64,000 bases of DNA from a bacterium (GTDB lineage Bacteria > UBA8248). How positions within the stretch are numbered: position 1 is the stretch's first letter; the number at the start of each line of letters is the position of its first letter. The notes beneath the pieces were generated by a model that did not search any database, was not told where the DNA came from, and worked only from the letters and a program-made list of their open reading frames with translations. The position numbers and the translations under genes are program-made. The stretch covers positions 4,032,001 to 4,096,000 of the forward strand of contig OZ241875.1 in NCBI GenBank assembly GCA_965203325.1, in the 5' to 3' direction. Shown here piece after piece: positions 1 through 64,000 of the stretch.

Positions 1-1
1 T

Positions 2-223
2 GAGTCAGCGGCTGGCGCCGGCACGGTCTGGACCATTGGCGGCAATTCGGCGGCGCGGTCCGGCATCTGGGGCGGCACGATGTATGAAGAGACGCCGGGT
101 GATCCCAGTGCTACCGGACCCGGCGACGGCAGCAACATCCCGGACACGGTGACCGGAACCTTCTACTCCGAGTTCAGCACCATCGGCCGGATGGTCGGCG
201 CGTTCGGCGCGGAGAAGCAGTAG
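2..223 (+). CDS. 3' end (partial) of a TbpB-like / transferrin-binding-like surface protein
   Basis: Frame-2 translation ...TVWTIGG...VTGTFYSEFSTIGRMVGAFGAEKQ*, stop TAG 221-223; a C-terminal GAFGA strand is typical of TbpB-like beta-barrel surface lipoproteins. Confidence 0.55.
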   Translation, partial: ESAAGAGTVWTIGGNSAARSGIWGGTMYEETPGDPSATGPGDGSNIPDTVTGTFYSEFSTIGRMVGAFGAEKQ

Positions 224-340
224 CAGCGAAGAGCACGACGCCTACGGCTTCCGGGGCTTCACGGCCCCGGGGCCGGGGCGTGTTTCATAAGTTGAGAAGC
301 AGGAAAGGGCAGGTTGCCGGGAAAGAGCGAGTGACCCTTG

Positions 341-446
341 GGGGGTTACTCATTGGTTGCTCTACATCGTCGGGAGCAAATTGTACCGGCCCATGCTACA
401 GAGTTTGAGTCCTCTCGGTTTGGGACGGGAATAATGAGTAACCCCC
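341..446. repeat. 14-bp perfect inverted repeat pair, possible MITE/IS remnant
   Basis: GGGGGTTACTCATT (341-354) and AATGAGTAACCCCC (433-446). Confidence 0.45.
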
Positions 447-621
447 AGCCAGCTTTATATTATGTTGGTTGTAGGAGGGAATAAATCAAACGCTCCCGCA
501 TTGGTCGCGTTTGACCCCCATCCAGCTTAATACGCGGTTCGGGCGCGTTTGGCAAGCCCGGACAAATGGATGCAAAGAGGCGGCCCACGATAAGCGGGCC
601 GTCTTTTTTTGTTTCCGCACG

Positions 622-765
622 ACCCCCCCCTACCCCCTTGAGAGGAGTCAAACGCGAGTGATGAACGAGCGTTTGCATGAACCATTGACGAGAAACACAT
701 CGTCTTGCAAAACCTCCCTCTTCGGTCGGTTTTGACCCCTGTCAAGGGGGGGTAGGGGGGGTTGG
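622..765. repeat. REP/MITE-like palindromic element, family A
   Basis: CCCCCCCTACCCCCTTGA...TCAAGGGGGGGTAGGGGGGG arms; related copies at ~18768-18792, 39813-39923, and 49441-49521/50909-50947. Confidence 0.7.
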
Positions 766-813
766 TTTTCAGGGCGGGGGAGGGCGCGCCGAACGCGCCC
801 GCTCGCCGCTTCG

Positions 814-1233
814 CTATTTATTCTTCGAGTGGTCTTGAATCATTTCTCCTGGACTGCTTCTTAAATCAACATCCGGAACAATCTGCCGAGGCTTGAACGT
901 GATCCGGTGATGGAAGACGCTCACGTCCGCCGTGTCGAGTTGCTCCGCAAAATACGTCACATTATCGCTCAACCCCAAAAAATGTTTCTTGAAACTGTCG
1001 CTCCCCAGCTTGCATGTAACTTCGAGCTGGTTCTCCTGATCCTCAATCGAGCACCGCCCCTCGATTGTCAACATATAAGTATCCGTAATCCCGTTGTAGA
1101 ATACGATTCTCCGGTCGATCTCGAAATTGTCCGCCGACTTCGACAGATTATACGATGCGATATCCGCATCGTCCTGACACCCCGCTGCCAGAAACATCAA
1201 GAACATGGCAATGGCCAACCGCTTTATCCGCAT
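814..1233 (-). CDS. Lipoprotein of a phage-associated beta-sandwich family (mycobacteriophage gp64-like)
   Basis: Signal peptide with lipobox LAAGC; motifs ADIASYNLSKSADNFEIDRRIVFYNGIT and KKHFLGLSDNVTYF; ATG at 1233. Confidence 0.7.
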   Translation of the reverse strand: MRIKRLAIAMFLMFLAAGCQDDADIASYNLSKSADNFEIDRRIVFYNGITDTYMLTIEGRCSIEDQENQLEVTCKLGSDSFKKHFLGLSDNVTYFAEQLDTADVSVFHHRITFKPRQIVPDVDLRSSPGEMIQDHSKNK

Positions 1234-1807
1234 GGCGTCTTTTCCCCGATGGCGTTTTCCGCACATTTTCAGTTCCCTCCCTCATTTCTCTCCTCTGGTA
1301 ACGTATTGAATCCCCATGAAAAGAGGGGCCGCGCCTCGTCAAGCGTCCAGGCGCCGCGAACCCCCCTCCTCGGGGTTATCGAAAAAGTCCTTGCGGGTCG
1401 GTCGGGATTCTATTGCAGGCGGCGGTCCTTCCCCGGGACCGCCCCACGCATACATGCGGGTCTTGTCGTGGGTGAAAAAATCAGGGTCATCTGGAACTCT
1501 CGTGGACGCCCAGTATAAGAAGGTGTTCCGCGCGTCGTCAAACATCCGCGGGGCGGGGGCGCATTTCCCCGCATTTGCCGTACTCCGTGAAATCGCGTAC
1601 TCGGGTATCGTGCGCGCGAAGCGGGGAAACGGCGATCCCTGCTCGAACCATCGGGAGCGATCGCCCCGGGGAGAGGAGGCTTTCTGATGGAATCAGGCGA
1701 GGGGGCGAGGGTGGAAGCGGCGAATCCCCCAATGCCCTTGTCAGGGTTGTCGAAAAACCCTGAAACTCTGGATTTGTCGTATATAACCGACCGACGAGAG
1801 AGAAAAA

Positions 1808-1972
1808 TCACTCCCCCCTTGAGGGGGAGTCGAGGAAGCCGAGCGGTTTGTGCGAAGGCTGAATCGGTGGGGGGTAAAATGCGTCTTATCGCCACTCCGA
1901 ATTATACCCCCCACCGAATCGCTTTCGGGCTTTCGCCCTCAGCTCTTCGACTCCCCCTCAAGGGGGGAGTGA
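1808..1972. repeat. REP/MITE-like palindromic element, family B
   Basis: TCACTCCCCCCTTGAGGGGGAGTCG...CGACTCCCCCTCAAGGGGGGAGTGA terminal arms with inner CGGTGGGGGG/CCCCCCACCG; related at 46931-47094, ~47120-47140, ~40000-40020. Confidence 0.8.
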
Positions 1973-2295
1973 ACTTCAAAAGCGTGCGCTCAATCAAAAT
2001 TGCTCCACGGGACTTTTCCAACAGCCCCTCCTCCAAGGGGTTTTTTCCCGCCGAGGGCGGCGCGCATGGATGCGGGAACGAGGCGGGAAATGAAAATAAT
2101 GATATTTCCCGTAAAATACGATAAATACCGATAAATTCCTGAAAATGTTCGAGGCGGAAACTATCATGAGTATTTGCTTTGATTCAAAGATATGCCGGGA
2201 TATAATAAAGTATTACTTTAAGAAATTATCGAAATTTATCGAATTGAAAAAGTTTTTCTGAACCCCGCATTTGCCCGCAATTGCCCGCGCGGGCC

Positions 2296-2829
2296 TCACG
2301 CCTTCTCCAGCCACACGCCGTCCTCGCCGTCGACCTCACGCACCCGTACCCGGATGCGCTCGGCGAGCGCGGTGGGCACGTTCTTTCCGATGAAGTCGGG
2401 GCGGAAGGGGAGCTCGCGGTGGCCCCGGTCGATGAGGGCGGCGAGCCATATCTTGCGCGGGCGGCCCAGCTCCATCAGGGCGTCGATGGCCGCGCGCGCG
2501 GTCCTGCCCGTGAAGAACACGTCGTCGACGAGGAACACGCCGCGGCCCGTCAGGTCGAAATCGATGAGGGTGCGCTCGAAGCCGCGCCCCTCGGCGGGGT
2601 GGCCGCCGTCGTCGCGGTGGAGCCCGATGTCGAGCGCGCCCAGGGGCGGCGAGATGCCCTCCATCTCCTCGATGTGCCCCGCAAGCCGCCGCGCGAGCGG
2701 CTCGCCCCGGGTGAGCACCCCGATGAGGGCGACGTCCGCCGCCGCCGCGCACGCCTCCACCATCTCGGAGGCTATCCTCTTGAGCGAGAGTTCGAGTTCT
2801 GGCGCCGTCATGATGGCGATTCGCGTCAT
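2296..2829 (-). CDS. pyrR: PyrR-like uracil phosphoribosyltransferase (stand-alone paralog)
   Basis: LDIGLHRDD, PRPP-binding motif LVDDVFFTGRTARAA, DRGHRELPFRPDFIGKN. Confidence 0.9.
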   Translation of the reverse strand: MTRIAIMTAPELELSLKRIASEMVEACAAAADVALIGVLTRGEPLARRLAGHIEEMEGISPPLGALDIGLHRDDGGHPAEGRGFERTLIDFDLTGRGVFLVDDVFFTGRTARAAIDALMELGRPRKIWLAALIDRGHRELPFRPDFIGKNVPTALAERIRVRVREVDGEDGVWLEKA

Positions 2830-2895
2830 GGGGGTGTCCAGCGTCGGCGGAAAGCGGGTTCAGGCCATCCTAGCGCCGATGGGTCCGCGGATCAA

Positions 2896-4221
2896 TCAAT
2901 CGCCCGGGAGCGGAAAATGCCGCCGGGCGAAATCCCGGGCCTCCTCCTCCGTGGAGATGCGGCCTTCGAGTTGCTCGTCCTCTATCGCGGTGAGGATTTC
3001 TCCCAGCCCAGGCCCCGGCGGGTAGCCCATCGCCATGAGTTCGCGACCGTCGAGCAGGCGCGGCGGGCGCAAGCCTTCCGCGTGAATTTCCCGGAGTTTC
3101 CGCGTGCAGAATTCATGGGTCCGCAGGTTCTCGTGGCTGGCGAGGCAGTCGACGCGGTGGAGTTCGAGCAGTTCCTCGAAATACGGCTCGCGCAGGAAGC
3201 GCTTGAGGCGGCTCTCGCGCATTTTCTCGACGTGCATGAAGCGCATGTGGTTCGCGACCAGATCGCGGATTCTCGACCCCTGCGCGTTGGGCATGCGGAG
3301 CCTCCCGCAGACCTCTTCGCTCATCGCCGCGCCGACCTTGTCGTGCCCGTTGAAGCGGATCCTGTCCGTCTCGATATATGTAGCCGGTTTCCCCACGTCG
3401 TGGAGCAGTATCCCCCAGGCGAGCGTCGGCGAGGCGGAGCGTTTCTTGATACGCAGCATGGCGAGCACGTGCGTCCACACGTCGCCTTCGGGGTGAAATT
3501 CCGGCGGCTGCGCCACGCCCTTCATGGCGGCGACTTCGGGCAGGACGTGTTCCAGGAGGCCCGTGGAACCCAAGGCGGCGAAAGCGGCGTCGGCGTTTTC
3601 CCCGGTCAGTATCGCCGTCAGTTCGTCGCGTATTCTCTCGGGGCTGATTTTCCCGATGCGCCCCGCACCCGCTTTGATGGCGGCGGCGGTCGCCGGCTCG
3701 ATCGCGAAGCCGAACCTCGCCGAGAAGCGAGCCGCCCGCATCATCCGCAGGTGGTCTTCGCCGAACCTCAAGCCCGGCTCGCCGATGGCCCGGATGATTC
3801 CCTCGTCCATATCGCGCCGGCCGCCCACGTAATCAAGGAGTTGGTCGTTCGATACGTCGTAAAACATCCCGTTGATGGTGAAATCGCGCCGGTTCGCGTC
3901 GCCTTTTTCATCGGAGGGACGAACCGAGTCGGGGCGCCTCCCGTCGCCGTAGGGGCCGTCTTCGCGGAACTGCGCCACCTCGAACTCCCGGTCATCCACC
4001 CGCACGCGCACCACGCCGAACTGCGCCCCCACTGCGACGGTTTTCTCGAAGAGGCCCCCCACGGCTTCGGGCGCCGCGTCCGTGGCGATGTCCCAGTCCT
4101 TCGGCTCATGGCCGAGCAGGGCGTCCCGCACGCACCCGCCCGCCAGGAGCGCCCGGTGGCCCGAGTCTTCCAGCGTCTTGATAATGCGAATCGCCGCTTC
4201 GGGCGGCCGTATGTTCAACAT
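2896..4221 (-). CDS. cca: CCA tRNA nucleotidyltransferase / poly(A) polymerase family with HD domain
   Basis: GGCVRD...DWDIAT, RRDFTING, EDHLRMMRAARF, HPEGDVWTH...LLHDVGKP; start taken at MLNIRP (ATG 4221). Confidence 0.9.
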   Translation of the reverse strand: MLNIRPPEAAIRIIKTLEDSGHRALLAGGCVRDALLGHEPKDWDIATDAAPEAVGGLFEKTVAVGAQFGVVRVRVDDREFEVAQFREDGPYGDGRRPDSVRPSDEKGDANRRDFTINGMFYDVSNDQLLDYVGGRRDMDEGIIRAIGEPGLRFGEDHLRMMRAARFSARFGFAIEPATAAAIKAGAGRIGKISPERIRDELTAILTGENADAAFAALGSTGLLEHVLPEVAAMKGVAQPPEFHPEGDVWTHVLAMLRIKKRSASPTLAWGILLHDVGKPATYIETDRIRFNGHDKVGAAMSEEVCGRLRMPNAQGSRIRDLVANHMRFMHVEKMRESRLKRFLREPYFEELLELHRVDCLASHENLRTHEFCTRKLREIHAEGLRPPRLLDGRELMAMGYPPGPGLGEILTAIEDEQLEGRISTEEEARDFARRHFPLPGD

Positions 4222-4358
4222 CGTCACCCCGCCGTGGTTGAAATGACCGAACCTCGATACTACGATAGGCCCAATTCCGGGTGCGGGCAAACCCTCGTTC
4301 GGGGAGCCGCCCGCCCGTTTCAGAGCCGCCCGCCCGCGCGTTGATTGCTGGAGGAGCA

Positions 4359-5375
4359 ATGGCGTCCCGTTTCGCGAGAATACTCGTTTTTTGCGTCGTT
4401 ATCCCGGCGTCGGTGAACCTCGCTCATGGCGCGCCCCTGGACGAGAAATCGATCGATCTCGGGCTCGAACAGGTCGCCGCGGGCGATTATTCCGCGGCGT
4501 CTGATGCGTTCGACCGGGTGATAGCGTCCGCGCCCGGGCGGCCCGAGGGATATTTTTTCAAGGCGTCCGTTTTCCACATCCTGAAAGGCCATATTCGGCG
4601 CAAAGAGTATCAGGAGATCTGGCGGGAAAACGCCGAGAAGGCGATGGCCCTCTCCGAGGCGTTGCTTGAGAAAAACCCCGAAGACACGAGAGCGCTCCTC
4701 CTCGCCGGCCTGACGGAGGGCATGCGCATCGTCGATGCGCTCGACAGCAGCAGCTATCTCACCGCGTTCCTGCGGGCCGGCGCTATGCAGAATCATCTCG
4801 AAAAAGCGGTCGAACTGGAGCCGAAACTCTATGACGCCTACTACGGGCTGGGGGTTTACCACATCCGGGGAAGCACCGAGAGTTGGGTGAGGATGTTCCG
4901 GTTCTTCATCGGCGATACGAGTGCGAAGGGCCGAAAGTATCTGCGCCGCGCGGTGGACGGGAAAGGCTGGATATCCAACTCGGCGCGGCTGGCCCTCATC
5001 TGGGCGCAGTTGCGGGCGGAGAAATTCCAGGAGGCGAGAGGGGACGTCGAATTCCTGCGTGCGCGCTATCCCAAAAACGTCTTGTACGAGGTCGCCCATG
5101 CGGAGAGCTTTTTCATCGCCGAGGATTACCCGCGTGCGCGGGCGGAATATGTGAAACTGCTGTCCCGGTTGAAGGAGCCGGAAGACGAGATTTTGAGCCT
5201 GTACCGCGAATTTTCAAAATGGCGGGTGATGCGTTGCGATTACGCATCCGGCAAACACCAGGACGTGGAGGAGGAAACCAGGGAGTTGCTCACCGAAAAA
5301 CACATGTACGCCTCCCTGATGGAGCAGATTCGTCTGGAACTGGAATCCGCGGCCGGCGTGTTGAAAGAGAAATGA
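4359..5375 (+). CDS. Exported tetratricopeptide-repeat protein
   Basis: RBS GGAGGAG before ATG 4359; signal peptide; TPR-like helices (LEKAVELEPKLYDAYYGLGVY). Confidence 0.75.
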   Translation: MASRFARILVFCVVIPASVNLAHGAPLDEKSIDLGLEQVAAGDYSAASDAFDRVIASAPGRPEGYFFKASVFHILKGHIRRKEYQEIWRENAEKAMALSEALLEKNPEDTRALLLAGLTEGMRIVDALDSSSYLTAFLRAGAMQNHLEKAVELEPKLYDAYYGLGVYHIRGSTESWVRMFRFFIGDTSAKGRKYLRRAVDGKGWISNSARLALIWAQLRAEKFQEARGDVEFLRARYPKNVLYEVAHAESFFIAEDYPRARAEYVKLLSRLKEPEDEILSLYREFSKWRVMRCDYASGKHQDVEEETRELLTEKHMYASLMEQIRLELESAAGVLKEK

Positions 5376-6226
5376 TGCGCTATTCGAGAGTGCGGGGCGG
5401 CCTGGTTGGTTTCCTGGTCATTTTCGCGATCTCCCTGCATGCGGGTTTCGCGTGGTCCGCTCCCGTCAGCGTGGACCTGGAACTCGTCCTGGCCGTAGAC
5501 GTTTCCGGCAGCGTGGACGAGGAGGAGGGGAGGCTCCAGCGGATGGGATACGTGAACGCCTTTCGCTCCCCTGCTGTTTTGCGCGCCATCCAATCCGGCA
5601 GGCGCAAAAGCATTGCGGTCACCTACATGGAGTGGGCGGGCTTCGATTTTCAGAGAATTATCGTGGGCTGGAAGCGGATTCACGACGGCGCGAGCGCCGA
5701 GGCGTTCGCTTACCTGCTCTCCCAGGCGCCGATAGGGGTGGGGCCCTACACGTCGATAAGCGGCGCGATAGAATTCGCGCTGCCGCTGTTCGAGAACAAC
5801 GGATTCACGAGCGAGCGCCGCACCATCGACATTTCCGGGGACGGGCCGAACAACAGCGGGGACTACGTGACGAATGCGCGGGACAGGGCGCTACGGGCCG
5901 GCGTGACGATAAACGGGCTTCCCATCGTGAACAACCGGCCGAGTCCCTGGGGAAGGAAGCCGATGCCGAACCTGGATTTGTACTACAGGAAATGCGTCAT
6001 CGGGGGCAGACGCTCTTTCCTGGTGGTCGCGAATGACTTCAAGTCTTTCGGTCGCGCCATCCGCAGGAAACTGATTCTGGAGATTGTCGGCCTGCCGGGG
6101 AGGGAGGGGCGGCAACAGGCGCATGACCGGCGCCAGCCGAAGGAAGGCCCTGTTCTGGTGTCGAGGGCCGCCCCGCCGTGTGACGCCGGCGAGAAGCGGC
6201 GCAGAAGCTGGACGGATGAGTATTAA
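5372..6226 (+). CDS. DUF1194 (vWA-fold) exported protein
   Basis: VDLELVLAVDVSGSVD, TIDISGDGPNN, YYRKCVIGG, RRKLILEI; ATGA overlap with upstream stop. Confidence 0.85.
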   Translation: MMRYSRVRGGLVGFLVIFAISLHAGFAWSAPVSVDLELVLAVDVSGSVDEEEGRLQRMGYVNAFRSPAVLRAIQSGRRKSIAVTYMEWAGFDFQRIIVGWKRIHDGASAEAFAYLLSQAPIGVGPYTSISGAIEFALPLFENNGFTSERRTIDISGDGPNNSGDYVTNARDRALRAGVTINGLPIVNNRPSPWGRKPMPNLDLYYRKCVIGGRRSFLVVANDFKSFGRAIRRKLILEIVGLPGREGRQQAHDRRQPKEGPVLVSRAAPPCDAGEKRRRSWTDEY

Positions 6227-6320
6227 ATTTTCACGTATGCCTGATAAAGTATGAGGCGGGATATTCCAATCGTTCGATAATTTTCGGACTGTTTCTCAAA
6301 ACCGAGGAGTGAAAATTCTG

Positions 6321-7295
6321 ATGAAAGCGGTGCGCGTACATGAATTCAACATGGATGTCCCCATGCGGGTGGACGAGGTGGTAGACGCACGGCCTGCGCC
6401 CGGCGAGGTGCTGATAAAAGCCGGCGCAGTCGGCGTGAACCCGGTGGATTTGGCGATACGGGCCGCCAAGCACCCTTACGCCAAGCTGGTGACGCCCCCT
6501 TATGTTCCGGGCGCCGAGGCGGCGGGAGAGATCATCGCCCTGGGCGAGGGCGTGGAGGGTTGGCGTATCGGGCAGCGGGTGTATGGCCGCGCCATGGGCG
6601 GAAGCTACGCCGAGAACGTACGGCTCGTCGCCGACGCCACGGCGGAACTGCCCGAAGCCTACTCATACGAAGAAGGCGCCTGCATTACGGTGGCGTTCTA
6701 CACGGCCTGGAACGCGCTCGTCATCAAGGCGCAGGCGGGACCCGGTGAGACGGTGCTGGTGCAGGGCGGCGCCGGAGGCGTCGGGATGGCGGCGATTCAA
6801 CTCGCCAAGCGGCTGGGTTGCCGCGTTTTCGCGACGGTGAGTTCCGATGCGAAGGCGAAGTTCTGCAAGGAGATGGGCGCGGACGAGACGATCAACTACC
6901 GCGAGGAGGATTTCGCCGAGCGCTGCATGGAACTCACCGGCGGACGCGGCGTCGACGTCGTCGTCGAGCTTTGCGCCTGCGATAATTTCGACAAGGATTT
7001 GGACGCCATCCGCGTGGACGGGAAAATCATCGTCATCGGTACGGGCACGGGCAAGGGGCCGGGCGCAGAATTCCGGGTGCCCGCGGTCATGACGAAAGAC
7101 GCCGTGGTGCTGGGGCTGGCCGTGGTGAATCTGTTTCCGAAAATGCCGGAGCTGGTGCGCCGCTTCACGCCCCTGCTGCGCGAGGGCGCGTTCCGGATCA
7201 ACGTCGATAAGGCGTCGAGTTTCGAAGAAGCGAACGAGGCGCATGATTACGTTCTGGAGGGTCAGTTTCTGGGCAAGGTCGTCCTGGTCCCGTAG
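6321..7295 (+). CDS. NADPH:quinone reductase (MDR/zeta-crystallin family), copy 1
   Basis: GVNPVD, PGAEAAGE, VLVQGGAGGVGMAAIQLAK, GRGVDVV. Confidence 0.9.
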   Translation: MKAVRVHEFNMDVPMRVDEVVDARPAPGEVLIKAGAVGVNPVDLAIRAAKHPYAKLVTPPYVPGAEAAGEIIALGEGVEGWRIGQRVYGRAMGGSYAENVRLVADATAELPEAYSYEEGACITVAFYTAWNALVIKAQAGPGETVLVQGGAGGVGMAAIQLAKRLGCRVFATVSSDAKAKFCKEMGADETINYREEDFAERCMELTGGRGVDVVVELCACDNFDKDLDAIRVDGKIIVIGTGTGKGPGAEFRVPAVMTKDAVVLGLAVVNLFPKMPELVRRFTPLLREGAFRINVDKASSFEEANEAHDYVLEGQFLGKVVLVP

Positions 7296-7325
7296 CTGCA
7301 GGTCGAGGCGCGAAAGGAGAACGCG

Positions 7326-8300
7326 ATGAAAGCGGTACGAGTAACGCGGTTCGGGCTCGAGCATCCCATGGAGTTGGAGGAGGTGCCAGAGCCAGAGCCC
7401 GGGCCGGGAGAGATGCTGGTGCGGATAGCGGCGGCCGGGGTGAACCCTCTGGAAGTCGCCATTCGCTCGGGCGATCATCCGCGCGCGGGGGCGATGGCGC
7501 TGCCTTATACCTGCGGCACGGACGTCGCGGGCGAGGTGGAAGCGGTGGGCGAAGGCGTCGAGGCGTTTGCGCCGGGCGACCGGGTGTGGGGTCGCGCCTC
7601 CACCGGGGCGTACGCCGAGAAAGGGCTGCTGCCCGCCAGTTCTACGGGCAGGTTGCCGGATGCGATGTCTTCTGCGGAAGGCGCCGCGCTGCCCATCCCG
7701 CTCCTTACGGCCTGGAACGCCCTGATCGTGAAGGGAGAGGCGGCTCCGGGCGATTGCGTGCTCGTGCAGGGGGGAGCCGGCGGGGTGGGCTATCTGGCGA
7801 TCCAGCTCGCACGCACGTTAGGCTGCCGGGTGTTCACGACGGTGAGTTCCAGGGAAAAGGGGGATTTCTGTCTTGCGGGGGGCGCCGAGGCGGCCATCAA
7901 CTACCGCGACGAAGACGTACCCGAGCGCGTGATGGAACTCACTTCCGGCCGAGGCGTCGACGTCGTCGTTGAGAATGTAGGTTGTGATAATCTGCCTTCG
8001 GATCTCAAGCTCAACGCCGTCAACGGCCGGATCGTCATCGTCGGAACGGGGACGGGCAAAGGCCCGGAGGTGACGATTCCGCTGCCTGCGGCCATGGGCC
8101 GGGACGCCCGGATTCTGGCGATCTCTTCGGGCAATCTGAATCCTCTCGTGCCGGGCATATTGAGGCGTCTGGCTCCCTTGCTGGAAAGCGGCGCCATCAA
8201 GCCTCACATCGGGCGGGAACTGCCCTTGGAGCAGGCGAATGAATCGCACGAGGTTCTTTTGAGCGGAAAATTCCTGGGCAAAATCAATTTGGCGCCCTAG
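7326..8300 (+). CDS. NADPH:quinone reductase (MDR family), tandem copy 2
   Basis: GVNPLE, VLVQGGAGGVGYLAIQLAR; same length as copy 1 and shares GTGTGKGP. Confidence 0.9.
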   Translation: MKAVRVTRFGLEHPMELEEVPEPEPGPGEMLVRIAAAGVNPLEVAIRSGDHPRAGAMALPYTCGTDVAGEVEAVGEGVEAFAPGDRVWGRASTGAYAEKGLLPASSTGRLPDAMSSAEGAALPIPLLTAWNALIVKGEAAPGDCVLVQGGAGGVGYLAIQLARTLGCRVFTTVSSREKGDFCLAGGAEAAINYRDEDVPERVMELTSGRGVDVVVENVGCDNLPSDLKLNAVNGRIVIVGTGTGKGPEVTIPLPAAMGRDARILAISSGNLNPLVPGILRRLAPLLESGAIKPHIGRELPLEQANESHEVLLSGKFLGKINLAP

Positions 8301-8336
8301 AGAGGAATCCCCGCATTTTGAGGAGGTGGATGAGAG

Positions 8337-9026
8337 ATGCTCCGGCTGGGTGATCATGAAATCGACCTGTGTTTGTTCGACGCCTACGGCACGCTGTTCG
8401 ATGTAACCGCTGCGGCGGCGGAAAAACAATCGGAGCTTGGCGATCAGTGGCAGGCGCTCTCCTCGCTCTGGCGGACCAAGCAGATTGAATACACATGGCT
8501 GAGAAGCCTGATGGGCAATCACGCGGATTTCTGGCGGGTAACGGGCGATGCGCTCGATTTCGCCATGGATACGCTGGGAATGAGTGATCCACGCCTTCGC
8601 GAAGAACTCATGATGCTCTACAAACGATTGAGCGCGTATCCCGAGGTGAAGGGCGTGCTCGCAAAGCTGCGGGAAGACGGGGTGCGGGCCGCGATTCTCT
8701 CCAACGGTTCACCTGAAATGCTGGGTAGCGCGGTAAAAAACGCCGGAATCGAAGAATATCTCGAAAACGTTCTATCCGTGGAGAGTGCCGGGATATTCAA
8801 GGTGCACCCGTCGGTCTATCAACTGGCGGTGGATCGGCTCGGCGTTCCCGCCGACAGGATTTGTTTTTTCTCATCGAACGGCTGGGATATCGCGGGCGCC
8901 TCGTATTTCGGGTACCGCGTCGTCTGGGTCAATCGTTTCGGGCAGAAAAAAGAGCGCGTCCCGCATGAAATCGACGCGGAAATCACCTCGCTCGATGAAC
9001 TGGAAAAGATATTGATCCAGAAGTGA
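8337..9026 (+). CDS. Haloacid dehalogenase type II
   Basis: FDAYGTLFDV, WRTKQIEYTWLR, ILSNGS, FKVHPSVY, SSNGWD. Confidence 0.92.
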   Translation: MLRLGDHEIDLCLFDAYGTLFDVTAAAAEKQSELGDQWQALSSLWRTKQIEYTWLRSLMGNHADFWRVTGDALDFAMDTLGMSDPRLREELMMLYKRLSAYPEVKGVLAKLREDGVRAAILSNGSPEMLGSAVKNAGIEEYLENVLSVESAGIFKVHPSVYQLAVDRLGVPADRICFFSSNGWDIAGASYFGYRVVWVNRFGQKKERVPHEIDAEITSLDELEKILIQK

Positions 9027-9030
9027 TGCC

Positions 9031-9615
9031 CTATGATACGTTCAGGGCCTTTCTGAGAGTCTGGATTCTCCCCGCATGGTCCGAATGGTTCACCGGCGGG
9101 AGTTTCTCCGTGTTCGTCACCGGCAATACGATGAAATGAGGACCCGCCTCGGTGAGTATCCGGGGCAGGGCGTCATGAAACACGTCGAGAGCATCAATGC
9201 GCTCCACCTTGCCTTTTCCCGTCGCGCCGCCGCCCTCGAAGCCCGAGGCACGCGCCAGTTCGACGAAATCGGCCCGAGGGGGGAGTTCCTGCCCGCCCAC
9301 CATCTCGTAGCTCCTGTTCTCAAGAAGAAAGACGACCAGGTTTTCGGGCGCATACCTGGCCAGCGTCACCAGCGACCCCAAGCTCATCAGTATCCCCCCG
9401 TCGCCTTTCCAGACGATGGTTTTTCGCTCGGGCCGGGCGATGGCGAGTCCCAGACCGAAATCGGCGGCGTGCCCCATGCCGAAGGCCAGAAAATCGAAAT
9501 CGAGATCGCTTTCCGAGACCAGCGGCCACTGTAGAGTGGCCGTCATCGTCATCACCACGATCTCGTTCGTTCGTCGCTCCGCAACCGCCCGGAACAGTTC
9601 CATGCGCTCTATCAA
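9031..9615 (-). CDS. TPP-dependent decarboxylase beta subunit (sulfopyruvate/phosphonopyruvate decarboxylase-like)
   Basis: TPP-binding GDGGILMSLGSL...LENRSYEMVGGQ. Confidence 0.8.
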   Translation of the reverse strand: MIERMELFRAVAERRTNEIVVMTMTATLQWPLVSESDLDFDFLAFGMGHAADFGLGLAIARPERKTIVWKGDGGILMSLGSLVTLARYAPENLVVFLLENRSYEMVGGQELPPRADFVELARASGFEGGGATGKGKVERIDALDVFHDALPRILTEAGPHFIVLPVTNTEKLPPVNHSDHAGRIQTLRKALNVS

Positions 9616-9628
9616 GGTGTCCCGCCTT

Positions 9629-10138
9629 TCAAGGTTTGAACCCGTAGCCGGTGATGACGGCCGCCGGGTACGAAGTTTCCGCCGCCGTCTGGTCCATCAA
9701 CTCGATCGTTCCCAGATCGTCGTCCGACATGAGGTGCCAGGTCGGGATTCTCCACGCCTGAAGCAGCGGCTCCGTGAAGGTATAGGCCGAATCGATCGGC
9801 ATCTTTCCGGCCATCGCCCCGCCGTATCCCCGCCAGCCGACCATCATGCGCAAGGGCACCCTGGGTCCTGCGCCGCAGCCTCTCAGGGAGTCTCCCGCCT
9901 CCATGAGCCCCGTGTTCTGAATCACGAGCAACGGCTTGAGGCCTCCCGTCCAGAGCCCGGCTGCGATGGCGACGGATTCTCCCTCCCGGCAGGGGGTGAT
10001 CAGGTCGATTTCCGAATCGTTTTCCAGCGCATTGTATAGAAGACGGCTTTCGCTGTCCGGGATCATGAGAGCGTGCGTGAAGCCGAGTTCGTGAAGTTTC
10101 CGGACCGTTTTGCTTGCGCTTGCGCCCTTCTCGCTCAA
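9629..10138 (-). CDS. TPP-dependent decarboxylase alpha subunit (ComD-like)
   Basis: IPDS, REGESVAIAAG, IQNTGL, GWRG; probable TTG start at 10138 after GAGG. Confidence 0.8.
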   Translation of the reverse strand: MSEKGASASKTVRKLHELGFTHALMIPDSESRLLYNALENDSEIDLITPCREGESVAIAAGLWTGGLKPLLVIQNTGLMEAGDSLRGCGAGPRVPLRMMVGWRGYGGAMAGKMPIDSAYTFTEPLLQAWRIPTWHLMSDDDLGTIELMDQTAAETSYPAAVITGYGFKP

Positions 10139-10349
10139 GTATTTTCCTCTCGAATTAGAATTGCATATTCTTATCTGTCGAGGGGCCATCTTCTGCGCCG
10201 CATAACGCCCAAGTCAAGAGTTCCCGGCGAAATTATCGTGCGTATTGAAACTGCGGGGATATGATAACTTCCTGGAAGTGATATGCTCGATTTGTTCGGA
10301 CGTGATGCGTTTTCCGCACATGGCGCGCTGAGAAAGAAAGGGAGCCGCG

Positions 10350-11378
10350 TTGAAACGACGACCCGTAATCGCCATGACCATGGGAGACCCGGCGGGGGTG
10401 GGGCCCGAGGTTTGCCTGAAAGCCGTCCTGGATGCGGGCGTTCAGAGAAAATGCGCCCCCCTCATCGTGGGCGACATGGCCGTGCTCAGGAAACACGCCC
10501 GGCGGATGAAGATTCCGGCGTGTCTGGCACGGGTAGCTGATGAGGCGAAACTGGCGCAACCCCAAAGCTCGGCTGCCACGCCCGTGATTGATCTCAATAG
10601 CGTCGCTCCTGAACACCGCGTTTTCGGAAAAGTCATCCCCGAATTGGGTGCGGCGGCGGGCCAATACATCGAAAAGGCCGTCTCGATGGCGCGCTCGGGC
10701 CTCGTGGATGCCGTAGCGACCGCGCCGATCAACAAGGAATCCTTACAAGCCGGGGGATACGACTACCCCGGTCATACCGAGATGCTCGCCGACCTGTGCG
10801 GCGGGGGGCGGCCCGTCATGATGCTGGCGCACCGCAAGATACGCATCGCGCACCTGTCTACCCATTGTCCCTTGCGAGTCGCGCTCCGGCGCGTGAAGAG
10901 AAAGCGAATCGTGTACGTGGCGCGTGTTCTGGAGGACGCCCTGCGCTTGCTGGACAGAAAAAAGCCCAGAATCGGCGTTGCGGGTCTCAACCCACACGCG
11001 GGCGAGGGCGGCTTGTTCGGGAGAGAAGAAGTGGAGGAAATCGCGCCCGCGGTCGCGGATTTAAGGGATATGGGCGTCGACGCACACGGCCCCGAGCCTC
11101 CGGACACGATTTTCGGGAAATTGCGCGGCGGCTACTACAGCGGCGTCGTGGCGATGTATCACGATCAGGGGCACATTCCGGGCAAGCTGATGTGCTTTCG
11201 CTTCGACTCCCAGGGACAGGCGAACGTTCGCGGCGTCAACGTGACGCTGGGTCTGCCCATCGTCAGGACCTCGGTCGAACACGGGACGGGATTCCCCATT
11301 GCCGGGCAAGGTATCGCCGACCCCTCCAGTATGGTTGATGCACTTATCCTCGCGGCGCGGATGGCTGTAAGCAACTGA
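10350..11378 (+). CDS. pdxA: 4-hydroxythreonine-4-phosphate dehydrogenase
   Basis: TMGDPAGVGPE, TAPINK, GHTE, LNPHAGE, AMYHDQG, VNVTLGLPIVRTSVEHGT. Confidence 0.95.
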   Translation: MKRRPVIAMTMGDPAGVGPEVCLKAVLDAGVQRKCAPLIVGDMAVLRKHARRMKIPACLARVADEAKLAQPQSSAATPVIDLNSVAPEHRVFGKVIPELGAAAGQYIEKAVSMARSGLVDAVATAPINKESLQAGGYDYPGHTEMLADLCGGGRPVMMLAHRKIRIAHLSTHCPLRVALRRVKRKRIVYVARVLEDALRLLDRKKPRIGVAGLNPHAGEGGLFGREEVEEIAPAVADLRDMGVDAHGPEPPDTIFGKLRGGYYSGVVAMYHDQGHIPGKLMCFRFDSQGQANVRGVNVTLGLPIVRTSVEHGTGFPIAGQGIADPSSMVDALILAARMAVSN

Positions 11379-11512
11379 AATTAAAAGATATATTATCTTA
11401 TACTACGGCGATTTTTTTATCGAAAAACCCCGTGAATTTATCGAAATTTTCATCAATTCGATTTTCCCGCCCTTTGGAAGCGGCTCCTACGTATGCAACC
11501 CACACCTCCCCC

Positions 11513-12268
11513 TCACGATCGGCATATGGTAAGCAGGTGCACCGCTTCGGCGCCCGCTTTTTTGAGTTCGCGGGCGCAGGCCGAGGCGGTCGAGCCGGTC
11601 GTGACGACGTCGTCGACGAGGATGCAGGTGGCCGCTTCGATTTTCGGACTCGCCTTGTTTGAGCGAGCACGGAATACGCCCCGCATGTTCCGGCGCCGCT
11701 CCCTGGCGGTGAGGCCCGTCTGCGAGCGGGTCGCCTTCGCGCGTTCGAGTAAGTCCGCGTGGGGGATGCCCAGGCATTCCGCCGTCATGAGGGCGAGCAG
11801 CATCGCCTGATCGAAGCCTCTCGTCCTCCAGCGGGCGGGGTCGATGGGCACGTGCGTAACCACCACGTCGCGCGCGTCTGCATCGATTCCGAATTCCGCC
11901 GCCGCGAGCCCGGCGAGATGGGGCGCGAACTCGCGCGCGAGCTTCGTGAATCCCTGGAACTTGAAGAGGTGGACCGCTTCGCGCAGCGAGTCCTCATACG
12001 CACCGATGGCGCGGGCCATGTCGTAGTGATGCCCGTTTTCTAGGCAATCCGCGCAGACGTGGGCCGGGGAATGGGTGAGGGCGGTCAGGGAGTGAAAAGG
12101 AGTTCCGCACCTGGGGCACCAGGGGGGTTCAAAGCGCTCGAAGGCTTCCGTGCAGGGCGTGCATATCGCGTGGGGGTCGCCGATTTCCATGGAAGCCGAA
12201 CACAAGAGGCATTTCGGAGGGATGAGAAAGTCCGTCGCTGCGCCGATGAGTCTGCGGAGATAACCCAT
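11513..12268 (-). CDS. comF: ComF family amidophosphoribosyltransferase-like protein
   Basis: N-terminal CxxC zinc ribbons, RGFDQA, LVDDVVTTGST. Confidence 0.9.
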   Translation of the reverse strand: MGYLRRLIGAATDFLIPPKCLLCSASMEIGDPHAICTPCTEAFERFEPPWCPRCGTPFHSLTALTHSPAHVCADCLENGHHYDMARAIGAYEDSLREAVHLFKFQGFTKLAREFAPHLAGLAAAEFGIDADARDVVVTHVPIDPARWRTRGFDQAMLLALMTAECLGIPHADLLERAKATRSQTGLTARERRRNMRGVFRARSNKASPKIEAATCILVDDVVTTGSTASACARELKKAGAEAVHLLTICRS

Positions 12269-12349
12269 GATCCCTGGAAAACACTCGCTTCGGGTCCCGG
12301 GTATGAAAAAATGTGGCCCCCTCGTACGGGCCGGTTGCGGCGAGAAATA

Positions 12350-13495
12350 TTAGGATTTTCTTTTGAGTTGAACCCTTTTGCTGCCCGTACCCTCGCTCTG
12401 CGCCTCGCCCTTGCGGCGGTGGCGGATGAGTTCGGCGACGATGGCGACGCCGATCTCTCCCGGCGTGTCGGCGCCGATGTCGAGGCCGATGGGCGCATGG
12501 ACGCGCTCGATGAGTTCGCCCCTGGCGTAGCCCTTGTCCTGGAGGTGGCGATAGGTGAGCAGCACCTTGCTTTTCGAGCCTATCATCCCGATGTAGCGCG
12601 CGGCCGTCTTCATGGCCCATTCGAGGACGACCTCGTCGTTCGAGTGCCCCCGTGTGATGATGGCCAGATAGTCGGACTCGTCGACCGGTATTTTCTCGAA
12701 GATTTCGGGGAACTCGCCGACATAGAACGACTCCGCCATCGGGAAGCGCTCCTTGTTGGCGAACGAGGGCCGATCCTCGACTATCGAGACCCGGAAGCCG
12801 GCGAGATAGGCCGCCTGCGCAACGCAGAACGACACGTGCCCTCCGCCGAAAATATAGACGAGCGGCTGGCCGGATATGGGTTCGACGAAAATTTCGGTTG
12901 CGTCCGTGAGCGTCGAACGCTTTTCTCCCGCGCGCGCGGCGTCCCTGTTGAACTGCATGAGGGTGGGACTGCCGTTGCGGATGATTTGCGTGCTCTCCGC
13001 CCAGATTTCCGTTGAATAGTCGGGAATCTCGCCTACGGCGCTGCCGTCGCGCCGGAAGAGCATCTTTCTGGCCTCAGGCGCCGGGACGTCGAGGTCGCCC
13101 GGCTGAACGATGGTCGCCAGCGCAGCGCTGCCGCCCTGGTTTCTGATGCGGTTGATCTCGTCGAGCAACTCTTCCTGAAACGCCTGGAAGGGCTCCACGA
13201 GTATTTCCACCACGCCGCCGCAGATGTGGCCGCTGTCTTCGGCTTCCTGCTGGGTGAGGTCGAACCGGAGCTTTTCGGGTTCGCCCGTCTCCAATACGCT
13301 CATCGCGGTTTCCCACACTTCGGCCTCGAGGCAGCCGCCGCCGACGGTGCCCTCCGTGCTGCCGTCCTCGCGCACGAGCATCTTCGCGTCGCCGCTCATG
13401 GGCGCGGACCCCTTGCGGGCCACGACGGTGGCGAGCGCGCCGCTCTGGCCGTCTCCCTTGAGCTTCGCCATCTCTTTGAATACGTCCTTGCTCAT
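12350..13495 (-). CDS. xdhC: XdhC/CoxI family molybdenum cofactor insertion protein (duplicated N-terminal domain)
   Basis: ATVVARKGSAP...GTVGGGCLE...CGG; second ALATIV...KML unit; IFGGGHV, YIGMIGSKSK, HAPIGLDIGADTPGEI. Confidence 0.9.
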   Translation of the reverse strand: MSKDVFKEMAKLKGDGQSGALATVVARKGSAPMSGDAKMLVREDGSTEGTVGGGCLEAEVWETAMSVLETGEPEKLRFDLTQQEAEDSGHICGGVVEILVEPFQAFQEELLDEINRIRNQGGSAALATIVQPGDLDVPAPEARKMLFRRDGSAVGEIPDYSTEIWAESTQIIRNGSPTLMQFNRDAARAGEKRSTLTDATEIFVEPISGQPLVYIFGGGHVSFCVAQAAYLAGFRVSIVEDRPSFANKERFPMAESFYVGEFPEIFEKIPVDESDYLAIITRGHSNDEVVLEWAMKTAARYIGMIGSKSKVLLTYRHLQDKGYARGELIERVHAPIGLDIGADTPGEIGVAIVAELIRHRRKGEAQSEGTGSKRVQLKRKS

Positions 13496-13526
13496 TCCTT
13501 GCTCCACCTACGTGAAGTGATGATCG

Positions 13527-14354
13527 CTACGCATCCGGTGCGATCCGCATGAATACTTCACATTCGTTGTTCATACAAGATGTGAAGAGGATGCCGTCCG
13601 CCGGACCATGAGGCTTTCCGGCCAACTCCCATATAGTATAGGCCGTTTTTTCGAGTTTTTCCAGCGAAGTTTCCATATCCGCCTTGTTGATGACGATCCA
13701 CTTGCGCGCGCCGGCCTCCGCCTTGTGAAAAAGACCGAAAGGGTGTGCGCACAGCTTTCCTACGGCCTCGACCGTTATCTCCTCGTCGATCTGCAGGCTG
13801 CAAATGTGCGAAAGCGCCTCGGGACGAAAGACGTGCGTCTGATTCAAGGGCGCGCCCAGCGCGTCCAGCCCCACGACGCCCAGCACGGCGTCGAGATTTT
13901 CGGGCAGTACGGGCTCATCGCGACCCGGGGCCTTGATGGGCAGTCTTCTCGCCCCGTCCGCCTCGATGAGCGTGAGGGCATTACCCAGCGTGAAGTGGGC
14001 AATTTCCGAAGGCGTAAAACCGCTCAGCTTCATGCGTTGCTCGCTCTCCAGGCCCGGAATCGGGGCTTTCCCCTCGCGGCGGCGTGCGAACCACGAGACG
14101 CCGCATGCGTCCATGTAGGGGCGGAGGTTCTTTGCGAGCGTCGCGGCGTCGCCCAGGGCGAGCCCGAGCCCTTCCTCGGGCAGCGGCGCGAAAATTTTTG
14201 TTGTCGTCGTGAGAATCGCAGGTTTTCCGGTTTGCGCATGAAACTGCCTGGCGATGGCCGTCAGCAGGCTCGTTTTTCCGCCTCCGCCGACCGCCGCGAC
14301 GCTCTGGCCAGGCCCGACCCCGAGGGAGCGGACAATGTCGTCTTCCGCTACCAA
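13527..14354 (-). CDS. yqeC: Selenium cofactor biosynthesis protein YqeC
   Basis: VGGGGKTS, LTTTTKI, IEADGARRLPIKAP...EPVLP, GLDALG, INKAD; probable TTG start at 14354 (the longer 5' ORF is overlap with the vWA gene). Confidence 0.88.
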   Translation of the reverse strand: MVAEDDIVRSLGVGPGQSVAAVGGGGKTSLLTAIARQFHAQTGKPAILTTTTKIFAPLPEEGLGLALGDAATLAKNLRPYMDACGVSWFARRREGKAPIPGLESEQRMKLSGFTPSEIAHFTLGNALTLIEADGARRLPIKAPGRDEPVLPENLDAVLGVVGLDALGAPLNQTHVFRPEALSHICSLQIDEEITVEAVGKLCAHPFGLFHKAEAGARKWIVINKADMETSLEKLEKTAYTIWELAGKPHGPADGILFTSCMNNECEVFMRIAPDA

Positions 14355-16120
14355 TTGCGGCTCTCCATGCCGCCGAGCAGCTCGCGCCTCAGGATGTTCA
14401 CGAGTTCGGTGGAAAGCTGGGTGAGGTCCTGCACCACGATGTGGTTGGGGTAGATCTGCTCGACGAACGGGTCCACCACGCCGACGCCGATGACGCGGAC
14501 GCCGAGCTTCTGGAGCCGGTTCACCGTGTTCACGAGGTGGGTCGCATCCCCGTTGGGCTGGCCGTCGGAGGTGATGATGATGATTTTCTCCTCCTCGGGC
14601 CGCTGGATGAGCCTGCGGTAGGCGAAGAGCAGGTGCTCTTCGTCCCAGTTGTTGAAGCGCGGGTATATGTTGACGAGCCTGTTCTTGACCTGGGCGAAGT
14701 GATCCTCGAAACCCTTGTAGATGCGGTGCTGCAGCGGCGAGTGCCGGATGTGGCGGAACTTGAACGCGGGGATGTGGCCCAGAGCCGCCGCCATGGCGGC
14801 TTCCGAACTCTCGGTGGAATAGCCGATGACCTCGAAGGGCACGTCGAGGCGGTCGAGGGCTTCGGCGAAGAATATGGTCGCCTCCCTGGCGGCCATGTAC
14901 TTCGATTCTCGGTTCATGCTGCCGCTCTCGTCCACGAGCAGCGTGAAGCACACGTCGAGCTTCTCAGGCTCTTCTCTTCGGTGGAAGAGATGGAATTTCC
15001 CCAGCCGCTGTTTCCACAATTTCGGGAGGTTCAGCTTGCCCGAGCGGTGCGAGCCGCTGTAGCGTGTGTAGGTTCTCTCCTGGATGATCTGCATGAGCTT
15101 CCACACCAGCACCTTGATCTGGCTGCCCGCATTGTCGATGACTGCCGCGTATTCTTCGGCCTTGCCCTCGGGCGGCAACACGATGGTGCGCTCATCGGGA
15201 TGTTCGGCGGTGGGGTGGATTTCCTTCTTGTTCCCTTCGAGTTCGAACCAGGGGGCGGCCCAGTGCCCGAGCGCCGCGAGTTCCTCGGGACTCAGTTCGA
15301 CCTGCTCGCCCACGTCTTCCTCGTCGATTTCCTCGGCCGCTTCGGGGTGGAGCATCTCGAGCGCTTCGTCGTCGTCGCCCTCCAGGTTCTGGCTCTCGAT
15401 CTTCTGGAGAATTTCCTCGGGGATTTCCGATAAATCCTGATCCTCGCTCATCCGGGAGAGTTGTTCTTCGGTGAGATAGCGCTGGATGGCGTCGTAAATC
15501 TCGTTGGCGCAATCGAAGGCGGTTTTGGGGTCATCGGCGGCGCAGGCGCGGTCTACCAGCGGGATGAGCCTGTGAAAAATCTGGACGACGGCGGAATCGA
15601 ACCAGGCCGCCGGCAAGTCTCCGGGCCTGGAAGAGGGGACGCCGGGCGTTTGCCCGATCCCGGCGAGGTAGATCCCCCACTGGATCTGGAGAAACAAGGG
15701 GAGTTGCCCGCTCATCTGGTTGCGTTCGGCCGCCTCGATGGCCGGGAGGATGAAGGCGCGGAAATTCTTCTTGGTGCCGGGCAACGATTCCGCGAGGCGG
15801 TTTTCGCACCGCGCGTCCTCGAGCGTATGCCATATATGGAAAAGGCCCGGCCTCTCGCGGTTGGCGAGCGCGGCGCGCCCCGCCCAGCGGAACGTGCCGT
15901 GGATCTTGTGGGCCACCTCGATGAGCGTCATGCCCTTTTGGAATCTCAAGACATGCTCGTCGTTCAGACCGCCGCCCAGGCGCGCCAGGGTTTGTTCGGG
16001 GTCTTCGACGTGAATGGCGTCTTCGCCGTTCTTCGCCTTGGGGCCGAAGTTCAAGGCGAGGTCGTAATCGTGCGCGGTTACCTGCGCGAGCGCTTCGAGA
16101 CGGGCGCGTCGGCGTTCCAT
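14348..16120 (-). CDS. vWA-domain protein, CobT/NorD/CbbO type
   Basis: N-terminal LEDARCE motif, acidic linker, SGKLN, MIDAS LLVDESGSM and TSDGQP. Confidence 0.85.
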   Translation of the reverse strand: MERRRARLEALAQVTAHDYDLALNFGPKAKNGEDAIHVEDPEQTLARLGGGLNDEHVLRFQKGMTLIEVAHKIHGTFRWAGRAALANRERPGLFHIWHTLEDARCENRLAESLPGTKKNFRAFILPAIEAAERNQMSGQLPLFLQIQWGIYLAGIGQTPGVPSSRPGDLPAAWFDSAVVQIFHRLIPLVDRACAADDPKTAFDCANEIYDAIQRYLTEEQLSRMSEDQDLSEIPEEILQKIESQNLEGDDDEALEMLHPEAAEEIDEEDVGEQVELSPEELAALGHWAAPWFELEGNKKEIHPTAEHPDERTIVLPPEGKAEEYAAVIDNAGSQIKVLVWKLMQIIQERTYTRYSGSHRSGKLNLPKLWKQRLGKFHLFHRREEPEKLDVCFTLLVDESGSMNRESKYMAAREATIFFAEALDRLDVPFEVIGYSTESSEAAMAAALGHIPAFKFRHIRHSPLQHRIYKGFEDHFAQVKNRLVNIYPRFNNWDEEHLLFAYRRLIQRPEEEKIIIITSDGQPNGDATHLVNTVNRLQKLGVRVIGVGVVDPFVEQIYPNHIVVQDLTQLSTELVNILRRELLGGMESRNW

Positions 16121-16134
16121 GCCTCATCCCCCGG

Positions 16135-17019
16135 CTAGAAGTGGTTGTCTACGATGTCCTCGAGCACTTTGGCGTCGAAAGAGTTGACCTTGCTGAAGAT
16201 GGTCGAGACGGCGGCTTCCATGGGGTCGAACTGCGCCGCCATGCGCGCCCAGTCGATGAGGCGCCGGGTGCTGAACGTGCAGAACACCTTTTCGTTCTGC
16301 ATGGCCTCGCGCACGTCGTGGCCCACGCGCACCATGCGCTTGATGAGCTCTTCATCATTGTTGCCGCTCTGCTGCATGATGACCTCGACTTCCGCGTCGA
16401 ACGGCAGGTAGTCCATCTTCACGGTAACCGGGAAGCGGTCCAGAAGCGCCTCGTTCAGGGGCTTGGTGCCGCCGTATCTGCGGTCCTCGTGCGGGTTCAT
16501 GCTGGCGAAAAGCCTGAAGTTCGGATGCGGCTTGACGATGCGGCCGTCGTATTCCGACAAGACGATCATGCGGTCGTCGTCGAGCAGGCTGTGCAGGCAA
16601 AAGGCGATTTCGGGCAGGCACGCGTTGATCTCGTCGATGAGCAGCCAGTCGCCCGACTGCATGGCGTCGACCAGAATGCCGTTCACCCAGTAGGTGCCCT
16701 GTTCGTTGATCATCAGCTTGCCCACGAACTCGTCGACCGTGGTCATGCCGTTCAGGTTCACGCGCCGGAAGCCGTTGTTCGTCATGTGGGCGAGGTGGCG
16801 CACCGAGAGAGTCTTGCCGACGCCGGTCTCCCCGACGAGGAGAGCGGGGAGGTTCCTGCTCACCGCCCATGCGATGCGCTCGAGCGCGTCTCCCGCCGCC
16901 AGATAGAATTGCGCCGGGGGAACGAAGGAGTTCCCGTTCGTCTCGTTGATGGGGATTTCGCTGCGCCCGATCCGGTAGGTTCCGTTTTTCACCGTTTCGG
17001 TCAAGATTTCGGTAGTCAA
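16135..17019 (-). CDS. MoxR-clade AAA+ ATPase, CbbQ/NirQ/NorQ type
   Basis: Walker A GETGVGKT, Walker B LLIDEIN, FASMNP, LNEALLDRF, C-terminal FSTRRLI. Confidence 0.9.
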   Translation of the reverse strand: MTTEILTETVKNGTYRIGRSEIPINETNGNSFVPPAQFYLAAGDALERIAWAVSRNLPALLVGETGVGKTLSVRHLAHMTNNGFRRVNLNGMTTVDEFVGKLMINEQGTYWVNGILVDAMQSGDWLLIDEINACLPEIAFCLHSLLDDDRMIVLSEYDGRIVKPHPNFRLFASMNPHEDRRYGGTKPLNEALLDRFPVTVKMDYLPFDAEVEVIMQQSGNNDEELIKRMVRVGHDVREAMQNEKVFCTFSTRRLIDWARMAAQFDPMEAAVSTIFSKVNSFDAKVLEDIVDNHF

Positions 17020-17870
17020 TTCGCATACTCCATGGCTGAAACGCCGAACAGAAACATCATGATGGCCTCGAGCGCGCCACCTCCGATGGCGCGCGATTTA
17101 TCCGATATCGTATGGCAATGGGCGGGCTCGGCCCTCGGGTCGACGTCGCCCACCTTGAAGCCGGCAGGCACCTCGATGCCGTCTCTCAGCAGCCCCCGTA
17201 AAACGCCGTCGATGGCGGAGGTCACTTCCGCGCCGTCCACGCGGGCGACGGCCTCTCCCGCCCGCACCATGTCGCCTATCCCGGCGATGGAGGTGAATAC
17301 GCCTGCTTTGGGCGCACGCAGCAGCCGTTCGGTGGTGTAGCCGCCGATGGGGCCCGGAACGCCGGTGTTCGGTTTCGCGCCGCCTTCCAGTATGACCCTT
17401 CCCAGATCGTGTCCCCGGGAGGTCTCGACCACGGCGTGGCAATCGACGCCCGCCGTGAAGCCCGGCCCGAGGCCGACGACGACCTCCGCGTCGTCGATGC
17501 GCGTGCCGAGGTTTCGCTTCGCGAGAATCGCATCGACCACGACGGCGGGCCGGAGGTGATCGATCACCTCGGCTTGCGGGTCCACCATTACCGGAATCGA
17601 ACCCGCCTCCAGAATGGCGCGCGCTCTCTGTGCTTTCTCCGCTGGTGTCTTGCCGTCCGCCCGGGCGGAGATCAGGCCCTCCACTCTCCACTCATCCGCA
17701 TACAGACACTCGGCGAACGAGACGGTGCGCCTCACCATCGTGGGGTTTTCGATTTCGGTGATCGCGACCGGAAAACCCGCGCGGTGCAGGCGGTGCGACA
17801 CGCCGGTGGCGAGGTCGCCGCCTCCTTTGACGAGTACGAGCGTCTCGGTGATCGACTTGCGGCTGCTCAT
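17016..17870 (-). CDS. yqeB: Selenium-dependent molybdenum cofactor biosynthesis protein YqeB
   Basis: VKGGGDLATG, VRRTVSF, VVDAILAKRNLGT, GLGPGF, ETSRGHDLG, KVGDVDPR, ISDKSRAIGGGALEA; ATG at 17870. Confidence 0.93.
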   Translation of the reverse strand: MSSRKSITETLVLVKGGGDLATGVSHRLHRAGFPVAITEIENPTMVRRTVSFAECLYADEWRVEGLISARADGKTPAEKAQRARAILEAGSIPVMVDPQAEVIDHLRPAVVVDAILAKRNLGTRIDDAEVVVGLGPGFTAGVDCHAVVETSRGHDLGRVILEGGAKPNTGVPGPIGGYTTERLLRAPKAGVFTSIAGIGDMVRAGEAVARVDGAEVTSAIDGVLRGLLRDGIEVPAGFKVGDVDPRAEPAHCHTISDKSRAIGGGALEAIMMFLFGVSAMEYAN

Positions 17871-17875
17871 CGCAT

Positions 17876-18268
17876 CTAGTCTTCCACGAAGGCGATCGCG
17901 TCGATCTCGATGATCCACTCGGGTTTCGCCAGGCCGCTCACGACCAGGAGCGTGCTCGCCGGGTACGGCTCGTTGAAGTAGGTCTGCCGCACCTCCATGC
18001 ATCCCGGGACATTCGCAGAGTCGGTGATATAGACGGTCAGGCGGATGATGTCCGCCATCCCGGCGCCCGCCGCTTCGAGCGCGGCCTTGATGTTCTCGTA
18101 CACCTGCCGGGTCTGGCCCCTGATGTCGTCTCCCCCGACGGTGTTCCCATCCACGTCGACCGCCACTTGGCCCGCCAGCATGATGAGATGTCCGTTCGAT
18201 ACCTTCCAGCCGGTGGAATAAGCGGCGACCGGTTTCACCTTGTCGGAGTTGATCTGTTGTTTCGCCAT
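17876..18268 (-). CDS. RidA/YjgF family protein
   Basis: LAGQV, PASTLLVVSGL...IEIDAIA; ATG at 18268 after GGGAG. Confidence 0.88.
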   Translation of the reverse strand: MAKQQINSDKVKPVAAYSTGWKVSNGHLIMLAGQVAVDVDGNTVGGDDIRGQTRQVYENIKAALEAAGAGMADIIRLTVYITDSANVPGCMEVRQTYFNEPYPASTLLVVSGLAKPEWIIEIDAIAFVED

Positions 18269-18361
18269 TGGGTTCTCCCTCCCGCATCTCATCAGAAAAG
18301 AATGGTCATCTTCCCCGGAAACGGAAATCTAGCACGGGGCCGAACACGAGGCAACGCGAAC

Positions 18362-18647
18362 GGGGTTGTTGAAAAACCCCCCGCCGGGGGAGCCGCCTTT
18401 GCCTCCCTGAAAAGGGCTTGTTGAAAAATCCGGTTACGGCAGCGGGCTTCGCAGAAGGCCTGATGTCCTCATCCTGAGTAGGCGCGCAAGCGCCGTATCG
18501 AAGGATGGGGTGCATCTCTCCGGCGGGCGCGAACTTCGCCCTTCGACAGGCTCAGGACAGGCCCCTTCGATACGCGGCTTCGCCGCTACTCAGGGTGAGG
18601 CGAACGGCGGCACTGCTCGGGGCGGAGGGGCTTTTTTTAACAACCCT
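18362..18647. mobile_element. MITE-like composite: GGGTTGTTGAAAAA-type ends around a family C palindrome (18467-18600)
   Basis: GGGGTTGTTGAAAAACCCC ... GGGGCTTTTTTTAACAACCCT; core CCTCATCCTGAGTAG..CGTATCGAAGG..CCTTCGATACG..CTACTCAGGGTGAGG, also at 46749-46878 and ~50982-51068. Confidence 0.65.
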
Positions 18648-18943
18648 GAGAAGGGGGGACAGGGCGGGGATGCCTTTCAAGGCGAGAGTGGCAAGGGGGA
18701 TGCTTTTCAAGTCGAGGAGAGCGAGTGAAGCATGATTCACTCCGAACTCCCCAACTCCCCTCGTCGAACCCCCACCCCCCTTGTCAGGGGGCTTTTTTAG
18801 TGGCCCCGAGAGAGTGCGATTTTTCGTGAAATCGGATTTTTCGTGTGGTAGATTCTGACTGAAAATCATGACTGGAACCACCAAACCGCAGTGTGGCATG
18901 CGAATGAATTGCATGTTTCACCGAGCGGACGAGGAGAGGACCC

Positions 18944-19543
18944 GTGGGGAAAATGCCAAAGTACGAGATAAGCGAAGTTCTAGCGAAAGTCATGGGGCGA
19001 TTTTGGTGTCACGGCTATTCTGCGACATCGATCAGAGATCTCGAGGTGGCGACGGGTCTCTTTCGAGGCAGTTTATACCACGCATTCGGCGATAAGCGTG
19101 AGATGTTCGTCCAGGCGCTCCACCATTACGACCAGCTCTATCGCAAAGCTCCCATCGAGGAACTCGAAAAGCATCCCTCGCCACGCGAGGCGGTGCTGGC
19201 CGTTTTCGAAACCGCCGCCTCCGTCGCGGTGGAGGATGGTTTGCAAAACGGCTGTCTCGAAGTCAACGCCGCCCTGGAGCTTGGGGCGCACGACGAGGGG
19301 GTGGCTTCTTTCATTGCCGACGCTTTCGCCGGCATGTCGAAGTTCTTTTTCGCTTCTATCGAGCGGGGGCAGGCGCATGGGGAGATTTGCCCCGAAGTTG
19401 CTCCGGAGCAAACGGCGAAATCTCTACTCAGTCTGTTCCTCGGTCTGAGGGTGCTGTCGTGCGTTTCTCCCGACCGGAGCTTTCTGGAATCCGTCGTCGA
19501 ACAGGCGAAAGCCCTCTTGCCGCCGCCTACCCCTGCTTCGTAG
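18944..19543 (+). CDS. TetR/AcrR family transcriptional regulator
   Basis: FWCHGYSATSIRDLEVATGLFRGSLYHAFGDK HTH; GCLEVNAALEL. Confidence 0.9.
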   Translation: MGKMPKYEISEVLAKVMGRFWCHGYSATSIRDLEVATGLFRGSLYHAFGDKREMFVQALHHYDQLYRKAPIEELEKHPSPREAVLAVFETAASVAVEDGLQNGCLEVNAALELGAHDEGVASFIADAFAGMSKFFFASIERGQAHGEICPEVAPEQTAKSLLSLFLGLRVLSCVSPDRSFLESVVEQAKALLPPPTPAS

Positions 19544-19590
19544 GCTTCGGGACAAGAGCAGACATCGGTTTCGCGTATCCAAAACCTCCC

Positions 19591-20670
19591 TCAACCACCA
19601 ATATCGATCTTCCGCGTGACGGAGCGCGTGGGGCCGAAGGTGGGCATGTAGCACGAATGCTTGCCGGCGCCGCCCGCCACGATGAGGAGCAAATCGTTCG
19701 GCTCGTCCAGAAGCGGGAGCTCGAAATCATCGTCGTCTTCGTGTTCGGCTATTTCCTCGCCCCATGTCTGCATCCCCCACATGGCGCCGCGCTTTAGCTG
19801 GCGCACGGGCTTACGGGCGAGTTCGAAAATCCTCCCCTTCACGTCCGCTTTCGTGAGGCCGTCTCCCGCGATGGTCGCCGCGTGCTCGGGGCCCAAGGCG
19901 AGAACCGGTTCTCCGCGCAGATAGAAGTTGTTGCTCCCCATGATGGACATCGTATCGGCGGCGGTGGCGAGAATCCCCTCCGCCGTGTGGCTCACGTGGT
20001 CGTTGATGTTGTGGGGTCCCTCGCAGCCCACGAGCGTCACGGCGCTCTCATCGGGAGAAAGGCCGCGCTCGACGTGCAGCGGCTCCCACGGGGAGGCCGA
20101 CTCGTTCTCGGCGATGCAGAACGCGTATTTCGCGGGCGAGCCTTGCGTGGCGCGGTCCAGGACGCCGGGGCTCGCGCCGCCCACGTTCAGGAGCGTCAGG
20201 CGCATCGCGCGGCCGATCGTCGCGTTCGCCCGGTTGCCGGGGGCGAAGCACCCGTACTCGGCGTTGAGACCGATTTCCTCGACGATGGGGCCGTTGACGA
20301 TGATGAGGGGCGCCACCGGATGGGTCGTCGCCTGAATCGCGTGGAGCGAGAATTCGGGTTCGAGCACCGCCCGGGCAGCCGCCTCCAGAACGGGCATGTA
20401 CGAAGGATGGCAGCCGGCCATCACGGCGTTCACGGCGAGAACTTCCACCGTGATGACGCCCTGGCGAGGCGGCATGAGGCCGATTTCCGCATCGGACGCG
20501 AGGCCTGCGCCCTCCAACATCCGGGCGACGCGCTCGGGCGTGGGGGGAACGACGGGCAGGCCGTCGCCCCAGCCTCTCGCTTCCAGGAGGCGCGCCATCG
20601 CCTCGGGCGTGTCGCGCACCTTCACGCGCTCGCTCTCGAACATCAGATTTTCCTGGGAGTGGTCGTTCAC
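19591..20670 (-). CDS. Uncharacterised protein commonly linked to UGSC-family selenoproteins
   Basis: GWGDGLPVVPPTPERV, AVNAVMAGC, IVNGP, ANATIGRA, AENE..SPW, C-terminal VAGGAGKHSC; starts 12 nt after the UGSC stop. Confidence 0.75.
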   Translation of the reverse strand: MNDHSQENLMFESERVKVRDTPEAMARLLEARGWGDGLPVVPPTPERVARMLEGAGLASDAEIGLMPPRQGVITVEVLAVNAVMAGCHPSYMPVLEAAARAVLEPEFSLHAIQATTHPVAPLIIVNGPIVEEIGLNAEYGCFAPGNRANATIGRAMRLTLLNVGGASPGVLDRATQGSPAKYAFCIAENESASPWEPLHVERGLSPDESAVTLVGCEGPHNINDHVSHTAEGILATAADTMSIMGSNNFYLRGEPVLALGPEHAATIAGDGLTKADVKGRIFELARKPVRQLKRGAMWGMQTWGEEIAEHEDDDDFELPLLDEPNDLLLIVAGGAGKHSCYMPTFGPTRSVTRKIDIGG

Positions 20671-20682
20671 ATCGAAGCCCGC

Positions 20683-21291
20683 CTATGCGAAGAGCGCCTT
20701 GTGGCGCACGGTCTTGCGTGGCGGGACGTATTCGCGCTCGCGGTATTCTTGTCTGAGCGACTCCGCATCGCTCGTGAGGATGCGCCGCACCTCCTCCACC
20801 GCGCCGTCGCCCAGGGCGCGCGCTTGTTCGGGCGCGATGCCGCCGACCGGATGCGCCACGACGACTATCGGGAGGCCGGGCATTCCCAGCGCCGTTCTCT
20901 CGTTCGCGCCCAGGGCCGAAAATTCACTCGAGCAGAACGTGGCCGTCGGAACGCCCGCTTTTTCCATCTCCACCGAGTCATGGATACTCCATGACGTGCA
21001 GCTCCCTCAGTCGCCCACCGCGCAGACGGCGACGTCCACCTGTTCGAGGAATTCCTCGAGGCGATCCTCGGGCAGGGTGGGGTTCGGCTTCCCCCAACGG
21101 ACGACGTGCAGCGTCTCGTCTTCTTGCGCGAACAGCTCTTCGATCCGCTCGAGCAGGACGTCGGCGTTGGGCTTGTTGTTGTGGAAAAAACCGACTTTGA
21201 GACCCCCCAGGTCTTCGGGACGCTCCGCCAGGGGGTGGTCGCCCGCGCGGACGAAGGAGGTGGGTTGTAAGATTTCAATCGTCTGGCTCAT
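20683..21291 (-). CDS. UGSC-family selenoprotein (202 aa, Sec at TGA 21007-21009)
   Basis: ORFs 21007-21291 and 20683-20973 are in one frame, joined through a single TGA: ...VCAVGD-U-GSCTSWSIHDSVEMEKAGVPT...; UxxC motif; SECIS-like hairpin follows. Confidence 0.88.
20971..20998 (-). promoter_or_regulatory. Putative bacterial SECIS element
   Basis: mRNA UGA-GGGAGCUG-CAC-GUCAUGGA-GUA-UCCAUGAC-UCG-GUG: perfect 8-bp stem beginning 11 nt after the UGA, with G at the start of the apical loop. Confidence 0.75.
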
Positions 21292-21319
21292 CTCGAATCT
21301 CCGTAATGGGGATGTTGGA

Positions 21320-22485
21320 CTACAAACTCAATAAATTCTGGGCGATGACCATGCGCTGTATCTGGTTGGTTCCCTCGATGATCTGCAACTGCTTCGCGTC
21401 CCTCATGAACCGCTCGAGCGGATGGTCTTTCATGTAACCCGCGCCGCCGAGCACCTGAACCCCGTCCACGGCGGCCTTCATGGCGGCGTCGGTGGCGTAG
21501 CATTTCGCGGCGCAGATGAAATGCACGTGTTCTTTCCGGTAGCGGCCATTATCCACCATCGAGGCGGCGCGGTAAACGAGCAGACGGGCCGCCTCGGTTT
21601 CCATGAACATGTCGGCGAGCATGAACTGCACCGCCTGGTGCTGCGCGATGGGTTTGCCGAAGGCCTCGCGCTCCCTGGCGTAGTTCGAGGTGTAATCGAG
21701 ACACCCCTGCGCCAGACCCACGCCGCGCGCGCCGATGACGGGCCGCGCCTGGTTGAAGCCGAGCATGGCCGTCTTGAAGCCGAGGCCGCGCTCGCCGATC
21801 ATGTTCTCATATGGCACGCGCGCATCTTCCAGGAACACCTCACAGGTCGGAATGCCCCGCATCCCTTCTTCCGCTCATGACGCCCCACGCGGAACTCTCC
21901 CCTGGGAACGATGAAGAACGATATGCCCTTCGCCCCCAATTCGGGTTCGGTCTTCGCCGCCACGGTGATGAAATCCGCGACGCTCGAACCCGTGCAGTAG
22001 CATTTCTGGCCGTTGATGACCCACGAATCGCCGTCCCGGACCGCCCTTGTCGATATGTTCGCGGCGTCGGAACCCGCGTGCGGCTCGGTGAGCGAGAAGG
22101 CGGGCCGCAAATCGCCCCGGGCGACGCCTCCGAGATAGGTTTTTTTCTGTTCCTCGCTTCCGCCGATGGCGACGGGCCGCGTGGCGAGCAGGTGGACGGA
22201 GAAGAAAAGAGGGGAGTTCGAGCAAAAGCGCGCCATCTGCTCGATGGCGACACAGGTTTCGAGTATTCCCAGACCCGCTCCACCATAGGCTTCGGGAACG
22301 TAGAGGCCGAGCAGATCGTGGGATTTCAAGAGCTGAAAGATGTCTTCAGGGTATTCGTTGTTCTCGTCGACCGCAGCGGCGCGCGGCGCAATGTGGCGTC
22401 GGCTCAGTTCATACACCGTCTCGGCCAGCATCCGCTGGGATTCGTCAAGTTCGAACGCTCCCCCGGTATCCACCTTTCCCGTCAC
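21320..22485 (-). pseudogene. Acyl-CoA dehydrogenase with a 1-nt frameshift (pseudogene or sequencing error)
   Basis: ORFs 21799-22485 and 21320-21862 are the N- and C-halves; AAGAAGGGATG (~21860-21870) is 1 nt shorter than AAGATGGGGATG (KMGM) in the paralog. Confidence 0.8.
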
Positions 22486-22498
22486 CCCCGGATTGCCC

Positions 22499-23671
22499 CT
22501 AGAGGCCGAGCAGGTTCCGGGCGATGATCATCCGCTGTATCTGGCTCGTTCCCTCGACGATCTGGATTTGCTTGGCGTCGCGCATGAACCGCTCGAGCGG
22601 GTGGTCCTTCATGTAGCCCGCCCCGCCGAGGACCTGGATGCTGTCTATCGCGCACTTCATCGCCATGTCGGCCGCGTAGGTCTTGGCCGTCGAGAAATAC
22701 CTGGCGTTCTCCTTGCCGATCCGGCCGGCGTCCACCATCGCCGCCGCGCGGTAGACGAGCAGCCGCGCCGCCTCGATGTCCATGAACATGTCGGCGAGCA
22801 TGAACTGCACCGCCTGGTGCTGCGCGATGGGCTTGCCGAACGCCTCGCGCTCCTTGGCGTAATTGGCCGCGTAGTCGAGACACCCCTGCGCGAGACCCAC
22901 CGCGCGCGAGCCGATGGCCGGCCGCATCTGGTTGAAGCCTACCATCGCGGTCTTGAAGCCCGCGTTCAACTCGCCCACCTGGTTCTCGAGCGGGACGGCC
23001 ACGTTGTCCAAGTTGAGCATGCAGGTGGCGACCCCCCGCATCCCCATCTTGCGCTCGTGCTTGGCGATGCTGAAGCCCGGCGCGTCGGTGGGCACGATGT
23101 AGTAGGTGATCCCGCGCGTGCCCGCGTGGGGGTCGGTCTTGGCTGCGACGGTGATGAAGTCCGCCTTGTCAGGCCCCGTGCAGAAGCACTTCGTGCCGTT
23201 GATGACCCACTCATCACCCTCCTTGACGGCGCGCGTGCGGATGTTGCCGGCGTCTGAACCCGCGTGGGGTTCGGTGAGCGCGTAGGAGCCCCTGAGTTCG
23301 CCTTTCGCGAGGCCCGTCATGTAGTGGTCTTTCTGCTCCTGCGTGCCGCTTAAGTCGATGACGCGGCTCGAGAGCATGTTGAGCACGATGAACAGCGGCG
23401 AATTCGAGCAGACGCGCGCGATCTCCTCGATGGCGACGCACCCGCCCAGAAAGCCCATGCCGCCGCCCCCGTATTCTTCGGGGAAGAAGATGCCGAGCAG
23501 GCCGTATTCCTTTTGCAACTGGTAGATGTCCTCGGGGTATTCCTCGTTCTCGTCGATGTCGGCGGCCCGCGGGGCGATGTAGCGCTCCGAGAGTTCGCGC
23601 ACCGTCTGTCGGAGCATCTTCTGGGTTTCGTCGAGGTCGAATTGCAGCGTGGTTTCCGTTTGCAGGCTCAT
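22499..23671 (-). CDS. Acyl-CoA dehydrogenase
   Basis: YALTEPHAGSDA, INGTKCFCT, KMGMRG, REAFGKPI, GGAGY, IVEGTSQIQR. Confidence 0.95.
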   Translation of the reverse strand: MSLQTETTLQFDLDETQKMLRQTVRELSERYIAPRAADIDENEEYPEDIYQLQKEYGLLGIFFPEEYGGGGMGFLGGCVAIEEIARVCSNSPLFIVLNMLSSRVIDLSGTQEQKDHYMTGLAKGELRGSYALTEPHAGSDAGNIRTRAVKEGDEWVINGTKCFCTGPDKADFITVAAKTDPHAGTRGITYYIVPTDAPGFSIAKHERKMGMRGVATCMLNLDNVAVPLENQVGELNAGFKTAMVGFNQMRPAIGSRAVGLAQGCLDYAANYAKEREAFGKPIAQHQAVQFMLADMFMDIEAARLLVYRAAAMVDAGRIGKENARYFSTAKTYAADMAMKCAIDSIQVLGGAGYMKDHPLERFMRDAKQIQIVEGTSQIQRMIIARNLLGL

Positions 23672-23795
23672 TTCATGGCTCCAGCGGTTTGATTTTAGAT
23701 GGGAATGCGATAGGCAAGTTGATAAAAACCTTATAAAAATTGTCCAATCAATAAGTTATGAGGCAAAATTGAAACAATTCCATTAAATATATGCA

Positions 23796-24056
23796 CTAAC
23801 GGTAGATGTCTTTACGGTGCCCGATGTCGAGAATGGTGATTATAGAGCCGCCCTCAAGAGCATACAAAATCCGGTAATCCCCCGAACGTATCCTGTATAC
23901 ATCCCTCGAAATCCCGCGAACTCTCGTCCCTCCATGCGTCTCGCTATCCGCCAATCTGTCAATCCTGTTCCTTATCTGTCGCTTCAGTTTTTTGGTCGGG
24001 AGTTTTTCGAGGGCATGTATCGCCCTGTCCGTATACCGAATTTCGGACGGATTCAC
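23796..24056 (-). CDS. RelE/ParE family toxin
   Basis: YRIRSGDYRILY...ILDIGHRKDIYR. Confidence 0.88.
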   Translation of the reverse strand: MNPSEIRYTDRAIHALEKLPTKKLKRQIRNRIDRLADSETHGGTRVRGISRDVYRIRSGDYRILYALEGGSIITILDIGHRKDIYR

Positions 24057-24235
24057 TACTCGGTGATGCGATCAAGGGTCTCGGTTAATTCTTGTCCCGA
24101 TACGAGTTTCTCACGCCCTTTTTCGATATCTCTCAGGATTTTCTCGGCCATTTCGGCGTCGACGGCGTCTTCGAACTCTCCGGTTTCCTCGTGGTCCGCG
24201 ACATCTTCCAGATTTTTCGCGACGTTCCGACCCAT
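24056..24235 (-). CDS. Cognate acidic antitoxin of the RelE toxin
   Basis: 59-aa acidic ORF, RBS AAGGAG, stop overlaps the toxin start by 1 nt. Confidence 0.65.
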   Translation of the reverse strand: MGRNVAKNLEDVADHEETGEFEDAVDAEMAEKILRDIEKGREKLVSGQELTETLDRITE

Positions 24236-24264
24236 CTCGTTTCTCCTTGTCCATGGGTATTCGC

Positions 24265-24293
24265 AATATAATTTCACGCTTTCGCTTTGTCAA
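24265..24293 (-). promoter_or_regulatory. Sigma70 promoter of the TA operon
   Basis: TTGACA (24293-24288), 17 nt, TATATT (24270-24265). Confidence 0.65.
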
Positions 24294-24448
24294 TTTTGCA
24301 TTGATTTACACGAGAGGCATTTCATCCCTCTCGCAGCGATTGCGCCTCAACGCTTACGGGGGAATAATGTCCCGGATCCAATTTAGTTCGCTTAGGCGTT
24401 CGCCGAACCTCTCGACGTGCGCCCCGTTTCGATGGAGGAGTTTTGCGC

Positions 24449-25615
24449 ATGGACCTCGTCATACGCGGCGGATACGTCATAGACCCCTCACAGGGTCTGG
24501 AGGGGACGATGGACGTTGAGATCGCGCGCGGCCGCGTGCGGCAGGTCGCTCCCCACATCGAGCCGAATGGCAGACAGACGCTGAACGCGCGGGGGAAAAT
24601 CGTCACCCCCGGCCTGGTCGACCTCCACTGCCATTTTTATGAGGGTTTTACGCACTACGGCGTGAATCTGGAAGCGGCCATGCTCTCGCGCGGGGTGACG
24701 ACGGCGGTGGACACCGGAAGCGCCGGCGCGCAGACGTACCCGGGTTTCCAGGAATGGTTCCTGGAGAAGGCGCGCCCGACGGTGCGCGCTTACTTGAACA
24801 TCTCTGAAGGCGGGTTGTTGATAGACGGTCTGGGCGAGAACATCGACATGCGCGCGCTGCGCGTGGACAGGGCGGTGGATTGCTACCGGAAGCACCGGAA
24901 ATACTTGATCGGGATGAAGGTGCGCTTAAGCAAGAACGTGGTGGAGCGAAGCGGCACGAAACCCCTGGACGCGGCGCTCGAAGCGGCGGAGTCTCTGAAA
25001 GTGCCCCTTATGGTGCACGTGGGCGACACGCCCTCTTCATTGCCGAGCATCCTGAAGCGTCTCCGCCCAGGCGACGTGCTCACGCACGCGTTTCACGGCC
25101 GCAGCGAGAACATACTCGACAGGCGGGGCCGGGTGCGCCGCGCGGTGTGGGAGGCGCGGGATTCGGGCGTGCTGCTCGACGTGGCGCACGGGCGATCGAG
25201 CTTCAGTTTCGAGATCATGGAGCGGGCCATGGCCCAGGGTCTGATGCCCGGAAACCTGAGCACCGACCTCCATACGCACTGCATCCACGGCCCGGTGTAT
25301 GATTTTCCCAGTCTCATGAGCAAGTTTCTGGCCTTAGGACTCCCTCTCGCCGAAGTGGTGCGGCTCAGCACGCAGACGGCCGCCGAGTGGATCGGCCTCA
25401 AGGGGAAAGTGGGGACGCTCCAAAAAGGCGCGAGAGGCGACGTCGCCGTGTTCCGGGTGAAGGAAGGCCGGTTCGTATTCGAGGACAGCATGGGGGCGCG
25501 GCGCACGGGGAGGCGGATGCTCGAGGCGACGCACGTGGTCCTGGGGGGCAGGCTGCTCAGGCCGTCCGGGAAAGAGCGGCGTAGACTCACCGAGGTATCG
25601 GTAAAACAGAAATAA
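24449..25615 (+). CDS. Amidohydrolase/deacetylase (dihydroorotase-like metallohydrolase)
   Basis: PGLVDLHCH, GVTTAVDTGSAG, GMKVR, LMVHVG, DVAHGRSSF, STDLH. Confidence 0.88.
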   Translation: MDLVIRGGYVIDPSQGLEGTMDVEIARGRVRQVAPHIEPNGRQTLNARGKIVTPGLVDLHCHFYEGFTHYGVNLEAAMLSRGVTTAVDTGSAGAQTYPGFQEWFLEKARPTVRAYLNISEGGLLIDGLGENIDMRALRVDRAVDCYRKHRKYLIGMKVRLSKNVVERSGTKPLDAALEAAESLKVPLMVHVGDTPSSLPSILKRLRPGDVLTHAFHGRSENILDRRGRVRRAVWEARDSGVLLDVAHGRSSFSFEIMERAMAQGLMPGNLSTDLHTHCIHGPVYDFPSLMSKFLALGLPLAEVVRLSTQTAAEWIGLKGKVGTLQKGARGDVAVFRVKEGRFVFEDSMGARRTGRRMLEATHVVLGGRLLRPSGKERRRLTEVSVKQK

Positions 25616-25722
25616 TCTGAAATTCCGGTGCCGGGGGTTGACTCCCCGGCTTGGCAGGATTATTTTACGGCCTTGTTTTTCAGGGGAATAAAACTTTTTT
25701 TGAAAATCCAGAGGCAAGCAGA

Positions 25723-25800
25723 ATGCGGACGACGACAAGATATTTTGGCGGATATCGCTTTTTCGGCTTTATCCCCGTCCGTCCGCGCGCCGTGATGTAG
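25723..25800 (+). CDS. Phe/Tyr-rich leader peptide (25 aa) of the aroF attenuator
   Basis: MRTTTRYFGGYRFFGFIPVRPRAVM*; 4 Phe + 2 Tyr within 10 codons; possible promoter TTGACT-17-TATTTT at 25638-25666. Confidence 0.8.
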   Translation: MRTTTRYFGGYRFFGFIPVRPRAVM

Positions 25801-25854
25801 CAAACAAACGGCGGCGGGCGGACAGCCCGGCCGCCACGGACAATCGAGAAACAC

Positions 25855-25886
25855 TCGCCGTGGGAAGCCTCACGGCGATTTTTTTT
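25855..25886 (+). terminator. Attenuator terminator upstream of aroF
   Basis: TCGCCGTGGG-AAGC-CTCACGGCGA followed by T8. Confidence 0.85.
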
Positions 25887-25929
25887 GAAGCTTGCGCTGA
25901 AAATTTCAAGAGGGAAAAGGAGATTTATC

Positions 25930-26949
25930 TTGATTATCGTGATGAAACAAGGCGCGACGGATGAGGAAATCCAGAACGCCATCGGCAGGATCAACGAACT
26001 CGGCTACAAGGAGCACGTCATCAAAGGGGTGGAGCGTACGGTGATCGGGGCCATCGGGGATGAACGGGGGAAATACATGCTGGAATCACTTGTTTCGTTG
26101 AATGGGGTGGAAAGCGCGATGCCCATTCTCAAGCCCTTCAAACTGGCGAGCGCGGAGGGAAGGCCCGAGCGCAGCCAGTTGCCGATGGGCGAGGGAGTGG
26201 AAATCGGCGGAGATCAACTCATCATCGTCGGCGGGCCGTGCTCGGTGGAGAGCAGGGAGCAGATCATGGAATCCGCCGAAGTGGTAAAGGAGGGCGGCGG
26301 CCACGTCTTAAGGGGCGGCGCCTACAAGCCGCGCACCTCGCCGTACAGTTTCCAGGGCATGGCGGAAGAGGGGCTCGCACTCCTCGCCGAGGCGCGCGAA
26401 AAGACGGGCCTTCCCATCCAGACGGAGGTCATGGACTCCGAAGACATCGACGTGTGCTGTGAATATGCGGACGTGCTGCAAATCGGCGCGCGCAACGTGC
26501 AGAACTTCTCGTTGCTGAAAAAAGTCGGCAAGACGAACAAGACCATTTTCCTGAAGCGCGGCATGTCCACGACGATTGAGGAGTTCCTGATGTCGGCCGA
26601 ATACATCATGAGCCAGGGGAACCCGAACGTCGTGCTGTGCGAGCGGGGGATACGCACCTTCGAGACGGCCACGCGCAACACGCTGGACATCAGCGCCGTG
26701 CCGGTGCTCAAGGAGCAGACGCATTTGCCGGTCGTGGTGGACCCGAGCCACGCGGCGGGCGCCTGGCGGTTCGTCGCGCCCCTGGCGAAGGCGGCCGTGG
26801 CCGTCGGGGCGGACGGCCTGATGCTGGAGATGCACCCCGAACCCGAGAGGGCGATGAGCGACGGACCGCAGTCGCTCAAACCCGAGAAGTTCGCCGCCCT
26901 CGTCGAGGAACTCAAGGTTTTCGCAGAGGCCGCCGGAAGAACGCTGTAG
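25930..26949 (+). CDS. aroF: 3-deoxy-7-phosphoheptulonate (DAHP) synthase, type I-beta with N-terminal regulatory domain
   Basis: [11 protein letters not shown]-terminus (TTG 25930), [48 protein letters not shown]. Confidence 0.95.
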
Positions 26950-26950
26950 C

Positions 26951-27820
26951 ATGTCCGTTCTTTTCGTGTTCGTGGACGGCCTGGGAATCGCCCCGCCTGC
27001 GCCGGGAAATCCACTCTCCCGCGTGAGGGAACCCCCGCTGGGGCTTTTATGTGGAAACGCGGCGCCGGGTTTCCGCCTCATCGAGGCGGACGCCTGCCTC
27101 GGCGTCGAGGGTATCCCCCAGAGCGCAACGGGCGGCACGGCCTTGTTCACGGGCGTGAACGCGCCCAAGGCGGTGGGCAGGCACGTCCAGGCCCTTCCGA
27201 ATACGCAACTACGCCGCATCATCTGCCAAAACGGACTCTTGCGGCGCGCACGCGAGAGAGGTGCGGCCGTCGGGTTCGCCAACACGTATACGCCTCGTTT
27301 TTTCATGCGCCGCAGAAACCGCATCCGCTCGGTGACCACGGTGATGGCCGAGAGCGCGGGAATGCGGCTGAACCGCCTCGAGGATCTCATCAAGGGAAGG
27401 GCCGTTTACCGCGACTACACGAACAAGATTATCGTCGAGCAAGGCCATGATGTCGCGACGTTGGACCCCGAGGAGGCGGGCGAACGCCTCGGAAAGCTGG
27501 CGCGAACCAAGGATTTGCTGGTCTATGAGTTTTTTCAGACCGATCACGTCGGACACCGCGGAACCGAGGAGGAGGCATTTGAGGTTCTGGCGGGCTTGAA
27601 CCGCTTCCTGCAGGCCGCGCTCCGGCACGTCGACCCGGCCGAGGATACGTTCGTTCTGAGCAGCGACCACGGCAACGTGGAGGATATGGAAACCTCCGCG
27701 CACACCAGAAATCCCGTACCCATATTGTTCTACGGGAAGGGTGCGGACACCTTGCTGTCGGATGCCGTGAATCCGAGCATCTGCCATGTAACGCCCCTGA
27801 TTCTCAGCATGATTTCGTAA
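26951..27820 (+). CDS. Alkaline-phosphatase-superfamily metalloenzyme (phosphoglycerate mutase/phosphopentomutase-like)
   Basis: FVDGLG, PQSATG, TDHVGH, SDHGN, HTRNPVP. Confidence 0.8.
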   Translation: MSVLFVFVDGLGIAPPAPGNPLSRVREPPLGLLCGNAAPGFRLIEADACLGVEGIPQSATGGTALFTGVNAPKAVGRHVQALPNTQLRRIICQNGLLRRARERGAAVGFANTYTPRFFMRRRNRIRSVTTVMAESAGMRLNRLEDLIKGRAVYRDYTNKIIVEQGHDVATLDPEEAGERLGKLARTKDLLVYEFFQTDHVGHRGTEEEAFEVLAGLNRFLQAALRHVDPAEDTFVLSSDHGNVEDMETSAHTRNPVPILFYGKGADTLLSDAVNPSICHVTPLILSMIS

Positions 27821-27970
27821 ATTTTTCGCAAAGATTGCCTGCTGTTTCACTCAAAGGTGGTATCCGCCCGGAAAGAGGCGGTTCCCGCTTTTCAAACATT
27901 GACTTTCGACCCGGTTATGAAATAGACTCGATCCGCATAATTCGGGTCGTTTTTGTAATATTTTGGCGAA

Positions 27971-29194
27971 ATGGGGCGCAGGATGGAGAATCTCGACCCG
28001 ACACTGATGGCGCGAATCCAAAAAGACGGCGTAGGGCCCTTCTTGCGATCTGCGCGTGAGAAAAAAGGCGTACCTCTCCGCGCGATCTCCGAGCACACCC
28101 GAATCCGAACATACTATCTGGAAAGTATTGAAAACGGCGATTTCGATAAATTGCCGACCGGACCGGTCGGTCTGGGCTTCGTTCGCGCTTTTGCGGATGC
28201 GGTGGAGGTGGACTGCCAGTCCGTCGCCGCGAGCTATAAGCGTGAAATGGCGGGCGAGGTTCCATTGGAGGGATTTGGGCTGGAGACCGAGACCCGAACC
28301 TTCTACAGCCCCGCTTCCCGGGTGAATCGATTCTCATCCGTCGCCACCTTTGCTTTCGTGTTGATTTTTCTGCTCGCCGGCGGGGGGCTCCTCTGGTTCA
28401 TGAAAGGGAGGACGGAGCAGCTTGTTCCGGTTGAATCGATTGTGGGCAGAATCAAGACCGCTGTTGCGCCCGTGGCGGAGAAGATCCCCGGCCTCAATGA
28501 AAAAGCAAAGGATGAAAATGGAACAGGGAAAGAAACCGCCGTTATCGAGAAGGAGGCTTCCGGGCAGGAGCGCTCTCCCGTCGAGGCCGTGAACCTGAAG
28601 GAGTCTCCGGTTTCAGGGGAGGGGGAAAAACCTTCTCCGGCTCAAGATGGTCTCCCGGTCCAGGAGAATTCTGTGGCTGAACAGACTCCTGCCGATCAAG
28701 AGGACCCACCGGCCCGGGCGCAGGAAAGTCCACCGGTTCAAGCGAGCGTCCAGCTTCAGGAGACTCCCCCGGTTCGTGAGAACCCATCGCCTCCGGAGAA
28801 TCCACCGGTTTCGGGAACCCCGCCGGCTCAGGCGAACCCTCCGGCCGAGCAGAAAGTCGCCCTCAACACGGCGCCGCAGGCTCAAGACACGCCCCAGGAG
28901 GAACAGCCCTCCGAGGCTCCGGCACCGGCGACTCCCGGGGAGCCCCCCATGACACTCAGGATTTTTGCGGCGGAAGACACGTGGCTTCGAATCGTGGTCG
29001 ATGCGAAAAATACGGAAGAACTCCTTTTGCTGGCGGGCAACGAGAAAGATTGGAAGGCGTCGGAAAAATTCGCCCTTACGGTGGGCAACGTGGCGGGAAC
29101 TCAGGTATCCTTGAACGGTGCGGAGGTCGCGTTGCCCCAAAATACTTCCAACGTGCTCAGGGATTTCGTCCTTACCAGGAATTCTTTGAATTAA
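27971..29194 (+). CDS. rodZ: RodZ-like protein (HTH, TM, Pro-rich linker, DUF4115)
   Basis: GPFLRSAREKKG...YLESIENGDF, one TM segment, C-terminal TWLRIVVD...VGNVAG. Confidence 0.8.
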   Translation: MGRRMENLDPTLMARIQKDGVGPFLRSAREKKGVPLRAISEHTRIRTYYLESIENGDFDKLPTGPVGLGFVRAFADAVEVDCQSVAASYKREMAGEVPLEGFGLETETRTFYSPASRVNRFSSVATFAFVLIFLLAGGGLLWFMKGRTEQLVPVESIVGRIKTAVAPVAEKIPGLNEKAKDENGTGKETAVIEKEASGQERSPVEAVNLKESPVSGEGEKPSPAQDGLPVQENSVAEQTPADQEDPPARAQESPPVQASVQLQETPPVRENPSPPENPPVSGTPPAQANPPAEQKVALNTAPQAQDTPQEEQPSEAPAPATPGEPPMTLRIFAAEDTWLRIVVDAKNTEELLLLAGNEKDWKASEKFALTVGNVAGTQVSLNGAEVALPQNTSNVLRDFVLTRNSLN

Positions 29195-29285
29195 GGGTTT
29201 ATCTGAAAGTTTACATGCCGTACGTGACGCTCCGACTCATTGCATCGCCTCATGCGCATCGAGCAGAAACCAGAAATTTCACATC

Positions 29286-32200
29286 ATGAATGAATCCTTT
29301 TTATCGCTTCGGGGTCTCGACGGGGTCAGGCGGGTTCACTTGCGCGGCGCGAACGATGCGTCGGTCGCCTGGTGGCTGGCCAGGATTGCGCGCGAACACC
29401 CCGGACCCGTCGTTTACGTCGAGGAGGAGCAGCGACGCCTCGAAGTGATCAAAGCGAACATGAAGCTGTTCCTCGGCGCCTCGGGGGAGCGAAATGCGCC
29501 GGTCCTGGGTTTCCCGGCATGGGACGTGTATCCCTTCTCCCGGTTGTCTCCATCGAGTGAAATTGTCGGCGAGAGGATGTCCGCGCTGCGGTTTTTGCGC
29601 GACGGAGGACGAGGCGTCGTACTGACGAGCGTATCGGCCATGGGGACGAGGGTGCCTCCGCCCGAGCGTTTGGGCGCCGCTGTGATTCACTTGCGCGAAG
29701 GGATGGAGATCGAGCGCGACCCGTTCATCGGCTCGCTCGAATCGTTGATGTACCAAAGGCGGTCGGTGGTCGAATCCCCCGGAGAATATACCGTAAGGGG
29801 CGGTATTCTGGACTTTTTCTCCCCCCAGAACGCATACCCGACGCGCCTGGAGCTTCGCGGGGACGAAATCGATTCCCTGCGATACTTCCATCCCCAGACG
29901 CAGCGAAATCTGAACACCTTGCAAAGTGCGGACGTTTTTCCATCGAGAGAGATTGTTCTCTCGCCCGAGGAGGTGGAGAGGGGCCGCCGCGCCCTTTTGG
30001 AAGCCGATACGCCGGAAACGAGCGAGCGGGTCGAGCGCCTTCTCGAATACCTCGATGCGGACGGGCATTTTTCGGGGATGGAGGGGCTCGCGCCCATGTT
30101 CTTGTCCGACATGACGACCTTGTTCGACGTGTCGCCCGGGAGCGCGCTCTGGATTGTGAACGAAGCGGGAAACCTCGACGAAGCGATCGGGAAGCTGTGG
30201 GGCGAAGTGAACGAGGAGGCGCGTCTCGCGCCCGAGAGGGGTCTCGTTTCCTTCGCGCCCGAGCGTTTGTGGCTCGCGCCCGGGGAAATTCGCGAGGAAC
30301 TCTCCATCTGGCCGCGTCTGGAGTTCCATTCGCTGGGGCTCGACGCCGAAGATGCCGAAGCGGGTTTCGGGGCCTTGCGCGCGGAAAACATCAACCCTTT
30401 CCGGGGGCGGGTGGAGGCGTTCGTCGGTCAACTGCGCTCGTGGCGGCGGGGTGATGAAAGCGTCGTCATCGTGGCGGAGGAGAAGACCCTCGCGCTCAGG
30501 ATACAGGCGCTTTTGCGCGAGCATGAGGTGGGCGTGGAAATTTTGCCCCGAGGGGCCTCGCTCATGGATGGGCGTCACGACGTCGTTCTGGCGGAGGGGA
30601 AACTCGGCGCCGGCTTCCGGCTGCCCGATGAGCGCAGGGTGTTCTTTCGCGCGCAGGACCTGCTCGTCGGCGCTTTGGGGCGGGATTCGCGCCGTCTCCC
30701 CCGGTCGAAGCCCGGCGAGGGGTTCAAGGATTTGAGCGAAAACGACCTCGTGGTGCACGTGGAGCACGGCGTCGGCCGCTACATGGGCACGCGCGTCATC
30801 GAGCACCGCGACGGGGAGAACGAATTTCTCACCCTCCAGTATGCGGGGGGCGACAAGCTCTACGTCCCGATGGACGACGTCGAGCGCATTCACAAATATC
30901 GCGGAGGGGGAGTGGCGCCGCCGCTCGACAGGTTGGGCGGGAACCGGTGGAACAAGACGAAGAACAACGTCAAGAAATCGCTCCAGGGGATCGCTCGCGA
31001 TCTGGTGCGGCTGTATTCGGAGCGGAGCGCCGCCCGGGGGTATGCCTTTTCGGCGGAAGGCGCGTTCGATCATGAAATATCCGCCGGCTTCGGGTTCGAG
31101 GAGACGCCCGATCAGGAACAGGCGATTCGCGCCGTGCTGGAGGATATGGAGCGCGCCCGACCGATGGATCGCCTCATCTGCGGGGACGTCGGCTACGGAA
31201 AGACGGAGGTGGCGCTCAGGGCCGCCGCCCGGGCGATTTCGGCGGGCAAGCAGGTCGCCGTCATCGTGCCGACGACGCTCCTGGCGCACCAGCATTGGGA
31301 CACCTTTCGCACGCGCTTCGAATCGCTGCCGGCCCACGTGGAGATGCTCTCGCGCTTCAGGAGCAGAAAAGAGCAGACTGAAGTTGTGGAAGGGCTCTCC
31401 GCCGGGCGGGTGGACATCGTCATCGGCACCCACCGGATGTTGCAAAAAGACGTGTCGTTCCGCGATCTGGGGCTTTTGGTCATCGACGAAGAGCATCGTT
31501 TCGGCGTCTCCCACAAGGAGAAGCTCAAGAAGCTCCGCGTCAACGTGGACGTTCTCACGCTCACCGCCACGCCCATCCCCCGGACCCTGGAGATGGCGCT
31601 CTCGGGCACTCGCGATTTGAGCGTTATCGAGACGCCTCCGCGCCACCGGGTCGCGCCGCGCACGTATATATCGCGTTTCAGCGAAAAACTCATCAAGGAC
31701 GCCGTCACCAAGGAAATCGACCGGGGCGGGCAGGTGTTTTTCGTGCACAACCGGGTGCAGAGCCTCCCCGCCATGCAGCGGCTTCTGCGGAAACTCGCGC
31801 CCGACGCGCGCGTCCTGGTGGGTCACGGCCAGATGAAAGAGAGAGAACTCGAAGACGTGATGGAGCAGTTCGTGACCCGGCGGGCCGACGTGCTGCTGTG
31901 CACCACGATCATCGAAAGCGGTCTCGACATTCCCTCGGTCAACACCATCGTCATCAACCGCGCGGACACGTTCGGCATGGCGCAGCTATACCAGTTGCGC
32001 GGCCGGGTGGGGCGCGACAGGTTCCAGGCGCACGCCTACCTTCTGGTCTCGGGCGCAGGCTCCCTGACGAAGCAGGCCAGAGAACGCCTCCAGGCGCTTG
32101 AGGAGTTGAGCGAACTGGGGGCCGGCTTCAAGCTCGCCATGCGCGATCTGGAAATCCGCGGCGCAGGGCACTTGCTCGGGCATCGCCAGTCGGGGCAGAT

Positions 32201-32738
32201 ATCGGCCGTGGGGTTCGACATGTACTGCCGCCTCTTGGAAGAAGTCGTGCAGGAGGCCAAGGGCGAGACGGTCGAGCGCAGCGAACCCGATATCGCCGCG
32301 CCGGTGGCGGGCACGCTGCCTCCTTCCTGGATTCCGGCCCAGGCCGAGCGCCTGGACGTATATCGCCGAATCGCATCGGCGCAGGCGCCGGCCGAGTTGA
32401 GGGAGTTGGGCGTGGAACTCCAGGATAAATACGGAACGATGCCGGCGCGGGCCCTCCACCTTCTGCAACTCGGGGAACTCCGCTTGCGCGCCCGCCTTTG
32501 TGGAATCAAGTCTCTCCACGTCCGCGGCAAGGAGGCGCATCTGGAAATTTTCCCGGGCGACTATGAGTTGACGGCCGCCTTTCTCGACATGCCGGGAATG
32601 GTGTTTACCGACGCCCACGCTTTTCGCGCCGGCATCAGCGGGCGCTGGCCGGAGGATTTTGACTTTCTCGTTCAAGTGCTGGATGCTTTGGAAGTGTGCA
32701 AGGTCCCGGAAGGCGAGTTGGCGGCGAAAGAGGCATGA
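29286..32738 (+). CDS. mfd: Transcription-repair coupling factor
   Basis: VVHVEHGVGRY, CGDVGYGKTEVA, IDEEHRFG, TATPIPRT, QLRGRVGR, TRCF C-terminus. Confidence 0.97.
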   Translation: MNESFLSLRGLDGVRRVHLRGANDASVAWWLARIAREHPGPVVYVEEEQRRLEVIKANMKLFLGASGERNAPVLGFPAWDVYPFSRLSPSSEIVGERMSALRFLRDGGRGVVLTSVSAMGTRVPPPERLGAAVIHLREGMEIERDPFIGSLESLMYQRRSVVESPGEYTVRGGILDFFSPQNAYPTRLELRGDEIDSLRYFHPQTQRNLNTLQSADVFPSREIVLSPEEVERGRRALLEADTPETSERVERLLEYLDADGHFSGMEGLAPMFLSDMTTLFDVSPGSALWIVNEAGNLDEAIGKLWGEVNEEARLAPERGLVSFAPERLWLAPGEIREELSIWPRLEFHSLGLDAEDAEAGFGALRAENINPFRGRVEAFVGQLRSWRRGDESVVIVAEEKTLALRIQALLREHEVGVEILPRGASLMDGRHDVVLAEGKLGAGFRLPDERRVFFRAQDLLVGALGRDSRRLPRSKPGEGFKDLSENDLVVHVEHGVGRYMGTRVIEHRDGENEFLTLQYAGGDKLYVPMDDVERIHKYRGGGVAPPLDRLGGNRWNKTKNNVKKSLQGIARDLVRLYSERSAARGYAFSAEGAFDHEISAGFGFEETPDQEQAIRAVLEDMERARPMDRLICGDVGYGKTEVALRAAARAISAGKQVAVIVPTTLLAHQHWDTFRTRFESLPAHVEMLSRFRSRKEQTEVVEGLSAGRVDIVIGTHRMLQKDVSFRDLGLLVIDEEHRFGVSHKEKLKKLRVNVDVLTLTATPIPRTLEMALSGTRDLSVIETPPRHRVAPRTYISRFSEKLIKDAVTKEIDRGGQVFFVHNRVQSLPAMQRLLRKLAPDARVLVGHGQMKERELEDVMEQFVTRRADVLLCTTIIESGLDIPSVNTIVINRADTFGMAQLYQLRGRVGRDRFQAHAYLLVSGAGSLTKQARERLQALEELSELGAGFKLAMRDLEIRGAGHLLGHRQSGQISAVGFDMYCRLLEEVVQEAKGETVERSEPDIAAPVAGTLPPSWIPAQAERLDVYRRIASAQAPAELRELGVELQDKYGTMPARALHLLQLGELRLRARLCGIKSLHVRGKEAHLEIFPGDYELTAAFLDMPGMVFTDAHAFRAGISGRWPEDFDFLVQVLDALEVCKVPEGELAAKEA

Positions 32739-32748
32739 GGCTCTCATC

Positions 32749-33732
32749 ATGGGAAATGTGAGGCGTGCGCGGCGTCTGGTTCGAGGCGGCCTGGCCCGGT
32801 GGTCGTGGATTTGCGGGGTGGCGCTGCTCGTCGCGGCGGGTTGTGATTCTGCGTTTCAGACGAAACATGAGAAAAAAGACGCCCTGCTCGCGCAGGTGAA
32901 CGGCGAGCCGATTACCCGCGAGGATGTGCGCGCGCATTTCATGGTGGGCGGGCATCACGAAACGCCCCGCAAGGCCGAAAAATCCATACCCAGGGTCCTC
33001 CTGGATCAACTCGTGGAAAGGCGTCTCTTGCTCCAGCGTTTCCGGGAGACGGGCGAATATGTAAGCGAGGGGAAGGTGAGGCGTTTCGTCGAATTCATCC
33101 GCCGCCAGTACGGTGATCAGGATTTGAAGACCATCATGAAAGAACAGGGGATCGACGAGGAGTTGTGGCTCAAGACGATGCGCGAGACGCTCGAGATTGA
33201 GCACCTGCTGGAAAGGGAAGTGTATTCGAAACTGAGGGTCTCGGATTCGGAGATTGAAGATTATTACAACCGCAACAAGGGGAAATTCCGGGTTGGAAGA
33301 CGCTGGCGGGTTCGCCAAATCGTCGTCTCTTCGACTAAAATAGCTTTGCGATTGAGGAACCTCATCCTCGAGGGGAAATCGTTCGCGGCGCTTGCGCAGG
33401 AACATTCCATCGGTCCCTCGCGCGCCGTGGGCGGCGATTTGGGTTATTTCCAGCAAGGAGAATTGCCCGAAAACATCGAGAATGTGGTGGAATCGCTGGA
33501 GCTGGGCGAGGTGAGCCGGGTCGTCAAGAGTCCGGCGGGCTTCCACCTCCTGGAGGTACCGGAGAGGAGGTTGCCGTTCCAGAAAACATTGGCGTCCGTG
33601 AGGGACGACATCAGAAAACGCTTGCTGGCCGATAAGGGGCGGGCGAAACTCGAGGGCTGGCTCGGAGAACTCAAGCGAAATGCGAAGATCACATACTATC
33701 CGGAAAATCTTGAAAATGTCGTATCGGGCTAG
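32749..33732 (+). CDS. Parvulin-type PPIase / PrsA-SurA-like lipoprotein
   Basis: Lipobox VAAGC, AQVNGEPIT, FAALAQEHS...GGDLG...GFHLL. Confidence 0.85.
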   Translation: MGNVRRARRLVRGGLARWSWICGVALLVAAGCDSAFQTKHEKKDALLAQVNGEPITREDVRAHFMVGGHHETPRKAEKSIPRVLLDQLVERRLLLQRFRETGEYVSEGKVRRFVEFIRRQYGDQDLKTIMKEQGIDEELWLKTMRETLEIEHLLEREVYSKLRVSDSEIEDYYNRNKGKFRVGRRWRVRQIVVSSTKIALRLRNLILEGKSFAALAQEHSIGPSRAVGGDLGYFQQGELPENIENVVESLELGEVSRVVKSPAGFHLLEVPERRLPFQKTLASVRDDIRKRLLADKGRAKLEGWLGELKRNAKITYYPENLENVVSG

Positions 33733-35203
33733 ATGTTTTTGCGTTTTGGCGGTTGCGTTTTGCGCCCTGGCGGCCGCGGCCGCTCCGGTGACCTCCGCCT
33801 CCGTGACGATCGAGAGAATCATCGCGAAGATTGACGATGACATCATCATGCTCTCGGAGCTTCAGGATTTCGTGAAGCCCAGCGTCGAGAAGTTGCGGCA
33901 GAATTACAGGGGCGAACAATTGAACCGGCGGATCCGCGAACTCGAACTCGCGGCGCTCGACACCATGATACAGAGCAAACTCATCGCGAAGCGCGCCTCT
34001 GGTCTCGAGCTGAACGTCAGCGAAAAGGAAATCGAAAACGCAATTGCGGGCATACTTCGCGAGAACAAGACGACGACGGCCGGGTTGCGCGCTTTCCTGG
34101 AGTCGCAGGGAATGACGATGGAGCAATACCGCGACGAGCTTCGCAAGAAGTTGCTGGCGAGAAGAGTGGAGAACATGGAAGTCGGCGGGCGCGTCTCGGT
34201 GTTGGAGCAGGAAATCGCGGATTATTACGACGCGCATTCCGATGACTACCGCGAGGCCGAGAAGCGGACGGTGCGGCAGATTTTCTTTCCGGTAGACAAG
34301 GGCGCCTCCGCCTCTGAAATCGAGGCGCAGCGCAAAAAGGCGGACCTCGCTTATGCGGAAGCCGCGAAGCCGGGTGCTGATTTCGCCGGAGTGGCGGAGA
34401 AGCATTCCGAAGGCCCCGCCCGAAGCCGGGGCGGCTCGCTGGGTTCGGTGAAGAAAGGCGAGGTCTTTCCTGAGCTCGAGCAACTCATTTTCTCGACGCC
34501 GAAGGGTGCGACGAGCAAGCCGACGAGAACGAGGGTGGGTTTTCACGTCATCCACGTCGATGACGTGGAGCCGGGGAAGGTGATTACCCTCGACAGGGTG
34601 TCCGGCAAAATCCGCAGCAAACTCTTCCAGGAGAAATTCACCAAGAGACGCCGCGAATGGATAACGGACCTCAAAAGAGCCGCTTTTCTCGAAATCAGCT
34701 ACGACCCCGCTCCTTCCCCCGATGGCTTGTCTTCCGTGTTCCGGGATGTTCGCGAGCAGATCAGTTTCAGGCTGGTCGGCGTCAAGCTCAAACAAAGCGG
34801 CGGCAGGTTGTTCGGGCAGGACAGAATTTTGTGGGCCTACGGCGCGAACAGGGACAAGCCCCGCTGGAAATCGGACAGGGTGAAGGTGGGCGAGGGCGCG
34901 AGTGTCGGGAAAGACGCCATCAACGCCCTGGAGGCGGGGCACCGGCTCTTTGTGAATCCCGACCCCTCGGCGAACGTCTATTTGTTCCGCTACGTGTACC
35001 TGCTGCCCGACTCCTACATCGGCAAAATCAGCTTTGCGGACATGATCAAGGCGTTCTCGGAAGGCTCGAAGGGCGAAGGAGGAAAAGCCGGGTCGAGAAC
35101 GATGTCCATCGAGACGGACAACAAGGCCGCGCGGCTCGAGTTCGAGGTGGAGGTTCAGAAGACGCGCAGCATCGTGGCGGATCCGAAAGAAATCACCCAA
35201 TGA
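33716..35203 (+). CDS. SurA-like chaperone/PPIase with an extra C-terminal domain
   Basis: ERIIAKIDDDIIMLSEL, FAGVAEKHSEGP...GGSLG...GFHVI; about 165 aa extension. Confidence 0.85.
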   Translation: MSYRARCFCVLAVAFCALAAAAAPVTSASVTIERIIAKIDDDIIMLSELQDFVKPSVEKLRQNYRGEQLNRRIRELELAALDTMIQSKLIAKRASGLELNVSEKEIENAIAGILRENKTTTAGLRAFLESQGMTMEQYRDELRKKLLARRVENMEVGGRVSVLEQEIADYYDAHSDDYREAEKRTVRQIFFPVDKGASASEIEAQRKKADLAYAEAAKPGADFAGVAEKHSEGPARSRGGSLGSVKKGEVFPELEQLIFSTPKGATSKPTRTRVGFHVIHVDDVEPGKVITLDRVSGKIRSKLFQEKFTKRRREWITDLKRAAFLEISYDPAPSPDGLSSVFRDVREQISFRLVGVKLKQSGGRLFGQDRILWAYGANRDKPRWKSDRVKVGEGASVGKDAINALEAGHRLFVNPDPSANVYLFRYVYLLPDSYIGKISFADMIKAFSEGSKGEGGKAGSRTMSIETDNKAARLEFEVEVQKTRSIVADPKEITQ

Positions 35204-35212
35204 TGACGTAAG

Positions 35213-35527
35213 ATGCGCCTCGACCAGTTTTTGCGGTATAGCCGTCTGGTCAAGCGCCGTCCCCTGGCCAAGAGCCTGGCGGACGGGGGTGCGGTGGATA
35301 TCGAGGGAAAAACGGCCAAAGCCTCCTCCCGGGTGGAAATCGGAGACGTGCTGCGCTTAAGACTCGAGAACAGGACCCTGCGGGTCCGCGTCCTCGGGGA
35401 GGCGAGGCGCAATCTGTCGAAAAAAGACGCCTCCGCTCTGTTCGAGATTCTGGAAGAATCCGCCCCTATCCCCGATGAAGAGGAGGAACGCTCGGGCGCG
35501 CCGCTCGATTTTTTGAAGCGCGGCTGA
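35213..35527 (+). CDS. S4 RNA-binding domain protein (YabO/Hsp15-like)
   Basis: MRLDQFLRYSRLVKRRPLAK...AKASSRVEIGD. Confidence 0.88.
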   Translation: MRLDQFLRYSRLVKRRPLAKSLADGGAVDIEGKTAKASSRVEIGDVLRLRLENRTLRVRVLGEARRNLSKKDASALFEILEESAPIPDEEEERSGAPLDFLKRG

Positions 35528-35622
35528 ATTCCCTCTTGCTCTTTCGCGGAAAGACTGCTAGTTTTATCGAAATTTCCCGGCTGTCCTTCGCCGGGCGGAA
35601 ATGACATGGTGACATAGAAATT

Positions 35623-35660
35623 CCCCTTTAATGTCGTCCCGTGAGGCGGCGAAGGAGGAA
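35623..35660 (+). promoter_or_regulatory. PyrR-binding RNA element (pyr attenuator)
   Basis: CCTTTAATGTC-GTCCCGTGAGGC-GGCGAAGG closely matches the CUUUAA...GUCCNGNGAGGY PyrR binding loop; directly upstream of pyrR-pyrB-pyrC-carA. Confidence 0.85.
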
Positions 35661-35696
35661 ACCCGGATGCTTGCCATCTACTCGCGCGTTCTCGGA

Positions 35697-35728
35697 ACTC
35701 CATGCCCCTTGGGCATGGAGTTTTTTTT
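35697..35728 (+). terminator. pyr attenuator terminator
   Basis: ACTCCATGCCC-CTT-GGGCATGGAGT followed by a T-run. Confidence 0.88.
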
Positions 35729-35773
35729 GTGCTCCGCTCACGCGCAAGCGCCCGGACACCGGATTCGGGCCCG

Positions 35774-36298
35774 ATGATGCAACAACTCGACGCCGAGCAG
35801 CTGAGGCGCACCCTGAGGCGCCTCTCGCATGAGATTATCGAGCGCACGGCCGATCTGTCGGATCTGGTGTTCATCGGGGTTCGCACGAGGGGCGCGCCGC
35901 TCGCGGAGAGGCTGGCCCGGGAGCTTCAGTCTCTCGTGGGCGTGCATCCGCTCGTGGGCGCGCTCGACGTGACGCTCTACCGCGACGATCTGAATCAGGC
36001 CGCAGGCGCGAGGACCGGCCTCAAGAAAACGGACCTGCCCTTCTCCTGCGAGGGGAAAGACGTGGTTCTCGTCGACGACGTGCTCTACACGGGCCGCACG
36101 GCGCGCGCCGCCCTGGCCGCGCTCATGGGCTTCGGCCGGCCCCGCCGGGTGCGTCTCGCCATCCTGGTGGACAGGGGAGGACGCGAACTGCCCATCCGCG
36201 CCGATTTCGTGGGGAAGAACATCGAGGCGATCCATCCCGAGGAGGTGCGGGTGCATCTGGAGGAGACCGACGGCCAGGACGGCGTTTACAAACGATAA
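35774..36298 (+). CDS. pyrR: Bifunctional pyr operon regulator / UPRTase
   Basis: LRRLSHEIIER, LDVTLYRDD, LVDDVLYTGRTARAA, DRGGRELPIRADFVGKN. Confidence 0.95.
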   Translation: MMQQLDAEQLRRTLRRLSHEIIERTADLSDLVFIGVRTRGAPLAERLARELQSLVGVHPLVGALDVTLYRDDLNQAAGARTGLKKTDLPFSCEGKDVVLVDDVLYTGRTARAALAALMGFGRPRRVRLAILVDRGGRELPIRADFVGKNIEAIHPEEVRVHLEETDGQDGVYKR

Positions 36299-36340
36299 AG
36301 GCGCCCGGGGGGCCGGGCGTGAAAAAGAGGGGGGGGACAT

Positions 36341-37346
<1,006 letters not shown>

Positions 37347-37363
<17 letters not shown>

Positions 37364-38669
37364 GGGAGGACGCCTCATCGACCCTGCAGGCGGCGTCGAT
37401 GAGAAGTGCGACATCCTGATCGAGGAGGGGAAGGTCGCCCACCGGAAAAAGAACATCCTGCCGCGTGGCGGGGATGAGATCATCGACGCGGCGGGGCTGG
37501 TCGTCGCGCCGGGGTTCATCGACATGCACGTCCATTTCAGGGAACCGGGCCAGGAGTACAAGGAAGACATCGAGAGCGGCACCCGCGCCGCCGCCGCGGG
37601 CGGCTTCACCGGCGTGGCGTGCATGGCGAACACGGATCCTGTGAACGATACGAGCTCCATCACCGAGCGCATCTTAAAGCGCGCGCGCGAGGTGGGCGCC
37701 TGCCGCGTGTTCCCGGTCGGCTCGGTTTCGGTGGGCCTCAAGGGCGAAGAACTGAGCGAGATGGCCGAGCAGATGGAGGCGGGCGCGGTGGCCTTCAGCG
37801 ACGACGGCGTGCCCGTCAAGACGGCGGCGCTCATGCGCGCGGCCCTGGAATACGCCGGAATGCTCGGCGTGAGCGTGCTCGATCACGCGGAAGACCTCTC
37901 GCTCTCGGGGGGGAAGGTGATGAACGAGGGGGCCGTCTCCACCCTGCTCGGCCTGGCGGGAAACCCGGCGGCGAGCGAGGACATCTGCGTTTACCGCGAC
38001 ATCCGCCTGGCGGAACTGACCGGCGGCAGGCTCCACATCCTGCACATCTCCTCCGCGGGCGCGGTAGACCTGGTCCGCGCGGCGCGGGCGCGCGGGGTGC
38101 GCGTGACGGCGGAGGTGACGCCGCACCATTTCGCACTTACGGACGAGGTGATACAGGGCTTCGACTCAGCCGCCAAGATGGCGCCGCCGCTCCGCGATGA
38201 GGCGAACAGGGAGGCGCTGCTGGAGGGACTCAAGGACGGCACGATATCCGCCATCGCTTCGGACCACGCGCCGCACTATGAAGCCGAGCTCCAAAGGGAG
38301 TTCGACGCCGTGCCGTTCGGGATCGTGGGGCTGGAGACGGCCGTATCGCTCGCGCTGGACAGGCTCGTGGGCGGGGGCGTGCTCACGCTGCCCGAGATGA
38401 TCGCGAAGTTCACGGCGGGGCCGTGCGAAGTGCTCGGCCTGCCATACGGCACGCTCAAAGAGGGCGCTCCGGGGGACGTGACGATCCTCGACCCCGAGCG
38501 CGAGATCACGGTCGACCCCGACGCCTTCGAGAGCAACGGCAGGAACACGCCCTTCGCGGGCTGGAAGCTCAAGGGCTGCGCCGTCGCCACGGTCGTCGGG
38601 GGAGAAGTGCGGATGAGCAGGTTGGAAGGCGAAATGAAAATCTGCGGGCAGGAGGCACTCACCACATGA
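37347..38669 (+). CDS. pyrC: Dihydroorotase
   Basis: [37 protein letters not shown] at 37347. Confidence 0.95.
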
Positions 38670-39757
38670 GAGGACGGAAAATCAAACCGGCGCTCCTGGC
38701 CCTGGAGGACGGCAGAGTCTTCCGGGGCGCGGGTTTCGGGGCGGATGCGGACGCGGAAGGCGAACTCGTCTTCAACACGGCGATGACCGGCTACCAGGAG
38801 GTGCTCACCGACCCCTCCTACCGCGGCCAGATGGTGGTGATGACGTACCCCCACATCGGGAACTACGGCGTCATCCCGGGCGATGAGGAATCCCGCCGCG
38901 CCTGGGTCGAGGCCTTCATCGTGAAGGAAGTCTGCAGGCGCCACAGCAATTTCCGGGCGAACGAGGACCTGGATTCCTACCTCAAAAGACAGGGGGTTCC
39001 GGGTATCGAGGGTGTCGACACCCGCGCGCTCACGCGCCACATCAGGGAGGCGGGCGCGCTCAAGGCGATACTCTCCTCAACGGATCTGGACGAAGAAAAC
39101 CTTATCGCGCGCGCCAAGGCGAGTCCGGGGCTGGACGGGCGCGACATGGTGCGCGACGTCACCTGCGATGCCGCGCACGCATACGGCGAGCGCAAGGGCC
39201 GTCCGCTATGCGTGGCCTACGACCTGGGGGCCAAGGACAACATTTTCCGCGAACTGGGCCAAAGGTTCGATCTCGAAATCGTGCCTGCTTCGGAGACCGC
39301 CGAGAGCGTGCTGGCGAGAAAGCCCGCCGCCGTTTTCCTCTCGAACGGCCCCGGCGACCCGGCTGCGCTCGGCTACGTCGTCGAGAACGTGAAATCGATC
39401 ATGGGCCGGGTGCCCGTCGTGGGCATCTGTCTCGGGCACCAGATTCTCGCGCAGGCCCTGGGCGGGCGGACCTACAAGCTCAAGTTCGGCCACCACGGCG
39501 CAAACCATCCCGTGCAGGATTTGAGCACGAAAAAGGTGGACATCACCTCGCAGAACCACTCGTTCGCCGTCGACCCCGAGAGCCTGCCCGCAGGGGTGGC
39601 CGTTACGCATTCGTCTCTCAACGACAAGACTTGCGAGGGCCTCAAGTCCGAATCCCCCAAAGTGTTCAGCGTGCAGTACCACCCCGAGGCATGCCCCGGC
39701 CCGCACGATGCGGGCGTGCTGTTCGATGCGTTCTTCAGCTTCTGCGTGGGGGAATAA
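38666..39757 (+). CDS. carA: Carbamoyl-phosphate synthase small subunit
   Basis: GELVFNTAMTGYQE, SNGPGDP, GICLGHQ, QYHPEACPGP; ATG at 38666. Confidence 0.97.
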   Translation: MRGRKIKPALLALEDGRVFRGAGFGADADAEGELVFNTAMTGYQEVLTDPSYRGQMVVMTYPHIGNYGVIPGDEESRRAWVEAFIVKEVCRRHSNFRANEDLDSYLKRQGVPGIEGVDTRALTRHIREAGALKAILSSTDLDEENLIARAKASPGLDGRDMVRDVTCDAAHAYGERKGRPLCVAYDLGAKDNIFRELGQRFDLEIVPASETAESVLARKPAAVFLSNGPGDPAALGYVVENVKSIMGRVPVVGICLGHQILAQALGGRTYKLKFGHHGANHPVQDLSTKKVDITSQNHSFAVDPESLPAGVAVTHSSLNDKTCEGLKSESPKVFSVQYHPEACPGPHDAGVLFDAFFSFCVGE

Positions 39758-39812
39758 GGGTGCGCGCGGGGGATGCGAGTGAGGAACGAGTGTCCACGCC
39801 TTTTAAGTCGGC

Positions 39813-39923
39813 CAACCCCCCCTACCCCCCCTTGTCAGGGGGGTATAAAAAGGCGATGCGCCCTCGCCGGGCTGGGGGGGTTGTTTTTTCTTGCCCCCTG
39901 ACAAGGGGGGGTAGGGGGGGTTG
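39813..39923. repeat. Intact family A palindromic element between carA and carB
   Basis: CAACCCCCCCTACCCCCCCTTGTCAGGGGG...CCCCCTGACAAGGGGGGGTAGGGGGGGTTG. Confidence 0.85.
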
Positions 39924-40197
39924 CTCTTTTGACAAGGGGTTTTTCAACGGCCCCTTCTCAGGGGGTAAAAGCGATGCCTCCGACGGGGGCATTATCAACA
40001 GCCCCCTCAAAGGGGGAGTGGGAAAACCCAGGCAGCGGAGTGTGGTTTCGGAGAAGAAATATGAATTGACCGGCGAAAAGGAGTCGTCAACTGAAGTATA
40101 TCATTCCCGAAAATCGAGAGGCGCGGGGAGGTGATTTCATTAGCGGGAATTTGAAACGCCCTTTATATTTTCCTTTTTCAAGCGGGTGGCCTGATAC

Positions 40198-43449
<3,252 letters not shown>

Positions 43450-43524
43450 CGATTCCCATCTCTCAAGCCAGGGTGTAGAGTAGCGCTTTACCGATTCTGC
43501 TCTCACCTCGTGAGGCCACGGTTC

Positions 43525-43800
43525 ATGCTGCGACTCATTTTTTATCTGGTTTTGTCCTGGCTGATATATTATCTTATTCGTAGTCTCATCAGCGGTATCA
43601 CGGGTGCGGGACGGAAGAATCCCGAGGCCGAAGACGGCCTCGACGACGAGATGCTCAACTGCCCCGAGTGCGCGACGTTCTTCCCGTCGCGCATCGGGAT
43701 TACGAAGCGCGCGGGCGGCGGCAGGCGTTCGTTCTGCAGCGTGGCGTGCGCGGAGAAGTTCGCCGAGAGAGGCGGCCCGCCCGGGGCGGACGCCGACTGA
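43525..43800 (+). CDS. Small membrane protein with a CxxC...FCSxxC metal-binding (TRASH/PP0621-like) motif
   Basis: N-terminal TM; MLNCPECATFFP...FCSVAC. Confidence 0.7.
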   Translation: MLRLIFYLVLSWLIYYLIRSLISGITGAGRKNPEAEDGLDDEMLNCPECATFFPSRIGITKRAGGGRRSFCSVACAEKFAERGGPPGADAD

Positions 43801-43835
43801 ACCCGGGCGGATGCCGCAAAGACAGGAGAACCACG

Positions 43836-44570
43836 ATGTCGAGTGGAGCAACCGACCCCGGCGCGCGGGGTGAAGACGGGGCCACGGCCTTGCACCGTGC
43901 GATGATGGACGACGACGCCCTCGAAGTCGTGGGGGGTCTGCTCGAGGCCGGGGCCGAGGTGAACGCGCGGGACAATAGAGGATGGACGCCCCTGCACTGG
44001 GCGGCATGCTTCGTCGATAATTCGGCGGTGCTGACCGCCTTGACGCGGGCCGGTGCCGACCCGAACGCGCCGGATGAGAGAGGGGCGACTCCCCTCCACA
44101 CGGCGGTGGCGTTCAACGCGGCTCCTGTGATCGTGACGACTCTGCTGGACGCCGGCGCCGACCCGAATGCGGAGGGCATATTCGGATGGACGGCCCTGCA
44201 CGCGGCGGCGGCGTTCGGCGAAGCCTCGGACATCGTGGAGGTTCTGGTGCGGGCGGGCGCCCAGGTGAACACGCCGGACAGAAAGGGCCTGGCGCCGCTG
44301 CACTGGGCGGGGATGCGCAGTTCGGCCCCCGCCATCGTGAAGGCCCTGCTCGCGGCGGGCGCCAACCCCGACGTGCGCGACAAGCGCGTGCGAACCCCCC
44401 TCCACTACGCGGCGGCGAAAGACGGCGTCATCCTCTCGGTGGTCGAGGCCCTGCTCGACGCCGGCGCCGACCCCGGCGCGAAAGATTCCGAAGGCAAGAC
44501 CCCCCAAGAGGGCGTCAAGCCCGACTCGCCGTTTCGGGGGACGGAGGCGTATATGCGGTTGGGGGGGTAG
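43836..44570 (+). CDS. Ankyrin-repeat protein
   Basis: Six G-x-T-P/A-L-H...LL.AGADPNA-type repeats; ATG at 43836 after AGGAG. Confidence 0.9.
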   Translation: MSSGATDPGARGEDGATALHRAMMDDDALEVVGGLLEAGAEVNARDNRGWTPLHWAACFVDNSAVLTALTRAGADPNAPDERGATPLHTAVAFNAAPVIVTTLLDAGADPNAEGIFGWTALHAAAAFGEASDIVEVLVRAGAQVNTPDRKGLAPLHWAGMRSSAPAIVKALLAAGANPDVRDKRVRTPLHYAAAKDGVILSVVEALLDAGADPGAKDSEGKTPQEGVKPDSPFRGTEAYMRLGG

Positions 44571-44848
44571 GTCTTAGCAAAACTAAGATGAAATGCTCTT
44601 ATCCTCGGCTTTTTCTTCCCTTTCTGATGGAAATCTCGGAATGGAGTAAGACGTAGAAGGTGTTCGTATTGTCGAGTTGCGTGTACCCGAAGAATTTGAC
44701 TAAAGAGGTGATTTGCGGTGAGGGAGTGAACAAATTGTTTACATTGAGTCAAAAGAAAGGATGGAATTTATAAATATGATGATGTTGACAAACTCCAAAT
44801 ATCTGTGGAGTCCGCATCAGCAAATGGCAAATCGTTGATGGAGAAATC

Positions 44849-46480
44849 ATGACATCGGAAATGGGCGGAACCATCGAAAAATACTTGTTGAAAATACGAG
44901 AAATTACAACCAAATCAGGCACTTTTGCTTATCGTGGTCAAAGGAACTCTGAGTGGCTTCTGCATTCAGGCGCAACGCGAAGATTGATTAAAGATTATGG
45001 GGAAGCAGTGGTAAGTTATCCAGACTTTTCCAAAAGATATCTTGATTATCACGAAAAGATGCTGATAGACCCTGCTCGGACTCGTAGATTTGATTTTGAA
45101 GATGGACAAAAAATTTCAGATCTCCAACTACTTGCAAAACTACAGCATTTCGGAGCGGCTACAGGGCTGCTAGACTTTACATGGAGCGCCCTTGTCGCAT
45201 TATATTTTGCCAGCATATCGATTACTAACCCCCCAAATGATGGAAAATTATTTGTTGTTGATACGGACAACACTATAGACATAGCGAGTGTCCCAAGCGA
45301 TGAAAGGGAACAAAATTTACAGACTATTTTCTCGCGTGCGGATCAGTCTTCCCCACGCTTGTTGTATTGGGAGCCGATTTGGAGTGGCGAAGCAATGACG
45401 AGAATTCTACGGCAACGTAGTGTGTTTATTTTAGGTTGTCCATTAGTACCTGAAGGCGATCTCATAAAGGAGATATCAATAGCCAAAGAAGATAAAGCGT
45501 TATTACGCGAAGATTTGGCATTTCTTGATGTTACGAATTCTTCTTTATTCCAAGATATTTATGGTTTATCGCAAAATGAGAAAGCTCCACCGACTTCATC
45601 GCAACGATCTTCCACACAGGTGACCAAGCCAGAAGACTATCTGCGTCAGGGCAATCAGTTTTATCAGCAACGTGACTATTCCAAGGCAATCTCTAGTTAC
45701 AATCAGTGTATCGGTCTTTTACCGGAAGGTGTTAGTGAACTCTATTTCTTGCGGGGAAATGCGAAAGCAGAAATGAGAGACTATAGTGGAGCCAAACAGG
45801 ATTACGATTTAGCAGTTGTGCATAAAAAGAGGCCTTATCTGAATATTGCCCCGAATACGCAAATACTCGATAATCCTTGGCTTTGGATGACTTATTTCAA
45901 TCGCGCAAACATCAAGGTCCAATTGAAGGACTTTGAAGGGGCTTTGCAAGATTATAATGGAGCGCTTCCATTGAAACCGCAAGAGTGGCAGATGCCAGCA
46001 CTGTATTTTAACCGAGCAAATGCAAATGTAATATTGCATAAATTTAATGATGCCATGAAGGATTATGACGAGGCGGAAAAGTTCGGTGCCCCAGATGCTC
46101 TTTTTAACAAAGGAAATGTACTTGTAGTAATTGGGCGTTTTAAGGAAGCTTTTGAGCATTATGATAAAACTATCTCAGAGGGAATTGGAAATTCTAGCAT
46201 AGGGGTTGTGAACAATCGTAACGAAGTACTTGGAATAATCAATAAGATCGAAGGTGTAGAGGATAAGATTCATATTTCGCAAATTGGATTGCCTGGGGAG
46301 ATGCCATCAACAGTAGTCGAATTAGTGGATGACATTCGAGCGATAGAGCATTTTTCTTTCCATGGCAACGTAGGTAACACAGGAAATTTTGGGGGGAATA
46401 GACTTCCGGGTGGTAAAGGGTTTCCGGGAGGTCAAGGGTTTTCCGTTCAAATTTTGGGCAAAACCGACAAGGACAAGTAG
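44849..46480 (+). CDS. FRG-domain + TPR protein (AT-rich, probably horizontally acquired)
   Basis: FAYRGQ, LQHFGAATGLLDFT..ALYFA, RILRQRSVF; TPRs (YFLRGNAK, YFNRAN); Gly-rich tail. Confidence 0.85.
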   Translation: MTSEMGGTIEKYLLKIREITTKSGTFAYRGQRNSEWLLHSGATRRLIKDYGEAVVSYPDFSKRYLDYHEKMLIDPARTRRFDFEDGQKISDLQLLAKLQHFGAATGLLDFTWSALVALYFASISITNPPNDGKLFVVDTDNTIDIASVPSDEREQNLQTIFSRADQSSPRLLYWEPIWSGEAMTRILRQRSVFILGCPLVPEGDLIKEISIAKEDKALLREDLAFLDVTNSSLFQDIYGLSQNEKAPPTSSQRSSTQVTKPEDYLRQGNQFYQQRDYSKAISSYNQCIGLLPEGVSELYFLRGNAKAEMRDYSGAKQDYDLAVVHKKRPYLNIAPNTQILDNPWLWMTYFNRANIKVQLKDFEGALQDYNGALPLKPQEWQMPALYFNRANANVILHKFNDAMKDYDEAEKFGAPDALFNKGNVLVVIGRFKEAFEHYDKTISEGIGNSSIGVVNNRNEVLGIINKIEGVEDKIHISQIGLPGEMPSTVVELVDDIRAIEHFSFHGNVGNTGNFGGNRLPGGKGFPGGQGFSVQILGKTDKDK

Positions 46481-46588
46481 ATGCCCCACTTATCAACTGT
46501 CCGCATAAAACAACATAGGGCCTTTCATGAATGATGAGGCGTACTCCTATAAAACCTTGCCTACCCGCTTAAAGATGTTCAAAACGGC

Positions 46589-46733
46589 CGTCATTCCGGC
46601 GCATGCCGGAATCCAGTGTTTTCGTTTTTCGCCTTTTGCTTTTCCTGCTTTCTTTCCTCATCAATGAGGGAATGAAAACTCCCGGGATATCTGCTCGCCT
46701 TGGTTCTGGATTCCGGCTTTCGCCGGAATGACG
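46589..46733. repeat. Palindromic element, family D
   Basis: CGTCATTCCGGCGCATGCCGGAATCCAG...CTGGATTCCGGCTTTCGCCGGAATGACG; fragments at ~47291-47342, 48897-48916, 49356-49381. Confidence 0.8.
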
Positions 46734-46748
46734 AACGAAACCACACCG

Positions 46749-47140
46749 CCTCATCCTGAGTAGCGGCGAAGCCGCGTATCGAAGGATGCCCTCTCGCCAC
46801 GGCGCGAGTCCCTCGCCCTTCGATACAAACGCTCCTTTCTCAGTCGCGTTTTACCTTCGGCGGCTACTCAGGGTGAGGAAAGAGCCGTCGGCGGTTTCCA
46901 GAGGACGCATACAGGGCTTTTTCAACAGCTCCTTGAGGGTCGGGTTTCCCGAGGAAAAAGCGAGACGAAGAGGCCGAGTCCACTGGACGAAGGCCGATTC
47001 GGTGGGGGTATATGCCACAGAAAAAACTCCCCCCACCGATTCGGTTTCGGGTTTACACCCTCACCTCATCGACTCCCCCTCAAGGGGGGAGTGAATTTCC
47101 CCTCTTCTTGGGTAGAAATGACCTCCAAGGGGGGAGTGAT
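46749..47140. repeat. Cluster of family C and family B palindromic elements
   Basis: Family C at 46749-46878; GGGCTTTTTCAACAGC end motif at ~46913-46929; family B at 46931-47094 plus a half copy at ~47120-47140. Confidence 0.75.
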
Positions 47141-47151
47141 TCCAACAAGGT

Positions 47152-47280
47152 CTTCCTGCAAGCCGTCAGGAGGAACGCCGAGCGCTTCCCTGCGGATTTC
47201 ATGTTTCAGCTTACGAACCCCGAATACGACGACTTGAGGTCACAAATTGTGACCTCAAGTTGGGGCGGCAGGCGCTATCT
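47152..47280 (+). pseudogene. Internal fragment of an ORF6N gene (near-duplicate of ~47735-47860)
   Basis: [40 protein letters not shown] with no start and no C-terminus; bounded by repeats. Confidence 0.85.
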
Positions 47281-47595
47281 TTCTCATCCGCCTGGATTCC
47301 TCAATCCCCTATTCTTCAATCGGGATTGACACCGGAATGACGACAAAGCGGCGATGCCAAGGCGGGCGGACACACTCGAACTCCCCCTCCTCGGGGAAGT
47401 TAGACACCCCTACAAAAAATTCTCTTCACCAGTCGGGGATTTAACCACGCTGAAATCGCCTTGCTCCATGGAGGCGATTGGCGTAGTCTGCTCGCACCGA
47501 TTCCATGAGGACCCTCGCCATGTCGAGCCCAAAAGGGCCGTGACGGAGGGGGTGTCGGTTCGCCGCCGTTACTGACGACCTGAAGGGATCGGAGT

Positions 47596-48141
47596 GTGGG
47601 AACCAGGAAAAAGAACGACGCCTCTCCATCCGCGCCTGTGAAGCGTATCGCGCGGTCCATCCATCTCATCCGCGATCAAAAAGTCATGCTGGATGCCGAC
47701 TTGGCCGCTCTCTACGGCGTCGATACCAGGACACTCGTGCAGGCCGTCAGGAGAAACATCGAGCGCTTCCCTGCGGATTTCATGTTTCAGCTTACGAAAC
47801 CCGAATACGACGACTTGAGATCACAAATTGTGATCTCAAGTTGGGGCGGCAGGCGTTACCCGCCTTATGCCTTCACCGAACAGGGGGTCGCCATGCTCTC
47901 AAGCGTTCTTCGCAGCGAGCGGGCGATTCGGGTAAACATCGAGATCATGCGCGCCTTCGTGGAGTTGCGGCGGATGCAGGCGAGCCATGCCGATCTCGCG
48001 CGCAAGCTCTCCGCTCTGGAGAAGAAATATGACAAGCAGTTCAAGGTCGTTTTCGAAGCCATCCGGGGACTCATGGCCCCGCCCGAGCTGGAGAAAAAAG
48101 GCAGAATCGGGTTTTCCCCCTCAAGCGGCAAGCGGAAATGA
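47596..48141 (+). CDS. ORF6N (KilA-N-related) DNA-binding domain protein
   Basis: [54 protein letters not shown]. Confidence 0.92.
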
Positions 48142-48383
48142 AGCGGCCTACCGGGAAATCGCGCTTGCTCAAGGGAGGTATCCGCCACCTAGAGCGCCAG
48201 GCGGCGGAGGACGAGGCTCGCCTGCAGGCCTTGCGCGAGGCCGCCGCTGTTGGGATCGCCGACATCAAGGAGGGGCGGTTCCGAACTTTCGACACGAGGG
48301 AATCGCTTCGCAGGCATCTCTCACGACTGGCCGAGGGCGCCGTCTCAGACCCACCCGCCGGGGGTAGGGCCGATCATGAATAG
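48138..48383 (+). pseudogene. ParD-type antitoxin lacking its N-terminal RHH (5'-truncated)
   Basis: GIRHLERQAAEDEARLQALREAAAVGIADIKEGRF resembles the C-terminal half of ParD; the NVSL...SGRY.SASEV N-terminus is absent. Confidence 0.6.
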
Positions 48384-48419
48384 CGGGCAGGCACAGGGGC
48401 CTGCCCCTACGCAATGTCC

Positions 48420-48472
48420 TTCGTCTGTAAAACGACGGGCCGCATGACGTGGAGATTGTGGACTACCATTGA
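48420..48472 (+). pseudogene. C-terminal remnant of a HigB toxin
   Basis: ...NDGPHDVEIVDYH* (stop 48470-48472), the typical HigB C-terminus, directly before higA. Confidence 0.8.
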
Positions 48473-48483
48473 GGAGCGCGGGA

Positions 48484-48789
48484 ATGAACGCGAAGAACAA
48501 AATGAGGCCGGTGCATCCGGGCGAGATACTGCGCGAGGAACTCGATGCGCTGGAACTCTCGGCCAATGCGCTCTCGAAGGCGCTCGGCGTGCCCGTGAAC
48601 CGGGTCACGACGATACTGAACGGCCGGCGGGGCGTGAGCGCGGACACGGCGCTGCGCCTAGCGCGGTATTTCGGAACCACCCCCGAACTATGGATGAACC
48701 TGCAGAAGACCTGGGAGCTTCGCCGGGCCGAGGCCGCGCAGGGACGCCAGATCGCCAAGCGGGTGAAGCCGCGCGAAACGGCGGCTTAA
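48484..48789 (+). CDS. higA: HigA family addiction-module antitoxin (HTH)
   Basis: MRPVHPGEILREE...ALRLARYFGTTPELWMNLQ. Confidence 0.93.
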   Translation: MNAKNKMRPVHPGEILREELDALELSANALSKALGVPVNRVTTILNGRRGVSADTALRLARYFGTTPELWMNLQKTWELRRAEAAQGRQIAKRVKPRETAA

Positions 48790-48950
48790 GGAAGCGGCCC
48801 GGCACGGGCTCGTTCACGAATGGCTTGGCAAGCACGGGGCCTACCCCTACGGAAGTTCATTTCCTGCCAGGTCGCTTAACTATGTTCGCAGAGAGCCGTC
48901 ATTCCGGCGGATGACGGCGAGCCATACGGAGCACGCGTGACATGAAACCT

Positions 48951-48978
48951 TTGCGCGTATACCCATTCTTGGTATACT
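48951..48978 (+). promoter_or_regulatory. Promoter and palindromic operator of parD
   Basis: TTGCGC...TATACT overlapped by the inverted repeat GTATACC-N7-GGTATAC (48957-48977). Confidence 0.6.
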
Positions 48979-48999
48979 GACTGTGAAGGGGGTATCATC

Positions 49000-49236
49000 A
49001 TGCCGCGCAATACGTCGTTTTCACTCGGGGAGCATTTCGTGGGTTTCATCGAAGAGCGCGTTGCATCGGGCCGCTACAACTCGGCCAGCGACGTGGTGCG
49101 CGCCGGGCTGCGCCTGCTCGAAGAGCACGAAGCCAGGGTGAATGCCCTGCGCGATGCGCTCATCGAAGGCGAGGCGTCCGGCCAGGCGACGCCTTTTGAT
49201 TTCGATGCTTTCATCGCCGGCAAGAAAACCCCCTGA
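49000..49236 (+). CDS. parD: ParD family antitoxin (RHH)
   Basis: MPRNTSFSLGEHF...VASGRYNSASDVVRAGLRLLEE...LIEGEASG...FDFDAF. Confidence 0.92.
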   Translation: MPRNTSFSLGEHFVGFIEERVASGRYNSASDVVRAGLRLLEEHEARVNALRDALIEGEASGQATPFDFDAFIAGKKTP

Positions 49237-49241
49237 GCAGG

Positions 49242-49276
49242 ATGGGAAGCTATGCTTTAACGCCGGCGGCGCAGAC
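49242..49276 (+). pseudogene. N-terminal remnant of a ParE toxin
   Basis: ATG 5 nt after the parD stop encodes MGSYALTPAAQ (ParE-like Y.LTP.A..D), then runs into a REP hairpin. Confidence 0.7.
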
Positions 49277-49521
49277 ACTTAGGTCCGTCCCTACGAACAT
49301 TTATTTTCTGCCAAGCCGCTTTGCCAAGTCGCTTCACTATGTTCGCAAAGAGCCTTCATTCCGGCGAAAGGCGGGATGACGAGCAAAATCCCAAGCCGAG
49401 AAATCGCTCCCTCCCCGCTGGCCCTCTCTCAACTCGAAAACCAACCCCCCCTACCCCCCCTTGTCAGGGGGGTATAAAAAGGCGACGCCCGCCGCCGGTA
49501 GAGGGGCTTTTGTTTTTCTTG

Positions 49522-50908
49522 GAGTTACGCTCAAAACTTGTGTATGGGCTGAATTGAAGAAGGCGGCGCATCCTGCTGAAATAGGGTTTGCCAAATAGCC
49601 CGGTCATTCAGCACAAGGAGATGCGCCACCATGAGAGAAGATACGACGATTCCCATGAAGAATCCAGCCCTACGGGACGAGTTGAGCGAACTGTTGCGCG
49701 CGGGCGCGCGACGAATCATCCGCCAGGCGGTGGAAGCGGAGTTGGCGGCGTTTCTCGAAGAATATGCGGGCGATCGTGACGCGCAGGGCCGCCGCGCGGT
49801 GGTTCGCAACGGGTATCTGCCGTCGCGGGAGGTGTTGACGGGAGTGGGTCCGGTGCGTGTCCAGGTGCCCCGGACGCGGGACAGGTCGGGGTCGGGGCGG
49901 CGTTTCCGCTCGGAGTTGCTGCCGCCGTATCTGCGCAAGACGCGGCGCGTGGAAGCGGTGATACCGTGGCTGTACCTGAAGGGGGTATCGACGAACGACT
50001 TCGGCGAGGCGCTCACGGCGCTGTTCGGCGAGTCGGTGGGGGGCTTGTCCCCGGCGAGCGTCTCGCGGCTCAAGGAGGGCTGGGAGCGCGAGTACGCGCA
50101 GTGGCGCGAGCGGGCGTGGCACGGGGAGGAGTTCGCGTATCTGTGGGCGGACGGCATCTACGTGAACGTTCGCAGCGGGGAGCGGCGCTGCCTTCTGGTG
50201 GTCGTGGGCTGCGACGCGCGAGGCCGCAAGCGCTTCCTGGCCCTGGAGGCGGGGTTCCGTGAATCGAAGGAGAGCTGGAAGGCGGTTTTGTTGCGCCTGC
50301 GGGAGCGGGGCGTGAAGGCGGCGAAGCTCGCCGTGGGCGACGGGGGGCTGGGGTTGTGGTCGGCGCTGGCCGAGGTGTACCCCGGGACCCGGGCGCAGCG
50401 CTGCTGGGTGCACAAGACGGCGAACGTTCTCGACAAGCTGCCCAAGAGCGCTCAGGTCGAAGCGAGGCCGATGCTGTATGAGATGTGGAGGGCGGAGACC
50501 CGCGCGCATGCGGAGAAGGCGTTCGAACGCTTTCTCGCCACCTGGGAGGCGAAGTATCCCAAGGCCGCCGCGTGCCTGTCGAGGGACCGCGAGGAGTTGT
50601 TCGCCTTCTACGACTTCCCGGCGGCGCACTGGCGGAGCATTCGGACGACGAACCCGATCGAGTCGACCTTCGCCACGATCCGGCTGCGAACGGCGAAGAC
50701 GAGGAACTGCCTGAGCGAGAAGACGGCGCTGAGCCTGATTCACCAACTCGCCATGAGCGCCGAGAAGCGATGGGGGCGGCTGGGCGGCTTGCGCCAGCTG
50801 GCCGACGTGATCACCGACGTGAGGTTCATCGATGGGATGAACGAAAAACAAACCGGCAGGGAGGCCGCTGAACTCAAGACGGCCATACACAACATTTGAC
50901 AGTAACTC
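49522..50908 (+). mobile_element. IS256-family insertion sequence
   Basis: 26-bp imperfect TIRs (49522-49547 and 50883-50908, 22/26 match); 9-bp TSD TTTTTCTTG at 49513-49521 and 50909-50917. Confidence 0.95.
49631..50899 (+). CDS. IS256 family transposase
   Basis: VRNGY, PRTRDR, LYLKGVST, YLWADG, VGDG, QRCWVHK, RTTNPIES. Confidence 0.96.
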   Translation: MREDTTIPMKNPALRDELSELLRAGARRIIRQAVEAELAAFLEEYAGDRDAQGRRAVVRNGYLPSREVLTGVGPVRVQVPRTRDRSGSGRRFRSELLPPYLRKTRRVEAVIPWLYLKGVSTNDFGEALTALFGESVGGLSPASVSRLKEGWEREYAQWRERAWHGEEFAYLWADGIYVNVRSGERRCLLVVVGCDARGRKRFLALEAGFRESKESWKAVLLRLRERGVKAAKLAVGDGGLGLWSALAEVYPGTRAQRCWVHKTANVLDKLPKSAQVEARPMLYEMWRAETRAHAEKAFERFLATWEAKYPKAAACLSRDREELFAFYDFPAAHWRSIRTTNPIESTFATIRLRTAKTRNCLSEKTALSLIHQLAMSAEKRWGRLGGLRQLADVITDVRFIDGMNEKQTGREAAELKTAIHNI

Positions 50909-51821
50909 TTTTTCTTGCCCCCCTGACAAGGGGGGGCAGGGGGGGGTGCCCGAAGCGGCGAGACGGCGCGAGCGGCGGAGCCGCGTATCGAAAGGCGAAT
51001 TCGCGTTCGCAGGAGAAAGGCGCTCCCCCATCCTTCGATATGGCGCTTACGCGCCTACTCAGGATGAGATAGATGTAAGGACTTTTTCAACTCCCCCTTG
51101 GGGAAGTTCGGCATCCCTGCGGCGCGTCTCCCCGGTCGGGTCGGGTTTTCATTCGGGAATTTATTGCGATTCGTCGGCGTATCATCTTGGTTCGGCGGGT
51201 TTTTATCTTTTATCCCCGAGAAATTTTCACGTAAAAGCGAAAGCGCATTTGCCCGCAATTGCTGTTCTTGCGTGCGGCGGGGGTTTGGTAGGGTGGCGGA
51301 GCGAATCGCTCCTTGCGCGAAAGCGCGGCGGGCGCGGCACTTTCATGAGGCTGAGACGATGACGAAGTCAATTTCATGCGAGCCATTCGCCCCGGCGCAT
51401 CCGGGGAGGCGGGAGAATTTCGCGTGCCTTCCGGGCATCGGCGGCTCCGAGCGGGTGATGGAGAGCATGCCGGACGAGCGCGCGTGCGTGAATCGGGAAT
51501 TCCTGAGAAATACGATAAATATCGATAAATTAACGGGGTTATTCGATAAATTTCTGAAAATTTCTGACTATGCAAGTAATTGTAATAAAAAGAGTTATCA
51601 TATAAATCTGATCGTCTCGCACTCAGATATGGCGGAAAAAAATTTCGCGCGCCGCATTTGCCCGCAGATTCGATGAGTTGAGCGCGCCCCGGCGCATTTC
51701 CCCGCATATTCGCGCAGATTCTCATTCCCCGCCAAGTTGACATTTCGACGCAGCCGCGTAATCTTCTCATATGCGGGGCGCGGCCCCGAGGGGGGAATGA
51801 ACACGTCCGGCGGGAGAGCAC

Positions 51822-52472
51822 ATGAAGATATTCATCGATACGGCGAACCTGGAGGAGATCACCGAGGCGGCGTCCACGGGCATCCTGGACGGCGTGACGA
51901 CGAACCCATCGCTCATCGCAAAGGAGGGCGCCGACCACCACACGAGAATCAAGGAGATATGCGAGGTGGTCGACGGGCCGGTGAGTGCGGAAGTCATCGC
52001 CACGGAGTGGAAGGAGATGGTCGAGGAAGGCCGCGAGCTGGCCGCGATTCACGAGAACGTCGTCGTGAAGGTTCCGGTGGGCGTCGAGGGTCTGCGCGCC
52101 GTCAAGGCCATGCGCGAGGAGAACATCAACACGAACGTCACCCTCATCTTCAGCCCCGCGCAGGCGATGCTGGCCGCCAAGGCGGGGGCATCTTTCGTGA
52201 GCCCCTTCGTGGGCCGGCTGGACGACATCTCCAACCCGGGCATGCAGATCGTGAGCGACATCGTTCAGATTTTCGAGAACTACGATTACGCCACCGAAGT
52301 GCTGGTGGCCAGCGTGCGCACGCCGATCCACCTGCTCGAGGCCGCGAAGATGGGGGCGGACGTCGCGACGGTCCCCTTCGGTGTGATCGCGCAGTTGCTC
52401 AAGCATCCGTTGACGGATATCGGGTTGGAGAAATTTTTGGCGGATTGGCGCCGCGCCAATGAGATGCGCTGA
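51822..52472 (+). CDS. tal: Transaldolase (short TalC/FSA-type)
   Basis: FIDTAN, GVTTNPS, VVKVP; has Tal-type SAEV (Glu) and SPFVGR (Phe) rather than FSA-type Gln/Tyr. Confidence 0.9.
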
Positions 52473-52495
52473 CTATCCGGGAGGCCAGAAAAATC

Positions 52496-52726
52496 ATGCC
52501 GATGTATGAATTTCTTTGCGGAAGCTGTGAAATAGATTTCGAGACCATCGTTTCATCCGCGCAAGCCGTAGATGGGGTCGAATGCCCTGAATGCGGCTCG
52601 AAGAAGGTTCACAAGAAACTTTCCTTGTTCGCCAAATCCACTTCGAGTGCTGCGGCGTCGGTGCCGATTGCCAGTGGATACTCGGCCGGCGGGGGCGGCT
52701 GCGGAGGCATGTGTTCGTGCCACTGA
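52496..52726 (+). CDS. FmdB family zinc-ribbon protein
   Basis: MPMYEFLCGSC...CPECGS...; Cys-rich tail. Confidence 0.85.
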   Translation: MPMYEFLCGSCEIDFETIVSSAQAVDGVECPECGSKKVHKKLSLFAKSTSSAAASVPIASGYSAGGGGCGGMCSCH

Positions 52727-52806
52727 TCCCTCGGGGCTGAGCTTTACTCTCTCGCCGCCTGATTCGCGCTATATCCTTGCAGGGAATTCCCAGGGGAGGG
52801 AACATC

Positions 52807-54057
52807 ATGTCCCAAGACGAGCGAATCAGCGTATTCGAAACCGCAAGCGCACAGTTTGACCGGGCAGCGGAAATCATCGGTTTGGATGATGATATGCGGT
52901 TTCTCCTCAAGACACCTTTCCGTGAAGTGAGAGTCGAACTTCCCATCCGCAGGGACGACGGCTCCCTGGGCGTTTGGGAGGGCTACCGCGTCCAGTTCAA
53001 CGGCTCGCGAGGGCCTTTCAAGGGCGGAATCCGATACCACCACGAAGTGGACATGGACGAGGTGCGCGGGCTTTCGGCCCTGATGGCCTGGAAGACGGCT
53101 TTGGTCGACATTCCCTTCGGCGGTGGAAAAGGGGGCATCACCGTCAACGTGAAAGAACTCAGCGTGTTTGAGTTGGAGCGGCTGACCAGAAAATTCATCG
53201 CGCGCATCGGTCATATCCTGGGGCCATACCGCGATGTCCCCGCCCCCGACGTGAACACGAATGCGCAGGTGATGGCGTGGATTTTCGATGAATACAGCAG
53301 CCGGCACGGGTATGCGCCGGCTTGCGTCACCGGAAAGCCTTTGGCCATGGGCGGTTCTCCGGGAAGGGAGGCCGCCACGGGGCGGGGCGCCGTGATGGTG
53401 TTCGAGGAGATTGCGAAAAAAGAGGGCTGGGACCCCGCAGCAATGACGGCGGCGATACAAGGTTTCGGGAACGTCGGCTCTTTCGCCGCCAGGTTCATGA
53501 AGGAGCTTGGAGTAAAGGTGGTGGCGATTTCGGGCAGCAGGGGCGCTTATTTTAACGGCGACGGCATCGACATCGAAGCTGCCGCGGCGCACCGAAGGGA
53601 TGCAGGTACGATCGAAGGTCTTCGGGGAGTCGAAGAGATCACCAATGAAGAACTATTGGCGCTCGATGTGGACATCTTGATTCCGGCGGCTCTGGGCGGC
53701 GTTATTCATGCCCGCAATGCGGCAAACGTGAAAGCCCGTGTTATTCTCGAAGCGGCCAATGCCCCCGTAACCGAAGCGGGAGAGGACATTCTGGTCGATG
53801 GCGGGAACGTCATGCTGATCCCGGACGTGTTGGCGAGTTCCGGCGGCGTGACGGTCTCGTATTTTGAATGGGTCCAGAACATCCAGCAATTCGGCTGGGA
53901 TGAAGAGCGGGTGGACGGCGAACTGGGCAAAATCATGTCGCGCGCCACCGCGGAAGTGTATGCGCTGGCCGAGGAGAAACAAGTGTCTTTGCGTACGGCG
54001 GCCTTCATTGTCGCCATTGAAAGAATCGCGGAGGCCGAACGCCTTCGCGGTTTGTAG
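52807..54057 (+). CDS. gdhA: Glu/Leu/Phe/Val dehydrogenase (glutamate dehydrogenase-like)
   Basis: GPFKGGIRY, PFGGGKGG, DVPAPD, QGFGNVG, GGVTVSYFEWVQN. Confidence 0.93.
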   Translation: MSQDERISVFETASAQFDRAAEIIGLDDDMRFLLKTPFREVRVELPIRRDDGSLGVWEGYRVQFNGSRGPFKGGIRYHHEVDMDEVRGLSALMAWKTALVDIPFGGGKGGITVNVKELSVFELERLTRKFIARIGHILGPYRDVPAPDVNTNAQVMAWIFDEYSSRHGYAPACVTGKPLAMGGSPGREAATGRGAVMVFEEIAKKEGWDPAAMTAAIQGFGNVGSFAARFMKELGVKVVAISGSRGAYFNGDGIDIEAAAAHRRDAGTIEGLRGVEEITNEELLALDVDILIPAALGGVIHARNAANVKARVILEAANAPVTEAGEDILVDGGNVMLIPDVLASSGGVTVSYFEWVQNIQQFGWDEERVDGELGKIMSRATAEVYALAEEKQVSLRTAAFIVAIERIAEAERLRGL

Positions 54058-54068
54058 AGCCGGCCACG

Positions 54069-54998
54069 TTGGTGGAGTCTTCGTTGCCGGGATTCGTGAT
54101 AGACGCCCAGGGTATCGAGAAATCCTTTGGAACCCTCAAAGCCGTCGATGGCGTCTCGCTGCAGGTGAAACCCGGAGAATGTTTCGGGATTCTGGGTCCG
54201 AACGGAGCCGGCAAAACCACGACAATCAAGATGCTGCATGGAGCCGTTGAGTCTGATTCAGGTACTCTGAGGGTGTTGGGCAGGGATGTGGCGACCCAGA
54301 GCCGGCTCATTCGCGCGCAGATGGGCATCGTGTCGCAAGAGGATACCCTGGATCGTGATCTGACCGTATATGAAAACCTTTGGGTGTATGCCGGATTTTT
54401 CAGTATTTCGAAGAAGGCGTCATTATCGCGCATCGAGTATCTGCTCGATTTCATGCAGCTCCGCGAAAAATGGGATTCACAAATCAAGACCCTCTCCGGC
54501 GGAATGAAGCGGCGCCTCCACATCGCGCGCGCCCTCATTCACGAGCCGAAATTCCTGATTCTGGACGAACCCACTACAGGCCTCGACCCGCAAGCGAGGC
54601 ACCTTGTCTGGCAAAGGCTCCGGGAGCTTAAGGCGCAGGGTCTGACCATCCTCCTCACCACGCATTACATGGAGGAAGCGGCGCAGATGTGCGACCGCAT
54701 CGGCATCATGGACGGGGGAAAATTTCTGCTCGAGGGGCCACCACAAAGCCTGGTTCAGGAAAAAGTGGGCGATGAAGTCTACGAATTGAAAGGCGGTGCT
54801 TCGGTAGAGTTTCTGGACTCGTTGCAGGGTCTTTCCGTCACCACTGAAATCGTTGCCGATATATTGTATCTGTACAGCCGCAATGGGATGGGAATCATGG
54901 AGCATTTGATTTCTTTCGGGCGGAAGGATTTTTTGAGAAGACCCGCCACCTTGGAGGATTTGTTTCTGAAACTCACGGGCAGGGAGCTGCGGGATTGA
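54069..54998 (+). CDS. ABC transporter ATP-binding protein (NodI-like)
   Basis: GPNGAGKTT, LSGGMKRR, LDEPTTGLDPQARH, TTHYMEEA. Confidence 0.92.
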   Translation: MVESSLPGFVIDAQGIEKSFGTLKAVDGVSLQVKPGECFGILGPNGAGKTTTIKMLHGAVESDSGTLRVLGRDVATQSRLIRAQMGIVSQEDTLDRDLTVYENLWVYAGFFSISKKASLSRIEYLLDFMQLREKWDSQIKTLSGGMKRRLHIARALIHEPKFLILDEPTTGLDPQARHLVWQRLRELKAQGLTILLTTHYMEEAAQMCDRIGIMDGGKFLLEGPPQSLVQEKVGDEVYELKGGASVEFLDSLQGLSVTTEIVADILYLYSRNGMGIMEHLISFGRKDFLRRPATLEDLFLKLTGRELRD

Positions 54999-55771
54999 TG
55001 CTTTTCCCCCAAGCCCCGAGCCATCGCGCCTTTCGCGTCTGGGTTCGTCATTTGGTGTACTACCGCTCTTTCTACTTGGCGGAATGGGCGGGGAATCTGG
55101 GCGAGCACATCTTGTGGCTGGTGGCGTTTGGTTATGGACTCGGCCGGTTGGTGCCGAATTTGGACGGCATCTCTTATGCGCAGTTCATTGGTCCCGGATT
55201 GATGGTTTCCGTCGCGATGTGGAACGCCACGTATGAGTCCACATACGGAGCTTATTCAAGAATGAGAATTCAAAATATCTATGAATCCATGCTGATGGCT
55301 CCGCTTACGGTAGGCGATATCGTGCTGGGGGATCTTCTTTGGTGCGCCAGCCGGGCACTGATTGGCTCGACATTGATGTTGATCGTTTTGAGTTTGTTCG
55401 GCCTTGTAGGCTCCTTGTGGGCGGTGGCGATTCTTCCGATTCTATTCATCGAAGCCGTGATGTTTGCGGCCTTGGGTCTGATTGCGACATCGCTGGCGCA
55501 TAGTTTTTCGTTTTTCAACTTTTATTTCTCCGCTATCGTCATGCCGATGTTTTTCTTCGCCGGCACATTGTTTCCCATCAAAGGTCTTCCGATTTGGGTG
55601 GAACGGTTGTCCGAGGCTCTCCCGCTCACGCATGCGGTGCGAATCTCGCGCGGCTTGTTTATTTATGGATATGTTGAGAATTTTATCTGGCACTTTTCGC
55701 TCTTGCTTGGTTTTACGTTCTTGTTCTTGACAGTTGCCTGTGTTTTGGTGAGCAGACGGATGGTGGAATAG
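54998..55771 (+). CDS. ABC-2 transporter permease (NodJ-like)
   Basis: Six TM segments, GYGLG, YESTYGAYSRM, PLTHAV. Confidence 0.88.
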   Translation: MLFPQAPSHRAFRVWVRHLVYYRSFYLAEWAGNLGEHILWLVAFGYGLGRLVPNLDGISYAQFIGPGLMVSVAMWNATYESTYGAYSRMRIQNIYESMLMAPLTVGDIVLGDLLWCASRALIGSTLMLIVLSLFGLVGSLWAVAILPILFIEAVMFAALGLIATSLAHSFSFFNFYFSAIVMPMFFFAGTLFPIKGLPIWVERLSEALPLTHAVRISRGLFIYGYVENFIWHFSLLLGFTFLFLTVACVLVSRRMVE

Positions 55772-55772
55772 T

Positions 55773-56714
55773 ATGGGGTCTGTCATTAAAGTCCTGAATT
55801 TTCCTGAACCTTTTTTGTTTCACGAGAGCTTGCTGCGTTTTCGCGTTTCCAGAGAGGAGTTCGTCAATTCCTACGCGGATGGGGTGTACCGCAGGGTTGT
55901 GGAAGATCCGAATGGTGATTTGGTTTTGTTGGAGGCTGAAAAAGCAGATGAGGGTCGAAGCGCGATTCGACTTCGAATGACCACACAGGGGCGGATGACG
56001 AAATCGGCACAAAATGCCGGTATCGACGCTATCAAGCATATATTGGCTTTTGATCTGGATTTGAACCCGTTTTATAGGATGACGAAAGACGATCCGAATT
56101 TGGCTCTGATCGCGAAAAAATTCAGGGGGCTCAAACCCATACGATACCTGAGCGTTTTTGAGGCTCTTGTTACGGCGATTACAGCGCAACAGGTGAATTT
56201 AACGTTCGCCGGTGCCATACGTGGGCGGATGGTGAAGCGATGGGGGAGAAAATTGCGTATCAATGGGCAGACCCATTACGCTTTTCCACGCCCGGAACGT
56301 TTGGTTAAAGCGCGAGTAGCCACCTTTCGCGCGATGCAATTCTCGGAACGAAAAGCCGAATATGTTTTTGGTGTGGCGCGCGCCGCTCTGGAGGGTCGAT
56401 TGAATGAGAGCGAACTGCGTATTCTCCCCATAGACGAGGCGGTGGCCCGCTTGACCGATATACGGGGCGTGGGTCGCTGGACAGCAGAGCAAATGTTGTT
56501 TCGGGCACTCGGCCGCGTAGAGGTATTTCCGGGTGGTGATTTGGGAGTCCAGAAGGTCGTGGCGCGTTACTGCTTTGGAGAAGAGCGTGTGGACGAGGAA
56601 ACAGCGCGTAAACAAGCCGATGGGTGGCATCCCTGGGCTTCTCTGGCGACGACTTATTTGTTCGCGGCATGGCGCGCGGGGTTAGCCCCGCAGGTGAAAC
56701 CAACTGATTCTTGA
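55773..56714 (+). CDS. alkA: DNA-3-methyladenine glycosylase II
   Basis: FEALVTAITAQQV, HhH IRGVGRWTA, FPGGDLG, WHPW. Confidence 0.88.
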   Translation: MGSVIKVLNFPEPFLFHESLLRFRVSREEFVNSYADGVYRRVVEDPNGDLVLLEAEKADEGRSAIRLRMTTQGRMTKSAQNAGIDAIKHILAFDLDLNPFYRMTKDDPNLALIAKKFRGLKPIRYLSVFEALVTAITAQQVNLTFAGAIRGRMVKRWGRKLRINGQTHYAFPRPERLVKARVATFRAMQFSERKAEYVFGVARAALEGRLNESELRILPIDEAVARLTDIRGVGRWTAEQMLFRALGRVEVFPGGDLGVQKVVARYCFGEERVDEETARKQADGWHPWASLATTYLFAAWRAGLAPQVKPTDS

Positions 56715-56730
56715 GAGCCGATAACCATAT

Positions 56731-57873
56731 ATGAACAACACACGGGTTTCTATTGAAGAGCGTGAAAAACACTTGCTGGCGCCTTATGCCGCGCATAGCG
56801 CAGATAGCCTCGGACGAAAGCATCCGGAGCCTGAGCACGATATGAGGACGGCTTTTCAGCGCGATCGTGACCGGATTATCCATACGCAGGCGTTCAGAAG
56901 ACTTGAATACAAAACCCAAGTATTTGTGAATCATGAGGGGGATCATTACCGGACACGCTTAACGCACACCATTGAAGTGAGCCAAATCGCTCGCTCCATC
57001 GCGCGGGCGCTTGGCTTGAATGAGGAACTCGCCGAGGCTGTTGCCCTCGCGCACGATTTGGGCCACCCTCCGTTCGGGCATGCTGGCGAGAAAGTTTTAG
57101 ATGAACTGATGAAAGATCACGGCGGGTTCGAACATAATTTGCAAGCCCTACGGATCGTCGAAGTTTTGGAGAAGCGTTACCCATCGTTCCCGGGTTTGAA
57201 TCTGACATGGGAAACACGAGAGGGCATAATTAAATATCTTCATCGCCACGAAGGACCGATGCCTGTGGGTCTGACGAATACAATCTCTCCCAGCCTCGAA
57301 GCTCAGGTAGTCGATGTGGCGGATGAGATTGCATATAACAATCATGATTTGGATGATGGCCTTTCGTCCCGGCTGTTTGAACCGGAAGATTTGCAGGATA
57401 CGCGCCTTTGGCGCGAACACTACGAAAGCTCAAAAAAATCGTTTCCTAATTCTTCCTGGCGGGAGAGTAAGCACGACACCATTCGCCGAATTATCAACTC
57501 ACAGGTTCAGGATATCATCACCTGCTCATGTGAGCGCATTGAGACGCGTAGGCTCCGAGATATATCGGACGTGAGAGAAAATGGGCATGAAGCGGTTGTT
57601 TTCGGCGAGGAGATGAATGAGAAAAACATCGAACTCAAACGGTTTTTGATGACGCGGATGTATAAAAACGAACGTGTTATGCAATTAGAAAAAAGCGCTC
57701 GAAAGATACTGAATGGACTGTTTCATTTGTATGTCGCCGAACCAGAAAAAATTCCCGAACATGTTCGCAAACTCGAGGAAATGGATGGTCGACATCGAAT
57801 GGTTTGTGATTATGTGGCCGGAATGACGGACCGCTACGCCTTGCAACAATATGAACGATGGCTGGATGCCTGA
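56731..57873 (+). CDS. dgt: Deoxyguanosinetriphosphate triphosphohydrolase
   Basis: FQRDRDRI, FRRLEYKTQV, RLTHT, AHDLGHPPFGH, DYVAGMTD. Confidence 0.95.
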   Translation: MNNTRVSIEEREKHLLAPYAAHSADSLGRKHPEPEHDMRTAFQRDRDRIIHTQAFRRLEYKTQVFVNHEGDHYRTRLTHTIEVSQIARSIARALGLNEELAEAVALAHDLGHPPFGHAGEKVLDELMKDHGGFEHNLQALRIVEVLEKRYPSFPGLNLTWETREGIIKYLHRHEGPMPVGLTNTISPSLEAQVVDVADEIAYNNHDLDDGLSSRLFEPEDLQDTRLWREHYESSKKSFPNSSWRESKHDTIRRIINSQVQDIITCSCERIETRRLRDISDVRENGHEAVVFGEEMNEKNIELKRFLMTRMYKNERVMQLEKSARKILNGLFHLYVAEPEKIPEHVRKLEEMDGRHRMVCDYVAGMTDRYALQQYERWLDA

Positions 57874-57976
57874 CACTTGTTTTTCTATTCTCTGCCGGGA
57901 AGGCGAGAAAAGAAGAAAAAATCTCGGGATGACGGTGATTCAGAAGCATCTCTGCAAGGTTATTGCATGCAAGGCA

Positions 57977-59386
57977 TCATTTGGTTTGAAGAGCGGCGAA
58001 AAGATTTGTTTCTTTTCTCTTCAAAAGGAGGAGTATAGAGCCATCAAGGCGGGATTTATCAATGGCCGACTGAAATTCTGCTATCGTCCTGACAGGTTTG
58101 TGGTTTATCTCCTCGATTTTATCTCCGGGCCTGACTCCACTGAGTTCGGCAATGCCGCCTCTCAAAATCGATGAAACCACCAATTTATTCTCCTCATGAA
58201 TTAACCCGAAACGCTGGGCAATGTGTGGGGTAAGCACCTCTACTTTCATTCCCATGGACGTATGGTTCGCCAGCTTTCGCGAATGGGGCGCTTCAGACCG
58301 GCTCCCTATACGGATATAGACACTCTCAAGACGTTTTTCTCGAAAGTACTTCACCAACACAAGGGAATTTGGCTTCGTGCGAGCCACTATGCGGAGAAGG
58401 CTTTGCCATGTGCTGACAGACTTGCCATCGAATTCAACGACGACGTCTCCTCTACGTAAGCCGGCACGATGGGCGGGGCCGCCGCGTGTAACTTGTGTGA
58501 GCTTGGCACCCTCGAGGTGGGAAAGACCCAGGGTTTTCCCCTCTTGTCGGGGGACTTCGGATATGGCCGCACCCAGACGGCCTCGAACCGGATAGCCTTT
58601 ATGTTGCAGCGAATCAATAACGGCTTTGGCCTGGTTAATCGGAATGGCGAAACCGATGCCTAAACTCCATGCGCGCGACTCGCTGGAAAATATAACTGTG
58701 TTAACACCGATTACGACGCCTTTCGTATTCGCGAGCGGCCCACCTGAATTGCCGGGATTGATCGATGCGTCGGTTTGGAGGAATTCATCAAAAGGACCTT
58801 CTTTCAAGTCCCGACCCTTGGCGCTGATTATTCCCACAGATACCGAATTCGCCAAGCCGAATGGGCTGCCAATCGCTATAACCCACTGCCCGACTTCTAG
58901 TTTATCGGAATCTCCGAGAGATGCTTCCTGGAGTTTTTGAGTCGGTTTTATTTTTAGCAAGGCAAGATCAGTTTTATCGTCGACACCAAGTAAACGTGCC
59001 GAGAATTCCTCGCCTGCATGGAGTTTGACCATGATTTCTTGCGCATTCTTGATAACGTGGTGGTTCGTCAAGATATGGCCTTCTTGTGAGACAATGATTC
59101 CCGATCCCACATTATAGTGGTCGCTAAAGGGCACATTTCCCTGATCAAATTTTGGAGGATTGTCTTTTTGACGGCCTCTACTGAAGAGGTTGAGTAACGG
59201 ATTGCCCTCGATTCCTTTTGGTTTTACACGAATATGTACAACTGAAGGTTGTAACTTTTTGGCCGCATCAATGATGAGGCGATTACCAAATGGATGCGGT
59301 CCTGCCGATGCTGGTGAGGCGCAAAATAAGCAGAACAACAATAATATGGAGAGGTGAATTAAAACATGTAGGCTGCGGCAGCGCAT
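57977..59386 (-). CDS. degP: HtrA/DegP family serine endoprotease with two PDZ domains
   Basis: GSG, TNHHV, DLALLK, TDASINPGNSGGPL; start position uncertain. Confidence 0.9.
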   Translation of the reverse strand: MRCRSLHVLIHLSILLLFCLFCASPASAGPHPFGNRLIIDAAKKLQPSVVHIRVKPKGIEGNPLLNLFSRGRQKDNPPKFDQGNVPFSDHYNVGSGIIVSQEGHILTNHHVIKNAQEIMVKLHAGEEFSARLLGVDDKTDLALLKIKPTQKLQEASLGDSDKLEVGQWVIAIGSPFGLANSVSVGIISAKGRDLKEGPFDEFLQTDASINPGNSGGPLANTKGVVIGVNTVIFSSESRAWSLGIGFAIPINQAKAVIDSLQHKGYPVRGRLGAAISEVPRQEGKTLGLSHLEGAKLTQVTRGGPAHRAGLRRGDVVVEFDGKSVSTWQSLLRIVARTKPNSLVLVKYFREKRLESVYIRIGSRSEAPHSRKLANHTSMGMKVEVLTPHIAQRFGLIHEENKLVVSSILRGGIAELSGVRPGDKIEEINHKPVRTIAEFQSAIDKSRLDGSILLLLKRKETNLFAALQTK

Positions 59387-59668
59387 AGTTAAGTGTACCC
59401 TAATCGTTGGGTGCGGATTACGCATAAATGACTGAAACACTGCACTTTGCATATGCTAACATCGTGTATATCCGGGGGCAAACAATTTGACCAAGGTTGG
59501 ACAAGTTTGATATAGCGTGTTCGCCTGATCACCTGTGAAAATAGTAGGTTTATCTACTGCTGTTTTTTAAGTAACCAGAAATCGAAGAACGGAAATAAAA
59601 TTTTCAAGCAGGCTCACGCAATTTCGGCATTCGCGCCATTCGCCTTCCCAGAGAGATTTCTTCCGGCC

Positions 59669-61471
59669 GTGAACATTGATCGAATCAGGAATTTTTCAAT
59701 TATCGCTCATATAGACCACGGAAAATCCACCTTGGCGGATCGCATTTTGGAAATGACCGGGGCGCTTTCAAAGCGTGAAATGTCTTCTCAGGTTTTGGAT
59801 TCCATGGACTTGGAACAGGAGCGAGGCATCACGATCAAGGCGGCGACGGTGCGAATCTTCTACAGATCGGATAGGGGCGAAGAATATGTCTTTAACCTCA
59901 TAGATACGCCCGGTCATGTGGATTTCAGTTATGAGGTTTCCAGGAGCCTTCAGGCCTGCGAGGGTGCTTTGTTGCTGGTTGACGCGACCCAAGGTATCCA
60001 GGCGCAAACGGTGGCGAATGCATACCTTGCTTTAGAGCAGGACTTAGCCATTATCCCAGTAATCAACAAAATCGATCTGCCAGCGGCGGATCCTGACCGC
60101 GTGATGAAGCAAATGGAAGACATCATCGGAATTGACCGGGATGAATGCCTTTTGGTGAGCGCGAAACAAGGCGAAGGTGTGGATTCACTACTTGAAGTAA
60201 TCGTTGAGCGAGTGCCGCCTCCTAGTGGAGAGATGCAAGGTTCTGTTCAAGGACTCGTAATAGATTCTTGGTATGATTCCTACCAAGGCGCCATTCCACT
60301 CTTCCGGGTGTTCGAGGGGACAATTCACAAGGGCGATATCGTACGGTTCATGTCTACTGGCAAGGAATATCAAGTTCTGAGTTTAAGTACATTTACGCCT
60401 CATGAAGTAAAAATGAAAGAACTTGGGCCGGGCGAAGTGGGAATTTTGTCTGCTTCGATACGCGAGGTGAGTGATACACGGGTAGGTGACACAATTACAC
60501 TTGCCAAAAACCCTGCGGGTAAGGCCATCCAAGGCTTCCAGGAGCCGAAAGCGATGGTATATAGCGGTTTATATGCGGCGGACAGCGCCGAATATGAGGA
60601 TTTAAGGACGGCGCTCGAAAAACTCAGACTGAACGATTCGGCCTTTACCTATGAACCCGAGACGTCGGTTGCTTTGGGATTTGGTTTCAGGTGTGGATTT
60701 TTGGGTCTTCTTCACATGGAAATTATTCGCGAGAGGCTGGAGCGCGAATACGATCTGACACTTATCATTACAGCTCCGACAGTGATTTTTCGCGTTCTGC
60801 TCAGTGACGCTACGGTGGAGGAAATTGATAGCCCAGCTAAGTTGCCCGAACTGTCAAGGATTGAATCGATCGAGGAGCCTTTCATTTTGGGTACTATTCT
60901 TGTGCCCTCGGAATATGTGGGCGCTGTGCTCAAATTGGCACAAGAAAAGCGGGGAATGCAGCGCTCCATGGAATATATCGATACGACGACTGTGCAAATC
61001 GTCTACGAACTACCATTTAGTGAAATTCTCTTTGATTTTTACGACAAGTTAAAATCCGTTTCTCGAGGATACGCGAGTTTTGATTATGAGCACCTGGATT
61101 ACCGTTCGGCGGAGGTGGTAAAGCTGGATGTCCTGCTCAACGGACAGCCGATAGACCCCTTTTCAACGATCATTCACAAGGAGAAAGCTTACTATCATGG
61201 CAGAGCGCTGGTGCAAAAAATGAAAGAAATCATTCCGAGGCAAATGTTTGAGGTTATCATACAGGCCGCGGTTGGGAACCGGGTGATTGCGCGGGAGACG
61301 ATTCGTGCGTTGAGAAAAGATGTGACAGCGAAATGCTATGGTGGTGATATCACGCGAAAACGCAAGTTGTTGGAAAAGCAGCGAGAAGGGAAGAAACGCA
61401 TGAAGAATATCGGTACCGTAGAAGTGCCTCAAGAAGCATTTATGGCTGTTTTGGATGTGGGCAAGGAGTGA
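59669..61471 (+). CDS. lepA: Elongation factor 4
   Basis: [43 protein letters not shown]. Confidence 0.98.
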
Positions 61472-62202
61472 ACGTGTCGGATGCCGATTTAGCAACAGGC
61501 AAGAGCGCGAAACGTAAGCGTAAATCCAAATCAACTTTTCGCGAATATGCTGAAGCAATAGTCATAGCTTTGTTGCTGGCTATGTTTGTGCGCACCTTTG
61601 TAGTGCAAGCATTCAAGATTCCCTCGGGTTCGATGGAAAATACTCTTCTTGTCGGAGACCATATACTTGTCAATAAATTTATTTATTGGTTCCGTGGACC
61701 TAAGCGCGGGGACATTATTGTCTTCAGGTTTCCTAAGGATGAACGACGGGATTTTATCAAGCGCGTTATTGCTTTGCCGGGTGAGGCGGTGATGATTCGA
61801 GAGGAAAAAGTGTTTATCAACTGCGCCACACCGAACAACCCGGAAAAATGTGTGCCGCTGGATGAAAAATATGTGCGTTTTGAGCCAAATGGTACCGCTG
61901 TAGGTTTTGAGAGCAAATGGGGGCCACAAAAAGTTCCGCCTGGGCACTTATTCATGCTTGGGGATAATCGGAACAATAGCCAAGACAGCCGGTTTTGGGG
62001 TTTTTTGAAAATGGGTGAGCGCGTGACTCATATACCTATCCGTTTTGCGGGTTATGCTTTTGGGTTGCCTTTCCCTTGTTCGTTATGGTCTGCGCCGTGT
62101 TGGGACGATAAGATCCGTGGTTCCGCATTCATGATTTACTGGTCCTGGAACGGAGATTCGGGTTCACCGCGCTGGGGCAGGCTGGCGAACTTTATTAGCT
62201 GA
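61468..62202 (+). CDS. lepB: Signal peptidase I
   Basis: [35 protein letters not shown]. Confidence 0.95.
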
Positions 62203-62258
62203 TTTTTGTTGAAGTTACGTCTCTCCAGCCCAAAATGACCCAAAGAATAAAAGTAGTC

Positions 62259-63152
62259 TCAACGCCCCGTTGTTTTCCATGGAATGCATTGCGTGCCAGA
62301 GCCTATTGGACACCAAATCCGCATGTTGGAATCTGGGCCATACAATATCGTGGCGCGTGGCGCATAAAGAGATGCGAGGTGAGAAACACCGGAATCCCCT
62401 CCAAAATACGCGGAAGACATTGCAAGAAAAGCGCTTAAGACCTTAGGTGAGATATCACTGAGAATGGCTATGGAGCTGCTCCATAGCCTTTGAAATTCCT
62501 CGCTGGCAATTGAATCCGCAGGCCCTTCTATCATGACGGGCCGCTGGCCTGTTTCATCAGCATACCTTCTGGCCATAGCGGTGAGAATCCGAGGGGGAAT
62601 CCATTTACTCTTTCCTCCTCCTCCTGGATGGATGACGAAGAAGCTAGAATGCTCTAAGTCATATTTATCTAATAACTTAACAGGTAATGTGAAATTTTTT
62701 TGTGAGGGTCCTAGCTTTATCTTTCCAAGTTCAGGTGTGTCCAATATTAACCATGGCCGCATCATCCACTCACATATGTGAATTTCTTCCGAGTGGGGAG
62801 GAAATGGTGGATGTATCCGGCAGTGCCCCAACCTGTTTAAACTCAAGCGCTTGACGAGCTCTCCTGAAATGTCCGAAGTGTAGAACATACACATATCATA
62901 GCGTTTGATAAGTCGACACAGAGCGTCGTTTTCTTGTGGTTGAGCATTATACAGGAGGTGAAAGGGGGATGAGTCCCCGTCGAGAATTTCGTGAATCAGC
63001 CCCGAATCGAATAGCGGGGCTGCATAATTGGGGTTTGCAGCCAGGGTAATATGAGCATTTTCGTAATGATTACCTAACTGTTTGAATAATAAGGCCAATA
63101 GCAGTGTGTCCCCGAATGCTCCCATTCGGTAAATCAAGATTCTGGTTGCCAA
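62259..63152 (-). CDS. Glycosyltransferase family 9 (heptosyltransferase-like)
   Basis: RMGAFGD, IHPGGG..SKW, GGDSGVSHLA, LYGP. Confidence 0.85.
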   Translation of the reverse strand: MATRILIYRMGAFGDTLLLALLFKQLGNHYENAHITLAANPNYAAPLFDSGLIHEILDGDSSPFHLLYNAQPQENDALCRLIKRYDMCMFYTSDISGELVKRLSLNRLGHCRIHPPFPPHSEEIHICEWMMRPWLILDTPELGKIKLGPSQKNFTLPVKLLDKYDLEHSSFFVIHPGGGGKSKWIPPRILTAMARRYADETGQRPVMIEGPADSIASEEFQRLWSSSIAILSDISPKVLSAFLAMSSAYFGGDSGVSHLASLYAPRATILYGPDSNMRIWCPIGSGTQCIPWKTTGR

Positions 63153-63155
63153 CGT

Positions 63156-63989
63156 CTACACGCCACCCATGAGTGATTCCACAGCTCGGGCAATTCTCGC
63201 GAATTCATAAGCGTCCAGAGTCTCGGCTCGTCGGCTGGGGTCGACACCTGCCCTTTGAAGGAGGTTTTGCAAAACTTCCGGGTTTGAGGAGAGATTTTTA
63301 ATATCTTTTAACTCACATAGGTTCAATGCCTTGAGATTATTGAGCAGGGTTTTTCTGCGGTGCGTAAAACCCGCCTGTATTATCCGGAAATAGAGACCCT
63401 CATCTCCTACCTCTACTTGGGGCTTTCCTCTCGCCTCTAGACGAACGATCGCGGAGTCAACCTTTGGTGGTGGCCGAAAAGCGCCCGGGGGCACCACTTG
63501 GCATAGCCCCGCCTGATATCGATACCCGACCCAGAGAGTGAGTGAGCCATAATCCTTGACACCCGGCCCAGCACAAAGCCTCTCGCCCACTTCGCGCTGC
63601 ACCATTAGAATCATAAGGGGAAAACGTTCAACTTTTTCAGTGAGTTGTGAGATTATCGCCGAAGCGACCTGATAGGGCAGATTCGCCACAATCTTCATCT
63701 TTTTGGGGAGGGCGTTGTAGTCGATTTCTAACGCGTCACCATGAATCAGGTGAAATCTCTCGTGCTCATCTTCCATCTTTTTGAGCGCAGGAATGAGCGT
63801 GTTGTCTATCTCTATGCCGTGGACGATGGCGCCGGCGGCGAGGAGGCGCCGCGTGAGGGCGCCTTCGCCCACGCCGATTTCGAGCACATCCTCACCCGGC
63901 GTAATATCCGCTAATTCAATTATTTGCGAGAGATACCTCTTCTCGTGGAGGAAGTGTTGGCCGAGTTTTTGTCTTCTGCGACGCGCCAT
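63156..63989 (-). CDS. rsmA: 16S rRNA dimethyladenosine transferase
   Basis: LGQHFL, LEIGVGEG, ANLPY, MVQREV, FRPPPKVDS, RRAE. Confidence 0.95.
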   Translation of the reverse strand: MARRRRQKLGQHFLHEKRYLSQIIELADITPGEDVLEIGVGEGALTRRLLAAGAIVHGIEIDNTLIPALKKMEDEHERFHLIHGDALEIDYNALPKKMKIVANLPYQVASAIISQLTEKVERFPLMILMVQREVGERLCAGPGVKDYGSLTLWVGYRYQAGLCQVVPPGAFRPPPKVDSAIVRLEARGKPQVEVGDEGLYFRIIQAGFTHRRKTLLNNLKALNLCELKDIKNLSSNPEVLQNLLQRAGVDPSRRAETLDAYEFARIARAVESLMGGV

Positions 63990-64000
63990 GGGAAACCGCT

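Follow-up and report, generated by a model that had tools for sequence, protein, structure and literature searches.

The 64,000-nt stretch of DNA that was analysed (hereafter the window) carries a tight run of four genes, all of them on the minus strand. The first, ACAD1 (positions 22499-23671), is an intact gene of the acyl-CoA dehydrogenase (ACAD) family that codes for 390 amino acids with the Pfam domains Acyl-CoA_dh_N, _M and _1; its best NCBIfam model is the acryloyl-CoA reductase AcrC (395.5 bits), and because this score lies under the cut-off of 640 its substrate is left unassigned. The second, ACAD2 (21320-22485), is a frameshifted member of the same family whose Pfam domains are split over two frames, the N and middle domains lying in the ORF 21799-22485 and the C domain in the ORF 21320-21862. 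ACAD2 is intact in the relatives L038 and L056, and compared with the L038 gene the frameshift is a 1-nt deletion near 21866, in the K-M-G-M-R-G region, so that the single intact ORF of the original prediction has to be given up. A UGSC-family selenoprotein gene (20683-21291) and the gene for a 359-aa partner (19591-20670) complete the run. The ORF coordinates reproduce the predicted gaps of 13 nt (ACAD1 start 22499 to ACAD2 end 22485), 28 nt (ACAD2 end 21320 to UGSC start 21291) and 12 nt (UGSC end 20683 to partner start 20670). Convergent with this operon lies a TetR-family gene (18944-19543, plus strand; Pfam TetR_N and TetR_C_13); it resembles the acrylate regulator AcuR weakly, below the NCBIfam threshold (29.9 bits, cut-off 247), and could possibly act as regulator of the operon.

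Translation of 20683-21291 with TGA read as U yields a protein of 202 amino acids containing ...AVGD-U95-GSC... (U95-G-S-C98), in agreement with the TGA-joined product with D-U-G-S-C that had been proposed. A single match to Pfam UGSC (PF24696, E 1e-47) covers residues 6-173 and crosses the UGA codon, and the NCBIfam model NF041046 gives 138.6 bits (cut-off 125), so this full-length family member passes both curated cut-offs. Judged by these profiles and by the codon found in its relatives, the window gene is a genuine selenocysteine gene and an additional member of the known but functionally uncharacterised UGSC family, which bears out its earlier placement in a named selenoprotein family. 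No essential difference separates the window protein from the family (reference example Hyphomonas neptunium, cited in PMC9312934 and PMC13188914), with which it has the U-G-S-C motif and the Sec/Cys alternation among relatives in common. UGSC was described as Trx-like in PMC2398784, whereas in the AF2 model of the window protein (pLDDT 89.2) strands and helices alternate in a flavodoxin-like beta-alpha fold, U95 being placed between strand 87-93 and helix 96-111; the best PDB neighbours by Foldseek, which are azoreductases, flavodoxins and lumazine synthase, reach a TM of about 0.43.

The in-frame UGA lies at 21007-21009 (minus strand). A TGA join is by itself no evidence, since this G+C-rich window contains by chance 47 open frames that are joined through a TGA and extend for 80 codons or more to both sides of it. 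An HMM confirmed 118 of the 120 pattern matches listed from other genomes as UGSC; at this codon, 105 of the 120 have TGA and 15 have TGY (two of the latter being chance matches), and thus the alternation of Cys and Sec looked for at this position is present. The database homologue P0128, 81% identical, stops precisely at ...AVGD. The predicted 8-bp hairpin does stand 11 nt past the UGA (20977-20995, minus strand), where GUCAUGGA-GUA-UCCAUGAC forms a perfect bSECIS-type stem with a GUA loop; the chance expectation of such a hairpin starting within a 13-nt interval is 0.008 (41 of them in 64 kb), and the fold alone of the whole 76-nt stretch in the window is not significant (z -1.19). This stem is conserved in Sec-type relatives: of 99 distinct Sec-type sequences, 97-99 form the register-matched pairs 16-32 to 21-27, and compensatory changes occur, whereas these pairs are poorly kept in Cys-type sequences (paired in 4-13 of 13). 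In the 99 Sec-type sequences, C-G (54) and G-C (45) alternate at pair 21-27, U-A (85) and A-U (13) at pair 16-32, and G-C (64), G-U (29) and A-U (4) at pair 18-30. The Sec forms have a mean fold energy of -24.6 kcal/mol (z -1.51), against -15.0 kcal/mol (z +0.34) for the Cys forms, and a SelB gene lies near the UGSC/partner pair in four of the 78 loci listed. At the level of comparative sequence analysis, it is shown that the UGA is decoded as selenocysteine, aided by a conserved SECIS hairpin.

The 359-aa partner carries the motif AVNAVMAGCxPxYMPV...ATTH...VNGP, in agreement with the family called Unknown_1 in Fig. S1A of PMC2398784. Profile searches gave no Pfam or NCBIfam match for this protein, and its AF2 model (pLDDT 91.9, pTM 0.92) has no fold match in the PDB at E <= 0.001 (Foldseek). 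Its homologues form at least 7999 clusters at 90% identity, and the family comprises 8292 clusters at 50% identity (E <= 0.001). Among the 150 best representatives, Arg154 and Glu188 are present in all, Asp36 and Asn149 in 146, Cys87 in 142 and Cys185 in 133, these two being the only widely conserved cysteines. The partner is probably the catalytic subunit.

That UGSC works together with this neighbour, as originally proposed, is supported by the distribution of both genes: the partner adjoins UGSC on the same strand, or is fused to it, in 72 of the 78 flanked loci listed, and the six loci without it are cut by contig ends, with 1-502 nt of contig remaining on the expected partner side. Partner then UGSC is the layout in 36 of the listed loci and UGSC then partner in 27, the two being fused in nine. 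Six loci (L017, L024, L026, L054, L072 and L075) have extra UGSC-like ORFs, which in five of them adjoin an extra partner copy; L054 contains two extra UGSC-like ORFs, one of them without an extra partner, and beside the extra ORF of L026 a second partner match is absent. UGSC fusions occur in 55 of the 150 best partner-family representatives, 16 of them with the whole UGSC domain, 35 beginning just past the Sec codon and four ending at ...GD, just ahead of it. A UGSC/Unknown_1 fusion was published in 2008 by Zhang and Gladyshev (PMC2398784, Fig. S1A) and was overlooked in the statement that no characterised pathway has this gene set. The motifs AVNxVMAGCxPxYMP, ATTH and VNGP are common to those fusions and to the window, but only the fusion was described there, whereas the window has separate genes 12 nt apart. 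Gene order across these loci shows that UGSC and partner are inherited together, whether as UGSC-partner, as partner-UGSC or fused.

The locus sample was drawn with a single motif pattern and is biased, the 120 matches and 78 flanked loci being those listed. It is dominated by Burkholderiales and related genomes, which carry CoA-transferases, ACADs and TctC receptors in very large numbers. In raw counts, CoA-transferase family III is found in 20 of the 78 loci listed (in 12 of these 20 its ORF begins at most 360 nt past the motif, on the same strand), a TctC receptor in 19, an ACAD within about 8 kb in 14, MaoC/mesaconyl-CoA hydratase in eight, enoyl-CoA hydratase in six and MmgE/PrpD in five, with at least one CoA-type enzyme near the pair in 36. 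The two methanogen loci examined have the pair after TruD and no CoA enzymes near it.

A reductase-type role, as first suggested, is plausible from the domain associations of the partner family and gains support from its fusions: P0270 is fused to Pyr_redox_2 (thioredoxin-reductase-like, E 6e-41), and P0323 and P0382 to FeThRed_B (the ferredoxin:thioredoxin-reductase catalytic domain, E 2e-21 and 1e-16), P0382 bearing a UGSC piece in addition. These fusions, which support a selenenylsulfide redox role of U-x-x-C, are rare (three of the 150 best partner representatives) and the window pair has none; a thioredoxin-reductase-like gene adjoins the pair in L070 and L035 (two of the 78 loci listed) and is absent from the window. 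The U/C-x-x-C motif is placed at a helix N-terminus in the UGSC model, as C/U-x-x-C is in thioredoxin-type carriers, and fusion to or adjacency of Pyr_redox_2 and FeThRed_B implies the same kind of electron supply. Thioredoxin-type proteins are general carriers, whereas UGSC is tied to a single dedicated partner and its model lacks the thioredoxin fold.

The reading that we favour, and to which we give an even chance of being correct, is that of a two-subunit selenol/thiol redox enzyme with a carboxylate or CoA-thioester substrate, locally recruited with ACADs. UGSC and partner would be the two subunits of one enzyme, and elsewhere two domains of a single protein. UGSC would be a small flavodoxin-like domain in which U95-x-x-C98, at the helix start, switches back and forth between selenol/thiol and selenenylsulfide and, once oxidised, is re-reduced by a protein of the thioredoxin-reductase or ferredoxin:thioredoxin-reductase type. 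From reduced UGSC, a substrate bound in the partner may then receive two electrons or a selenolate nucleophile, at an active site that would consist of the invariant or nearly invariant Asp36, Asn149, Arg154 and Glu188 and the near-invariant Cys87. A carboxylic acid or its CoA thioester is the probable substrate, given that carboxylic-acid transporters and enzymes acting on CoA thioesters are found repeatedly near the pair.

It is also conceivable, though we think it unlikely, that the partner is a self-sufficient non-redox carboxylate enzyme (hydratase/dehydratase, isomerase or decarboxylase), with UGSC as a mainly structural small subunit and U-x-x-C as a redox switch or protective site rather than the electron donor in catalysis. 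Both motif positions lack Cys in five of the 16 full-length fused forms, and two further forms retain the first only; the redox motif is therefore not indispensable to the family, and as Cys87 stays conserved in the five motif-less forms, a relay from U/C to Cys87 is not indicated. The four most conserved partner residues are kept regardless of what has become of the UGSC motif, and hydratases, MmgE/PrpD and LarA-like racemases are found among the neighbours. In the PDB, the partner has a single recurring resemblance, a weak one, to class I (Fe-S) fumarate hydratases (7xky_A, E 7.6e-3 at best, TM 0.27-0.32), which like the UGSC pair have a large and a small subunit, fused in some organisms, and are linked to dicarboxylate metabolism; against this, the partner has just two widely conserved Cys, does not match the Fumerase Pfam model and stays without a Foldseek match at the threshold given above. 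Selenocysteine is costly and normally serves catalysis, and its use in most of the listed matches, together with the electron delivery implied by the reductase-domain fusions, argues against this alternative.

The likeness to PrdB/GrdB noticed in the original prediction is real as a local motif, in register after Sec, but finds no HMM support. By eye, PrdB/GrdB-type GOS sequences (PMC2398784 supplement) and UGSC line up without gaps after U, having U-x-x-C, a Glu at +15 and [I/L/V]-[P/S]-T at +19 to +21 in common, and an Asp-preceded hydrophobic strand lies ahead of U in both, the Asp being shifted by one residue. None of 82 UGSC members matches Pfam GRDB (PF07355) at E <= 10, and no PrdB or GrdB chains appear among the listed Foldseek PDB matches of the UGSC model. 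PMC11229817, which used ColabFold models, describes for the Stickland reductases a mechanism in which a neighbouring Cys resolves the Sec nucleophile and a dedicated reductase then restores the reduced state, a supply of electrons that UGSC would share. A small U-x-x-C subunit with a larger partner from an adjacent gene is found in PrdB/GrdB with PrdA/GrdE as in the UGSC pair, but the 359-aa partner lies outside all Pfam families and so matches neither of the pyruvoyl subunits PrdA and GrdE. Distant homology, in which the pair would act in the manner of D-proline or glycine reductase, with an electrophilic (pyruvoyl-type) partner that binds an amine, Sec attacking the alpha-carbon to cleave C-N/C-X and Cys98 resolving the selenoether, is in our estimation quite improbable. 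PrdB and GrdB belong to amino-acid fermentation, whereas the UGSC pair is found in a context of organic-acid and CoA metabolism, in hosts among which are numerous bacteria of soil and groundwater and haloarchaea rather than amino-acid fermenters, and no prd/grd genes were seen near it in the surveyed loci. Cleavage sites of pyruvoyl enzymes are of strand-turn type, whereas Cys87 is predicted to lie between two helices.

A specific exchange of electrons or substrate between the UGSC pair and the two ACADs, in a dedicated Sec-dependent flavoprotein module, would fit the tight same-strand run of four genes, its identical order in L038 and L056 and the ACADs near other pairs. The exact order is nevertheless limited to the window and these two among the 78 other loci listed, and as both are relatives 90-93% identical it is confined to one lineage; for the exact arrangement this is the kind of restricted linkage that the original prediction named as counter-evidence, and a general coupling to the two ACADs is not supported. 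Outside this lineage ACADs stand at variable distance and on either strand, ACAD2 is frameshifted in the window, and no ETF or reductase gene was found among the window ORFs scanned; we regard such a module as very doubtful. The view that the TGA is a normal stop codon or has arisen by mutation, leaving two small ORFs or a pseudogene, and that the hairpin is a coding accident is almost certainly wrong, for even though chance joins abound and conserved Ser-Trp/Cys...His-Asp codons partly dictate the stem, one HMM match bridges the codon, TGA recurs there across many phyla, SelB genes lie near some pairs and free wobble positions covary (pair 21-27 is formed in 99 of 99 Sec forms vs seven of 13 Cys forms).

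With the two-subunit redox enzyme as the favoured reading, the module would have been recruited in the window into an operon with two acyl-CoA dehydrogenases, where it may supply one reductive or selenol-dependent step in acyl-CoA breakdown; this operon would be a local arrangement and no family-wide property. For the family as a whole, near-universal adjacency, both gene orders, tandem partner-partner forms and reductase-domain fusions go beyond what PMC2398784 described, and the presence of UGSC beside a near-constant partner points to a selenol/thiol-driven redox enzyme.

Read with TGA as U, the UGSC gene (window 20683-21291, minus strand) encodes a 202-aa protein with the sequence ...AVGD-U95-GSC98..., in which the in-frame UGA occupies window 21007-21009 on the minus strand (D94-U95-G-S-C98). 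An open frame across a TGA is no evidence alone, because the window is G+C-rich and contains 47 such TGA-joined open frames in which both sides run to 80 codons or more. The joining of two ORFs into one D-U-G-S-C protein, put forward in the original prediction, is upheld by the Pfam UGSC model (PF24696), which gives a single match that crosses the UGA (162.9 bits against a cut-off of 25, E 1e-47, residues 6-173 of 202), and the protein also passes the NCBIfam equivalog NF041046 (138.6 bits against a cut-off of 125). The perfect 8-bp hairpin 11 nt 3' of the UGA that had been described with it was confirmed as well: it is of the bSECIS type, lies at window 20977-20995 (minus strand) and has the loop GUA, with an expectation of about 0.008 by chance for a perfect 8-bp hairpin at such a position. 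bSECIS rules usually include a G in the apical loop.

Related loci were collected from other genomes, one genome per species, using a degenerate DNA pattern around the motif (TGA, TGC or TGT at the U position), which gave at least 120 matches; as the pattern fixes the motif, its invariance among these loci is not independent evidence. The codon at the U position was TGA in 105 and TGY in 15 of the 120 pattern matches listed, and an HMM confirmed UGSC in 118 of these 120 (105 TGA and 13 true TGY); L023 and L033, both TGT, were weak by HMM and were rejected as chance matches. A single-sequence database search returned 10 homologues, nine of them full-length and all nine with Cys at the U position, and a tenth (P0128, 81% identical) that terminates exactly at ...AVGD, before that position. 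Full-length UGSC proteins are few in the databases because gene callers truncate the Sec forms. Sec and Cys forms thus both occur among the homologues, so the anticipated alternation at the U position was found.

The hairpin was then compared between 99 distinct Sec-type and 13 Cys-type sequences, with positions counted from the U of the UGA. Of the 99 Sec-type sequences, 97-99 form each of the stem pairs from 16-32 to 21-27; of the 13 Cys-type ones, 4-13 do. The stem changes in the Sec-type sequences are compensatory, with C-G (54 sequences) or G-C (45) at pair 21-27, U-A (85) or A-U (13) at pair 16-32, and G-C (64), G-U (29) or A-U (4) at pair 18-30. Conserved codons dictate part of the stem, but the free wobble positions nonetheless pair. 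The mean fold energy is -24.6 kcal/mol for the Sec forms (z -1.51) versus -15.0 for the Cys forms (z +0.34). We conclude on comparative sequence grounds that the UGSC of the window should be regarded as a genuine selenoprotein gene, and the two ORFs are to be merged in the annotation.

No selA, selB, selC or selD was detected among the ORFs scanned in the 64-kb window, nor any tRNA, and a SelB gene lies near the pair formed by UGSC and its 359-aa neighbour in 4 of 78 other loci among the matches listed. Just downstream of the operon, a maturation cluster for a selenium-dependent molybdenum hydroxylase was found on the minus strand (window 12350-18287), composed of an XdhC-family factor (12350-13507), the selenium-cofactor gene yqeC (13527-14951), a CobT/VWA-like gene (14348-16120), a CobS/AAA_5-like gene (16135-17019) and a second selenium-cofactor gene, yqeB (17016-18287), all on the same strand. 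This cluster is a second selenium trait and implies selenophosphate synthesis in the organism. Elsewhere in the window (6309-9026, plus strand), a type II haloacid dehalogenase gene comes after two adjoining paralogues of PIG3-type NAD(P)H quinone oxidoreductase. A PyrR-binding RNA element (35621-35730, plus strand; Rfam RF00515, 55.6 bits against a gathering score of 54) precedes a pyrimidine operon with pyrB (36341-37363), a pyrC-like gene (37269-38669), carA (38423-39757) and carB (40198-43449). An IS256-family transposase gene lies at 49631-50899 (plus strand; NF033543, E 9e-97).

The partner of UGSC is the neighbouring ORF (window 19591-20670, minus strand; 359 aa). Its sequence carries the motifs AVNAVMAGCxPxYMP, ATTH and VNGP, by which it is recognised as the 'Unknown_1' domain that Zhang and Gladyshev reported in 2008 fused to UGSC in GOS reads (Fig. 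S1 of PMC2398784). The partner has no Pfam or NCBIfam family, and nothing in Pfam was significant for it and 78 relatives even at E <= 10 (the best match, Amdase, reached E 0.022 in 2 of the 79 sequences); permissive Pfam searches with 82 UGSC and 79 partner sequences likewise brought up no second family. An HMM search of PDB sequences with the partner gave nothing meaningful (best E 0.12), and the ESM Atlas search returned its own unnamed family alone. This family is present in bacteria, haloarchaea and methanogens and comprises at least 7999 clusters at 90% identity; at 50% identity, among 1.84 billion representatives, there are 8292 clusters at E <= 0.001 and 2621 at E <= 1e-30.

A partner homologue (34-93% identity), adjoining or fused to UGSC on the same strand, was found in 72 of the 78 confirmed loci with flanks among the matches listed, and the six loci without it have 1-502 nt of contig remaining on the expected side. 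Among these listed loci the partner precedes UGSC in 36, follows it in 27 (as in the window) and is fused to it in 9. Six of them carry additional UGSC-like ORFs, accompanied by an extra partner copy in five (L017, L024, L054, L072 and L075), with one of the two additional copies in L054 lacking a partner copy and no second partner match in the sixth, L026. The best 150 partner representatives include 80 partners alone, 51 UGSC-partner fusions (16 containing a complete UGSC domain, the other 35 with a called start immediately after the Sec codon), four partner-UGSC fusions ending ...GD just before the Sec codon, seven tandem partner-partner proteins of about 710 aa (P0245, P0248, P0249, P0276, P0277, P0290 and P0362) and eight with other extensions. 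The tandem fusions, together with a UGSC-partner-partner-UGSC gene arrangement in L024 (8001-11000 of the locus as oriented), hint at a dimeric partner core. The support for UGSC and its partner acting together is as strong as comparative evidence gets, and the near-obligate pairing indicates a two-part enzyme of fixed composition, with UGSC as one of its halves.

The UGSC model (pLDDT 89.2) has five strands alternating with helices, with U95 between strand 87-93 and helix 96-111. The structures nearest to it in the PDB belong to flavodoxin-like proteins (azoreductases, flavodoxins and lumazine synthase), at a TM of about 0.43. UGSC was suggested in 2008 to have a 'Trx-like fold' (PMC2398784), but the model lacks the mixed-sheet beta-alpha-beta-alpha-beta-beta-alpha fold of thioredoxin-fold oxidoreductases and does not fit that suggestion. 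An HMM search of PDB sequences with UGSC gave nothing meaningful (best E 0.035, to an NAD-binding domain), and the Cys homologue P0123 found no usable named match in the ESM Atlas outside UGSC clusters. The partner model (pLDDT 91.9, pTM 0.92) has no neighbour in the PDB at E <= 0.001, its best and weak fold matches being class I fumarate hydratases (E 7.6e-3, TM 0.27-0.32).

A likeness of UGSC and its partner to the Stickland reductase selenoproteins PrdB and GrdB had been proposed. When aligned by eye only, the PrdB/GrdB-type GOS sequences of PMC2398784 and UGSC share, in an ungapped register, U-x-x-C, a Glu at +15 and [I/L/V]-[P/S]-T at +19 to +21; the Asp and hydrophobic strand before U are shifted by one residue between UGSC and these proteins. 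Two results speak against homology. The Pfam GRDB model (PF07355) matched none of the 82 UGSC members at E <= 10, in a scan limited by HMMER filters that discard most matches above E of about 0.1, and the partner matches no Pfam family and hence not that of the pyruvoyl partners PrdA and GrdE. PrdB or GrdB chains are absent from the listed Foldseek PDB hits of the UGSC model; PMC11229817 relied on ColabFold models. In a word-indexed protein search with a UGSC profile (E <= 10), the best 120 of 934 matches were all UGSC, a range that weak links to PrdB/GrdB would lie beyond, and no PrdB-like Sec motif was matched by a regular expression when the window and all the loci were translated in six frames. 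The analogy with PrdB/GrdB is reasonable; membership of that family is not established.

Evidence for a redox role comes from the modules attached to the pair. The partner protein P0270 includes a fused Pyr_redox_2 domain (E 6e-41), in which there is a C-A-V-C motif of the thioredoxin-reductase type, and in P0323 and P0382 the partner is fused to a ferredoxin:thioredoxin reductase catalytic chain, P0382 also containing a UGSC piece. A thioredoxin-reductase-like gene adjoins the pair in L070 and L035. The presence of two unrelated disulfide-reductase modules on the same pair argues for a U/C-x-x-C redox centre that is recharged from NAD(P)H or ferredoxin. The motif is variable among the 16 full-length fused proteins: C-x-x-C is present in nine, the first Cys alone in two and neither in five (P0256, P0283, P0288, P0359 and P0391), all five retaining Cys87 of the partner, and this subfamily lacking both Cys may work in another way, or without redox chemistry. 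In the best 150 partner representatives, Arg154 and Glu188 are conserved in 150, Asp36 and Asn149 in 146 and Cys87 in 142. Since partner residues are conserved whatever the state of the UGSC motif, the active site is probably in the partner, and some members can do without the redox motif. A relay from U/C-x-x-C to Cys87 of the partner was rejected, as Cys87 is present in the five motif-free fusions and missing in the Sec-bearing locus L004. The fold matches to fumarate hydratases also prompted the idea of an Fe-S hydro-lyase whose cluster has U95, C98 and Cys87 as its three ligands; this is improbable given the weak TM, the lack of a Pfam link and the motif-free members.

The genes around the pair suggest that the proposed redox enzyme acts on carboxylic acids or their CoA esters. 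In raw counts over 78 loci among the matches listed, for families that are abundant in the sampled taxa, the neighbours include a family III CoA-transferase (20 loci, with a same-strand start no more than 360 nt beyond the UGSC motif in 12 of them), TctC receptors (19), acyl-CoA dehydrogenases or ACADs (14), MaoC/mesaconyl-CoA hydratases (8), enoyl-CoA hydratases (6), MmgE/PrpD (5) and LarA-like genes (4); at least one CoA-type enzyme is near the pair in 36 of these loci. The Natrialba locus also contains an HMGL-like lyase, a fumarate-lyase-family gene and a PEP-mutase-family gene. In the methanogen loci L051 and L078 (Methanobacterium and Methanobacteriaceae MAGs), a Cys-form pair follows the gene for TruD (a tRNA pseudouridine synthase) on the same strand, flanked by cytidine deaminase and anaerobic ribonucleotide reductase genes, with no CoA enzymes nearby. 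By these raw counts, a CoA-thioester theme appears to be a family trait.

The association with two ACAD genes is not. The order ACAD1-ACAD2-UGSC-partner and the intergenic gaps of 13, 28 and 12 nt were confirmed from the window coordinates, but ACAD2 is not the intact ORF it was taken for. ACAD1 (window 22499-23671, minus strand) has its N-terminal, middle and C-terminal ACAD domains in a single frame, whereas ACAD2 (21320-22485, minus strand) has lost 1 nt near 21866 (within 21799-21866), in the conserved K-M-G-M-R-G region, by comparison with the intact orthologue of L038, so that its domains fall in two frames. ACAD2 is unbroken in both L038 and L056, and the copy of the window is probably a pseudogene or an assembly error. 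Among the 78 loci from the matches listed, the four-gene order recurs in L038 and L056 only, whose partners are 93% and 90% identical to that of the window, so that the three represent one lineage; ACADs in other listed loci lie at variable distances and on either strand. The proposed coupling of UGSC and its partner to these flavoproteins therefore fails as a general trait, and the ACAD linkage is not to be generalised. Promoter and terminator scans of window 18800-24500 gave nothing better than shuffles.

UGSC is a named family that reviews to 2026 list without a function (PMC13188914), and no function was found for it in the passages on it in the selenoprotein literature searched (PMC2398784, PMC13188914, PMC1976440 and PMC9312934). 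The fusion of UGSC to Unknown_1 has been published since 2008 (PMC2398784). The near-obligate pairing in both gene orders and the tandem partner forms, as well as the links to thioredoxin-reductase-like and ferredoxin:thioredoxin-reductase-like modules, the flavodoxin-like model and the SECIS covariation, did not turn up in that literature search or in those passages; these are modest advances and not a new category. Our overall proposal, which is tentative and may well prove wrong, is that UGSC and 'Unknown_1' would form a widespread, unnamed class of two-subunit selenoenzyme, with a partner fold absent from the PDB. Its selenolate/thiol pair, recharged by modules resembling thioredoxin reductase or ferredoxin:thioredoxin reductase, would reduce or reductively cleave carboxylic acids or CoA esters; the enzyme would be the counterpart of PrdB/GrdB in the aerobic world and might be distantly related to them. 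The partner family is very large, has no model in the Pfam and NCBIfam libraries searched and lacks any structural precedent in the PDB. Natural Cys-form pairs occur in the culturable and harmless Natrialba asiatica, Parapusillimonas granuli, Candidimonas nitroreducens and Methanothermobacter, and could be expressed without Sec machinery. With a fixed partner, and with the disulfide-reductase modules of its relatives, an orphan selenoprotein becomes a defined biochemical target.
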